64,000 bases of DNA from Hormiphora californensis (Eukaryota > Animalia > Ctenophora). A model generated the notes under the pieces. It was given only the letters and a program-made list of their open reading frames with translations. It was not told the origin of the DNA and did not search any database. The DNA is taken from NCBI GenBank assembly GCA_020137815.1, contig CM035352.1:2790001-2854000 (forward strand), read 5' to 3'. Positions 1 through 64,000 of this stretch are shown here, piece by piece; positions within the stretch are counted from its first letter, which is position 1; the number at the start of each line of letters is the position of its first letter. Position numbers and translations under genes: made by a program.

Positions 1-114
1 ATTATGCCGCATGAGAGAAGTCATAATAAGTTACATCATAGCCAAAAATGTATTTCTGTCGGCCTCGTTTAATTTTCTTGGTTTCTTCTTTAACAGTCCA
101 TATGTTCCATCCAG

Positions 115-270
115 TAAAGTCCATTTTTATTCAACTGTTCACCCCTCAACTCGTGCGCGTGCGATATTTTAATTTACGCTGCGCGCGCTACACGTTAACA
201 TGTGATAAACGCGCAAAACAATTCCGCGCACGACTTTGGGGGGTGAACAGTTGAAAAAAAATGGACTTTA
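115..270. mobile_element. Short MITE-like inverted-repeat element
   Basis: TAAAGTCCATTTTT.TTCAACTGTTCACCCC at the left is the reverse complement of GGGGTGAACAGTTGAAAAAAAATGGACTTTA at the right. Arms are about 45 bp. Confidence 0.6.
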
Positions 271-460
271 TCCACAAAATGGCAAAATGTGTAATATCAA
301 ATATCATTGACGTTTGCTTTCCTTTTCTCAAGACAGCAGAATTCGATCTGTGCGTAACGCGCGGGGTGTCATTGGTAGGGGTAGTGGCGCGCAAGTCGGA
401 AAACCATCTCCCGGAGTCCCCCATCTTACCGGTACCTGTTGTTCTGGTTTATATATTTAG

Positions 461-1861
461 CCATGGTGCTATCTCATTAGGGAGTGGGTGTAGACACACC
501 TCTGTCCAGCTGCGAGAGAAGGTTCCTACTTGTAAGTTCCTAGGAATTTATAACCTTACACGTCGCACCAAGAAAATAGTAGGTATGTGTTTGCCTGAGC
601 ACATAAGCTATAAGCATATCTCAATCCTCCACATATTTTAAACCCCCTTTATTTCAGCGTCACTCTGGTGTTCCTGATGTCAGATAAACCCGCTGCCTTC
701 ATTGTGCCTCCCATTTCAAAAGGAGCTGGGGCCGAGGAGCTGCGGACACATGTTGACTCCCTAACTAGCCAACTAATCAAGAGACTTGAAAGAGTGGTGG
801 TCTACTTCATGTGCATCAACTTTATTGGCCTTTACCTACCCTTTCTATTTGATAAACCTACTACTATTGCCAAGAGTAGCAGTTGTGTTGGAACACAGAG
901 AATAGCTGCTATTATCCACCTTGCTGTTTTACTAATATCCCAGGTAAAACATGCATGTTATTAGTCGCCTGACACTGTGTTCGTGCTCCCTCTAACATAG
1001 AAAGAAAGTATGAGCAATTCAAATTATTCGGGGTCGAACGTAGCAAATTCTTGAGCCTTGAGTCAACCCCTTGACACCCCCTCTCATCCCCGGCCCTTGT
1101 ATTGAGTAGCTTCCTCCTCTCCTTTCACCCTTCCTCCATCAGGTATTCACTGTTGATCTAGTTATGGGGCTACACGAGGCATCCCTCAGTATTGGAAGGT
1201 GGCAGACTGCAGTAGTCTCAACTGGCAGTAACTCTAACATACCCGAGTAAGTTACTTGTTTTACCCCTTCAAACATATGATGCCAGATGTCCTCCTACGA
1301 CTCCTACGTCTCACTACTGACTTCATTCATGTTCATACATAGTATGACAACCTATAAAGACCTAATTCCCCTCCTAATTAGTAATCCCCCTCCTAATCCC
1401 CAGGTGGAAGGAAGGAACACAATACGAGGAGGGAAGTGTTGTGCGACACAGGGACACAACCTACCTAGCCAGTTCACCAAGTCTCACATCTGCCCACCCC
1501 GAAAGCAACAGTCAAGTCGTGATCTATAGTTTTTTCTGCAAACCGTTCCGTGTACTGAAAATACTGACACTCATTGAAGGTACACATAATGGAGTAATAA
1601 GATATTTCCCATATCCTTGCTTGACGACATAGCTGTTTGATGACTGGGCCCAGTCCACCTCTCTACAAATTCAACTTCTTCTAACCCCAAAACTATCTTT
1701 CAGCTGTAGTAGTGGTGGTACTATTCTACCAGTGTTTATCTCTACACTATTACCAGCAATTCCTGCCCACTGCCTTCATCATATTCCTACACCTTGATAC
1801 CATCTTCTCTCTAGCCCGAACTGCCAAATTGATTTACACCGAGAAGTCCAAAAACAATTAG
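461..1861 (+). CDS. TMEM39: TMEM39-family membrane protein, 3' exons (5' end unresolved or outside the window)
   Basis: Spliced exons at ~658-943, ~1143-1246, ~1404-1579 and ~1704-1861 give ...LHEASLSIGRW... and ...WKEGTQYEEGSVVRHRDTTYLASSPSLTSAHPESNSQVVIYSFFCKPFRVLKILTLIE.... From memory this matches the TMEM39 C-terminal motifs (HxSAAHLGKW; GVLVRH...FYFLFHRPLRLLNLLILIEG). Stop TAG at 1859-1861. Confidence 0.7.
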
Positions 1862-2372
1862 GCTCTTCTGTCTGTGGTATCGACAAGGGACATTGCTACC
1901 ATTTTTATCATTATCAATATGTGTTATTTGCTCTTGGGGTTCATTTGTTTCATAATATTGCGATATTTATTAATAGTGTTTTAAAGTAAGTTCTCATGTT
2001 TTAATTTGAGTACAGTCTGGCTTCAAGGCAGGTCATGAAATGGTAGGGCTGAGCTGAAAATAACGCTAAATTTTATGTACGTGTGCGCGTTTATTCTTTG
2101 CGCGTTGTATCAGCCGCGCGGCAAAATTGTGGAAAACATGAATTCAAAAATTTTAAAACTTTCTATTCATTTTTCAAACTTTTCACTTTTTAAACTTTCA
2201 TTTTCACTCTGTTGTTTGGAATGCGCTGCAGCCCCCTCATGCGCGCACCCCCGCAAGGGGCCTGCAACGTATGCCAACTCTGTTGTCGACTTTTAGCTAT
2301 GTTTATCCATTTGTAGACCAATGAAGGCTATCATTATTCACAGCTTACACATAGCTTTCTTTTAGCTGTAGA

Positions 2373-5300
2373 ATGTCGGCGGGTCCACGTCGGAAGCAGC
2401 AGGCTAAGGTCGAGCCAGAGCAGCTGATTCGCCTGGAGGGAAGCTCATCCTCCTCGAAACGGTCCCATGATGGTTAGTAGTGAGCGTTGTTGGTTTGCAA
2501 TTATATTTTAAGATATTCATGATATTTTCCCTATTCAGAATCGTCCTTGAAAGATTTCAACAAAAGACAAAAGGGCATTGGAGACGAGATAATGACGGGT
2601 AAAAACCATGTCAACCCAAAACTGATTCTTCATCTTGCTAAGAGCACTAAAGAGGAGGGAATGACAAAAGCGAAAATGAATGCAATAATTTGTCAGGCAT
2701 TAAGACAGTTGAAATCAGATAAAACCGGGTCAGAGAAAGCATGGTTTATGAGTCTTGTAACACTAGCTAAAACGAAGAGCGACCTGTTCACATCTGATAA
2801 AATAACAGAGGTTCTTACTGGATACTTGGAGAGGGACCCTGTCCTTCACAAGAGCCGCAACGCATCTCTACTCCCTGTCCTTTCCTGGTCTCTCCTCATG
2901 ACCGCCTACAAGAAATACGAAAACTGGCCCGAACTATTTGTGAAGCTGTATGTTTGTGATGCCATATCAGATAGAGTCTGGTGCGAGAATCCCATGTGTA
3001 AACCTACCTGTACAGATATTGCCAGGGTGTTTGGGACTCTGAAACCCTCCTCAATCACACCCTCTGGAGCCATGCTGGGCAAGATGAAGAGCGACAATGA
3101 TCCCATGGGTAAGTGGATATCACACACTAGGCATTAATAGTTTACTAGCTGTTTCTAGCACACAAACACTAGTAATCAATAGTTTACTAGCTGTTTTCTA
3201 AACTGATTGTATTTCAGGGTCTGGTAGTGTACCAAGCGAGGAATCTTCGGACAGCAGCGACTCACTTCAAGGATGCTCTAGGTTAGTTCTCATACAGTCT
3301 GATATTGTATTATGTTATATTGTGTTATGTTATGTTCTACCGAGAGAGAGACATAGTATTTTGTCAAACAATGTAATGTGTTTTTAGATCTTTGGTATAT
3401 GATATAGTTTCTTACAATTGCTTTCTTCTGCAGGTACAAAAACAGTGCAGTGTTGGAGTCGATTGAAGAGTATGTGGTTGAAACGGTCACCGAGTACTTC
3501 AACAACAAGAAATCAGTAGATAACATGACACGGAACTTTGTCAAGTTCCTGTGTTCCACATGCGGCTATCAGGAGCTGAGAAAACTTGCCGTCTCCAAAC
3601 TAGATTCCTTCCTAAACAGCACAAAACTAGCCCGTCCTGCTCAGGATCTTCTCTCATACATCGCGTGTAATGCTAAAACTGGTTCTCCTGATGATATTGA
3701 GGTGGTTCAGAAGCTAGCGACCCTGCCAATCAAATCTAAACCCATCGCTAACTTCTACACCAGCTGTATGAAGGAGGTCGTCAGTGCGAACAGTGCCAAC
3801 CTAGAACATGTGATCAGGGCGATTATCAGGAACGAGTTGAGTACCAATCGGAATCCACCTAACATGCAGGTTTTAGTTGCCCTTTTCTCGGTCGAACCTG
3901 ACAAGTCTGCCGTGGTCTTGGCACACGCTTTCCAGGAATTACTAGTTCAGCCTGAGGACAACCTGAGGAATCTGAGACTGTTACTCAGAGAGATCTCACG
4001 GTGTATGCAATTCGAGTTAAAGTTCTCCCAGTTCGCTCTGGCCCTAATGCAGGAGATCACCCTCCCCGCATTTAAAGCTGGGGACCAGCGACTCCAAGAG
4101 CGTGTCTTCCTCTCTCTAGTCAGCCTTGTGTGTCTCACCATCATGCTAAGTTGTAAACCCTCCATCCGAGAAATAGCCATGTCCTCTACTAAGACTGATG
4201 TCCTACCTCTGATCAGGTTCCAAAGTGAGGTGGCTGATATGCAGAAGAATGCAGGTATGGTGGCTTGCACAAGATAGTTCCTGCACAGTACAGGGTTACT
4301 GGTAAACAGTACTGCAGTGCACTTACGTCAGGTCCTGTTTATGGAGGATCCAGCGGTGTACTCCACCAAGGACAATTGGCCCAGTGAGAGTGATAGAGAT
4401 ATGGTAGTGTCGCTGTGTGGAGAGGTGCCCACTGTTGGAGAATACTCTAATGAGGTTGGGTGTTATTGGCTCTCTAAACACCCTGCCCCTCCGACCTCAG
4501 GATGTCCTAGCGGTTATTAATCATGTTGTGAAGAGGGCTGCCGGCCTAGATTCAGATACATGACGTTACCCACACCCCTCCAAATAACAGGGCAGACCTA
4601 TCAACAGCCTCGATGTGATACAGATGTTACTCCGGCTCGCAGAGTACAAGAACACAAGTGCTAAATTCCCCGATGACTACACACCTCCCCACCTTGGTTA
4701 TCTCGTCCCATTACTGGAGATCCTGGCAGATCCTGCTTGGTACTAGCTGCGTTCAACCCCACCACGGTGGGTGCACTAGCCTGGGAGAAGCACCCTACAC
4801 TGAGAGGGCCTGATGGAGATGGTTAATAACTAACAACTACCAGTTCCCTCCCAACTCCTTCAACTATCAGGAGACTTTGTTAGCTGAGAAGCAGCTGATA
4901 ACCGCCGAGGAGAGTGACATTCCTGGTATTTGAGGGTCACCTAGCAGCTAGTAGGGGTGTCAAGATCAGTAAAATGAACAGTCAGTTACTGAAACCAGCT
5001 CATGGTGGTGAGAGAGAATAATGAGGGTAGTCCTATGAGGCGCCCTCCGCAAGCAGTCCTGGAGCAGATCAGACTCCTAGCGATGGAGCTACATCTTAGT
5101 CACAGGACTTGTGTAAAAGCAGGGAACCTGACTTCTTGTTGGATATTATCAAACAAGCAGGGAACCAGTCAGTCAATGTCATGGCTGTCTGAGTTGGTGA
5201 AATCTTCCGAGAACTCTTTCGAACTCCTCCCTGCTCCCTGTCTGTGCGAGTTCCTCCTACAAGACATTCAGAACACCAAGCGACCTGTACTTGCTGAAGC

Positions 5301-8300
5301 GACTTCAGTCCATAATCCTGGGAAGTAGTGACCCCTGCCCAGACATCTAGAGATAGTATCTTACTTCACCAGCAAACTATCAGCTAGTTACACAGTCCGG
5401 TACCGGGCTATAAAGGGGCTCAAGACCATCTTCAACAGGCGGCTGGATGACTCTAATGAGGGGATGGCTGCTGGGAGATCTGGTAAACATCCCCCAACAC
5501 AACCACGTAAAGGACACTGTTTGTGAAGAACTGGTTAAAGCCCTCTCAGTAGAAGCACGATGGAGCCCTCCTGGAGTCGTATCTAGTGTACATCTGCAAA
5601 CACTCACCCAAGGGTGCTCGTAGGGCTGCTGCACTGAGTATAGCTAGCGTGTTTGCCGCTCGAAGTCATGTTATGTATGGGGTGGTGGGAAAAACAGTGC
5701 TGCCCTGTTTGTCAGATTTGTTCCTGGAGTACATCAATGGGAGTAGTGGAAAGAAGAGAGGAGGAGGGGGAGGAGGGATGATACCTCTAAAGAATGGGGA
5801 ACACAGTGTAGAGACGGTGATTTTACAGGCTATTCTAGTCCTTATGACATGCCAGGGAAGGGGACACTTTGATAGATCATCCTTCAAATCCCTCCTGCTA
5901 CCTAAACCTGATTTCCTGGCACCACACGCGGGGAACATTTGCACCCCCTTCCTTATACCTCGTCTCCTGGACTCCAATATTCCAGCCCTCCAATCCCTTG
6001 CTATCACCACCCTGAGTGATGACGACATGGTCGAGCTACTCCAAAGTTTCTCCATCACAGAAGCTGCAGCCACATACCTTCTCAAACAGCTCAACAAAGA
6101 CAATAAATTCAGGAGCCGTGTGGAGGCTGATGAGGAATTACTGGTCCATATCCAGGCTTGGAACATCTCCGGAATACCGGGCCTTGAAAACCTCAAGGAG
6201 GTTAAAAGTGAGCCGATCGATAATGACTTTGCGAAGGAGGAGATGATGGAGGTGACTCCAGTTGATAACCGAGATTGGACGGACTACGTCAGGGAGATAT
6301 TTGAGGAGGATTCTGTTTCCAGTCAGAACTACCTGATGATGTGCTGTCTACAAAACAGGAATGTCGAGGAGATATGCCTGACTCTGTTTGTGTGGGCCCA
6401 AGATCGAGAGATCCCCCGGAAGCACCATCCGTTTCTTGGGATTGCTATGCCTATACTTGCTGAGAAGTGCAGGAATAAAGACATTCTGGTGAAGCTACAA
6501 ACTGCTCTGAAGGAGAAAGTGTGGGGGTTTGCTGGAACCCAAGAAATCTGTTGATGGTAGTGGCCTCCTTGATCTTTGGTGTTCGGATCCCTCTAGCGAA
6601 GATTTCAACTCTGTTTTGTCCGCTTTAGAGCTGTTGGACTTGTCACGAGATGCTGTAAAGGCAGGGGGCACATGGAGGAGGGCGAATCAAAACTGCCATC
6701 AGGAATAACGGTCAACATGGGATTGAGCTAGAGAAGTTGATAAACCTGATAGTTAAACAGATGATGGGATCTCCCAATAGTGCGGGCCTCTTCATGGACT
6801 GGCTGCATGTCCTATCTCCCGATCTGAATTGTGTGAAACTCTTCCTCGAGGCGGGGGATACAGTTCCAGTTTCACTCCAGCGTTACATCCTAACAATGGT
6901 GTGTAGTAGTAGTGGATGGGACACAATTCACCGGTGCATCACCCACTTCCTCTCCACCCCCTCCACATTCGACTCCTCCCTCATCCTGGACTTTCTCCAG
7001 GGGTGCTGCAACAATGAGAGGATTTGGCAGGGGGCCAACAGTCAGAGGGGCACCCACAAGGGTCAGCTGAAACTCACCTTCCCCCAGCTATGGAGACTGT
7101 GTGAGTTGGTGTTAGATGAGACACTGACATGTGAGGGGAACGGCCACAAGCAGATGATACTTCTGTCCTGGAGGTTACCCCTCATCAACTCACCCCTACA
7201 CAAAGACCACCTGCCGGACCTGATAAACCGACTACAGAGGAACACCCACCGGTGCAGTAAACTCCTTATCCTGTCTCTCTATCTGGCTGAACCATCCTCC
7301 TTCACTAACTCCAGTACTTCAGCTATGTTGTTAGATAGTGCCCTGACCCTCACAGACACAGCCACCTCTTGTGATGCCCTATTCCATCAGCTGATAAACA
7401 ATGTAGTTGATAACAAGAAGAATTCAGCTAGTGGGTACATACTGTTGAAGAGGGCTGCTGCTAGGAACTCACCGCTTGTTCTCAGACACTTGGAGCTGTT
7501 AACATCAGCCCTTGGTAACCCTACCTCAGCTACTAAAAACGAGTTTATCCACTCCAATCATGGATCTGTGTTTATCAGCGTGATTGGGATCCTAGAGGCA
7601 TTGGGGTTGTCCCTCTTCAAAGTTGTAGACACGGCCATGCCCCTGCTCCGTGAGTGTCTAGACTTCATTGTCGTTCATGCCAAGCATCAGATCAGGTTAT
7701 ACAGCTCAACAGTGGTGACGTTCTCTCAGATCCTCCTGCTATTCCTTGATTGTGACAGAGGTAACGCTACCAAGCTCCTTACTAGTGATTATGTAGAGAG
7801 GTTGGAGAGGGTTGATAACATGATGCGTCCACGGGATCCAGTTGTTGGACAGCTGATTGAGTGTCTCAAGAACGATAGTACTGCCAAGGTTTCTACTTTT
7901 GATGAGTCCCAAATGTTGCCATACCTTGCAAAGCTGTCCCTTGAAAGCCCTGAAAATCTGAACATTCTCCAAGACTTGGACGCAGGTAGTATGAGGAAAC
8001 CTAGTGTGCTGAAGATGTTCCTTGATGAGATCTGTAGAAGGATGGAGAGTGATCATATCGAGTATAGGACCTTGGCTCACAAACTAGCGATTAGGCACGT
8101 GCGACACAGACCCGGGGACAGTGGGGTGGTTGTTGGGTATGTGGTGGATGCACTTCAGAGTCAGTATCAGGATGTGATACGGTCTGCTGTGGTGGAGATG
8201 CCAGAACTGGTGCTGTTGGCAACAGGGGCTGAGGGGGTTAGGTTGATGAAGATGGCGTACAAGGCAGTGTGTGCTAGTAGAGTGGATGTAGTACCTGAGT

Positions 8301-8347
8301 TTATGACTATTATCAAAACTGTCATAACTTCTTCAGATTTGTTTTAG
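2373..8347 (+). CDS. INTS1: Integrator complex subunit 1 (multi-exon; several apparent frameshifts between ~4250 and ~6700)
   Basis: ATG 2373; exon 1 ends at 2472, exon 2 starts at 2539. Motifs WPELFVKLYVCDAISDRVW, KLARPAQDLL, IIRNELSTNRNPPNMQ, VLFMEDPAVYSTKDNWPSESDR, QGTSQSMSWLSELV and PLVLRHLELL are INTS1-like. Stop at 8347. Confidence 0.88.
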
Positions 8348-8489
8348 AAACTGAGTTTTTGTTTTGATTTAAAATTATACAATGCGAATCACTTTATATT
8401 CTGACACAAGATAACTTCAAGTTATTGATATGATTTCTTCCCCATTATTACATGCTCAATTTAACATCTCTCTCGTTATTTAGCTAGTG

Positions 8490-11400
8490 ATGAGTAGTTG
8501 CGGAGCGACGGTAGTGAAGTGCCCTGATCCAAAGTTAGCTGCACTAAACAGGATCATTGTCAGCATTCAGCAACCAGGTACCCAACAACTCTTCTGAATC
8601 ACTAAAGTACTTGACCAGTGACCACCATGTTATATCTCTTTAGTCTTCAGAATTACTTCAGCTTCAGTTATATCTCTTTAGTCTTCAGAATTACTTCAGC
8701 TTCAGTTATATCTCTTTAGTCTTCAGAATTACTTCAGCTTCACTATTTCATGTGTTCAGGATTCAATGAGAAGAGTATTATTAGTATCACAAAGAGGAAT
8801 GGGCAGACGTCACTTCATGGGGTAATAATGAATGCCAAGATAGCTCCTAACACTATTGGGCTGACTGGAGCTGATAGGACGTGGCTGGCAGTACCCTTAG
8901 ACGAAAAGGTACTGTGTATAACTTGGAGTTCGAGTCTTGTTTCAATATGAACTGAATCATTAATTCATATTATTTTGAGTTTCAAATAAAACCTGATCTT
9001 TCTAACCCATACAACCCTCATTCTAGGTGACAATAGCACCTGTCAGTCCCCAAGGTTTGGCCATGGCCTGTATGGTAACATTTTCCATTGAGTTTTATCA
9101 AAAGGCCAAAGCGACTAAGAACGCTCTTGATACAGATCTATTGGGGAGAGAGTTTACTATGAAACATCCTGATCAACCAGTTCAAATTGGGCAAAAGGTT
9201 TGTTGGAATGCAGAAATTCTCACGGAAAAACACTAACTCGACCCCCACTTACTTTCTGGACCCCCTCCCCCACTGGAACATATTTAGTAGTCACTAACTG
9301 TAACCAATTGATTGCTTCCTTCCAGATGGTGTTATCGGTACCTGATACTCCTACTCTAATGCTGACTGTACTCAAGATAAGCACAACCAACTATGACATG
9401 TCTAAAGTTGATGAAAAGGCGAAACTTGGCCTGCTCTACAGTAACTCTGAGGTACTGAAACACAATTGAAAGTGCTTAAAACTCATTCGGTTTCTCTCCA
9501 ATTAACCAGTCCAAGATTAGATATGAGAAATCCAAACATTCCACACCAGATTCGGTTCGAGGCGGACAAAGAGTCAGGAGCCTTGTTGAAGGGAGGGGCA
9601 GTGGGTATGACGGCAGGTCCTACCATTATCAACCCAACATGGAACTTTGAAGAAATGGGAATTGGTGGATTGAACACCGAGTTTAGTGCTATCTTCAGAC
9701 GAGCCTTTGCATCCCGGCTGTTCCCGTCCAACATCATTGCTGATCTAGGAATCAAACACGCTAAAGGTTAGTGCAGCACATCAACCCGTCTGTCATAAGT
9801 TGCCTGACACTATGTCAGCACTACGCATTATGAATAATTCAATCTCATAGCTACGTATTGCAGTGGTAACAAGTTTTAAAGTGAGAGAGAACAGCCCCGA
9901 TTTTGATGAAACTTGGTCAGAATAGTGTTTGGTGTCTAATTAGAAGTCAAAAAAATTTTTAGTGCTCAAATCCTAAATTTACGATTTTTAGGTTTTTTAG
10001 GTTTTTCGGCTTTTATGGGTTTCAGGAACGTTCTAGAACAAAATGAATAAAACCATCTTTCTCGGCGTTAAATTCTGCATCGATTATAGTGGTTATAAAC
10101 CTTTCTATGACGTAAGGTTCAGAAGTTATCGCGAAAAAGCCCAAACGGGTACATGTGTTAGGGGCGGGTTCATGTTTTAGGCTAACCGGCGAACCTCTTG
10201 TCAGAACACCATGTTATAGGGTGTCAATCGACGCGTATTGATAAGGAGATCATTTTAGTGAAAATTATTTTGATCTGCGATGTCTGTGTAACGAATGAAA
10301 CCTAAAAAACCTTACTGAATGAAGCATACCCGTTTGGTTAAAACATGTGGTAAGGTTTTTTAGGTTTCATTCGTTACACAGACATTGCAGATCAAAATAA
10401 TTATCACTAAAATGATTTCCTTATCAATACGCGTCGATTGACACCCTATAACATGGTGTTCTGACAAGAGGTTCGCCGGTTAGCCTAAAACATGAACCCG
10501 CCCCTAACACATGTACCCGTTTGGGCTTTTTCGCGATAACTTCTGAACCTTACGTCATAGAAAGGTTTATAACCACTATAATCGATGCAGAATTTAACGC
10601 CGAGAAAGATGGTTTTATTCATTTTGTTCTAGAACGTTCCTGAAACCCATAAAAGCCGAAAAACCTAAAAAACCTAAAAATCCTAAATTTAGGATTTGAG
10701 CACTAAAAATTTTTTTGACTTCTAATTAGACACCAAACACTATTCTGACCAAGTTTCATCAAAATCGGGGCTGTTCTCTCTCACTTTAAGCAATGCCATG
10801 ATCATATCTCTCCTCTGACCAGCCCAATCTCTCTGACAGGTGTGTTGTTGTATGGACCCCCGGGAACTGGTAAAACTCTGATGGCCAGGCAAATTGCTAA
10901 GATGTTGAACACCCGTAAACCAAAGATTGTTCAGGTACTGCAGCAGGACACACGTATTGTTATTCAGGACAATCGTCTCTTTTTTGTGTCTTCTCCATGC
11001 TAACATATGTTTCTCTTTGAACGATGTATCCAGTGTGCTTCACCTCTTTCTCCCTCCCCCACTCCCCAGGGCCCAGAGATTCTCAATAAGATGGTGGGAG
11101 AGAGCGAGGCGAATGTTCGGGCTTTATTTGCTGAGGCTGAAGAGGAAGAGAGAAGGATGGGTCCCAACAGTGGTCTACACATCATTATAATGGACGAATT
11201 GGATGCAATCTGCAAACAGAGGGGCAGTACCAACTCAGGGACTGGGGTTCATGATACAGTTGTCAACCAGCTGCTGAGTAAGATTGATGGAGTGGAACAG
11301 CTCAATAACATTCTTATCATTGGCATGACTAACAGGTATTATAGGCAGCGGTTGTGATGTAATAGATAGTAGTAATTAGAGGCCATGTCTGAGTGTTGAC

Positions 11401-13081
11401 CAACAGTAGAACTAATTTTCTCATCCTAACAACACCTCTATATCTACCCCCTCTCATCGTGCCCCGCCACAACAGATCTGTCTCTTTTTTCATAAAAGAA
11501 GAGTTACCACCCCCCCCAGGAAGGATATGATAGACGATGCCCTGCTCCGACCAGGTCGTCTGGAGATCCACATGGAGATATCACTACCCAACGAAGAGGG
11601 TCGGGTTGAGATCCTGAACATTCACACTGCCACTATGAAGACTAGTAAGAGATTGGCTGAGGATGTCAGTATAACTGAGTTGGCTGAACACACCAAGAAC
11701 TTCAGTGGAGCTGATATTGAGGGTCTAGTGAGGGCGGCACAGAGCTACAGTCTGAATAGCTTTGTAGATCACAATAAGAAGGTAGGAAGGGGGATGGATT
11801 TTGGGTGGTGGGGGTAGCTGGTGTTTCGTTCTAAAGCCGACTAAATATCGAATATATAATGTGATGGTACGGGATGGTGTAAATGGGGAAGGGCGTTATC
11901 AGCGTGCTATTCAGATATTTACCACACAATATTCAATGATCTAGGTTGAGATAAAACCGGAAGCGTACAAGCAGCTACAAGTGAAAAGGGAACACTTTAT
12001 GAGGGCATTAGGAAAACGACATTCAACCCGCATTTGGTGCTGACATTCAGAATCTTAAGGATTACATTCTTTACGGGATCTTCTCTTGGTCACCATGTGA
12101 GTTGGGTTACCATGTCACCGGGTTACCATGGTTACCATTTGAGTTTACACAGGGTTACCACAGTACTAGTAGCGACATGTACCTCAACACTCCCTCCTCC
12201 CCTCCCCCAGTAATAACAAGGCTGTTAGATGATGGTGCACTATACTCCAAACAAACAGCTACAAGCGACAGGACAGCCCTTGTGTCCCTTCTCCTAAAGG
12301 GTCAGCGGTTCTCCGGGAAGACAGCGATGGCTGTCAAGATAGCCCTCAATGCGGGGTTCCCCTTCACCAAGATCATTACCCCCGGTAAACTGGTGGAGTT
12401 GGGTGATCTCGCTAAAATCAGATATATCTACAAGGTCTTCACGGATGCTTACAGGTACACATTTGGTTTGGTTTGGCGTTTTTTTGAAATATACCATCAC
12501 GTATATCCTGACCCCGTTCTCTCTCATACTCCCCAATGGGGAGTCCCCATACATCCTCGCCCCAGACCCCATACCCCTTTACCTCGCCCACTTCTGACCC
12601 CTCCTACTCCCCCAGATCAGAGATAAGTTGTGTGATACTAGATGACATTGAAGCGCTCTTTGAATACGTCCCACTTGGTACACGATTCAATATGTCCCTA
12701 GTACAAGTAATATCCACCCTCATCAAGGAGATGCCCCCACGAGACAAGAAACTAATGGTAATTGCCACAACGTCCCAACCAGAGCTCCTAAACCAGCTGG
12801 GTCTCGGGCAGCAGTTCACCCACACTCTTAGCGTACCAAATGCAACTACAGCGGGGGAGGTGGCTGAGATTATTGAGTGTCTAGGGGATCAACTTAGAGA
12901 GCCGGTGTTCGCGACAGAGGATCAGAGAGCCCAGATACAGGGTGCTGTGCAGGGTAGTGAGGGGGGTATGAGGGGTATTAATATTGGGGTAAAAAGGCTG
13001 ATCAACGTGTGTATGACAGCTAGACAAGCAGGTGACAATGCCGCGACACTGTTTAGTGAGTTGTTTAGTAGCAGTTGTTAG
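8490..13081 (+). CDS. NSF: Vesicle-fusing AAA+ ATPase NSF (~11 exons)
   Basis: N-terminus [20 protein letters not shown]; [25 protein letters not shown]; Walker A GPPGTGKT (~10853); [16 protein letters not shown]; [14 protein letters not shown]; [10 protein letters not shown]; D2 domain GQRFSGKT. One apparent 1-nt frameshift near 12011. Confidence 0.96.
8629..8742. repeat. 38-bp tandem repeat x3 in NSF intron 1
   Basis: GTTATATCTCTTTAGTCTTCAGAATTACTTCAGCTTCA repeated three times. Confidence 0.9.
9880..10785. mobile_element. Palindromic non-autonomous DNA transposon (TTAA target site, AG..CT termini, Kolobok-like) in an NSF intron
   Basis: TTAA|AGTGAGAGAGAACAGCCCCGA ... TCGGGGCTGTTCTCTCTCACT|TTAA. 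Near-perfect ~435-bp arms with a ~30-bp spacer near 10315-10348. Confidence 0.85.
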
Positions 13082-13349
13082 GGTGTGATTTTGTGCATGT
13101 TTTATGTTATATCTGTTACTGTAAAGATAAAGAGAACTAGGTTAAAGGGACTAAAGAAATGATAATTTATTAGGAATACTGAGGAAAGGACATTACGAAT
13201 TATATCTAGAAATACAGACAAGTGATACACACACTAACAAGACTCATGGACGCGATAATGGGGCTAATATTAATTGTCATATTATGGTACAGGTATCTTC
13301 TGGGTTTAGTAGGAAGTGTGTTTTAGTTGTGAAGTGTTCAAGTTGATGT

Positions 13350-15043
13350 CTATCCCTCGGCATTGTAGTCACAGGCGATATACTCGTCCTCAACATCACA
13401 ATATCTGGGTTCACAGGTCCTCCACCTAGAGGAGAGAGAAAGGAGTTAGATAGGTGAGAGAGACACACAGACAGTGAGAGATAAAGAAAGAGGGAGAAAT
13501 GGGAGTTAGTTAGCAGCACTACAAAAAAGAATGCTTGGGACACATACCTGAACTGTTGGCCGTCAGCGGAGCAGTCTCCGGGAAGGTCCCACGCAGAGCA
13601 GTTGCATTCAGGAGCGGGTATAGCCTTGTCATCAGCAGCAGGCTTCTCATCAGCAGGCTTCTCATCAGCTGCAGGTGCAACCTTCTCGTTGTTCTCCTCG
13701 GTTTCTTCGTTAATTCGAGGTTCGGGCTGGGGCTGGCTGTGACACAATTGTAGAGGCCTGGGGGAAAAGGAGGGAGTGAGATGAAGCCATTGAGAAATAT
13801 ATTCTCGAAACACAAGAGGAATATTTCTAGACTACTAAGTGACTGCTCCGGAGACAAAAGATGTGAAGGAACTTACAAGTGGGGAACAAGATCGGGACGG
13901 ACAGTCCAGTGGAGTTTCCTAGACTGAAGGCAGATGAATCCTCCGCATTGCTCTGAAAACATGTTAGCCGTTAGGGTATTGCCAATAAAGCCTAGGTATA
14001 ATTGTGATAGGAAACGACGTTAAAATTGTTAAGATTGAACTTGAGAACATGAAAGTTACACTTACGGACAACTTTGAGGCTGTTCCACACCCACTGTCCA
14101 GAGTTCAACTGAAGGTAGCACCCGGTGACCTTTCCGCCATCACCTAGACCCTCCTCTCCACCGTATTTGGGAATCTCATTCCTGACCTCGGGCTGGCCAT
14201 ATCCTCCTTGCTGGACCTGGGGCTGTTGGCCGTATCCGCCTTGCTGGACCTGGGGTTGTTGGACGTATCCGCCTTGCTGGACCTGGGGCTGTTGAACGTA
14301 TCCGCCTTGTTGGACCTGGGGCTGGCCGTATCCGCCTTGTTGGACCTGTTGGCCGTATCCTCCTTGTTGGACCTGTTGGCCGTATCCTCCTTGCTGCAGC
14401 TGTCCCAAACCTCCATTACCGACTAACCACTGTCCTCCAAACTGCTGCTGGGCTCCAAACTGCTGCTGGGCTCCAAACTGCTGCTGGGCTCCAAATTGTT
14501 GAGGGGCTCCAAACTGTTGGGGTTGCTGAACACCCCATCCCTGCTGCTGGGCTCCAAACTGTTGGGGTTGCTGAACACCCCATCCCTGCTGGGCAGCACC
14601 CCATCCCTGTTGGGGAGCACCCCATCCCTGCTGGATCTGTGGGTTCCAACCTCCGTTCTGTGCATTGTTTCCACCACCGTACTAGAGAGAGGGGGTAGTG
14701 ATAGGAAAGGGGGTGATAGGAACTTGTGGGGAGTAAAATTGTCACACAGTCCTCAGAGAGGGAAGCTAAATTACAGAGAAAGAGGGGGAGATTCTTACCT
14801 TGGGGGCTCCGTAGACGGCCTTGCCAGTTTTCACCTTCTTATTGTACTTCTTGGGCTTCTTCTCCGTTGGGGCGACAGTTGCAGTAGATGTAGGGGAGCC
14901 AGTGGTACCGGTTGTAGGGGTGCCAGTTGTAACCGGCAGTTGCCAGTAGTACCGGAGGAGGTAGACTGGGATGAGGTTGAGGTTGATTGCCCCCTCACCA
15001 AGCATGGTACGATTACCAAGGTCAAAAAGAGAGTTAGCCTCAT
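13350..15043 (-). CDS. Secreted low-complexity protein: signal peptide, Thr-rich stretch, Q/G/aromatic repeats (QQGWG, QQFGA, QQGGY) and a C-terminal Cys-rich TSP1-like motif
   Basis: Signal-like start MRLTLFLTLVIVPCLVRG; apparent frameshift near 14940; repeat exon ~14682-14065; later exons give CNCSAWDLPGDCSADGQQFR|WRTCEPRYCDVEDEYIAC. Stop at 13350-13352. Confidence 0.7.
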
Positions 15044-15077
15044 GATGAAAGTCTGCCGATGTTGTGGCGTGACGGTG

Positions 15078-15084
15078 TTTTATA
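15078..15084 (-). promoter_or_regulatory. Candidate TATA box for the secreted repeat gene
   Basis: TATAAAA on the - strand about 35-40 bp upstream of the ATG at 15043. Confidence 0.4.
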
Positions 15085-15657
15085 CATACCATGATCACCA
15101 GATTTGTTGTGTCTAGACAGATGGGAGGAGGAAATAAAACATGGTTTAAAAGTTTACAGGTACGTCAGCAACATTGACGTGTCGTAGCCCGTAGGATCTT
15201 TGGATTTATCGAGTGTGTGTGTGTGTATGTGATATATGAGGTAGCAGCTGTGTGCGAGTATGGGCCTGATAGGGAGAGAGGGGGTGTACAATACATGGTA
15301 ATCGTATTGAAACTACAGAGATAGAGGGACGACTGTGTGTATGTACCAGACGAGACTGAGCATGATATTCAGGGTAGAGATACAAATAGAGTGATTGCTG
15401 GTTGATCACTTCTACACAGACAACCGAGAGAAAAGTTATGTGCAGTGTTTTTTTGGAGTAAGGGTAATTTATGTTTGCTATTATATATTATGTTGAATGT
15501 ACGGAAAATGTTGAGTCATTTAGTTGTGTGTTTGTGTGATTATGTGACTGTCACAATTAATTCTTCCAATTTCGTTTCACCCCAACAACAAGACCCTGAT
15601 TTCTCTTCCCCTTATTGTCCAAACTCCCATGTTATCTAAACTCTAATATTTATAGCC

Positions 15658-16672
15658 ATGATAATAAGAAACTCCCTCCTCCTGTCACGGGTCCTGCCCC
15701 TGACAGCCCGTGCTCTAGCCTCTTCCTCCAATATCCCCGCGGCCAAGTCAGTGGACCCCAACTCACTCGCTGCCAGGACGGGGTACGATCTGGAGAACCC
15801 AGGGAAAGTTGGGTCTCGTCTACCCGGTAAATACAATGAAGTATGATGAAGCGTGTTAGGTGCTTAGTGGACTATACCAAGCCCCTCCCCAAGTTGATAC
15901 ATTCATTGTATTTGTCTGCCATCTCCGAACCGGAACTGTGTAGCGTGAGCATAGAAACAGTCATGTCATCACAGTGATAGCACTAATTCCCGTTCAGATA
16001 TTGCAAATAACACGGGAGAGTATGCCATCACGAAACTAGACCATCTCTTTAACTGGGCTAGGAAGAACTCAATGTGGCCCCTGACATTCGGACTGGCTTG
16101 TTGTGCTGTAGAGATGATGCAGAGCGCGGCTGCCAGGTAACAGCAATCTTTTATCACAATCTGTTATCATAATCTGTTATCATACCACAATCTGTTATCA
16201 CAATCTGTTATCACAATCTGTTATCATAATCTGTTATCATAATCTGTTATCATATCACACAATCTGTTATCATAATCTGTTATCACAATATATTGCTGGT
16301 TGAAATTATAAATCCTCTGTTATCAGGTACGATTTTGACAAGTTTGGTGTTGTGTTCCGGGCGAGTCCCAGACAGGCTGACGTTATGATTGTAGCGGGCA
16401 CACTGACAAACAAAATGGCGCCTGCCCTCCGGAAGTGTTACGACCAGATGGCAGATCCAAAGTGGGTGATCTCAATGGGGTCATGTGCCAATGGGGGTGG
16501 TTACTACCATTACAGTTACAGTGTGGTGCGGGGATGTGATAGGGTAGTTCCTGTAGATATATATGTGCCTGGGTGTCCACCTACCGCTGAGGCACTACTC
16601 TATGGCATCCTGCAGTTGCAGAAGAAGATCCAGTCTGAGAGGAGGGTCCTACATTACTATAGGAGGCAATAA
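15658..16672 (+). CDS. NDUFS7: NADH:ubiquinone oxidoreductase subunit S7 (PSST), 3 exons
   Basis: Mitochondrial presequence-like exon 1 (15658-15826); exon 2 [23 protein letters not shown]; exon 3 [32 protein letters not shown]...[12 protein letters not shown]...[15 protein letters not shown]. Confidence 0.97.
16157..16290. repeat. 13-bp tandem repeat (AATCTGTTATCAY) in NDUFS7 intron 2
   Basis: About 9 copies visible. Confidence 0.85.
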
Positions 16673-16924
16673 GAAGTGATTGTTTGGAAATAGTTAATTG
16701 AGAGACTACTGTAATGTGATAAACACTTAAAATGAGATGTGTATAATTGAGAGGCCCTCAGTTAAGTTATTTTGAATGTACACACATCTTCACTTTTTGC
16801 TAAATAACCACAGTGTTTTAATTAACTCTCCAACCACCCTTCTCTCTTTCTTTCGCATTCTTGCCATTGCCTAAACCCGATCCTCTTTCTCTATCACATC
16901 CCCAACCTCCCTCCTCCCCTAGTT

Positions 16925-19900
16925 ATGTCTGATGATGACTATATGTGCGATACAGATGAAGACTACGATCTTCAGTATAGTGATGAAGAGGAGGAAGATG
17001 AGGAAGATAGTGTGTTAGAGAACCAGTATTACCAGAGCAAAGCCACCAAGGAGGACTCACTAACGGTACATACCTCCTAGCATATCCCCTATCATCTCCC
17101 GCTAGTTTTTGGGTTTGGACTACTACTGCACACCCCTCTAGTACTCACACTATAGGTTGAGAGTACAAGAGTGGGGGGATGCTATCGCTAAAAAGTAAAA
17201 ATGTTTCATGTTCTATTGTTCAGGACGCCTTGGAAGGCTTTGCTAAGGTGATAGAACTCCAGACGGAGCAAGGAGAGTGGGGATTCAAAGCACTGAAACA
17301 GATGTTAAAAATAAACTTTAAATTAGGTGAGTGAGATATATCTCCGTTTTAGATATCCCCGTACAGATCTCCTTCAGTAATATAATGGGGTTACAAATAG
17401 TTAACACCCAATCCCAGGAAGTTATGATGAGATGATGATACGATACCGGGAACTCCTTACCTACATTAAGAGTGCAGTGACCCGGAATCACAGTGAGAAA
17501 AGCATCAACTCTATCTTGGATTACGTCTCAGTCAGTAAAAACGTACGTTCATGATATTCTTGTTTAATTCTTCCGTTGTCAGATCCGTCGCTGTTAACCT
17601 AGTCATTGCGGCTGCTACTACTTTCGGGCTGATCATCCTCCAGATGCAGCAATCACAATCAACTAATTATACAGTTCTTACAAACCCCTTGTTGTGCACG
17701 AAATATAGTATAGCTAGGTAACTCGTTTTAACGATATAATTCCTCACTTTTCAGATGGTACTGCTGCAGGAGCTTTATGAGACTACTTTAGTAGCCCTTC
17801 AGCAGGCTAGAAATGAGCGGCTCTGGTTCAAAACCAATACCAAGCTAGGTATGTGAACCCCCTAATACTGGTTTACCTTGATCGTATCGACACTCACTGC
17901 CAAGAGTTAGAACAAGGTTTACCAATACACATCACATATCCTTTCAGGGAAGTTATATTTTGACCTGAGAGAATTTTGCCAGTTACAAAAAGTGATCAAG
18001 GAATTACATGCAGCGTGCAAAAACCAGGATGGTACTGATGATCAAAAGAAAGGTATTTGAAAATTAGGGCACAACCACCCCCCCCCCCCCTCCAATCACC
18101 ATCGCTCATATTTTGTGAATTTCTTCTGTACTATTTCAACCTTACATGTTGTTTTATCCATCACCACTACATTGATAGACAGTTGACAGTTGCAGTACTG
18201 GTTATAGCTGTAATTACAGCCACTTCAGGTAGTTCTGTGGGGCAGGTCATGTCACACTATTGGGAGGTTTAACAACGTAAGGCGCCATTCCTCACAAGTA
18301 GGGGTCTGTGCGCGGTGCGCGCGCTTAGTAGCACTCACTCTGTCTCACACACGCAACGAGCACACGGCTTTTTTGAAGACGCATCGTTTTGGGCGGCTTA
18401 AAAGTAATATAAACTCTGTTTAACAGCATAAAAACAAAAGTAAAAAACATCAGCAAGTACTAGTTTTTCTATTAATTTTAAGTATGTTTCTCTGACTATC
18501 GTCTTTAGAAGGCCCTGGTACTGATGTATTTCTCCGCACTAAATCAGGACTAGCAGGAGATATATCTGTTGGGACACCCACTGAGGCCACACAGGAGGGT
18601 TGGCCACCCACCTGAGGGACATAAAGAAGTTAACATTTTGAGAGGGAACAAACTATTCATAGAATCTCAAAAAAGTAATTGGAGCATAGTTACTTACCCT
18701 AAATTTACGGATGCTCTTTTTCACAACACTCCCTATAGCGTCATCATACAGCAAGGGATTAATAACAGAGTTTATTGGCAGTAGAATGGTAGAAAATAGG
18801 GAATACCAAGGCTGGGCATCTAGTATCTCCCCATAGTGCAACAAACACACTATAGTAAAGGGTACCCATGTTAGAAAGTCTGTCAGGATTATAACCCCTA
18901 CTTTGATCTGCAGCACCCTGTTTCTCTTCCTGCCTAGTTCCGAGGTCGAGCTGGTCTTAGCGTAACTGTAGACCATCAGGTAGCACACTGAGATGATGAC
19001 AAAACAGGTGAAGTCGAGGATTAGGACGAAGAGGGAGAAGCTGACTTGGGAGTCGGTGGATTGTACTAGGTACTTGAAGAGGCAAACCCCAGAGTTTCCG
19101 TAGAAATGAACTTTTTCACCTTCCACCGCTGAAGAAGAAATAGAGATTTAGTGGGGATTTAATTGGATGTCATAGTTTGGTTAAATGGTATATAAGTATC
19201 TTTAGTTTTGACTTAACTGTTCTGAATGACTGACCACTAACAAAAACACTAACAAATCCACTAACATTTAGTAAGACTTACTGCGGGTGTGTTTAGCCTT
19301 GTTGGAGCTGTTAAACATGCCATTAACAAAGTACCGGATATCATCCCAGGGCAGGTTCCCCTCTGTCGAGAACCTTCCATGGTACCCCCTCATGACATCA
19401 TAGTGTTTAGTCTTGGTGACACTAGCGGTAAACAGGGGTATCCCCTCATAGTACAAACCGTTCACAAAGACGTCTTCCCAAGCTGTCACCAAGGGAACGA
19501 GAGCTATGAAAAGGGAGAGTGACACCACTAATATCACCACTAGAGATAGTCTGACACGGGAACTGACTGCATTGATTGTCAGCCTGTCGTTAGTTTTTAG
19601 TGTTACTGTTTCCAGTCTGTACATGCTGAAGAATGTCATTGCAAAGAGGGACAGTTGAGATGCAGCTGTTGAGATGACCCCTAATGCTGCACACTGATCA
19701 CTAATCAGCCACTTGAACCTATCCCTACAGTACTGTTCTCCCATCAAGGCATCCTTGATCGATATCCAGAGGAGGTAGACCCCCATTAGTAGATCTCCAA
19801 GTGCAATTAACAACACCATTAGTGACGTCATAGCAACCCTGTACAGTTTGATCCTCTTCCAATTACCCAGATTCTTAACAATGTTGATAGTATTGAAGAA

Positions 19901-22900
19901 CACTGAGAATCCTCCCATTGCCCAGCTAACAACCTTCAGACTCAGCCTCTCCAGTATCTCTCTATCTCCACAATCTGCGTTACATTCGTCCCCATAGTCA
20001 TCACAATCAAACTGTTTATCACACTTGTAACTGATGGGGATATATTCCGCTCCCTCGCTGTTACCACACTTGAAGTTGTTGATACAGTGTTCCTCGTCAC
20101 TACCATCACCACAATCATTCACCAGGTTACAGACCTTCTCAAACGGGATACAATCCCCGTTGTCACAGAGAAAATGGTCGTCATAGTAACGAAGTTCCCC
20201 GTACCGCTGGACTTTCTCCAACAGGGTCATTTGGTTGTCTGGTCGGATTGAGTAAACTGAACTCTTCTTCAGATTGGCACATGAGTCATGGGACTGTTTA
20301 GATGTATCAATAGGGCATGTAATGTTGTTCTCACACATTCCCATACAGGCCAGGTAGACATAGTTCTCGCCAAAGTGATGGCTGCAATCGAAGGTCCGGC
20401 CCACAGGCACCATAATCTCAATATCAGTCACACCGAATGCCTTCACCCTCTCCCTTATCTTACTCTCGCACTCCCCATCAAACCTGGTCCTCCACTCATC
20501 CATTCCTTTGAAACAGTGAGGCAGGATCTTGTGATCCAATTTGAAGGATGGTTTTATTGTGTTCCAAGTGTCAGGTTGGCGTCGTGCCAGATCACACAAC
20601 TCGTTCTCAAAGGAGCACGTGTTGATCCTATCACATAACTCACTCATCTTTATAAAGCCCTCCTCGTTGGGACATATCAGGGTTTTCTCGCATGTTGCCC
20701 CCTCCCGGGGTTCCACATAGAATCTCAGTGTGTACGTAACATCACACCTCAGCCACTCACTCTCATTTTCATCACTCCCATTTACACAATCCTGGACCCC
20801 ATCCATAACCCAGGACATGGGTATAGGTAGTGGTATACTGGCCAGTATCCCTGCTGTCTGGTTCACCCTCCTAACACACATCTTCTCTATGGTATGGTCC
20901 CCACAACCCATCTCGTCTCCCCCATTATCACAATCCCAAGCACCATCACACAGGTGATTCTTATGCTGCCGACAATCCACCTCAGCATCAACGCAGATGT
21001 TCTGATACCCATCTGCACAGAGGGAGTAATTCTGGCATATTGCCATGGTGGACAGATTCAGCTGGTTGCCATGGTAACCATGGTTACCAGTACACACGGT
21101 GGCAATACGGCTCAGGTCGGTGCAGTTGATCTGGTCTCTCCCGTCATCACACACGTTGACACCCCACTCAGACAATGGAGGCTGGCAGATCTGTTGGGGT
21201 ACAAGTTGTCTTGTGTAGGACTCTGATTTGTAGTTGAACTCGCAGCTCCTGTTTAGTTTCAGATGCTCTGTTCTGCACCACGACCACATTTCACTCTTCT
21301 CCTGAGTTTCTCCCGGACACACTGTTGTCCGAAGGTACACAATATCGTCAGGGATACAAAGAACTACACTGTGTGTATAGGTCCAGTTGGCTCCGCTGGT
21401 GTTGCAGTCCCAGCCGTAGTTGACCCCGTTACAACTACCCTCGTCTACACAGTCGCTGCAGTCACAGTTTAGATCGCACACCTGGAAAGTCAGTCTTGAA
21501 TGTTACGTCAGTCTTGAATGTTACGTGATTGGTGACTCTTGACAACTTGGATGTGCTAGGAAGTACATGACTCTTGGATGTGCAATGTGCAGTACATGAC
21601 AGGCCAGTGATCCTTACCTGGCTCATTTTAATATCTCGGTAAATGTCACTTTCACTCTTGTTGCACCGGAACATTGTCTCCTGCTCCACAGCTGTAGACT
21701 CAGCCGAAATTTCAAGTTGACATTCAAAGTTCTCCGTTATGTCCGTGTTCAAGCATGTCTCATCTGCGTTACACAAGTATTTATTGTTGACGTATGAACC
21801 AGCTCCATACAGTTGCAGTCCACTTGGATCATAGCAGACAAATGTACCACATTGCATTATGTAGCTGTCATTACTGGAGTCTTCAGCGTATTCGTTGCAG
21901 ACACCTGGGAATGGAAAATATTAGTCAGATAGCCGCAGAATCAAGCCAGGTAGCCCGGCCGGATGAAGCATGAGCAGCAGAATCTGTCCTATTTGAGGGT
22001 TTTGTGAGCTTAAAACATCCACAACTCTCAAACCTTTCTCGGTTCCGTGCCCGCAGGGTTGGTAGAATGTGGTATCTCCAGGACAAGCTCTATCATAACC
22101 CTGGAGGAAGCACTTAAAGAAAGAACCCACTGCTGCATAAAAATCAACCTCAGAATTAGGGCACCTGCGGGAGGAGACAACTGTTGGGATGTGAAAACTC
22201 TGAACTCAAGGTGCCTTTTACTGTGTGTAGTTATTGTAGCAGTTTAGTCGATACAAGCCGCATACCTGAACCAGTCGACGTCGTCATAGTAACACACGTA
22301 TTTCAGGTATCCAGGATGATCCTCTCCTACTCCAATTTCTTTTGTCGTACAGTTCTTCAGTTGATCATCTGAAGGGAAATTTAGTGAATAAAGTCTGATT
22401 TTATTGAAGTTGTCACCCCAAACTACATTATATTTAGTGAATGATAGTTGAAAACAGAATATGATGGCTGTAAATTAAACACTGCACTGGGGACTATAAC
22501 TGTTGATACTGGGTACATTTGGTTTCATGTTTACCTCTGGGATGGTTCAGCATGGAGAATTTGGTGTTTTTAGATAGCATCCAAGCAACGTTACCAGTTT
22601 GCCAATAGGTCTTTGATTGAACAGTCCGGTACAATATGCCATACGAGCTCAGCTCTACCTAAACAATTTATCTTCTTAGTTTCCGTCCGGATTCTTCATT
22701 TATTCGATTAAGGCTAGAGGGTCGAGGGGTCTAAAACAGGGTGTGAACTGCATGTCGTGTTTGCTAGTCGCGAGCGCGCTTGCGAGACAAGCAAACACGT
22801 CAAGGTTCATTAACAAGCATGCTGCTCAGTCATTTTAGATTTAATACACAATGTAAGGATACCATGTAATAGGTGAGACTCTTGCCGTCAGGCGTCACCC

Positions 22901-25900
22901 TCGTTCAAGTCCCGTGAAAAACGGAGCAGTACACGCAAACTGATGCCCATTTTCCTCGCGTGACCCCGATTCAGCAGTTTGAGACACCAACTCTTTAGGG
23001 GGCCATATCTCAGGAACCAGACAAGATAGGAAAAATCGCCGTCTAACGAGGCGTACAGTTTTTAATCTAGTTTACCACTGTACCGGCCGTTTCACTCTCC
23101 GACCTAAAACAAAAATCGCAACCCCACAAAACTTCAAAATAATGAAATTCGCATCTCGCATGTCGTGTTGCATGTCGTGTTGCATGTCGTGTCATGTTAT
23201 TGACGCGCTCGCGTTCAACTCTCACACAGCAGCTGCAGAACATGGTGGGAAACATCGAGGAGTAGAGAGAGGGTCGGTGCCGAATCAAATATTTCTTGAT
23301 CTTGATCTAATCCATCTCTCAGCTATCCTACCCCTCATCAACTCGATCTCTCAGCTACCCTACCCCTCATCTACTCCATCTTTCAGCTACCCTACCCCTC
23401 ATCTACTCCATCTTTCAGCTACCCTACCCCTTATCTAGTCCATCTCTCAGCTACCCTACTCCTCATCTACTCCATCTCTCAGCTTCCCTATTAGGGAAGC
23501 ATAGAGATGGAAACGATTAGGGGTAGGGAATCCCTATCCATAATCGTTTCCATCTCTATGCTTCCCTAGCCCTCATCAACTCCATCTTTCAGCTACCCTA
23601 CCCCTAATCTAGTCCATCTCTCCGCTACCCTACTCCTCATCTACTCCATCTCTCAGATACCCTACCTCCCATTTACTCCATCTCTCAGCTTACCTACCTC
23701 CCATTTACTCCATATCTCAGCTTCCCTACCTGCCATTTACTCCATCTTTCAGATACCCTACCTCCCATTTACTCCATCTCTCAGCTTACCTACCTCCCAT
23801 TTACTCCATCTCTCAGCTTCCCTACCTCCCATTTACTCCATCTCTCAGCTTCCCTACCTCCCATTTACTCCATCTCTCAGCTACCCAACCTCCCATTCAC
23901 TCCATCTATCAGCTACCCTACCTCCCATTTACTCCATCTCTCAGCTTCCCTACCTCCCATTTACTCCATCTCTCAGCTTCCCTACCTCCCATTTACTCCA
24001 TCTCTCAGCTTACCTACCTCCCATTTACTCCATATCTCAGCTTCCCTACCTGCCATTTACTCCATCTTTCAGATACCCTACCTCCCATTTACTCCATCTC
24101 TCAGCTTACCTACCTCCCATTTACTCCATCTCTCAGCTTCCCTACCTCCCATTTACTCCATCGCTCAGCTTCCCTACCTCCCATTTACTCCATCTCTCAG
24201 CTACCCAACCTCCCATTCACTCCATCTATCAGCTTCCCTACCTCCCATTTACTCCATCTCTCAGATTCCCTACCTCCCATTTACTCCATCCCTCAGATTC
24301 CCTACCTCCCATTTACTCCATCTCTCAGCTTCCCTACCTCCCATTTACTCCATCTTTCAGCTACGGAGCTACCCAACCTCCCATTCACTCCATCTATCAG
24401 CTACCCTACCTCCCATTTACTCCATCTCTCAGCTTCCCTACCTGCCATTTACTCCATCTCTCAGCTTCCCTACCTCCCATTTACTCCATCCCTCAGCTTA
24501 CCTACCTCCCATTTACTCCATATCTCAGCTTCCCTACCTGCCATTTACTCCATCTTTCAGATACCCTACCTCCCATTTACTCCATCTCTCAGCTTACCTA
24601 CCTCCCATTTACTCCATCTCTCAGCTTCCCTACCTCCCATTTACTCCATCCCTCAGCTTCCCTATCTCCCATTTACTCCATCTCTCAGCTACCCAACCTC
24701 CCATTCACTCCATCTATCAGCTACCCTACCTCCCATTTACTCCATCTCTCAGCTTCCCTACCTCCCATTTACTCCATCCCTCAGCTTCCCTACCTCCCAT
24801 TTACTCCATCTCTCAGCTTCCCTACCTCCCATTTACTCCATCTCTCAGCTACCCAACCTCCCATTCACTCCATCTATCAGCTACCCTACCTCCCATTTAC
24901 TCCATCTCTCAGCTTCCCTACCTCCCATTTACTCCATCCCTCAGCTTCCCTACCTCCCATTTACTCCATCCCTGCCTCCCATTTACTCCATCTCTCAGCT
25001 ACCCTACCTCCCATTCACTCCATCTCTCAGCTACCCTACCACCCATTTACTCCATCTCTCAGCTTCCCTACCTCCCATTTACTCCATCTCTCAGCTTCCC
25101 TACCTCCCATTTACTCCATCTCTCATTTATCCTAACATTCCTACCCCTGAGAGATGGAGTAAATGGGAGGTAGGGAAGCTGAGAGATGGAGTAAATGGGA
25201 GGTAGGGAAGCTGAGAGATGGAGTAAATGTGAGGTAGGAAAGCTGAGAGATGGAGTAAATGGGTGGTAGGGTAGCTGAGAGATAGATATAGAGTAAATGG
25301 GAGGTAGGGAAGCTGAGAGATGGAGTAAATGGAAGGTAAGGTAGCTGAGAGATGGAGTAAATGGGAGGTAGGGAAGCTGAGAGATGGAGTAAATGGGAGG
25401 TAGGGTAGCTGAGAGATGGAGTAAATGGGAGATAGGGAAGCTGAGAGATGAAGTAAATGGGAGGTAGGGTAGCTGAGAGATGGAGTAAATGAGAGGTAGG
25501 GAAGCTGAGAAATGGAGTAAATGGGAGGTAGGGTAGCTGAGAGATGGAGTAAATGGGAGGTAGGGAAGCTGAGAGATGGATCAAATGGGAGGTAGGGTAG
25601 CTGAGGGATGGAGTAAATGGGAGGTAGGGAAGCTGAGAGATGGAGTAAATGGGAGGTAGGTAAGCTAAGAGATGGAGTAAATGGGAGGTAGGGTATCTGA
25701 GAGATGGAGTAAATGGCAGGTAGGGAAGCTGAGATATGGAGTAAATGGGAGGTAGGAAAGCTGAGAGATGGAGTAAATGGGTGGTAGGGTAGCTGAGAGA
25801 TGGAGTAAATGGGAGGTAGGTAAGCTGAGAGATGGAGTAAATGGGAGGTAGGGTAGCTGAGAGATGGAGTAAATGGGAGGTAGGGAAGCTGAGAGATGGA

Positions 25901-28046
25901 GTAAATGGGAGGTAGGGAAGCTGAGAGATGGAGTAAATGGGAGGTAGGGTAGCTGAGAGATGGAGTAAATGGGAGGTAGGGTAGCTGAGAGATGGAGTAG
26001 ATGAGGAGTAGGGTAGCGGAGAGATGGACTAGATTAGGGGTAGGGTAGCTGAAAGATGGAGTTGATGAGGGCTAGGGAAGCATAGAGATGGAAACGATTA
26101 TGGATAGGGATTCCCTACCCCTAATCGTTTCCATCTCTATGCTTCCCTAATAGGGAAGCTGAGAGATGGAGTAGATGAGGAGTAGGGTAGCTGAGAGATG
26201 GACTAGATAAGGGGTAGGGTAGCTGAAAGATGGAGTAGATGAGGGGTAGGGTAGCTGAAAGATGGAGTAGATGAGGGGTAGGGTAGCTGAGAGATCGAGT
26301 TGATGAGGGGTAGGATAGCTGAGAGATGGAGTAGATCAAGATCAAGAAATATTTGATTCGGCACCGACCCTCTCTCTACTCCTCGATGTTTCCCGCCATG
26401 TTCTGCAGCTGCTGTGTGAGAGTTGAACGCGAGCGCGTCAATAACATGACACGACATGCAACACGACATGCAACACGACATGCGAGATGCGAATTTCATT
26501 ATTTTGAAGTTTTGTGGGGTTGCGATTTTTGTTTTAGGTCGGAGAGTGAAACGGCCGGTACAGTGGTAAACTAGATTAAAAACTGTACGCCTCGTTAGAC
26601 GGCGATTTTTCCTATCTTGTCTGGTTCCTGAGATATGGCCCCCTAAAGAGTTGGTGTCTCAAACTGCTGAATCGGGGTCACGCGAGGAAAATGGGCATCA
26701 GTTTGCGTGTACTGCTCCGTTTTTCACGGGACTTGAACGAGGGTGACGGCAAGAGTCTCACCTATTACATGGTATCCTTACATTGTGTATTAAATCTAAA
26801 ATGACTGAGCAGCATGCTTGTTAATGAACCTTGACGTGTTTGCTTGTCTCGCAAGCGCGCTCGCGACTAGCAAACACGACATGCAGTTCACACCCTGTAA
26901 AAACCGACTGTGATTCCTGCTATTCTTACCTCATTGTTATTGAGATGTGTTACAGCTGCCCTATAGTCCTGGTCATCCATGTAGCTATCTAGTGTTGCAT
27001 TACTAGACTCTGTGAAGTTACTAAGGGCTGTAGTGTTGTACACTATGTGTCGGAGTATTGCAACGTTAGATGCCCCAATACAAGATGAGAACTGCACTGA
27101 TGCTAGGGTGTGACTGGTATTTGATAGAGTCCAGTTGGAATCGTGCTTAGACAGAACCCATTCCGTATCCTGCAAAACATTGGTTGATAAGTTTTAGTGC
27201 GGTCGTAGGACGTAGAAATTCGAATACTCAGACAGGGGAACCTCATGGATCTCACCCGCATCCGGGGGACGGCTTCCAAAAATGTTATAACAGTGTGTAC
27301 CTGATCTGGGTAGTAAGGTACTTCCACTCCCTCACAATCTAACCCAGTTACTGTAACTGTGGAGTTAGTAACACGCTGGAACTCCACATGAAGTTGTATT
27401 CTCCTAGTTGTCATGGGAGTTAGTGTTATAGTTTCACCGAGGTTCATGGGCTGTAGCTTGAAGTGGAGGGGGAAGTCCTCTAGATTGTACGGTACATAGG
27501 TGGAGAGTTCGGGCGTTATCCAACCTACAAAGGAGGCTTTGTTAACGATGGTAACGATGTCACCGCAAAGGAGATGGAGATGATAGAAACGTATATCTGA
27601 GTCTACAGTGATCAGACATCTCTAAAATAGGGTGCTCACCAATGTATTCTGCGGTAGTGATCAACAGCAAGGAGAACAGGAGTGGTGGTAGCAACATACC
27701 TCCTCCACCTCCTTATAAGGGGGCGTCCTACCGGGGGAATACTACTGCTGCCTATAGTATATAGGGATCGATAGATTAAATTGGAAAGTGCAAGTAAGAG
27801 ACTAATATAATGGGGGATTGAAAGAGAAAGAAGAACTAACGGAAGAGAGAAGCAGCAAAGCATAAGTTCGCAGGCTCCGGAGGTAGGATAATGCTTAAAT
27901 TGCAGAGATAGCTACAGAGAAATAAAGAAATAAAAAGAGAGAGGGAGGTTGTTATAAGACGCTCAAATACGTATGAGACCTAACTAGGATTCACGGTTTC
28001 TATAGCAATGTTGTACTATACAGTGAGAATTTTGACCATAGTGGTT

Positions 28047-28120
<74 letters not shown>

Positions 28121-31100
28121 TTTTTTTCCGAATATATGTCTTCCGGTTCTCTATTTCTACTTTTCAGTGGTGGGTTGAAGTTTATTGTGACGTGCAGTGT
28201 ATTGCAAAAAGAGAGCTAATAACTTCCTGATACCAAGGGATGCAAATCGCTGATCAGGAAATAGAAAGTAGGATGGTACGAACACCCTAAGATTAGGGCT
28301 GGTTTCGGCCCTGACCGGTAAAAAATTGTAGCAAGCTAATTCCTTCATGGTTTTCATCGTTCATTCCGGGTGATCCTCTAAGGGAAGGATACACAAACAA
28401 AATATTCAGAGGGCATAATAGCAGACATATAGGATACATAATTATAGGTAGCAGACATTATAGGATATATTGGGAACAATAGTTTCAATTGTTTGGGTTA
28501 CTTGATGCTAATGGGTCATGCAGGGGTCATCATGCGCTGGCGTCACACACACCCCCACAAATATTAGCATATAAAGTGAGAGGAGACCCAAAACTGCAGC
28601 ACAAAAGAGTTATAACAACCACCAAGCTCATTGGACATGTGTAATGCTGAATACAATGCTGAACTAATGCATGTACAATTTAGTGTGAAAAGAGGCTGAA
28701 TTAGAACTGCACGTGCACTCTTTATACAGCTGCATTGTCTTGACCAGACCCGAGAGTAGTTCAATCATTCTGCACCATATATCCTTTATCCATAATTCAT
28801 CAGTGGGACATGGTGAATAGACCAAGTAAAATGGAGTAGCAAAAAGCGGAAAGTTTTTAAAATAGAGAAGGCAGAAGTCGAAAGTGAAGGGACTGAATCA
28901 GGAGCAAAATCTGGGTGGCTGGTATTCAAAAAGTAAGGTACACGATGAACTACTTCATAAAATGCAGCTTAACAGATTGTTAAGGCCAGAGGGGGGGGTC
29001 CGAGGGTTTAAAAAGTCACTTTCGGCCTCTGGTCCGGCTCGAAGAGCCGGACCAGATGGTATGCTCAGAATGGATTTTGCGCGCACTGTTTCGAAGAAAA
29101 ATGAGGTTAACTTTTGTCCAAAATCTAATGTTAACCTCATTTATCCATGAACCACAATAGCTACAAAGCTAAATTTAACACTGAATGAAAGATCTAGTTA
29201 CAAGGTCAGCTCAAACGAAGTTTCAGACCTCTACACCTAATGGTTGGAAAGAAATCTGAGGTTAACTTGATCCTCAAAAACTATGTTTTTCTTGAATATC
29301 TCGGATGAAATTTGGGCCAGTCTTGTCCCTTTCATTTGACAACCACTCATCCGTTAACCTCAGAACTTGGCAGGGATGTTCCTTGGATGGTCCTCTACAA
29401 AAGTGATGTAGCGATTTTTGATATCTGCCCCCGTTCAAAAATTATGAGGTTAACAATAGAGCCCGGTCGGCTAAAAATGCACTGTTAACCTCATAATTTT
29501 TGAACGGGGGCCGATATCAAAAATCGCTACATCACTTTTGTAGAGGACCATCCAAGGAACATCCCTGCCAAGTTCTGAGGTTAACGGATGAGTGGTTGTC
29601 AAATGAAAGGGACAAGACTGGCCCAAATTTCATCCGAGATATTCAAGAAAAACATAGTTTTTGAGGATCAAGTTAACCTCAGATTTCTTTCCAACCATTA
29701 GGTGTAGAGGTCTGAAACTTCGTTTGAGCTGACCTTGTAACTAGATCTTTCATTCAGTGTTAAATTTAGCTTTGTAGCTATTGTGGTTCATGGATAAATG
29801 AGGTTAACATTAGATTTTGGACAAAAGTTAACCTCATTTTTCTTCGAAACAGTGCGCGCAAAATCCATTCTGAGCATACCATCTGGTCCGGCTCTTCGAG
29901 CCGGACCAGAGGCCGAAAGTGACTTTTTAAACCCTCGGACCCCCCCTCTGGCCTTAAAGTGTAGTTATAACATATGATGACATAGGTAACAGAACCTGGC
30001 ATCTAGCTGCAACCTTCTCTAAACTTCTACCTTACTTTATATTTTTCTGTTCTGTCAATTTATTGTAAAGTCATCTGCTAAATTGTCAATTAATATAATA
30101 TTATCTTAATTAAAAGATGCAAATGAGTGGCGTGATGGTGATGATGTCCTATCCACACGTGCAAATAGTGGGGGGTTGTCAAGGAGGTGGCTTGGGAGGG
30201 GTATTGGAGGTGGGATACTGCACGTGCATGTTGTTTGTTGTTTATTGCGTGTTCCTGTGGCTGTTGTTGTTGGTGTTTTGGGATCTACTGCTGGGACCTC
30301 CATGATTGCCAAAGCCTTTCTACCTACGTACCCCGTTGATTCTCTACACAGCTACAATTCTACGGATCTTTATCACCTGATTCTACATGTTATTCAGCGG
30401 GATTTCCCTTGATGTTTATCACCATGGCGCTCTACCACTCTACCAACCTCCGTATTCTTTACCCCGACATGGAGAGACGAAGAGTAAGAGGGGGGGGGGG
30501 ACATAGAGTCGGGGGGGGGGGGGGGGGGGGGGGTGTTGTAGGACTTAACAATGGGCTTTCTAGTTAAAGCAAATAGGGAAATCCCATGTCCCGTTTTTTT
30601 ACCAAATATGGCATTTTGCACGTGCAGGTTTAGGGGTGGAGTACTATAGCTGGAGTTGGGCCAGGGGTGGGAGCCGTTGCCAAGGATTGTTACTAATGTA
30701 CTGCAGCTGCACGTGCAGCTGTTCTTGCGTTGTTTTTGTGTCACTGTTCCAGCTATTTATGCTCTCTTCAACAACCGTTGATATACGATTACGAAAGCGA
30801 CAATTGGAGATCTCACCGCCATTCTCTATTTTTCCATACACTGAGGGGTTTAAATACAGCAACACCAAGAGAACTGAGAAGTGCAGAGATAATGAAAAAG
30901 ACGTTGGAGGTTAGACAGAACCGGTGATCAATCCCAGATGAATAATGCAAACAGATGAAACGCGAGGAGTTCTAAAACTCGCAGCGATCCCGCCTGAGCT
31001 CCTTTTACGGTACGGTGCATGTCAACAGTTCGACTGGTGATGTCAGTGTTCCCTAATCCAGCTACCATTTCCCAGAAATTCGCCCGTAGGGCGAACGGGT

Positions 31101-32698
31101 TTACTAGTTAATATAATATATCAATAGCCCAGTTGGAAAATTTTATTCGAAGTTACTGGCAAGTTTCTTTGCATGACGTTCAAATCGAGGACCTAATCAC
31201 TAATCATTATGAAAACTGAAAACTAGATTTATCTTGCTATCATGACATGTATAATGTTCTGCACAGTGCACACACACACACATTTATTTTAATGACCCAT
31301 AAGGTGACACACCGTTAAGCTCCCTCTTGCTCTCTAAGACGAGGAAACAATAACATTATTTCTCCTATTGATCATCCTCCACTAGGCATATATTATAGCC
31401 ACCTGCACCCCAGCTGCAGCCCTTTTTAACACTCCCCATTCCCCACTAGGTACCCAGTTATTGGAGATATACGCTCTGGAAATTCAGATGTATACAGAAC
31501 AGAAGAACAATAAGAAGCTGAAGATGCTTTACGAGGCATCCCTGTCCGTTAAAAGTGCCATCCCCCATCCTCTTATCATGGGTGTTATCAGGTGAGTGCA
31601 GTCGTGATCAAATACTACTACTAGAACAGAGTGGTTGTGGTCGAAGAGTGGTTGGAACTTGGAAGAACAATTAGGCTACCATGCTTCAATCCAGCATAAT
31701 CCTTCGTGTATCCCGGGAAGGGAATGAACGGTGCTGTAGCTAGAACTTTTTGTGAAAATACCAAGAATCAAGTAAAGATGTAACATGACGTCGTGTCAAT
31801 GCTAGAAATTAGAGATACTATCACAAGCTGCACTGTATCAGGGCTAGTATCAGAACTATATCACTGGGCCATTATTTAATTATAATTAGTGACGACTGAT
31901 CACACATGTGTCATATTGGGATGAGAGCTAGATAGAGGAGGAGGAGGACTGCAGAGCTATGTAGCTACAGACTAGCGCACACACAGATCTTATACAATAT
32001 TGGAGATGAGATTCTTTTTGTTTCAATTTTAATCTCCAGACCATCTCTCACAGCTAGCTGTGTCTATGGAGGTGTGTACAGATCGAACACAAAGACATGA
32101 TATATTTATACGAGCTGGCCCTATTCACAAGTTATGCTAATTGCAAGCAAATGTGACATCAGTATACAGAAGACGATAGTACAGAGAGCGAGAGAGGAGA
32201 GGGAGGTAGAGAGGGAGGGAGAGAGTATCTCTCAGAGAGGGAGAGAGCCATGTAGATGGTTTTCTTGTACCATTATAAGGTGCCAATATAAGGTGCCAAT
32301 ATAAGGTGCCAATATAAGGTTTTAGCTTTGTCCACATTGGAAGACACTAATATATATATGTCCCTTCTCCCTCTCCCATGTACAATACAAGCTCCCTACT
32401 ATCCAATATTATTAATTCTACATTACATAACACCATTATGTTCCTGTAAAGCAGGTAGCTCATCTGTTTATTGATTCATTGAAAGAACGACAAGTTAGGT
32501 TAGTTTCATAAACGATACATTAGAATTTGAGCTTTTCGGGCTATATACAGATTGCAAGTCGCAAGAGGTATATACAAAGACAGGCGTACCGTGAAGCGTA
32601 CACACATGACACACAAGATCAGAACAGACGTAAACTCATGAGGGTTTTAGGTAAAGCAAATTGTCTCTATTGTCCTTCTTTCTCACACAGTCTGTTTT

Positions 32699-32748
<50 letters not shown>

Positions 32749-32816
32749 TCTCGCTCTCTCTCTATCTCTCTCTTTCTATCTCTATCTCTCTATCTCTCTC
32801 TATCTCTCTCTCTATA

Positions 32817-32895
<79 letters not shown>

Positions 32896-35800
32896 GTGAC
32901 GAATGCTGCTGAAACACACTCGCCATCAGACTGGTCAGGTAATCGATCCTGCAGTCCCCATGTTGGCACGGCGCACAGCCACTTCCTCGGTTACTTCCAA
33001 AAGTGGTAGCTGACATAGCCCTGGCAGTGGTTGTGCTGGTGGTGGTAGTTCGTTTGTTGCAGAGACGAGATACAGCACGTAGTAGAGAGTGTTTCTCCAG
33101 TTGTAACATGTTAATCTCACTCAACGTCTCCTGTGGGAGGGAGGGGATGATATTTTCTAACGGGAGACCGAGAGAGAGGGTCGAACAATGGGTTAGTGAT
33201 TGAACCAGGTTTATCCTACTATGGGGTATCATGGCAGTAATGGGTTCATGTTCTGGGCTAGGAGAGATAGTTTTCTGGGGGGGGGGGGGGGGTAGAGCCT
33301 TTAATACATACCTGCAGTTGTGACTCCAGTTTTCTGACGTGGTAGTGAGATAGGGAGTGACAGAGGTTCTCCAACATCAGATTACACCCACACTCGGCAG
33401 CTGAGTGGTCGGTTACTGCCTTGATGTGTTGAACATGGGCCTCCAGTAGCTGTCTTATCACTCTCACCTAGTGGACGAGGGACGTTATAGGCAGGGGAGC
33501 TGTATGGGAGGGGAAAGGTGTTGTAGCCTGTAGGGGAGCTAGAGGGAAATGGGTGTTGTATGGGAGGGGTGTTGTAGCCTGTAGGGGAGCTAGAGGGAAA
33601 TGGGTGTTGTATGGGAGGGGTGTTGTAGCCTGTAGGGGAGCTAGAGGGAGGGGTATTCAATGTTCAAATTAGAGGGAGGGGTGTTCAATGTTCACATTAG
33701 AGGGAGGGGTGTTCAATGTTCACATTAGAGGGAGGGGTGTTCAATGTTCACATTAGAGGGAGGGGTGTTCAATGTTCACATTAGAGGGAGGGGTGTTCAA
33801 TGTTCACATTAGAGGGAGGGGTGTTCAATGTTCACATTAGAGGGAGGGGTGTTCAATGTTCACATTAGAGGGAGGGGTGTTCAATGTTCACATTAGAGGG
33901 AGGGGTGTTCAATGTTCATATTAGAGGGCCAGGGGTGTGGCCTGTGGGGAAGAATGATTTATACTCCCTTTCTTCCTGGTATCTACTGTCACTGTCCCTC
34001 CTTACCTCTTGTGTGACATGTCCCAGTTGCTTGCTCGCCTCACTCAGTACTTGCGGGGTATCTGTATTGTGGGCCATTACTGCAATCGCCTGGGCTTTCT
34101 TCTTCAACTCTGCCGGTTCACTGTGAATCACTACCTTGCCTGAACGGAGGTGGGCTAGAACCGGGGTTAGCTAGTACTGATGATAAAAGAAAGCGCAAGT
34201 TTTTACGAAAAACAAATGTTTCACTGGTTATATGATCGTGTGAACTGAGAACTCGTGTGTGATTGTGCCAGGTCGATGAGTGCAACACACACACAGCTCT
34301 ACATACCTCCCTTTAGAGGGCAGTGAGGTGGGCAGATCTCCATCTTCAGAACAGCCTCTAGTTTGGCTTGTAGCTGATCCTTCCCATCTGCCTTACTGAA
34401 CCGCACCTTCTTTCTCTCCAGCTCTCTCCTTAGAGCGGGGATAGACAACTTCTTGAGCAGTTCCAGGCTGGTCTCCGCACTCAAACCACCGGGGATCTAC
34501 GGGGAGGATGGGGTGATATCAAACATAAAGTGGTAAATGAACACTAACGGATTATAGTTTTCCAAATTATTATCAACCTGTGTGGGTTTCCCTTGTGTGA
34601 GGTTGGGTGTAATGTACTGGTATCGGAAACGCTTTGAAACCCGGCGAGTAAACACACGAGACTTGATAATAGCAGGATTCTTGGAAGATTTAGTAGCAAC
34701 AACCATGATTAAAAAAAGGAAATACTGATTGCTAAAATGGAGAATTGTTGTTGCTTTTGTAGCAGTGAGAGAGTGAAACACAAGATGGCATGCAGCTAAT
34801 GAAGTGATCCTTATGACTGTATGCGCTCTTCTGTTACAGTCTCTGTAACATGTCTCAAATAGGAGCTGGGGCTGTGGGCTAATTAGGAGATCAGGCTAAT
34901 CAATATCTGATATAATCCCACCTGTCTACAACAATATATCTGGTATAATCCCACACCTGTTCAATAATAACCTGGTAATATACCTGTTCAGTCTGTACAC
35001 CGAGTGTTTGGGTGCCAGGTTTCTCTCCCACAACACATTCCACCTTCAAATCTCCAACATCAATTATCAATGGTGATGTCATACCTTCCTCTCCGTCTTC
35101 TGAAAATGGGTGGTTTTGTTACAGATATATAACCTGGATAGTCTCTCTGTATGGGTAACAAGAGAAGAGGGTCGAGGGTGCTATATACTATATAATATGG
35201 GCTACGTAAAATGATGTAGTTGGAGAGATGAGTGAGGTTTAAAGTCGGATTTTTTGAAACTGTCACCCCCCTAGAGTTTTCAAATTTCTTTAAATGACCA
35301 TAAATCCGGTTTCTGATGAGATAGAGACTTGCAATTTGGAAGTTACGAAGATCTTGCTAAGTTCTTCCGAACCTCCAAATTTCAAGTCTCTATCTTATCA
35401 GGAACTGGAGATATGACAAATTTTGTTATTTCAGGGGGGTGACAGTTTCAAAAAATCCGAGTTTAGTACTTTTCATGAGACCTTAAAACTTTGATTTTGT
35501 ATACATTGTCCTCTCAGGTTCGTTCCCCCAGAAGTAACGTCCTGTTTCTTACCTCCTTCTCTACTTCCATTGATCTCAGCAGCTGTCTCCCCTGCAGGGT
35601 GTACCCCGGGAGGGTTCATCATCCTACTAGGGGACCTCAACAACCCACCACCACCCGACCCAACACTACTTCTCATCATTGCTTCCTCTGCCGCATCCAG
35701 TTCTGCATCATCAAAGAAATCCTCGAAATCCTCCCCAGTTTCAGGGGGGAGATCTAACCGTTTGGGAGGTTCAGGGGGAGGTGGTGGTCTAGTAGTCCAA

Positions 35801-36475
35801 CTTCTCTTACAGGAGTCAGCCTTCCTCTCCTTGCATAACTTCATGTTTCCCTCGTCTAGAGATCGCTGCTTGTTAAACTTGACCCCTAACCTACTTCTCG
35901 GCCTTGGTATATTGGACCGATCAGGTCTCATGTCGTTCTCCTCTACAATCGTGTTTGGTCTCCTGGCTGGTGATGGGGTGCTATTGCCATAGTACCCGAA
36001 ACTCTTGCTCCTCCAGGTGTTCCGTTTGAAATGATGGTCTCCCATCCCAGCTGCTGTTGATCCTCCTCCTGATCTGTATCTGGATATGAGGGCTGCTAAC
36101 TCCTCCAGAGCTGTATGTTACTTGTTATGTTCTAACCCTCCGGGGCGCGGAGAGAGAGAGGGTGTCGAACAAGGCAAGTGTAGATTACAACAAGGTGAAC
36201 AGCACTAATATTATATACGGTATATAATATCTAGCAAAAGGAGGAGGAGGGAGTAGTATGAGCTCTCCAGGAGTGGCTTATAGACTCTATCTATCCGCAC
36301 ACACACATACAACCACTCACTCTCCAATAGAGTCTGCACTTGGTTGTCATAGCAACCCGACCATCAGCGGCCAGCAGCGCAGATAGGAGCGGAAGTGAAC
36401 GTGAGTGCTTAATTTAGGAGAGAGAGAGAGATAGAGAGGGAGAGGGAAAGAGAGAGAGAGAGATAGAGAGGGAGA

Positions 36476-36555
<80 letters not shown>

Positions 36556-39500
36556 CAGAGCTGCCGTGCCCTACAACTGTGGTGGTGGCTCATAAGCAGA
36601 AGGAGCGCTGTTTCAATAATAGAACTTGCACTGAAATTGCTCGATAATCAAAACAGTTGCTGTAGTCACAAAACGGAATATAAATCTAAATGCTCTTTCA
36701 TAAAAACAAACTTATAATAATCAGCGTCCTCCCGCAAAGTGCTCCTATTCTATAGGAGTACTTCATTTAGTCTAAGGACTAGAGTTCAACTTTTAATAGT
36801 TGGTTTGAGTTTCAAATAGTCTAGGCGTATGTAATGAGATAATGAGGGGTGTAGACTGTAGGGATAGGAGGAAGAGTAGCTCTGGAGTGGGAATTACTTA
36901 CCAGTTACCATTCTTTGAGGGGTTTCTGTGCAACAGACGAACAAAAACACAGTAATAAAGCAACAGAGAGCAGACTAAAAAGACAGCGAGATCATTTGGA
37001 ACTAAGGATAGAATATAGCAAAGATAGAGAGAGAGAGATATTATAATTGTCTACTAAATCATTATAGACTCCAAATCTCTACATACATCGAGCTGCAAGA
37101 GTGCTCCTCCTGTCATTACCATTTGTTTATCTGTCACGTGACTGATCACACTTCCGACCACAAATCTCATTTGTATTTAACCTCTGTATCTAACCTCTAT
37201 ATAACCTCTGTATCTAACCTCTAAACGCGTAAATACCTGAATATCTCTATCATCGACTGGATTACCACAAAAAAAACAGACCAAACCGAACCAGACGATT
37301 GTAAATTTACCAAACCTAACCGAGCATAAAATGTGCATCGTTTATCCCTCAAATCTCTCAAATTTTCATAAAGTCTATACTTGAGTCCTAAATCATCTTT
37401 TCAATTCTTATGAGAAGCCCAAATTCCTCTAATTCCCCTTTTGTCTAACCCTAACCAGACCCTCAAACCGCTCTGGGCAGGGAAGGGCAAACTGTATCCG
37501 TTCATAACTTATCCTCCATATACCCTAGTCCCTACAGCTACCCTCCGTATCCCCTCAATCATGCCCTTGTCTCCTCCTCCCCCCCCCCCTCAGATACTAA
37601 CCAGACCACCTATCACCTGTAGCAATGACAGCCGCAGATACAGAGAAAGCCCTCCAGAAGGCAGTGAACCCCGCCAAAACCCGGAAGGGCAAGAAGATCT
37701 TGCTGGCGAAGGAGCCCCAAATTATTGAGAATGACAAACAGACCATGATCCTAAAAGGGGCCAAAACAAGTGGTATGGTGAACGATGTCCTGGCCGATAT
37801 GTACAAGATCAGACGACAAAATACAGTGATGATGGCCAAATCTAACCCTTTCCTGCCGTTTGAGGACACCCAGCCATTATTGGACCTCCTTGCTAAGAAG
37901 GATACTAGCATGTTCCTGTTCGGGTCTCACAACAAGAAGAGGCCTCACAACTTGGTATTTGGCCGGACATACGATGGCCAGATGTTGGATATGATAGAGT
38001 TTGGGGTGACTGGTTTCAAGAAACTCTGCCAGTTTAAACAACCAAAGATCCCACTTGGAGCCAAACCGTGTTTGATCTTTAACGGTGACATGTTTGAGCG
38101 GTATCCAGAGTGGGGAGTGGTCCAGAATTATCTCTGTGATTTCTTTAATACCACCAAGACTAGTTCTATCAACCTGCAGGGACTGGAGTATGTCCTATCC
38201 TTCACCGCTTGTGAACCAAACATTCTGATGATGAGATCATATGAAGTTAACATGAAGAAATCAGGTACCAGCACCCCTTATGTAGAGCTGGAGGAGATCG
38301 GTATTTCACTGGATTTGGTACTGCGAAGAACACAACTAGCCGCACCAGAAGTAAAGAAACTAGCTCTGAAACAGCCCAAGGCGGCCAAGATCGGCAAGAC
38401 GAAGAACATCACACACGACTTGGCTGGTTCTAAGCTGGCAACAGTCCACATGACTAAACAGAATCTCCAGGAGATGCCCCAGAGCAGAATGAAGGGAAGT
38501 AGGAAACCAGAGGAAGGGGAATTTGTGAAGAAGAGTAAGAGGAAGGTGGTGAAGGAGAGTGGAGATGAAGGGGAGGAGGAGGTTGAGGCCATGGAAACCT
38601 CATGATAGGATGACTGTTATTTTTAATTTATTATCTGTTTTAATAGCTCAGTTTTAACTTCTTTACAGCAGTGTTTCAATCCCAACACGTGTCCAATTAT
38701 CCCGCCCCCTCCTTGTTCCTACACCCCTTACTCAACAACCCCTTCCACAATTTACTGACAACAAAATATGAACAAGACACAGTTGACATAATCGAAACAA
38801 ACTCTAAAGTCTACTATACCGACTCATGCGGGAGTTCTCCTCAGTCCCATGAATTTTCTAAGAAATCCCATACATTATAATAAATGAGAGTCCCACAATG
38901 CATTAGGTAGCACAACCACAACGCATTATAAAACTCTAAAATAGTGTGTACTGTGCAGTAGTACTGTACTGTGGGTACACAGTGTGTACTACACAGTGTG
39001 TAGTCTGTGTACCCAATGTATATGTTACCTGAGCAGTGATCATGGTGGTTACACTGGAAGAAGTAGCTCTCCGTCCTCGTTGATTCCATACTAACAAAGC
39101 CTAGGGTCAGAATCTGCATGCTATAACATAACACAAACACAGTAGGGGCAGAGATGGGGGGGTCATCTGGAGCTGGGGGTTGCAACTTTATACACACACA
39201 TTATGTAGAGAGATCTGGAGCTCAGTAACTGTAATTCGGGGTTCTTCAAGCATAAATAAGAGAGAAATGAAGATGAGGGGGTCTGTGTTCTGAATACGTG
39301 GTCGGTTAGAGGTAGTAATTTCAGGATGGGAAGAGAGAGAGGGGGAGAGAGAGAAATAAAGATAGCGAGATGCAAAGAGAGGGAAGGTTTGAAGCAATGC
39401 TTGTCCCAAGGGTCTGCTTGTGACTTGGTAAATTTACAAATTGATAATCCAACTAATTACCCTCTTTAAATCGTCCACTACTTCAAATACGAACATCATT

Positions 39501-41228
39501 AGACCTAGCATTAAAGAAAAACAAGCTTTGATACCAGCTCCAGTTTTCTGTTCTACTGTAGAACACTTTCACCAGTGTCACTTCCTCAAAATAAGTCCAC
39601 CAAATCACAAACCTTTATCTGATTCAAAACCCCCCGATTACCTCCCCTGACCCCTATCTCCCATTATACCTTACGTTAACATCCCTCCCCCTATCTCCTA
39701 GGGAATGTGGAGGCAAGATGCACCTACGAGAGGGCCAATACCAGAAGGCCCATACCGACTTCTTCGAGTCCTTCAAGAATTATGACGAGAGTGGCAGTCC
39801 AAGAAGGACAGCCTGTTTGAAATACCTAGTGCTGGCTAGTATGTTGATGAAGTCAAACATCAACCCATTCGACTCGCAGGTTAGCAGTAGTTTAACTGAG
39901 TCACAGTTAGACACTGCACTACTGACTACAGTAAAGGGGCGGGGTGCTCAATAATGATAATTTCTTGTCCAGACCGATAATTGCTGTTTCGGTTTTCAAG
40001 CTCGGGCACACGTCCAACAATAATTCCCCAGGAAGCAAAGCCGTACAAGAATGACAAGGAGATTATCGCAATGACCAATCTAGTGAAGTAAGTACCCCGG
40101 GGGGGGGGGGGGGATTTTCCGAGGCCATTTCAAGATGATCATGACCGTTGATAACCGACAAATTGTATTATTCTACCCAACACCCCCAGCTTTTCCTTGA
40201 TTAACATGTCCCACTCACCCTCTCTATACCCATTACCCAGTACCCACTCTATCCCACTCACCCTCTCTAGTCTCTACCCGTGCCCTGGAGGATTAGAACA
40301 TTTAACAACAGCTCCCCCACAACATAACAACATAACAACATCTCCCCCACCCCACAGTGCATACCAAAGCAACGATATAGAGCGGTTTCAGAGTATAGTA
40401 AAGGAACACCACTGCAGCGTAATGGAGGACACATTCATAAGGGAACACATAGAGGATTTATTAAAAAATATACGCACAGAGGTACATGTATAGTGTCGTA
40501 GTGTGTGTGTGTGTAGGGGGTTGTGGAGTTATTGGGAGGGAAGAGAGATGGTGTGTAGTGATAACTGATAGGTCCTGACGGTAGGCGGTAAATGTTAACC
40601 AGATCTGTGAGAATTTCGCACGTTTTTGCCCATAACTCAGCCATTTCTTGACCAATTTGCAAAATCTTTGGCTCATTGGAAAGAGGACATTGAGATCTCT
40701 CAAATGAGCTCAAGAAAATGAAGATTGGCGCAAATTGCGCGGCGTGGTGGCGAAAACGCGCATTTTGCGCCATGACGCCGCGCATTTTTCGCCGATTTTA
40801 GTTTTATTGGGTTCATTTGAAAGAGCTCAATGTCCTCTTTCCAACGCGCCCAAGATTTTGCAAATTGGTCAAGAAATGACTGAGTTATGGACAAAAACGT
40901 GGTTTTGCACGTACGTTTTCTCTCAGATCTGGTTAACATTTACCGCCTACCGGTCCTGACACTTCACAGATGTCTCATAAGACCGTCCTCTTCGTGTGGC
41001 TGTGGGCAAGAGGATGCCACAGTGAAATGGGGCAGTATGACACCCCCCCCCCCCCAGTATGACAAATCCTCAATTTTGAGGATCTGATCATTCTAATACC
41101 CCTCCCTCTTTCCCTTACTCAACAACCCCTCCCCCCTTTCAGGTTCTTATCAAGGTTATCAAACCATACACACGACTGAAGATAGACTACGTTGCTGGTG
41201 TACTAGGGATATCTTGTGAAGAGGTATA

Positions 41229-41325
<97 letters not shown>

Positions 41326-41427
41326 CTCTGTTCCCATGACTACGGGTACCTCCCACCGTCTCGGATGCAATGGTGTACGGAGATGAATTGCTTGTTTGAA
41401 TGCACAACTGTTTGTGTGGCTTGCAGG

Positions 41428-41517
<90 letters not shown>

Positions 41518-42133
41518 GTGTGGAAGTGGTAGTGCACAGGAAATCCAGCTGAAGAACCTGTGCGTGTGAACACTACTGCTGCAGTAGTAATCAATGTGTA
41601 GCACTAGAGCACGATGCTTTTAGGGAGTCTTAGACCCAATTCCACGAGACTGAGAAATGATTGTAGCTGGTATAATAAATCACTGACACCAGTGGTATTA
41701 CTTTATTGTACAGTGTCTTCCCCAGCACATACCCCCATCCCCCTGTTCTACAGTGTCCAGTGTCCAGTGTCCACTGTCCTGGGACAGTGTCCACCCCCAA
41801 CCCCACAGACTACAGTGTCTTCCCCAGCACACACCCCATCCCCCTGTTCTACAGTGTCCACTGTCCTGGGACAGTGTCCACCCCCAAACCCACAGACTAC
41901 AGTGTCTTACCATCCCTTCCCTTCCTCAGGTTGAACACTTGATGATCGGCTGTATTCTTGATGGGACTGTGCTAGGCAAGATAGACCAGCGGAATGGGAC
42001 TCTGGTCCTAGATAGGCTTTCAGAACCTGAGAAGTTGAGAACTGAGAGTCTAGCAGCGTGGAGTAAACAGATAAATCTTCTGTCTAAGAAGTTCCCTGCT
42101 GCGTGCCCGATCCGAGGCGGCCCCATCAGATAA
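16925..42133 (+). CDS. COPS2: COP9 signalosome subunit 2, 11 exons, with 13.4-kb and 8.1-kb gene-containing introns
   Basis: Exons 16925-17065, 17224-17326, 17418-17542, 17755-17848, 17948-18052, 31450-31591, 39702-39879, 40032-40087, 40358-40481, 41143-41223 and 41930-42133; all GT-AG and phase-compatible. Translation [19 protein letters not shown]...[11 protein letters not shown]...[12 protein letters not shown]...DDQKK|[16 protein letters not shown]...[13 protein letters not shown]|[11 protein letters not shown]...INPFDSQ|EAKPYKND... is colinear with CSN2. Confidence 0.96.
18450..27697 (-). CDS. LDLa-repeat class A GPCR (GRL101/LGR-like, no LRRs seen), nested antisense in COPS2 intron 5
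   Basis: Signal exon 27697-27640 ([19 protein letters not shown]); exons near 27524-27257, 27171-26930, 22658-22535, 22369-22266 and 22164 onward; large exon 21481-~19280 with many LDLa modules ([26 protein letters not shown]) and TM1-4 ([12 protein letters not shown]); TM5-7 exon ([30 protein letters not shown]); last exon stops at 18450. Confidence 0.88.
22737..26897. mobile_element. 4.2-kb Foldback-like element: long inverted arms whose inner parts are inverted 32-bp minisatellite arrays
   Basis: CAGGGTGTGAACTGCATG ... CATGCAGTTCACACCCTG, flanked on both sides by TAAAA (possible 5-bp TSD). About 570 bp of unique arm is followed by arrays of CCTACCTCCCATTTACTCCATCTCTCAGCTTC (~23310-25140) and its reverse complement (~25147-26335). 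No transposase. Confidence 0.88.
28051..28116. repeat. (CT)n microsatellite
   Basis: Directly visible. Confidence 0.95.
28984..29953. mobile_element. Palindromic non-autonomous DNA transposon (TTAA target site, GG..CC termini, Kolobok-like)
   Basis: TTAA|GGCCAGAGGGGGGGGTCCGAGGG ... CCCTCGGACCCCCCCTCTGGCC|TTAA. Arms ~470 bp with a ~25-bp spacer near 29457-29482. Confidence 0.88.
31079..31108 (+). mobile_element. Helitron-type 3' terminus (hairpin followed by CTAG-T)
   Basis: TTCGCCC-GTA-GGGCGAA hairpin, then CGGGTTTACTAG|T. Confidence 0.5.
32700..32892. repeat. (CT)n microsatellite
   Basis: Directly visible; abuts the stop codon of the nested orphan gene. Confidence 0.95.
32891..36045 (-). 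CDS. Uncharacterised multi-exon gene (disordered N-terminus, SAP/HeH-like helix pair), nested antisense in COPS2 intron 6
   Basis: Phase-compatible GT-AG exons at ~36045-35553, ~35099-34985, ~34496-34308 ([33 protein letters not shown]), ~34139-34006, ~33467-33312 and ~33131-32891. The frame stays open upstream to an AG near 36111. Confidence 0.62.
33519..33928. repeat. Intronic tandem arrays: ~51-bp unit x2.5, then 28-bp unit x~9
   Basis: ATTAGAGGGAGGGGTGTTCAATGTTCAC repeated over ~33655-33928, preceded by a GGTGTTGTAGCCTGTAGGGGAGCTAGAGGGA... unit. Confidence 0.9.
35243..35462. mobile_element. MITE with AGTCGGATTTTTTGAA terminal inverted repeats
   Basis: TTAA|AGTCGGATTTTTTGAAACTGTCACCCCCC ... 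GGGGGGTGACAGTTTCAAAAAATCCGAGT. Same terminal repeat as the element at 42801-43062. Confidence 0.8.
36420..36552. repeat. (GA)n microsatellite
   Basis: Directly visible. Confidence 0.95.
37133..37142. promoter_or_regulatory. Palindromic extended E-box GTCACGTGAC between the divergent nested genes
   Basis: Perfect 10-bp palindrome (bHLH-ZIP USF/MiT/Myc-type site) about 480 bp upstream of the RPF2 ATG. Confidence 0.35.
37625..38605 (+). CDS. RPF2: Ribosome production factor 2 (Brix domain), intronless CDS, nested on the same strand in COPS2 intron 6
   Basis: 326-aa intact ORF: [95 protein letters not shown]. Confidence 0.96.
   Translation: MTAADTEKALQKAVNPAKTRKGKKILLAKEPQIIENDKQTMILKGAKTSGMVNDVLADMYKIRRQNTVMMAKSNPFLPFEDTQPLLDLLAKKDTSMFLFGSHNKKRPHNLVFGRTYDGQMLDMIEFGVTGFKKLCQFKQPKIPLGAKPCLIFNGDMFERYPEWGVVQNYLCDFFNTTKTSSINLQGLEYVLSFTACEPNILMMRSYEVNMKKSGTSTPYVELEEIGISLDLVLRRTQLAAPEVKKLALKQPKAAKIGKTKNITHDLAGSKLATVHMTKQNLQEMPQSRMKGSRKPEEGEFVKKSKRKVVKESGDEGEEEVEAMETS
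40580..40951. mobile_element. MITE with a 9-bp target-site duplication (MULE/Merlin-like) in COPS2 intron 9
   Basis: GGTCCTGAC|GGTAGGCGGTAAATGTTAACCAGATCTG ... CAGATCTGGTTAACATTTACCGCCTACC|GGTCCTGAC; imperfect palindrome throughout. Confidence 0.88.
41233..41512. repeat. (CT)n and (GA)n tracts in inverted arrangement in COPS2 intron 10
   Basis: (CT)n at ~41233-41328 and (GA)n at ~41432-41512, separated by about 100 bp. Confidence 0.92.
41706..41910. repeat. Imperfect ~85-100-bp tandem duplication near the end of COPS2 intron 10
   Basis: Repeated TACAGTGTCTTCCCCAGCAC...GTCCTGGGACAGTGTCCACCCCCAA.CCCACAGAC. Confidence 0.75.
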
Positions 42134-42800
42134 CAAGAGACAGTTAACAGCCCCATTAAATGAAGACAGTTTACCCTTTTTCAAGTTTTTATTTCGCAGT
42201 TTGTAAAGAGCCAAATCGTTTATTGTGTGTCGAGTCTCATGGCTCCTGTTTTGTAAGTTTTACACACGATTGATGGTTCTTGAAACATCTAGATCTCTTG
42301 TTTATCCTGTTGAGTAGGGGGGTCTACCCATTGCTTAATGATCATGATCTGGTTACGGCCATCTGGTTCTGAGTGGCCAATGCTCTGACAGGAGTGGCCG
42401 GATCTGGAAGGAACAGAGGTCCCCGCCGGGTTAAGGCTGCGCGCGATATTTATAACACGGTCAGTGCTGAAACTTCTTACTTTCAACCTTTTGGAATACT
42501 TTACCGATCGCGCGCAAATTATTTGGCCAATGTGTACCAAAACAAACTTTTCCTCGCGTGTTGTTTGATTTGGTAGTACAAGATGTTCATTTCGATCTTT
42601 ACAAGTGTTGGTCCTAACCAGAAGATAGTTGACAAGATGAGGTCATGGAACTTCATACTTGGACTATTCTATACCCTCATTCAAGGTTCATTCAAGGTTC
42701 CTGGTGTTTCCTGAGCTCTGATACCCTCTGGAAGTGTGCTTTTGACATTTAATTCTAAAGTACCGGAGGGAATTATTTCATTGGTCTGAGACTTCGCTAA

Positions 42801-43062
42801 AGTCGGATTTTTTGAAGTTGTCACCCCCCCCCCCCCCTGGGTGGCGCACAAGTTTTTATTTGCGCGTCGGAATCTTGTTTTGGCTCTCACGCCTTTGTTT
42901 TTTGGCCAACTTGGTCAAACCAAAGTTTTACGGACTCACAAAATTATGCTCTTTCCGGTGATATCCGTTTTTTTGCCGAAAGGTGAGAGCAAGTGGGGGC
43001 TGTCACACGCAAATACCACGCCGCACGACAAAAGGGGGGTGACAACTTCAAAAAATCCGACT
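42801..43062. mobile_element. MITE with AGTCGGATTTTTTGAA terminal inverted repeats (same family as 35243)
   Basis: CTAA|AGTCGGATTTTTTGAAGTTGTCACCCCCC ... GGGGGGTGACAACTTCAAAAAATCCGACT|TTAA. Confidence 0.82.
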
Positions 43063-43066
43063 TTAA

Positions 43067-43602
43067 TTAATTTTTTAGACATTCCATATCAGCAAATTTT
43101 AGAATTTCATGAATCATGATGATCAAGGTGTTTTTCGGTCTCAAAATTCCAAATAAACTGACTGGAAAGGCCCGAAAACGGCTAAAAAACGTGAGAAATT
43201 AATATAATAAGTCTTTTCAGTCACTTTTTTCCCAAAATTTGTAGACCGAAAAACACACCAATCACCATAACAAGAATTATTTGCATTATCTCTATTATAA
43301 TTTGGAGATGAACGTCGAAGTGATGGCCGTTCGTTAGGCGGTATCTAAGCGACAGACTGCTCCTTCATAAAACACTTTATAGGCCCAAAGCTGTAAAGCT
43401 GTTGCTCACACTTTTGAAACTTCCAGTGGAAGTTTGTTAATATTTTCGAATGACTTTTAACATGCCAGTCCCCATAGTTACCAATTCAGTTGCCATGGCA
43501 ACCGTGTTTCTGACCTTCAAAGGGGCGAAAAGAACCACCCGGCGAAGCCGGGTGGGTTATCAAAAAGCCCTTACTTGAGGCGCACCCAATGGGTGCGCTA
43601 GT
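43067..43602 (+). mobile_element. Non-autonomous Helitron/Helentron-like fragment
   Basis: Ends in hairpins ACCCGGCGAAGCCGGGT (~43537-43553) and GCGCACCCAATGGGTGCGC, followed by TAGT. The 5' boundary is uncertain. Confidence 0.45.
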
Positions 43603-43864
43603 GTATCCATAATGCTACGTTTCCCTGCCCTCTTCGATTTGCCATTCAACTCACCCAACGAGTAAGCTGTCCGCAAAATGGGGATTTGTGTTTTTCGAAT
43701 TTTTGAACAAAACGCAGAACAGATTTTTCAATTTCTCCATAATTTTCACGAATCAAAACGCGCGGCCGATATAAAACAAATTTTGTCGCACGTTACAGTT
43801 TATAGCCGCGCGCCCCTCATAAAATTTCAATTGTTTGCGCGCACGCATGTTACTCCGCAAGTGT

Positions 43865-44658
43865 TAGTAGAGTCGATAACTACATCGACCTCTCCCAATT
43901 GTTCCAGTTTTTTTTCACAACTGTTTGGAGCCTAGACACGACCTCTAAACAGGTGTTACTTTTTCACAAACTGTTTTCATCTTGGTGTAATCAGCAGTTG
44001 AAATGTTGCTGATCATAACAAAAACCTGACTAAATTTTTTCAACTTGGGGTAAAACCATGGGTGTCAAAAGTTAGCTCTAGGTCCCCTGAGTAACCATCC
44101 GGAGACTCCAAGAGATATTTCAAGCCGTTCTCCTGTAATCATTAATCCCGGTAGAGCACATATTTGAGTATGGACGTACGTGCAATTGCCTACAACCTCA
44201 ACTTTAATGTATAACGTTAATGTGCGTCTCTCTCTTTTCTCCCCCTTGAGAAAGAGTTATCTCGCGCGGCGCAACCGCACGTGCGGTTTTTCCAGAGAGA
44301 GTGAGAGACATACAATAACATGTAAACAGCCTGCCAGCGCTCACGTACGTCCGCATTGTATTTTTTTCTCCACCGGGATTAATGATTACGGGAGAACGGC
44401 TTGAAATATCTCTTAGAGTCTCCGGATGGTTACTCAGGGGACCTAGAGCTAACTTTTGACACCCATGGTTTTACCCCAAGTTGAAAAAATTTAGTCAGGT
44501 TTTTGTTATGATCAGCAACATTTCAACTGCTGATTACACCAAGATGAAAACAGTTTGTGAAAAAGTAACACCTGTTTAGAGGTCGTGTCGAGGCTCCAAA
44601 CAGATGTGACAAAAACTGGAACAATTGGGAGAGGTCGATGTAGTTATCGACTCTACTA
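43865..44658. mobile_element. Non-autonomous DNA transposon with ~290-bp terminal inverted repeats
   Basis: TAGTAGAGTCGATAACTACATCGACCTCTCCC ... GGGAGAGGTCGATGTAGTTATCGACTCTACTA; inner spacer ~44160-44365. Confidence 0.85.
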
Positions 44659-45562
44659 TGTGAGATCACGCGCGCCGCGAGGTTGCCCGTCGCAACGAAA
44701 GTGTGACCAAAATGGTCCCTCTACCGATTAGTTAGTATACCAAAATGTCGTTTTCGAATTCTGCTGTGCCTTTTTACATAGTAAAAAGGCATCCGGGTGA
44801 ATGCCTTCGGCATTCACCCGGGCAGGGAAAAAATTTAGGATTCCTTCCGGTACTTAACATACTTCCAGGGGGCATCAGAGCCCAGGAAACACTTGGTAAT
44901 GAAATTACCCCTCTGTGCAAGCTCACGGATGCAATATTAGGGGTGACTTCGTAACCAAAGGAAACACCAGGAACCTTGAATGGACCTTGAATGAGGGTAT
45001 AGAATAGTCCAAGTATGAAGTTCCATGACCTCATCTTGCCAACTATCTTCTGGGTTAGGACCAACACTTGTAAAGATCCGAAATGAACACCGTGAACTAC
45101 GGTATAGCCACTGAACAGCCAGCTACTATTATATCCGGGGGTAGGACGGAATACCGACCAGTGATCACGATGGTCACAGATGGTGGTCAGTCAATATGGT
45201 TTTGTTCAAATTCATTTCATTTTATAAAGGGGGCTTGGTAACGCAATTACCCCTACATTGCGGGCACGCTAAAAAGTGCCTTACTATCGCAATGCCCTAT
45301 TATTGCGTTACCAAAAAGGGGGCCTAGCTAGGCAACAATCTGTTCCGACCAATAAGGTCAACTTATTGAGTTATCTATATTATATCTCAGTCTCAAACTC
45401 ACACCTCACGACGCCCTCTTCTTTTTCGATATCTCTGCCCTCTCTTCATAATAATATGAATATAACAACGTTTCTGCGTTCTTTAATAGCGTTTCTGTGT
45501 GATATTCAAATATTACTATAAAATGGTGCCTGCACACCAGTAAATAGCGTTAGTTAGAACTT

Positions 45563-47850
45563 GTGGCATATTGCTTGATCATGACTCTAGCAGCAGCAGC
45601 AAAACATTGGATTCTCATCACGTTCCCAGTGTTGTGTGTGTGTTCGATGCCTCCCGTCGTTCCACCTCCAAACACCAACAATTCCATCTCCGTGGTCCCA
45701 ACCTTCCACCTAGCTAAAAGCAAAACGTTGGCACGTGATTTTATGTCAATTAAACGGTCCTGCAACATTGTCCCGAGCGAAGAGATCGTCCCGGATACCG
45801 AGCCTTCTCCACACGGGGATGATGATGAGCTCACATGTCCCTTTACTGCCAACCCGTTGACGACGTGTGATGGGTACAGCAAGGCATGTTTAGGAATGTC
45901 CTGGAGCTGCACCATTTCTAGTTGGAACACATGTGACGGGTACTCACAATGCCTGATGGATGAGTGTGGTAACGACTGTAACACTTCTGTTATCTACTGT
46001 CCAGGACCAGGTAGGGGCTGTGTCAGTATGGCCCAGGCGTGTGATGGGATTGCGGACTGCCCGGGAGGAGAGGACGAGAGAGCGTGTGAGGGGGCTCAAA
46101 ACCTCACATGTTTAAACCGAGAAGAACAGTCCATCAACTTGACAACTTCTCCCGCTGCTCTGTGTGGGGGTGCCCTAACCAAGCATGTAGCCCGGCCCAT
46201 TTGGAGATATTGTGGAGAATGCCAAGACAAGGGAGAAGTCACCGTAGTGGAACAATGCATTGCTTTCGTCGGGTCTTTTTCCAAGAACTCTCCTACTAGC
46301 AAGATCCAGGGAGAATGCAGGGAGAGATGCAACGTTACAAAGGAGCTATGTGGACTTATAATGGGAGGTAACAACCCCATAGTGCCAATGATGGGAATTC
46401 ACTTAGCATGCCTGTCAGGTGATTACCTATTGATTGGTGCCCTGTGTGATGGTGTTATAGATTGTCCAGACAGAAGCGACGAGAAGTATTGTCCAGACAG
46501 GTTTTATTGTAGTGTCAAGGACGCAGAGTGGGTTGAAGAGAGCAAGGTTTGTGATGGTTATCGAGACTGTAAAACGGGACTGGATGAGTGCAACACATGT
46601 GCCCGGGGTTTTTTCTCTTCGGACGAGCGGATAATCCGGCACACCACCTCCTGTGGAGTCTGCGTGTTTGTGGTTGTAGTGATCATCGCCGCTAACATTT
46701 ACCATCTCCTAGAGATAATTAACCACTCCCTGGACCCTGATGCAGGTAAACACATCCTTGTGGATAGGTTTCTAAGGATAGCACTCATTGTCCACGATCT
46801 ACTGATGGGGGTCTACCTGGGGTGTCTCCTTATCGCTAACTTCTGGTTCTATGGCCGGTACTGTCAATTTGATACGGAATGGAGGACGGGTACCTCTTGT
46901 CACGTTTTGGGGGTGTTATTCAGTGTCTCCTCACATGGATCTCTTTTAACTGTCCTTCTCATGTCCATAACCCGGGCCTACAAGTGCGCAAATCCACTAA
47001 CAGAGGGCTTTCGAAAGAGTTCTGTACACATCGTATCAGGACTCCTCCTACTACTAAATCTAGTCCATGCTACAATCCCGCTGGTCAAGATAGGAATAGT
47101 TCAGGAGGTGTTTAGAAATCACATCCAGATCCCCAACACTAACCCCTTTTTAGAGAAGCAGCACACAAACCTAAATATGTCTAGGATTAGTGAGATTCAC
47201 GCGGTGTTCTTTAGTAACAGTTCCAGTGCTGATTACTATGATAAGGTTCAAGATTTGAAGTCCATAACAAACACACCCGATATATTTGATGTCAAGGATT
47301 TCTCTCTCTACAGTTGGTCTCCAGTGTGCCTCCCTGACATGTTTACCACCCGGCCAGGTCCCATGGTCTACTACAAGATCTTATACGTATCCTGCTCTTG
47401 GGTTCGTGCTCCTCCTAGTGGCTGTATCTTACGGCCTCATATTGTATTCCATGGTGAAGACGTCCATAGTGAAGCCTAAAGATCAAAGAATTGGGGTGGT
47501 GGGAAAAAAGGTAGCGGTGATCGTGGGTGTCAAGTTCTCTACCTGGGTGTTTGTCCTGACCATCATGGTTTACACCATGGTGACAGAGGGTTTTGTGGGC
47601 TCGACCTGGTATGAAATTACATGCCATCATTATAATACCCATCAACAGTGGTCTAAATCCTGTATTCCATTCCGAGCTTTACAAGAAACTAACAGCACTA
47701 TGGACCCGGATATCCACTACAGTTAGCAAACTGACTAACACGAATGTTTTGGTGGATATCCATGCTGTAGCCCAGATGTCTACTGGACAGGCAGGGTCAC
47801 GAGGAGAATATAGAGATGAAGGACGATTGGTCCTGATCGCACAGGACTAG
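45563..47850 (+). CDS. Second LDLa-repeat class A GPCR, apparently intronless, with two frameshifts (~47395 and ~47620)
   Basis: LDLa modules (CDGIADCPGGEDE, CDGVIDCPDRSDE, CDGYRDC); TM motifs [31 protein letters not shown] and IIIPINSGLNPVF. True start uncertain. Confidence 0.82.
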
Positions 47851-48202
47851 CAGCGGAGACTGATCGTAGCGCCACGATATAGATTCCTCTGCAACAGACA
47901 GGTATGGACTCCACTTATAATAGACAGGTGTAATTTTTGGAAACCCAAGTGTTTAGAGCAATTAATTATTTGTTGTAAATTGTAGACCATAGTTATTAGT
48001 GCTATCATGAGTGCTTTTTACTTATATAATAAACTTCAGGAAATCACGAGTGCTGATGACGGAATATACATTATATATACGAAGAAGACGAAGTTAAAGA
48101 TGAAAGGGGGAGGAACAAAGACTGATATCGAGAAAGTGAGAGTACATCGGAGTACAAATAGAGACAAGACGTGTTTAGATTGCTTTTCCTAGATAAACAA
48201 GT

Positions 48203-48494
48203 TTCTAGAGAGCTAGAGAGAGTGGGAGGTTGAGATAAGAGAAGGGTTGGTGGAGACGATGAGCTAGAGAGTGGGAGGTTGAGATAAGAGAAGGGTTGGT
48301 GGAGACGATGTGCCGAATCTATCTGTGTATTGATGTTTGTAAATCAAGCTGCGATGGAGATGCTACATTTTATCATTTCAGACTTGATGGAGTGATATGG
48401 ATCAGGAAGAGAGAAATATGTGAAAGAGAGAGGGAGACAGGGAGAGAGAAGAAAAAAAGAGAGAGAGAGACAGAGACAGAGAGAGAGAGGGAGG

Positions 48495-48574
<80 letters not shown>

Positions 48575-48635
48575 AAGAGAGAGAAAGGGAGAGAGAGACA
48601 GAGAGAGAGAGACAGAGAGTCGAGAGAAAGAGAGA
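48203..48635. repeat. ~50-bp duplication followed by a (GA)n-rich microsatellite
   Basis: GAGCTAGAGAG...GAAGGGTTGGTGGAGACGATG occurs twice; GA tract at 48425-48635. Confidence 0.85.
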
Positions 48636-48754
48636 ATATATATTTAAATTGTAGCGGCTGGTTGTTATTCGCTTTTTAAGTAATGCTGTATGAATAATCA
48701 TATTGTGTTGTGGGCTAACTGCAGTTGTATGGCTTGTTAACATTTGTTGAGTTA

Positions 48755-49031
48755 GGGTCACCACACACCAAAGTTAAAATTAAAATTAAAATTTTGATTT
48801 TAAACCCGCGCACACCAGCGGCCGTTAAAATTTCTCTCCCCCATTCTAAAAGTAACAATCTCGCGCGCGATTTTAACGGCGTGTTAAAATTTTGTCATCC
48901 AACGCGACCGTCAAAATCGTGCGTGAGATTGTTACTTTTAGAATGGGGAGAGAAATTTTAACGGCCGCTGGTGTGTGCGGGTTTAAAATCAAAATTTTAA
49001 TTTTAATTTTAACTTTGGTGTGTGGTGACCC
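48755..49031. mobile_element. Palindromic MITE (GGG..CCC termini, TA/TWA flanks; PIF/Harbinger- or Tc1-like)
   Basis: TTA|GGGTCACCACACACCAAAGTTAAAATT ... AATTTTAACTTTGGTGTGTGGTGACCC|TAA; arms about 110 bp. Confidence 0.82.
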
Positions 49032-49248
49032 TAAGGGCTCAATAAGTTAACAGGTTATTGACTATTAGAGCTAGAGAGTTCTATACACTGGCAAGTGGCA
49101 GAGACGAGTTGCAGCGCCGCTATAATAATAGTCCACCCCATTCCACAATTCTACTACTACCGAGAATTCAAAAGTCGGAGCTCAGTATTATACAAAAAAC
49201 TATTTATAGAATTTACAAAATCACTCCACATATATTTCACAGCAGAAC

Positions 49249-52200
49249 CTACTCTCTATCAACAGTTTTCTGAATCTCTGCAAGAGATATTTTAGAATCA
49301 GTTCCCATCGCTAGACCCATACTACTATGCATTTCTTCCATCATGTGTTTCAGATAGAACAGTTGATTGTTGACAGTGATCTCACTCTCACGCAATTTGG
49401 CAACCTCTCTCTGGATCCGGTGTAGTTTCTTACTATCCGTCGTCTTATCCTGAAGGGAGGGATGGAGAAGGGATATAACTATGGGGGAATGACAGAGACA
49501 TGTACCAAGAGAAGATAGAGAACGAAATATTTGGAATAACAGAGTTTGATTGGGTGAAATGGGGGAACATTAGCACATCTCGTTAATTGGGTTAATTAAC
49601 ATCCCCTAACTACAGGAACATACCTGTCTGTTTCGTGATAATACTTCCTCAATGGCTTCACCTGTGAAGCTATAGTTGCGCCAGAAGGAAAACCAACCCT
49701 TTTTCCGGTTCGGATAGATTCGACCCTAAAATGAGATGTCAAGTGAGCTGTGTGGGAGAAATGTTGATTAGGGTGATATGACACAGAGAAAGATGAGAAG
49801 CGACAAGTAGTAGAGCTGAGATAAAACTGAGGTATTTGAAATATCATCCCATCTACTAGCAAAACTCCAATTTCCCAGAATCCAATTAATTATTACCTCT
49901 GGATGGTTTTTGCCCTGGTATTCCACCCGGAGTTTCTCAGTTAGAAAGATTTGGTCGATCCTCCCGGCAGACCGGAGAAGTTTAGCTTTTCGCAACGTCT
50001 CAGAAACGTCATCAACAGCGAGACCGACCTGGGGAGTAGAGTAATAGTAGGGCGCTAGGGTAGAAGATGGGTGTATTTTAATGTTCGAGCCACTTTTCAT
50101 TAGAGTCTGTGATTGATGTTCATCAAATCACACATGGAAAAGTTCTCAAATTCGAACTTTCTCCCCGGAATAAAACAGGCAATTAAATGTTTGCTAAAAA
50201 ATCAAAATCATCAACAATTCGTATAATTCTTGATACACAAAATCTTGTTCATCTAGTACTTCATAAGAAAAAGCAACTCTCATATTAGTGTCCATGTTCA
50301 TTACTCACAGCTGAATGAATGTAAACTCCCTCCTCTTCCTCCTGAACCAAGACATGTTCAGTATCTCTCGATAGGGCAGTCTTCTCAGGGGATCTTTCTC
50401 TAGAGCATACCTCAGGAACTCCCTTGCGTCTTGTGAAACCCGCACTATCCTCGGCTCATAGCTCTCTATCTCGAGTCTATTTGAGAATGGGTATCGTCCC
50501 ATGAGGAGTTTGAATGTTAAACACCCCAGGGCCCAGACAGCTCCCTCCAGTGCGTAGTACCGGCCCAGTAGGTAGAACTCAGGAGGAAGGAAGATGCTGG
50601 TACCTCTACCTCGAGTATAGGGAGCATCTCGGTCATACAGGGTGGCAGATCCAAAGTCTATCAGGGTAGTCTTCATGGTTAGGGTGTTGATCAACACATT
50701 CTCGTCTTTAACGTCTCGATGATCAATCCCTTGGGAGAGACAGTAGGTAAGGGCATGAGTGGACTTGTATCATTATCTCTCTAGTCGTGTCCTCACTAAC
50801 TCTCCCTCTTGCCACATAGTCGAACAGGTCCATAGTGTTATCAGTGAAGTCCATTAGTAGTAGCCAGTGGTTTGGTGTAGATAGGTAGCCATGTAGAGAG
50901 ACAATACCAGGGTGCTCCAATCTCTGTAGACAGTCTATCTCGAGAGGGATGGTCTGGCCGAATGGTGTCTTGACGTGTTGATTTACCCTCTTCCTGCAGA
51001 TCCTCTTCACCACAAGGGGTCGTCTGTCCTTCTTCCTCACCACCAGAGATATCTCTCCAAATCCACCCTCTCCTAGCTTCTTCTTGTGGGTGAAGTATCG
51101 GCGGAACTTCAGTTGTTCAACAAGGGAGACAAAGTAATCCATGGTAGAGAAACTTGTTGGGTAACAAAGAGAAACAATATGTTGTGAAGTCAGGGGGAAG
51201 CGAGGCAGTATAAGTACTGGAAGTGTATCTAGTCAGGTTCGTCACGTGATCAGCTACACGTGATTATCTCGACCCCCCACACCGAGGGGGTGTTGGGTGT
51301 CGCAATTGTGCGCCACAAGCACACATGACGTGAGAGAGCTGTTAACTAGACACTAGTTGTAACGAGATACATGTTATGTGAGATGTCCCATTCCAAGGAT
51401 ACTGAACAAGAGACAGACTCTACTAATCACCGTCATAATAATTACAACAAGATATAGTCCCCCCTGGAATATATCTCTCAACTAACCACTAACAATGATC
51501 CTTCCTAGGGCATGTTGTGCTTTTCCAGTAACCAATTGCAATATTATCTCACCACCCTCTCCACTAACCACGTCAACACTAAAAAACTACTGCACTTGTA
51601 CAACCAACCATCACCCTCGCATCCACAACTAACCACTCAACTACTGCACTGTTCTCTTCCAGTAACACTGTACTGACCACTCCACTACGCTCACAACCTC
51701 TAACAACTCCCCACCACTAACCAGTAAGTTGCTGAGCATGATGGTCATCCCAAACAGGAACATATGGAACACCACAAATGTAGAATAAGGGAAATCCAGG
51801 GGCAGAGAATCGTTCCTATCTGTCAGTATGGTGTAGTACATGTCGTAGTTGATTTCACCAGTCAACATGACCATCGCTTTGGAGTAGGAGAAGGGGAAGC
51901 TTTTGAAGGTACCGAACTGGAGGAGAGGGAAGGAATTGTTAGATGGGGAGGGTGGGTTATTTTAAAGAAATACAGAATCTGTGTAACCTGCCAGGGCAAT
52001 GCTCTGACAGAGTGTAACATGGTATTTTATACAACTTACCTTTCCTCCGAGTGTCATGTAAAGTCCAATTGCGAAAGGTAAGATAAACAGTAGGACAGGG
52101 AACATAACCGAGAGGAATTTGGAGAGAACGGATCGTGTCATGATGATAGTTAGACCAATGTAGGGGAGTTTCGTGAGAGAGAAGATGAAGTTTATCCAGG

Positions 52201-55200
52201 CTAACACGCTCACAAAACATCCAACCTAGATATTGGGAGGGGGTAGCTACTATCCTTCTAAAACTCTCTTTTGTGGATTCAACCTTTCTATTATGATTGA
52301 CATAGTGACAGAGAATAAGGAGCAGTTGCTTGTCGTCATAGTGGAAGGAAGGATGCTAATACTAACCTCCCATTGGAAATTGGATGGTACACTGTCACTG
52401 TAGGAGCTGACAACAAACACAATAGAGAAGATAAAGGTCAGCACTTCGAAGTAGTTGAGTGGGTCACTGAAAAATGGAAGGGATTAATTAAACACAAACT
52501 CTAAAGGTTTTGTTCTGTAGGAGAGAGTTACCTGAAGTAATTAGCTGTGTTTCGTAGCGCTTGAAGAACCTCGAGGAATAGTCGGAAGACTGCAATTAAA
52601 ATGGCGAGGGTTCCCATTATCATTAGGAGAGTATGGGGTCTAGATCCACCGGTCACATCTGGCGGTGTCTCAACTAAAGCAAACACACTGAAAGATGAAT
52701 GGATAGGTAGTTAGAAAGTTGAAATCTGCGTTTCTGGAAATTAGCTGTTCCATTTTGTGAGGTTTGCACGTAACCTGTGATTACTGAACTAATAAAAAGT
52801 GAAATGTGACCGTACGTGAGGAATGCAACAAATAGAAAGTTGAGAAGGATATTCAGGTAGTAGCCTGTTCTTCCGTACAGCTCCCACTTGTGGGTGATGA
52901 GGGACAGTACTAGGGGGTGATCCAACAACTCTATTCTGTTGTGCTCCAACTGTGTGGGGTGAGGGGGTGACGGTTGACATGAAATATTGAAATGTGTGTG
53001 GGATGTCATGGGGTGAGGGGGTGAAACATGTAGAATGAGGTGTATTCCTATCCGCTGATTGGTTTAGTTACCAATGGTAACTTACCATCGTGTGGAATGG
53101 ATGTACAGGGTGTTCGGCTGGGTTCTCAATCAGGCTGTAATCGAACTCAACCCAGTACTTTTCATCCTCTTCTGAAATCATGTCATCTGCACTAGTGCAC
53201 CTGTGGAGGGAAATCATCCTGTCATAAAAGAGCGATATAGGACAAGCGATATAGGACAAGCTATGTAGGACAAGCAGGTATAGTTGGAGGGAGGCCGAGG
53301 AGTTTAAAGGACATGTTGTTGTGACAAGGTAACTTAAATATTTAATTTACCTATCGAAGATGGTTCTAGCTTGCTCTGGATAGTGGATGATTAACATGTG
53401 TAGTGGTTTACAAGTTAGATTATTCTCCTCCCCATCTACCTTTATCATCACATCTGTTGCTGATACCACCCTACTCTCTGTAATGGTAATGACTTGTCAT
53501 ACTACATGACTGTTATGTCATGCAGCTCGAATTCGGCTATGGATTTGTGTAAATGTTCTAACCCTCCCCGAAACATAGTCTAGCTTGGCAAAGGAAGGAT
53601 ACAAACTGATACATTGAACTAATGAGTTATGAACATACTTTTCCGCAGAGCTTCCACAGGTTTAACTCTGATTGCATCTTTCCATCGATCACAGCCTAGT
53701 ATTACAGCCAGGACATTCTCATTGTTATGTTTAATTGCAGTCAGAAGGGGATTATCTCTGAACTCGTTGAAGGCGGAGATATCTGCTCCAGCTTCAATCA
53801 GCATCTTGGCAGTACCCTGGGGGACAAAGATTGTAGATACATAGAGAACCCCGGAAACAAAAATAAATAAGGAATTGATCACCAGTTATACTCATCACAT
53901 TCAACTTAAAAAGGGATACCACTGAACACACACACACACTCACCTCTTCGCCCCTCATAGCACAGTAGTGTAGAGGAGTGTTATCATTGACATCCTGTAC
54001 AAACACATCTGCCCCAGCTGCTAGGAGCTCCTGACAGATCTTCTTAGAGCCGCACTCAGCCGCAAAATGGAGGGCAGTTGCACCGTCCAAGTTACCTTTG
54101 TTGATCATCTCGTTCCCTCCTCCATTTATCAAAACACTGGATAAAATAGAAATAGTAGTTATGATTGGTCCCTGAGAGCTCTAAACCATCACCAATCTTC
54201 ACTAAATGTTCACATAATCACATACCGACATGAAAAAGTGAAACCAGCTCGAGCTGCAAGATGTAGAGGTGTATTTCCCTTCTTGTTTTCAATCCCAACA
54301 CAACCTTTATTTCGAGATATCATCAACTCCAGAATCCTGACGGAGGGGACTTGTTAACTCGCGGTCTACTGGGGGCAAAGAGAGGTAACTAAAGACTGAT
54401 CCTCAGACGGAACAATACAGTGCAGTACTACTCGAAGAGTAATTGCCGTATGATATGGTCGCGGTCGGCGATATACCTACTTCTTTCTTCCTTCCTTTGC
54501 TGCAAGATGAACAGGTGCATACCCACTCTTATTCGGTCTTCCCATCCGGTAACCGTTCCTTATCAAAATCTGAACACAAAAAATTATGAGTTTATCACTG
54601 TTCAGACCCCTAGTTTGTTTTTCAGTGAAATGACTGTATCTGTAGCTGTATCCCTCCCACCCATGATGTATCTCTGAAGATCTGACCCCACCAACTCAAC
54701 AATGTCCCTAACAATATCCCTGAACTGGACAGTGTCCCTCTGAACTCACCGAGGAGCAGGTGTAGTGGCCCAGTTGGGCAGCAACATGAAGTGGTGAGTT
54801 CTGTCCATTGTCTATATCATCCTCTATCTTGTTCTCTGTTCCCTGGAGTAACTTCATCAGGTACTCAAGCACTTCCACAGCATTGGCCTTCACTGCAAGA
54901 CATGAGGTGTTATCAACGTTTCACGCCAAGTAGGAGGGTAATAATAGGTAGGTATCAGTGACTCAGGTCAACCTTTGTGCAATGTTTCAATTTTCAAATG
55001 ATCTAAAGAAATATAAAGCATGTCAAGTCTACCTGCAATGTGTGTTGGTGTCTCCCCCGCACTGTTATGACCCATTGCAAGTGCACCGTTCTCAGTGAGG
55101 AACTCCACAACTTCCTTACTGTTACTTTGGACAGCCTTGAAGAAGGGTGTCTCTCCCAACTCGTCCTTAGCATCAATATCCACACCACTATGGGAGGTGG

Positions 55201-56717
55201 GTGTCATGCGTTATCAAGGATTGTAACCCGCGGGCCGCGGACAAACAGGAAACAAATCATGATGTGCCCACTGCCCCGACTGAGTAACTGGGTTGATGTA
55301 CTGTGTTGTCACTCACTTGTTTATAAGGGTAGTTACAGCCTCTAACTGTCCCTGCTGGCAGGCAACATGAAGCGGGCTCATACCACTAACAGTTGTCAAT
55401 GTTTTGTCTGCCCCTGAATTTAACAATATCTCCAAAACTTTACCATTACCTCCCGAGGCAGCATAGTGCAATGCCGTCTCTCCTGTGGGGAAACATGCGG
55501 TGTAAGATTGAGAAAAAGACAGAGGATTGTGGCATCAATAATATTGATATCTTTACCTTTTGTATTTTGGAAGTTCAAATTAAAGTTGACCCAGTTCTTG
55601 GCAGCCTTCACCAAGTGACCCACAACCGCTGCATTCTTGTACTGGCAGGCGTGAAGGAGCGGTGTCCTCCCCTCCTTATCCACCGCGGCTAACTCCTTCC
55701 CTCCTGGTCCCGCCGCCTCAATCAGCATCTTCACTATCCTAACATCTGCTACACCACACGCCAAGTGAAGGGCAGTCTGTTGTTTACTGAAAAAAGAAGA
55801 GAGTTAGTTCCAGGTCATGTACCAGTACATGGCGATGTTGACCCAGATAATGAAGTAAGGTACCTGTTTAGTTTGCTGCAGTTAGCCTTCTCATCCAATT
55901 CAAACAACAGTCCCCGGATACAGTCGGTGTGGTTATGGGCAGCTGCTAAATGAAGTGCTGTAGTTCCCACTCCCTCTTTCGCTACATTATCTGGAGGGAG
56001 AGAGGGGTACATTGGAGAACGGATAATTATGTGAAATGTTAAACTAAAGAATTGGAAAATAGACAATGTATATTTATTTGTTATTTGTTAACACTCCACT
56101 GACCAGTTTTGTTGAGATCGACTAGCAACTCCTTCCCGCTCCTAACGTTAACAAGAGTCCGGAGATTCCCTGCAAATCCCTTCCTAGCACACACATGAAG
56201 CGGAGTTCTGCCGAACTGTCCCTGGATATTAGGATCAGCTCCGTGAAGAAGGAGTTGTTCAATGGTGTCTTCTGCTCCTGGACTCCTACATGCCCAATGT
56301 AGTGCTGTGGCACCATCAGGACCCGTTATGTTGACATCTGTAGTAGTAGGGGAGAGGGTTTAGATGATGTGGATTGAAGGTACCCCGGCCTATCTTTTCA
56401 GACATTATCATTAATGGAGATGATCAGTCTCAATTGTACCTGCTTTGTGTGCTGTAATGAGATGCCGTACTGCCTCACTACAAACCCTGTCCGCTGCATA
56501 GTGCAGTCCTGTATACCCATCTAATGGATTAGGTGCATCTACATTTTGCCCCTTCTTAATACACAGATCTATTGTCTCAGTGTCTCCATCACCACACGCC
56601 TGGGGAGAATTAATGGTTATAGGTAGGTAGTACGCGTTGATAAACAGTGTGAGAAGTTGATCAGTTTCTGAGGGCTTCTTGACAACAAACCTGGTAGAAG
56701 TTCTTGGTCCTATCCAT
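49249..56717 (-). CDS. TRPA-family ankyrin-repeat cation channel (~20 exons)
   Basis: Likely start MDRTKNFYQ|ACGDGD; many ankyrin exons (GYTGLHYAA, GTTALHLAAAHNH, GRTPLLHAC, GETPFFKA, NSPLHVAAQLGH, GATALHFAA); RIELLDHPLVLSLITHKW; TM and pore exons (KAMVMLTGEINY; FLFGMTIMLSNLL|VGLAVDDVSETLRKAKLLR); GRIYPN; C-terminal coiled coil ending at the stop at 49249. Confidence 0.85.
50305..51142 (-). CDS. PIM-family Ser/Thr kinase, intronless with one frameshift (~50760), nested on the same strand in a TRPA intron
   Basis: LGEGGFG, LVVKRI, IPLEI, MDLFDYV; after removing one base: HALTYCLSQGIDHRDVKDENVLI...LIDFGS...GTSIFLPPEF...VWALG. HRDxKDEN is typical of PIM kinases. Confidence 0.85.
51241..51265. 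promoter_or_regulatory. Paired E-boxes (GTCACGTGAT, CACGTG) ~100 bp upstream of the PIM-like ATG
   Basis: GTCACGTGATCAGCTACACGTGAT visible directly. Confidence 0.35.
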
Positions 56718-57004
56718 GGTATGACTTGAACCCTACCACATTCAAGGCTGGAGCTAAAACAGTCAAACATTTGCTACCATTGTAATTTGAAAACTGACAG
56801 GAAAAAGGTAAACAAATGCCGTGTCAGACAAATCCCGTGACCCGTCTTTAAAATTCAGTAATCAATTTGCTAGGAAACTGCTACCTGGTTTTATCTTCAC
56901 AGTAATTTCTTCGCTTAAGATATGTTTCAAGTTCTTAGTGTGTTTATTTAAAATTCAGTAGTGCTCCGTCATACTGGCATAGCGGGCCATAGTGCCGACT
57001 GCCG

Positions 57005-57850
57005 CCCAATAACAATCCATATAATAAATTCCAAAATGTTAGTCCGATAATTGTTTTCTCCCTACTCCTCCTACAGTTTTTGAGCTAGACCCCTGAAAAT
57101 TTGTACACTGGTACTTTGGACCAAGGCGGGTGTAAGTACGGGCTCAGATTTTTGATCCGATCTTTACAACAGTGACGTCACGGGGTGACGTCATTGCGAC
57201 AAAAAGACTTACATTTTTCAAACGCTTCTAAGACCCTGAAAACGGCTCTAAATCAAAAAACTAACGCAATAGTGGGGAAAGAGAATCGTTTGAACTTCAT
57301 TTTACATGATAGCGATTTCCCGTAACTCAATGTTTAAGGGTCGTAAATCGCGTCGGGAAAGTTAAAAATGCCAAAAATACGATATTTTTCACCGTAGCCA
57401 CCCAAAATCTTATCCAATCGATATGAAACTTGGTCGTTATGTGAATTTTAATGTCCTTTGGCCAGGGGTTCCCGGAAAACGGATTGGCAAGATGAGAACT
57501 GACCGGAGTTCTTATAATTCTAAATTCACGAATTTGGAATTTTTCGTCGACTTTTTTTTGGCGAGGAAATTTTCAATACAATGAATTTTAAAATTTTACA
57601 CTGCGCGCGTAATTTTAGGTTCCGCGCGCGGCGTAAAAAAGCAGCGCTTTTTCGGGAAAATTCGCGTGTTACAGTAAATGATTTACCCGCCTCGCCAAAA
57701 TTGTAACGCGCTCCTACTATGAGACTCATTGCTCTAAGGAACAAACAAATTAATTTATCTTTTAAAAATCAAACACAAATGTCACCGGTTATATGAGGAT
57801 AAATTACCATTTACCAGGTCACGGGTTCCCAGCAAACGGGTACTCTAGTA
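57005..57850 (+). mobile_element. Non-autonomous Helentron/HINE-like element upstream of TRPA
   Basis: Non-coding AT/CG-rich block containing CTACTCCTCCTACAGTTTT and ending ACGGG...ACGGGTACTCTAG|T. The classification rests on resemblance only. Confidence 0.4.
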
Positions 57851-58671
57851 ACAATAACATTATACATATTTAAATCGCTTTTGAGCTATATAATGCTATT
57901 TTCGATCAGCTTAAACAGCGTCCTCTCGATAATAGCAAGCTTTCTAAAGCGCTTCATCGCAGAAATAACCTATAGACATTCGTCCTCGTCGTCATAGATA
58001 ATAAATTATATAAAAATAAAAACGGACTTAGATAGTTAATAAATTAGATACAAAAGACAGACTGAACACCGATGGACACACAAATACATGCAACACACAC
58101 ACACACACACATCATACACATACAAATTCATACAAACACAAGCAAGTACTTAACATACGAACAATTAAGCACACAACCAAATTCACCAACGTCCAACGGA
58201 GTCCAGAGATAATCAACCCTACCACGGGCCACGACGCGCAAAAGAGCATTCAATGTCAGCGGACTGCATCTTGACGTCGTTGACCGCGTCGTAGGCAACG
58301 CTTTAGGCGAGCGACCAATACGACGGCGGACGGAGCACCGCTGGTGCCTGGTAAACTCACTTGACCACAAGACCGAGAAATCAGGGAAAAAAACGGGGGG
58401 AAAACGCGAGCGAAACAATTTTTTCGTAAAATAGTTTCAGAATAAAATAATTGCGCGGCGGTCTTAGCGCGCAAAAGATTTACGCGCGGTTGGTTTATAA
58501 ATTTTGACGGTTTGAATCCGAACTTTTAACAAACTTAAACAATATGCATAAGATAAAACAATAATTTAAGAATAAAAGTTAACACAAGAATACGGATAAT
58601 AAAATAGTCTTGCTTCTCATGCTTTTGTTGAAAATTAAAATAACTGTAAAAATAAATTAAAATACAAAACT

Positions 58672-61600
58672 TTAAAATGTAGTCTCTTTTCTACTACTCG
58701 GGGCCTCAGGGCCTTCCTTCAGTGTCTTTATTACTCCCTTAATAACAAAACCAGCAAGTACACGAGCCTTAGCAGCAAGGGAAGAATTTGACCGGGATTG
58801 GGATAGTTTCACCTCACTCTGCACACAGTTTTTACTCAGATCAACAACGCTCAAGTAGTCCATCTCAGTGTTTATTATCAGTGTAGTTTTAGATTCCTTA
58901 TAATTCACCTGAAACAAAAGAAAGATTTGTTAAATTGTAAAAAGTACCGCCATGTCGACACTAAAAGTGAGAGTGAGTTGCGGAAGGACAATAATACTAG
59001 TGATGTTGTTCGCAATTCCCACAAAAACTATAAAATCACGAGTGGTGTATCTAAAGTTTTATAACAAACCTGAATAGTGTGGTCACTGAGCAGATAGAAA
59101 CCATATTTCTCATTCTTGGACCAGAATGCCAGGGTCTTGTGGGGTCCAAGTGGCGCCTGCTGTCCTGACCTTGTCCCCTTACTATGCGTTTGTAGAGCCA
59201 CCACTCTCTCCCTAACATCCTTCCCTAGTTCAGGACCCAGGACTAGTTGGTGGGCGCCCCGGTGGTCATGCAGCATGTATTTAGAGGAGTGACATGTAAC
59301 ACTAGTCCGATCCTCCCAAAGTACCCCCGTGGTACCGTTACTCAGCTCGTACCAGCAACCCTGGATCCCATCTAACCTATCTGACCACCTGGGGGGGTGT
59401 TAGAAGGGATGTGTATTCGAGAGGGAGGAGGTATTAGAGGGTGCTGTGTAGCGACACAATCAATAATAACGTGTCATGTGTTACCTTGCGATTGAGACAG
59501 GACGAGAGCCTGTGTATGATTCTGGTATCTCACTAAATTGAGTGTTGGTCAGGGCAGTGAAAATGGCTGCTTTGATGTTTGTTAATACCTCGTATACCCC
59601 TCCACTCAATCTGCAGGACTCCTGGGGGTGCCTGATGGGATGGGGATATATATGCTAGTGATCAGGTAGTTTAACATGTCGAGTAAGGGGGAACAACAAA
59701 GTTTAACATGTTTTAGATCGTGTTATTTTCTGACCCCCCCTTTACAATTGGGGACAGAGAAAGAGGGTCGAACGAGGCAAAGATCTTGTAGATAAATGGG
59801 TGGGGGTGGTAAATGCAAATATCAAACCGAGTCTTGTAAACTCGATTTCGTACCTTTTCTTAACCCATACAGAAAGTTCACTCTGTAGGAACTGCTGGCC
59901 ACCAAATGTAGTGAATCGACCCGATCTGACCGTCTTAGAAGACTGATCCATCACATCACATACCTCAGATACCCTGTTAAGGGGGGGGGGGGGGGTCAGG
60001 AAGGGGGGGGGGGGGTGTTCATAATTATAATCACTGCAGATATATGAGGCATAAACTCTGGCCACTGGCGCGTTATTTCAGATAACTTTCTCCCAGCGCG
60101 CCGCTGGGAGAAGTTAGCTGGAGTTTATCCGCCGCTGGCGGATAAACTGGTTTAAATCACGACGACGATCCCGAGGCGGAGCCGAGGGAGAGGCGGAGGG
60201 GTTTAAACCTATAACGTGCCAGTGGTCAGAGTTTATGGGTTATATACCCTGCTTTAGTTGTTTATTTCAAGTATTACACACCAACAAGAGAGAGAACACT
60301 AATCAAAACACACAAAGAGAACTGAGAAATAGTTAAAAACACGTCACAATTGAGTGTACACTGTTTGGTAACAGTTACTAAGCAGTTGCTAAGGAAAGAG
60401 AGTGAAAGAAATAGCCTGATAAGGGGCATGTCACACATAACACAGAGGAAGAGATAGTGAGACAAAAGGGGAGATAAAGAGAGAGTAATTGACGGAATGT
60501 GTCCTTTCTTTCTCTCCAATGTAGTGTGTAAGTGTTGCACATAGTGTTCCCTCTGTATTTTAGTAAGAACTGATCATTTACACACACTTTGAATGTTACG
60601 TAGGAGTTAAAAATAAATAACCTGCCAGTGGGAAATAATCTGCCGCTGGACTGGCTGTTTACTGAGAGCGCGCTAGTGGGACTTCTCGCCACTGGCGCAT
60701 TATTTAAGTTAGCAGGGTATATAGTCTAAACAACCAAACGTGAGTACAATTACCACTCGGTTACTGCACCCTTTAGATATAACACACCAGCACCCGCTAG
60801 AAATGACACCACTCACCCCACCACCCTCTAAGTTCTAACACCACTCACCCCACCACCACTCACCATTTCACAGACGTCATCTTATCAACAAGTGTTGTCA
60901 GGAACTCGTTGTAGCTCAGTTTCTTGAACTCCTTACTGTTCCAAATCACCAGGGTACAGGGAACCACATGAGGGTCACTTCCAGCTACCTCTGTCACCTC
61001 CATCACCACCTCCCCCGCCTCCAAACCTCCACCGGGGGCTGCTGGTTTGGGATTGTCTAACTCCCTTGTGAGGCGAATATAACTAGAAGCAGGTAGGATG
61101 TCACGATAGTCAGACAGATTGAAGGTTGGTAGGGTACCTCGTAGTCTGACAGCAGGTAGCAGCCTATCGAATCTTGTATCCTCCTGGAGAGGGGATGGAA
61201 CAGTCAGTTCACTGTTACCATCCATCAAGAAGTTGAGAATCTGAACCCCTAGGTTTAGGGTAGGTCGGAAGACGGGATTGTTAGTGATTATGTGCTCTCC
61301 AATAAACCTGGAGCACTCCCCAAGAACAAGGACATGCTGATTGCTCCTTCTAGGTGCAACCTCACAAAGTAGTTCTAGAATGATAATCACAATGGCATTA
61401 CTTAGCGGAGAGGGGTTCCTGTTGGTGGGACATAGGACACTCTCAGGGCGCTCCAATAAACACCGCAATGTGATAGGTGTTGTTGGTGTATCGGTTTATT
61501 TCAGTGACCAACTTATCGTGTTTAAATGGATTCCGACCAAGAAACTCTAGCAGACGATCCATATCGCTAAGAGATGGTGGCACCATCCACCCTTGACTGA

Positions 61601-64000
61601 CAGGCACTGGTGGTGTCATGACCTGGCCCTTGTCGAGGTTGGTTAGTTGGTTGTGGAGGTTGGTGTAGAGGTTTGCTGAGTAAGAGGTGAGAGACAACAG
61701 GTGGAGGAGGTTGGGTATCTAGAGGTGTCCCAACCACCATCACACCGGACCTTCTGGTGGAGGTGGTGGTGCTAACATCTCACTAGGTACCTCATCTACC
61801 ACTACAAGATCAGCTGCCTTTATCTTCTCATTGCAGTCCTTTAGAATTCTGTTCCACTCATGTTCAGCCACTATCTCCCCAGTTAGATGATTGTGGAAGA
61901 GATTGGGGTGGTGGAAGGAGGGGGAGAGACTGAAGTACTTCTCAGTGGTCCCCGCAACCCGAGTGTACATACGTCTGAACTTCTCTTCAAGCCTCTTGTC
62001 CGACATTTTGTTAGGGTGACTGGCGGGGTTGTCAAAGACAATGTCACTGGGTAAAGAGGGGATTAGCAGGAACCGGAAAATGGAAATGAGTAGTTTTATA
62101 CTGGGCCTAAAGAACACTTTATCACTCTTCAAACCCGTCCCAATTAACTCGTGAAGGGGGCCATACTGCTTCTCATAGTGGGGTACATCAATCGTTCGAA
62201 GACTTTGGATACCTATAGCACACCATAACTTGAGGATGTTCCGGATCGTCTGGGTGAGTGGCAACCTATCGTTTCGGTGTAGTGAGGACAGGATGATATC
62301 TGGTTTTGAAATCAGATCTTCTTTTGTAAGAGATGTTTTGAGGTAGGGCTGTAGCAGTCCCACACACTCTTTCAACCTCCCACATCCAAACTTCTCCAGG
62401 AAACTGTGCACCAAGTCTCCGGCTGCTTCTGCTGGTGGTTCGGTGACTAGTGGTAGTGGTCTCCGGCTGGGGAACTGGAAGGGATCTGGAGTAACAGTAG
62501 TTGCGGGTTTAGGAACAGCAGTCACAGGTTTGGTAAGAGCAGTCACAGGTTTGGGAGCAACAGTCGCGGGTTTTGGAACAGTAGTAGTCACAGGTTTGGG
62601 AGCAACAGTCGCGGGTTTTGGAGTGGCAGTGGTAGGTTTAGTTGGAGCAGTGATAGGTCTAGTAGCACCAGCAGTGGTGTTCTTAGTAGGAGGAGCAGCT
62701 GGTTTCTTCTTTTTGGGTATTTTGTAACGGGTCTGCTCCTCAAACAAGTCAAGAACCTGTTCTGATGGCGCCTTTCTTTTCTTTCCTCTTTCCGGTGACT
62801 TTCCTCTCCTTTCCAGTGACTTTTCTCTCCTAGGAGATCGGGATTTGGCCCTGTCTGAGGACTTACCCCGACTAGGCGATCTGGATTTGGCCCGCCTAGG
62901 AGATTTTGATTTGCTTCGCCCACACCCAGGAGATCTAGACTTGGCCCGATTAGGTGATCTTGATTTGGCCTGACTCGACGATCCAGACTTTGTCCTGTTA
63001 GGAGATTTGGACTTCGCCCTACTAGGAGATTTTGCTCTTCGAGGTGATCTCGATTTGCCCCTTCTAGGCGACTTTGATTTCGCTCTACTTCTCGGTGAAT
63101 TGTCCCCAGCAGACGTATTTCTTCCCAACGACTTAGACCTCTCTCCTCTGCCCGGTGACCTAGATTTTGCTCTGGCTGATTGAGGTTTCGATCTGCCTGG
63201 TGATCTAGATTTTGCTCGGGCTGATGGAGTAGTTGATCTGCCTGGTGACCTAGATTTTGCTCGGGCTGATTGAGTAGTTGATCTGCCTGGTGACCTAGAT
63301 TTTGCTCGGGCTGATGGAGTAACTGATCTGCCTGGTGACCTAGATTTTGCTCTGGCTGATGGAGTAACTGATCTGCCTGGTGACCTAGATTTTGCTCTGG
63401 CTGATGGAGTAACTGATCTGCCTGGTGACCTAGACTTTGCTCGGGCTGATTGAGAAACTGATCTGCCTGGTGACCTAGATTTTGCTCTGGCGGATGAAGT
63501 ATTTGAACTTTGATATCTTCCCGTACTACTGGATCGGGATTTCTTGCGAGCTCTTTTTGGAGCCTGTTTCTCAGATAAAATAGTTATCTCGTCACTTGAC
63601 GGTTCTGAAATAACGTCTATTGCTGCTGTTGATGGGGCCTTCCGTTTCTCGGTCACTGTTGTCCTGTCTTTCCTGGCCTGTAGTCTGGGATCTCGCTGGT
63701 TACTAATTTGAACCGACCTCGGTATAAACTCAGGGGTTGTCGAACCTGATGTGGCCGGGGTAATTGTTGGGGATGGTGTAGCGGAGGATGTGTCGAGGGT
63801 ACTGGGGCGAACCATATCAAATATCCTGGAAGTCCGTGGAGGTGGGGCGGGCTGGTAGTCAGCTGGTGGAACAAAGGGAGCATCAGGATCTGGTTTTATA
63901 ACAACCACGGGGATGCAAACTGTACCCTTGTCCTCCTTCTTTTCCTCCTCCTCCCACCCACCCAGTACATCCTGTACCACCATGTCCCCCACCCTCTCCT
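58672..64000 (-). CDS. Large protein (5' end possibly outside the window) with RS/SP repeats and a C-terminal degenerate tandem polo-box domain
   Basis: ORF 63992-61740, a frameshifted linker, then phase-compatible exons ~61468-60864, ~59973-59854, ~59631-59485, ~59389-59070 and ~58908-58672. These give RPVSIARWSDRLDGIQGCWYELSNGTTGVLWEDRTSV (PB1-like) and LAFWSKNEKYGFYLLSDHTIQVNYKESKTTLII (PB2-like). Confidence 0.65.
60049..60237. mobile_element. Small inverted-repeat element in an intron of the polo-box gene
   Basis: CATAAACTCTGGCCACTGGCGCGTTAT ... ATAACGTGCCAGTGGTCAGAGTTTATG, with internal hairpins (TTTATCCGCC..GGCGGATAAA). A related fragment lies near 60620-60705. Confidence 0.6.
63145..63492 (-). 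repeat. Coding 45-bp tandem repeat x8 (ARAKSRSPGRSVTPS)
   Basis: Visible in the DNA (GATCTGCCTGGTGACCTAGATTTTGCTC) and in the translated ORF. Confidence 0.92.

What the first reader, a model, noticed from the sequence alone, without database searches (positions are those of the whole stretch)
37133..38605. Essential RPF2 gene on the same strand inside a COPS2 intron, with its own acceptor: an intron-encoded cistron?
Seen: an intact intronless RPF2 lies sense within COPS2 intron 6, preceded by strong acceptor-like sites (CTCCTCCTCCCCCCCCCCCTCAG ending 37593; TAG-CA-ATG at 37620-37627). To make COPS2, the exon-6 donor must skip these AGs and polymerase must ignore RPF2's 3'-end signal. Known: nested genes are mostly antisense because same-strand nesting creates this conflict. 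Inference: RPF2 mRNA may be cut out of the COPS2 pre-mRNA or excised intron by SL trans-splicing, like a protein-coding analogue of intronic snoRNAs. Alternatively it is driven by a bidirectional intronic promoter shared with the divergent orphan gene (GTCACGTGAC at 37133). Either way the cell must distinguish cis from trans acceptors. This is the best candidate for an undescribed system in the window.
Basis: partly seen in the sequence, partly recalled or inferred. Interest (0 to 1): 0.85.

Follow-up and report, generated by a model that had tools for sequence, protein, structure and literature searches.

The report
Conserved same-strand nested RPF2 in COPS2
In this comb-jelly genome an intact ribosome-assembly gene (RPF2) sits inside an intron of the COPS2 gene on the same strand, an arrangement likely shared with Mnemiopsis; it is likely transcribed from its own promoter and given a spliced leader rather than cut out of the host RNA, so it is a good test case of a known but unexplained kind of nested gene.

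Summary
An intact intronless RPF2 (37625-38605) lies sense in COPS2 intron 6 (31592-39701). One RNA contig splices exon 6 to exon 7 across it, and RPF2 contigs occur in three RNA runs. The AG at 37593 scores second of 660 AGs in the intron. The animal is a non-lobate ctenophore. A lobate RPF2 contig begins with the ctenophore spliced leader. A Mnemiopsis gene model fuses RPF2 to COPS2 exons 7-11, and its neighbouring locus tag is the ortholog of the antisense nested gene. The layout is therefore likely old, not a mis-assembly, and that gene is not an orphan. Nothing supports a host-derived RPF2 mRNA. RPF2 lies head-to-head with the antisense gene, which cannot come from COPS2 RNA; an unpaired acceptor also precedes COPS2's own ATG; and a second same-strand nested gene in the window carries the same upstream E-box. 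Best reading (0.7): an own, probably bidirectional, intronic promoter with an SL-trimmed outron. No start site was mapped. Parallel nested genes and SL trans-splicing are already published for Hormiphora. How COPS2 transcripts skip this acceptor and 3' end remains open and is testable here.

The parts
16925..18052 (+). COPS2 exons 1-5 (16925-17065, 17224-17326, 17418-17542, 17755-17848, 17948-18052); unpaired acceptor AG at 16922, 2 nt before the ATG
   Evidence: Open 450-aa model; acceptor 16.1 bits; an X1 contig on exon 6 has a loose 5' end that reads as exon-5 sequence
31450..31591 (+). COPS2 exon 6, donor GTGAGT, phase 2
   Evidence: RNA contigs in X1, X3, X4
31592..39701 (+). COPS2 intron 6 (8110 nt), host of two nested genes
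   Evidence: joint 31589-39700 in one X3 contig
32891..36911 (-). Antisense nested gene, 7-exon model of 473 aa (36911-36902, 36110-35553, 35099-34984, 34496-34307, 34154-34006, 33467-33312, 33130-32891); no Pfam family; orthologs in Mnemiopsis and Bolinopsis
   Evidence: Open model; three CT..AC joints in RNA contigs; homologs. Homology reaches up to 36039; the first micro-exon is inferred from donor and frame only
36926..37570 (.). Divergent spacer: likely promoter(s) and RPF2 outron. GC 0.39, three plus-strand ATGs (37331, 37410, 37561), no plus-strand donor above 2.6 bits
   Evidence: promoter function inferred; no RNA contig lies here
37133..37142 (.). Palindromic E-box GTCACGTGAC
   Evidence: one of two GTCACGTGA sites in the window; function untested
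37571..37593 (+). Strong C-rich acceptor, predicted SL addition site (31-nt residual 5' UTR)
   Evidence: 17.4 bits, 2nd of 660 AGs; SL on ortholog L001; not seen on this species' RNA
37625..38605 (+). Intronless RPF2, 326 aa
   Evidence: RNA contigs over 37738-38592 in X1-X3; 18 of 19 listed variants synonymous
38606..38884 (+). RPF2 3' flank: U-rich tract directly after the stop, first AATAAA at 38879; cleavage site not mapped
   Evidence: inference
39702..42133 (+). COPS2 exons 7-11 (39702-39879, 40032-40087, 40358-40481, 41143-41223, 41930-42133)
   Evidence: RNA joints 39876-40029 and 40087-40358; match to P0154 residues 319-518

Best explanation
RPF2 is an intact, expressed gene nested on the same strand in COPS2 intron 6; it is likely transcribed from its own, probably bidirectional, promoter in the spacer it shares head-to-head with the antisense nested gene, and its short donor-less leader is likely replaced by the ctenophore spliced leader at the AG at 37593. 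On such a transcript the acceptor has no upstream donor, so trans-splicing would be the default and would remove up to three upstream ATGs. On COPS2-initiated transcripts exon 6 is joined to exon 7 across RPF2 (shown by one contig). How the 37593 acceptor and the RPF2 3' end are passed over is inferred: most likely exon 7 wins because it is a defined internal exon with an acceptor of equal strength, while U1 bound at the open exon-6 donor would damp cleavage at the RPF2 3' end. Leaks would give a stop two codons after exon 6, so no fusion protein. The origin is probably an intronless copy that settled beside an existing promoter before the split from lobate ctenophores.
For: Shown: nesting, splice across it and RPF2 expression. 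The antisense gene starts 0.7-1.6 kb from the acceptor, head-to-head, and cannot be made from COPS2 sense RNA. Best plus-strand donor in the spacer is 2.6 bits of 23 GTs, below all 28 true donors (3.3-11.6). L001, whose protein is 327/329 identical to Bolinopsis RefSeq RPF2, starts with 25 nt matching the SL 3' end, ending AATTTGAG 6 nt before the ATG (23 of 26 columns; best of 78 loci). An unpaired acceptor before the ATG is not special to RPF2: COPS2 has one of 16.1 bits, and SL is on at least 56% of Hormiphora Iso-Seq reads (PMC8527503, passages). Exon 6 to 37594 stops after 2 residues; to 37623 it is out of frame. The only other GTCACGTGA in 64 kb lies 98 nt upstream of a second same-strand nested intronless gene. 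Intronic promoters feeding SL acceptors in large introns are reported in the introduction of PMC5832876 (passages).
Against: No transcription start site was mapped, and no RNA contig covers this species' RPF2 5' end; SL is shown only on an ortholog. The 5' end of the antisense gene is not RNA-supported: its putative first acceptor scores -0.8 bits, and a 10-bit minus-strand donor at 37236 may mark a further exon, which would put the E-box inside that gene's intron. The E-box coincidence is post hoc (2 or more sites in 11 of 200 shuffles). Tight same-strand spacing nearby (NDUFS7 stop to COPS2 acceptor 250 nt; INTS1 stop to NSF acceptor 412 nt) is compatible with polycistronic transcription. 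In Schistosoma 43% of SL sites are at cis acceptors, mostly with the donor present (PMC5832876), so an upstream donor does not forbid trans-splicing. The exon-definition and U1 steps are recalled from other animals and were not tested.
Confidence: 0.7

Rival explanations
1. Alternative-operon model: some COPS2-initiated transcripts are cleaved at the RPF2 3' end and SL-trans-spliced at 37593, with exons 1-6 discarded as a giant outron. Each transcript would give either COPS2 or RPF2.
For: The acceptor is as strong as exon 7's; SL on an RPF2 ortholog; short same-strand gaps upstream suggest possible operons; trans-splicing at 3' sites of long introns and in competition with cis donors is reported in Schistosoma; the layout is conserved.
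Against: It needs about 21 kb of transcription per RPF2 mRNA and must beat the open exon-6 donor; a head-to-head neighbour implies a promoter next to RPF2 anyway; no direct evidence in any call.
Confidence: 0.14
2. snoRNA-like model: RPF2 mRNA is made from the excised COPS2 intron-6 lariat by SL trans-splicing plus 3' processing, so one transcript gives both mRNAs.
For: RPF2 lies wholly within one spliced intron; SL trans-splicing can supply a cap.
Against: It needs cleavage and polyadenylation to wait until exon 7 is transcribed and spliced, then act on a lariat (established knowledge: co-transcriptional cleavage triggers termination). No precedent turned up in my searches. No positive evidence here.
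Confidence: 0.04
3. RPF2 also acts as an alternative first exon of COPS2, giving a real Brix-PCI fusion protein, as in the Mnemiopsis model ACHWQZ_G005014.
For: P0154 is RPF2 1-318 joined in frame to COPS2 exon 7 onward.
Against: It is 1 of 311 proteins held with both halves; no fusion among the best 150 hits of the 50% library; the other listed members of its cluster are 319 aa; Bolinopsis RefSeq RPF2 stands alone; no GT at that codon in the window or in L001. The three Mnemiopsis annotation methods I read are automated, and such pipelines can miss nested genes (PMC10282587, passages).
Confidence: 0.05
4. Mis-assembly, or a silent duplicate RPF2 copy.
For: No genome was held, so copy number was not tested; the exon 6-7 splice rests on one contig.
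Against: The same gene order is implied in Mnemiopsis; RNA contigs are 95-100% alike with 18 of 19 listed changes synonymous; the ORF aligns full length with 15 relatives.
Confidence: 0.03

Closest known systems
Parallel nested intronic genes of Hormiphora californensis (Schultz et al. 2021, PMC8527503; section 38 whole, other passages; supplements could not be read)
   Same: Ctenophore gene inside one intron of a host on the same strand; several genes in one host; SL trans-splicing common (56% of Iso-Seq reads as a lower bound); the paper names the same processing conflict.
   Different: The text seen gives 2357 nested genes but no count of parallel ones, no mechanism and no mention of this pair. 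Here both genes are core housekeeping genes and conservation to a lobate is indicated.
Same-strand nested gene pairs of human, mouse, fly, fish and worm (PMC2330155; passages)
   Same: Nested parallel protein-coding pairs exist (75 human pairs, 22 conserved in mouse) and are under-represented.
   Different: Human and mouse lack SL trans-splicing (own knowledge), so their inner genes need no unpaired 5' acceptor; here the inner gene carries an acceptor as strong as the host's next exon.
SL-trans-spliced genes with outrons and bidirectional promoters in C. elegans (Saito et al. 2013, PMC3730108; passages) and intronic SL sites of Schistosoma mansoni (PMC5832876; passages)
   Same: Own start site, a discarded outron (median 369 nt in C. 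elegans, which fits the spacer), divergent start-site pairs, and cis/trans competition at intronic acceptors.
   Different: In the passages seen those acceptors belong to the same gene or to non-nested genes; here the acceptor belongs to a different gene inside a host intron.
Unusual and alternative operons of C. elegans (Morton and Blumenthal 2011; only the reference-list entry seen; content recalled)
   Same: One pre-mRNA resolved either by cis-splicing or by trans-splicing plus 3' end formation; this is the model for rival 1.
   Different: Co-transcription of RPF2 with COPS2 is not shown.
Intron-encoded snoRNAs (recalled)
   Same: A ribosome-biogenesis product inside an intron of a housekeeping host.
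   Different: snoRNAs are uncapped, non-polyadenylated and trimmed from the lariat; RPF2 is a coding mRNA, probably capped by SL, and was found in oligo-dT libraries.

Membership tests
Parallel nested intronic gene | Whole coding sequence lies within one intron of another gene | tested here: met
   37625-38605 within 31592-39701
Parallel nested intronic gene | Same strand as the host | tested here: met
Parallel nested intronic gene | Host intron is spliced out across the inner gene | tested here: met
   1 contig in 1 of 4 runs, joint 31589-39700 GT..AG
Parallel nested intronic gene | Inner gene is expressed and constrained | tested here: met
   contigs in X1-X3; 18 of 19 listed variants synonymous; contigs cannot show strand or level
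SL-trans-spliced monocistronic gene with outron | Unpaired 3' splice site upstream of the ATG, no donor in the leader | tested here: met
   17.4 bits; best spacer donor 2.6 bits
SL-trans-spliced monocistronic gene with outron | SL on the mature mRNA | tested here: inconclusive
   seen on ortholog L001; no contig covers the 5' end in this species
SL-trans-spliced monocistronic gene with outron | Own transcription start site | not testable with these tools
   needs CAGE or nascent 5' ends; only contigs were available
Operon-type downstream cistron | Co-transcribed with the upstream gene from one promoter | not testable with these tools
   no long or nascent reads held
Operon-type downstream cistron | Short intercistronic gap after an upstream poly(A) site (about 100 nt or less in worm and tunicates, PMC7986045 passages) | tested here: not met
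   the nearest upstream plus-strand exon ends 6.0 kb away and is an internal exon
Intron-encoded (snoRNA-like) product | No own promoter; released by host splicing | not testable with these tools
   no direct test; the head-to-head neighbour argues for a nearby promoter
RPF2 (Brix family) | Full Brix domain; best named hits RPF2 | tested here: met

The most novel reading that the evidence does not exclude
In ctenophores the essential RPF2 mRNA is carved out of the COPS2 pre-mRNA: SL trans-splicing at an intronic acceptor plus 3' cleavage, either instead of COPS2 (a cis/trans switch between two housekeeping proteins) or from the excised intron. The layout has been kept since before the lobates split, and it may be the general route for hundreds of same-strand nested genes.
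Probability: 0.17. Interest if true: 0.82.

Novelty: new member of a known kind. Interest (0 to 1): 0.42.

Why it matters
Same-strand nesting is selected against in most animals, and the Hormiphora genome paper leaves open how ctenophores process such pairs. This locus is a clean test case: two highly conserved housekeeping genes, an inner acceptor as strong as the host's next exon, and a layout that likely also exists in Mnemiopsis, where ATAC, H3K4me3 and single-cell data are published (PMC12221973, passages). One look at those tracks would separate own promoter from host-derived. In practice, the Mnemiopsis GenBank model ACHWQZ_G005014 is probably a false RPF2-COPS2 fusion caused by this nesting, which warns about automated ctenophore annotation.

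Tried and rejected
No genome was held, so RPF2 copy number was not tested. Raw reads were not available: all 4 runs are contigs, each holding at most 0.11 of the sampled words, and X4 is only about 83% alike on RPF2. No contig covers 37594-37701 or the spacer, and none joins exon 6 to RPF2 or RPF2 to exon 7. Cover is too thin for these absences to count. No SL-gene copy was found in the window (25-nt pattern, up to 3 mismatches, 0 hits). An AT-rich window stretch near 2151 scores 40 against the SL, above L001's 38, so the score alone is not proof; position and the terminal AATTTGAG carry the L001 claim. L002 has TTTTAATTGAG just before its ATG but scores 23 against a median of 21, so it is not counted. 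The acceptor matrix is C-rich and scores U-rich sites poorly (NDUFS7 5' site -0.6, NSF 3.5), so it cannot judge those; one hand-read intron was dropped from training because its anchor failed. A search for ctenophore COPS2 with exon 11 found nothing, so I could not place COPS2 exons 1-6 in Mnemiopsis or Bolinopsis. Bolinopsis accession numbers of RPF2 and the antisense ortholog are 300 apart and say nothing on adjacency. The tag ACHWQZ was not in the main text of PMC11797021 or PMC13231562, so the evidence behind the fused model is unknown. Derelle 2010 and Morton and Blumenthal 2011 are not held. The Hormiphora supplements with the nested-gene list could not be read and may hold this pair. 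The protein atlas did not answer. Earlier scan findings: nothing relevant. 'Pair not in print' rests on one search for RPF2/COPS2/CSN2/ctenophore, 12 of 36 listed; most subscription papers are not searched.

Full report
OBSERVATION. RPF2 is one open frame at 37625-38605, 326 aa, with a full Brix domain and RPF2 as its best named relatives. COPS2 builds from 11 exons with GT-AG ends into an open 450-aa protein, and exon 6 matches CSN2. Intron 6 is 31592-39701; intron 5 is also large (13,397 nt). The quoted motifs are at 37571-37593, 37620 and 37133. Scored with a matrix from 28 cis acceptors of the window, the AG at 37593 gets 17.4 bits, second of 660 AGs in intron 6. The real exon-7 acceptor gets 18.3 (it was in the training set), and the leave-one-out median of true sites is 8.8. 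The second site, 37622, gets 2.3.

RNA. Four runs were offered, all as contigs and all holding a small share of the stretch. One X3 contig joins exon 6 to exon 7 across RPF2 (31589 to 39700, GT..AG, 63 letters on the shorter side), and further joints match COPS2 introns 7 and 8 and three introns of the antisense gene. Contigs of X1-X3 cover RPF2 from 37738 to 38592, mostly 95-100% alike. Of the 19 X1-X3 variants listed, 18 are synonymous (41 further rows were not shown). No contig reaches the RPF2 5' end.

ORGANISM. The window RPF2 falls in a 17-row clade (100/100) with named Mnemiopsis and Bolinopsis proteins, outside the 8-row group that holds both (98/97). It is 69% identical to each, while they are 84% identical to each other. 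It is thus a non-lobate ctenophore; the species was not determined.

SPLICED LEADER. Schultz 2021 gives the Hormiphora leader, ending AATTTGAG, on 56% of Iso-Seq reads as a lower bound (PMC8527503, passages). Locus L001 begins with 25 nt matching its 3' end (23 of 26 columns, best of 78 loci) and has its ATG 6 nt later. Its protein is 327/329 identical to Bolinopsis RefSeq RPF2. RPF2 is therefore SL-trans-spliced in a lobate, and probably here at 37593 (inferred). An unpaired acceptor before the start codon is not peculiar to RPF2: COPS2 itself has a 16.1-bit one 2 nt before its ATG.

THE NEIGHBOUR IS NOT AN ORPHAN. The antisense gene builds as 7 exons and 473 aa. Its fourth exon finds 5 proteins at 88% identity, among them Mnemiopsis ACHWQZ_G005013 and Bolinopsis LOC134812522, and these match the model up to position 36039. 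Its 5' end is head-to-head with RPF2, 0.7 kb from the acceptor if the inferred micro-exon at 36925-36902 is first, 1.6 kb by homology alone. A strong minus-strand donor at 37236 may mark one more exon.

CONSERVATION. The Mnemiopsis RPF2 record is ACHWQZ_G005014, the next locus tag, and is 530 aa. Residues 1-318 are RPF2; residue 319 onward is COPS2, starting exactly at the first whole codon of exon 7. A gene model can only join these if RPF2 lies on the same strand just upstream of COPS2 exon 7, so the layout is likely shared. This is inferred from a model and locus tags; I did not see Mnemiopsis DNA or its exons 1-6. In Bolinopsis, RPF2 and the antisense ortholog both list a contig of 21,284,423 bases, and two ENA proteins (P0126, P0149) both list one of 43,765. 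The fusion itself is probably an annotation error: it is 1 of 311 proteins held with both halves, none appears among the best 150 hits of the 50% library (clustering could hide some), and the donor it needs is absent in the window and in L001. Full-length RPF2 is called on long ENA contigs in the Mnemiopsis and Bolinopsis clusters, which suggests it is intronless there too. P0129, from a more distant ctenophore cluster, breaks off after KKSG as if at an intron. That fits an intronless copy arising within ctenophores (inference).

A SECOND CASE IN THE WINDOW. An intronless kinase (51142 to about 50305, minus, one frameshift near 50770) lies in an intron of an ankyrin-TRP-like channel gene on the same strand. 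GTCACGTGA occurs twice in 64 kb, at 37133 and at 51241, each upstream of one of the two same-strand nested genes; shuffles give a mean of 0.29 and 2 or more in 11 of 200. This was noticed after the fact and is weak, but it fits inner promoters and shows that such nesting is not rare here.

MECHANISM. Shown: nesting, splicing across RPF2, RPF2 expression, a strong acceptor, SL on an ortholog, a divergent conserved neighbour. Inferred: a promoter in the spacer drives RPF2 and probably the antisense gene, which cannot come from COPS2 sense RNA. The RPF2 leader has no usable donor (best 2.6 bits of 23 GTs; true donors 3.3-11.6), so SL would be added at 37593 and up to three upstream ATGs lost. The spacer fits the C. 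elegans median outron of 369 nt (PMC3730108, passages). For COPS2 transcripts I think exon 7 wins as a defined internal exon while U1 at the exon-6 donor damps early cleavage; both steps are recalled from other animals and untested. A leak from exon 6 to 37594 stops after 2 residues, and to 37623 is out of frame. Against this reading: no start site is mapped; tight gaps of 250 and 412 nt between upstream genes allow operons; and in Schistosoma trans-splicing often occurs at cis acceptors with the donor present (PMC5832876, passages). I put own promoter at 0.70, an either-or operon-like route at 0.14, a lariat-derived route at 0.04, a real fusion at 0.05 and artefact at 0.03; a mix of the first two is possible.

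KNOWN KINDS. [quoted passage not shown] Human has 75 nested parallel pairs in one survey, and same-strand overlaps are under-represented (PMC2330155, passages). The locus meets every tested feature of a parallel nested gene. It fails the short-gap feature of an operon cistron (PMC7986045, passages), and co-transcription could not be tested. I found no paper on this pair (and the searches listed under Tried and rejected), but the Hormiphora supplements were not readable.

VERDICT. Real, expressed and probably ancient; a new member of a known kind. The host-derived cistron is unproven and less likely than an own promoter, but the locus makes an open question directly testable with existing Mnemiopsis and Hormiphora data. 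Interest 0.42; 0.82 if host-derived (probability 0.17).

Noticed in passing
window 51142-50305 (minus), inside an intron from about 51727 to 50029 of an ankyrin-TRP-like gene: Second same-strand nested gene: an intronless Ser/Thr kinase with one frameshift near 50770 (assembly error or decay), preceded by two CACGTG E-boxes at 51243 and 51257.
   Followed up: partly
Mnemiopsis ACHWQZ_G005014 (KAL5263805.1, P0154): GenBank model fuses RPF2 to COPS2 exons 7-11; probably an annotation error caused by the nesting.
   Followed up: yes
window 2541-42133 (plus): Four housekeeping genes in a row on one strand (INTS1-like and NSF named by eye from their sequence, NDUFS7, COPS2) with short gaps (412 nt INTS1 stop to NSF acceptor, 250 nt NDUFS7 stop to COPS2 acceptor) and AG sites just before the start codons; candidate ctenophore operons.
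   Followed up: partly
window 18053-31449: COPS2 intron 5 is 13.4 kb and holds antisense cysteine-rich LDLa-type receptor coding sequence (read by eye), so the host carries nested genes in two successive introns.
   Followed up: no
window about 22740-26900: Large inverted repeat whose arms enclose two opposed blocks of a roughly 32-nt tandem repeat, foldback-element-like; further long inverted repeats near 28985-29955, 9880-10790 and 43970-44660.
   Followed up: no
window 37237-37256 (minus): Possible extra 20-nt 5' exon of the antisense gene: a 10-bit donor at 37236 with a U-rich acceptor-like stretch before it; it would shrink the divergent spacer to about 340 nt.
   Followed up: partly
P0129 (cluster of P0015): RPF2 of a distant ctenophore cluster reads off-frame after KKSG on a long genomic contig, suggesting an intron there that the window and the lobates lack.
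   Followed up: no
window 45525-47479 (plus): Intronless LDLa-repeat GPCR-like ORF of about 640 aa that appears to change frame near 47400.
   Followed up: no
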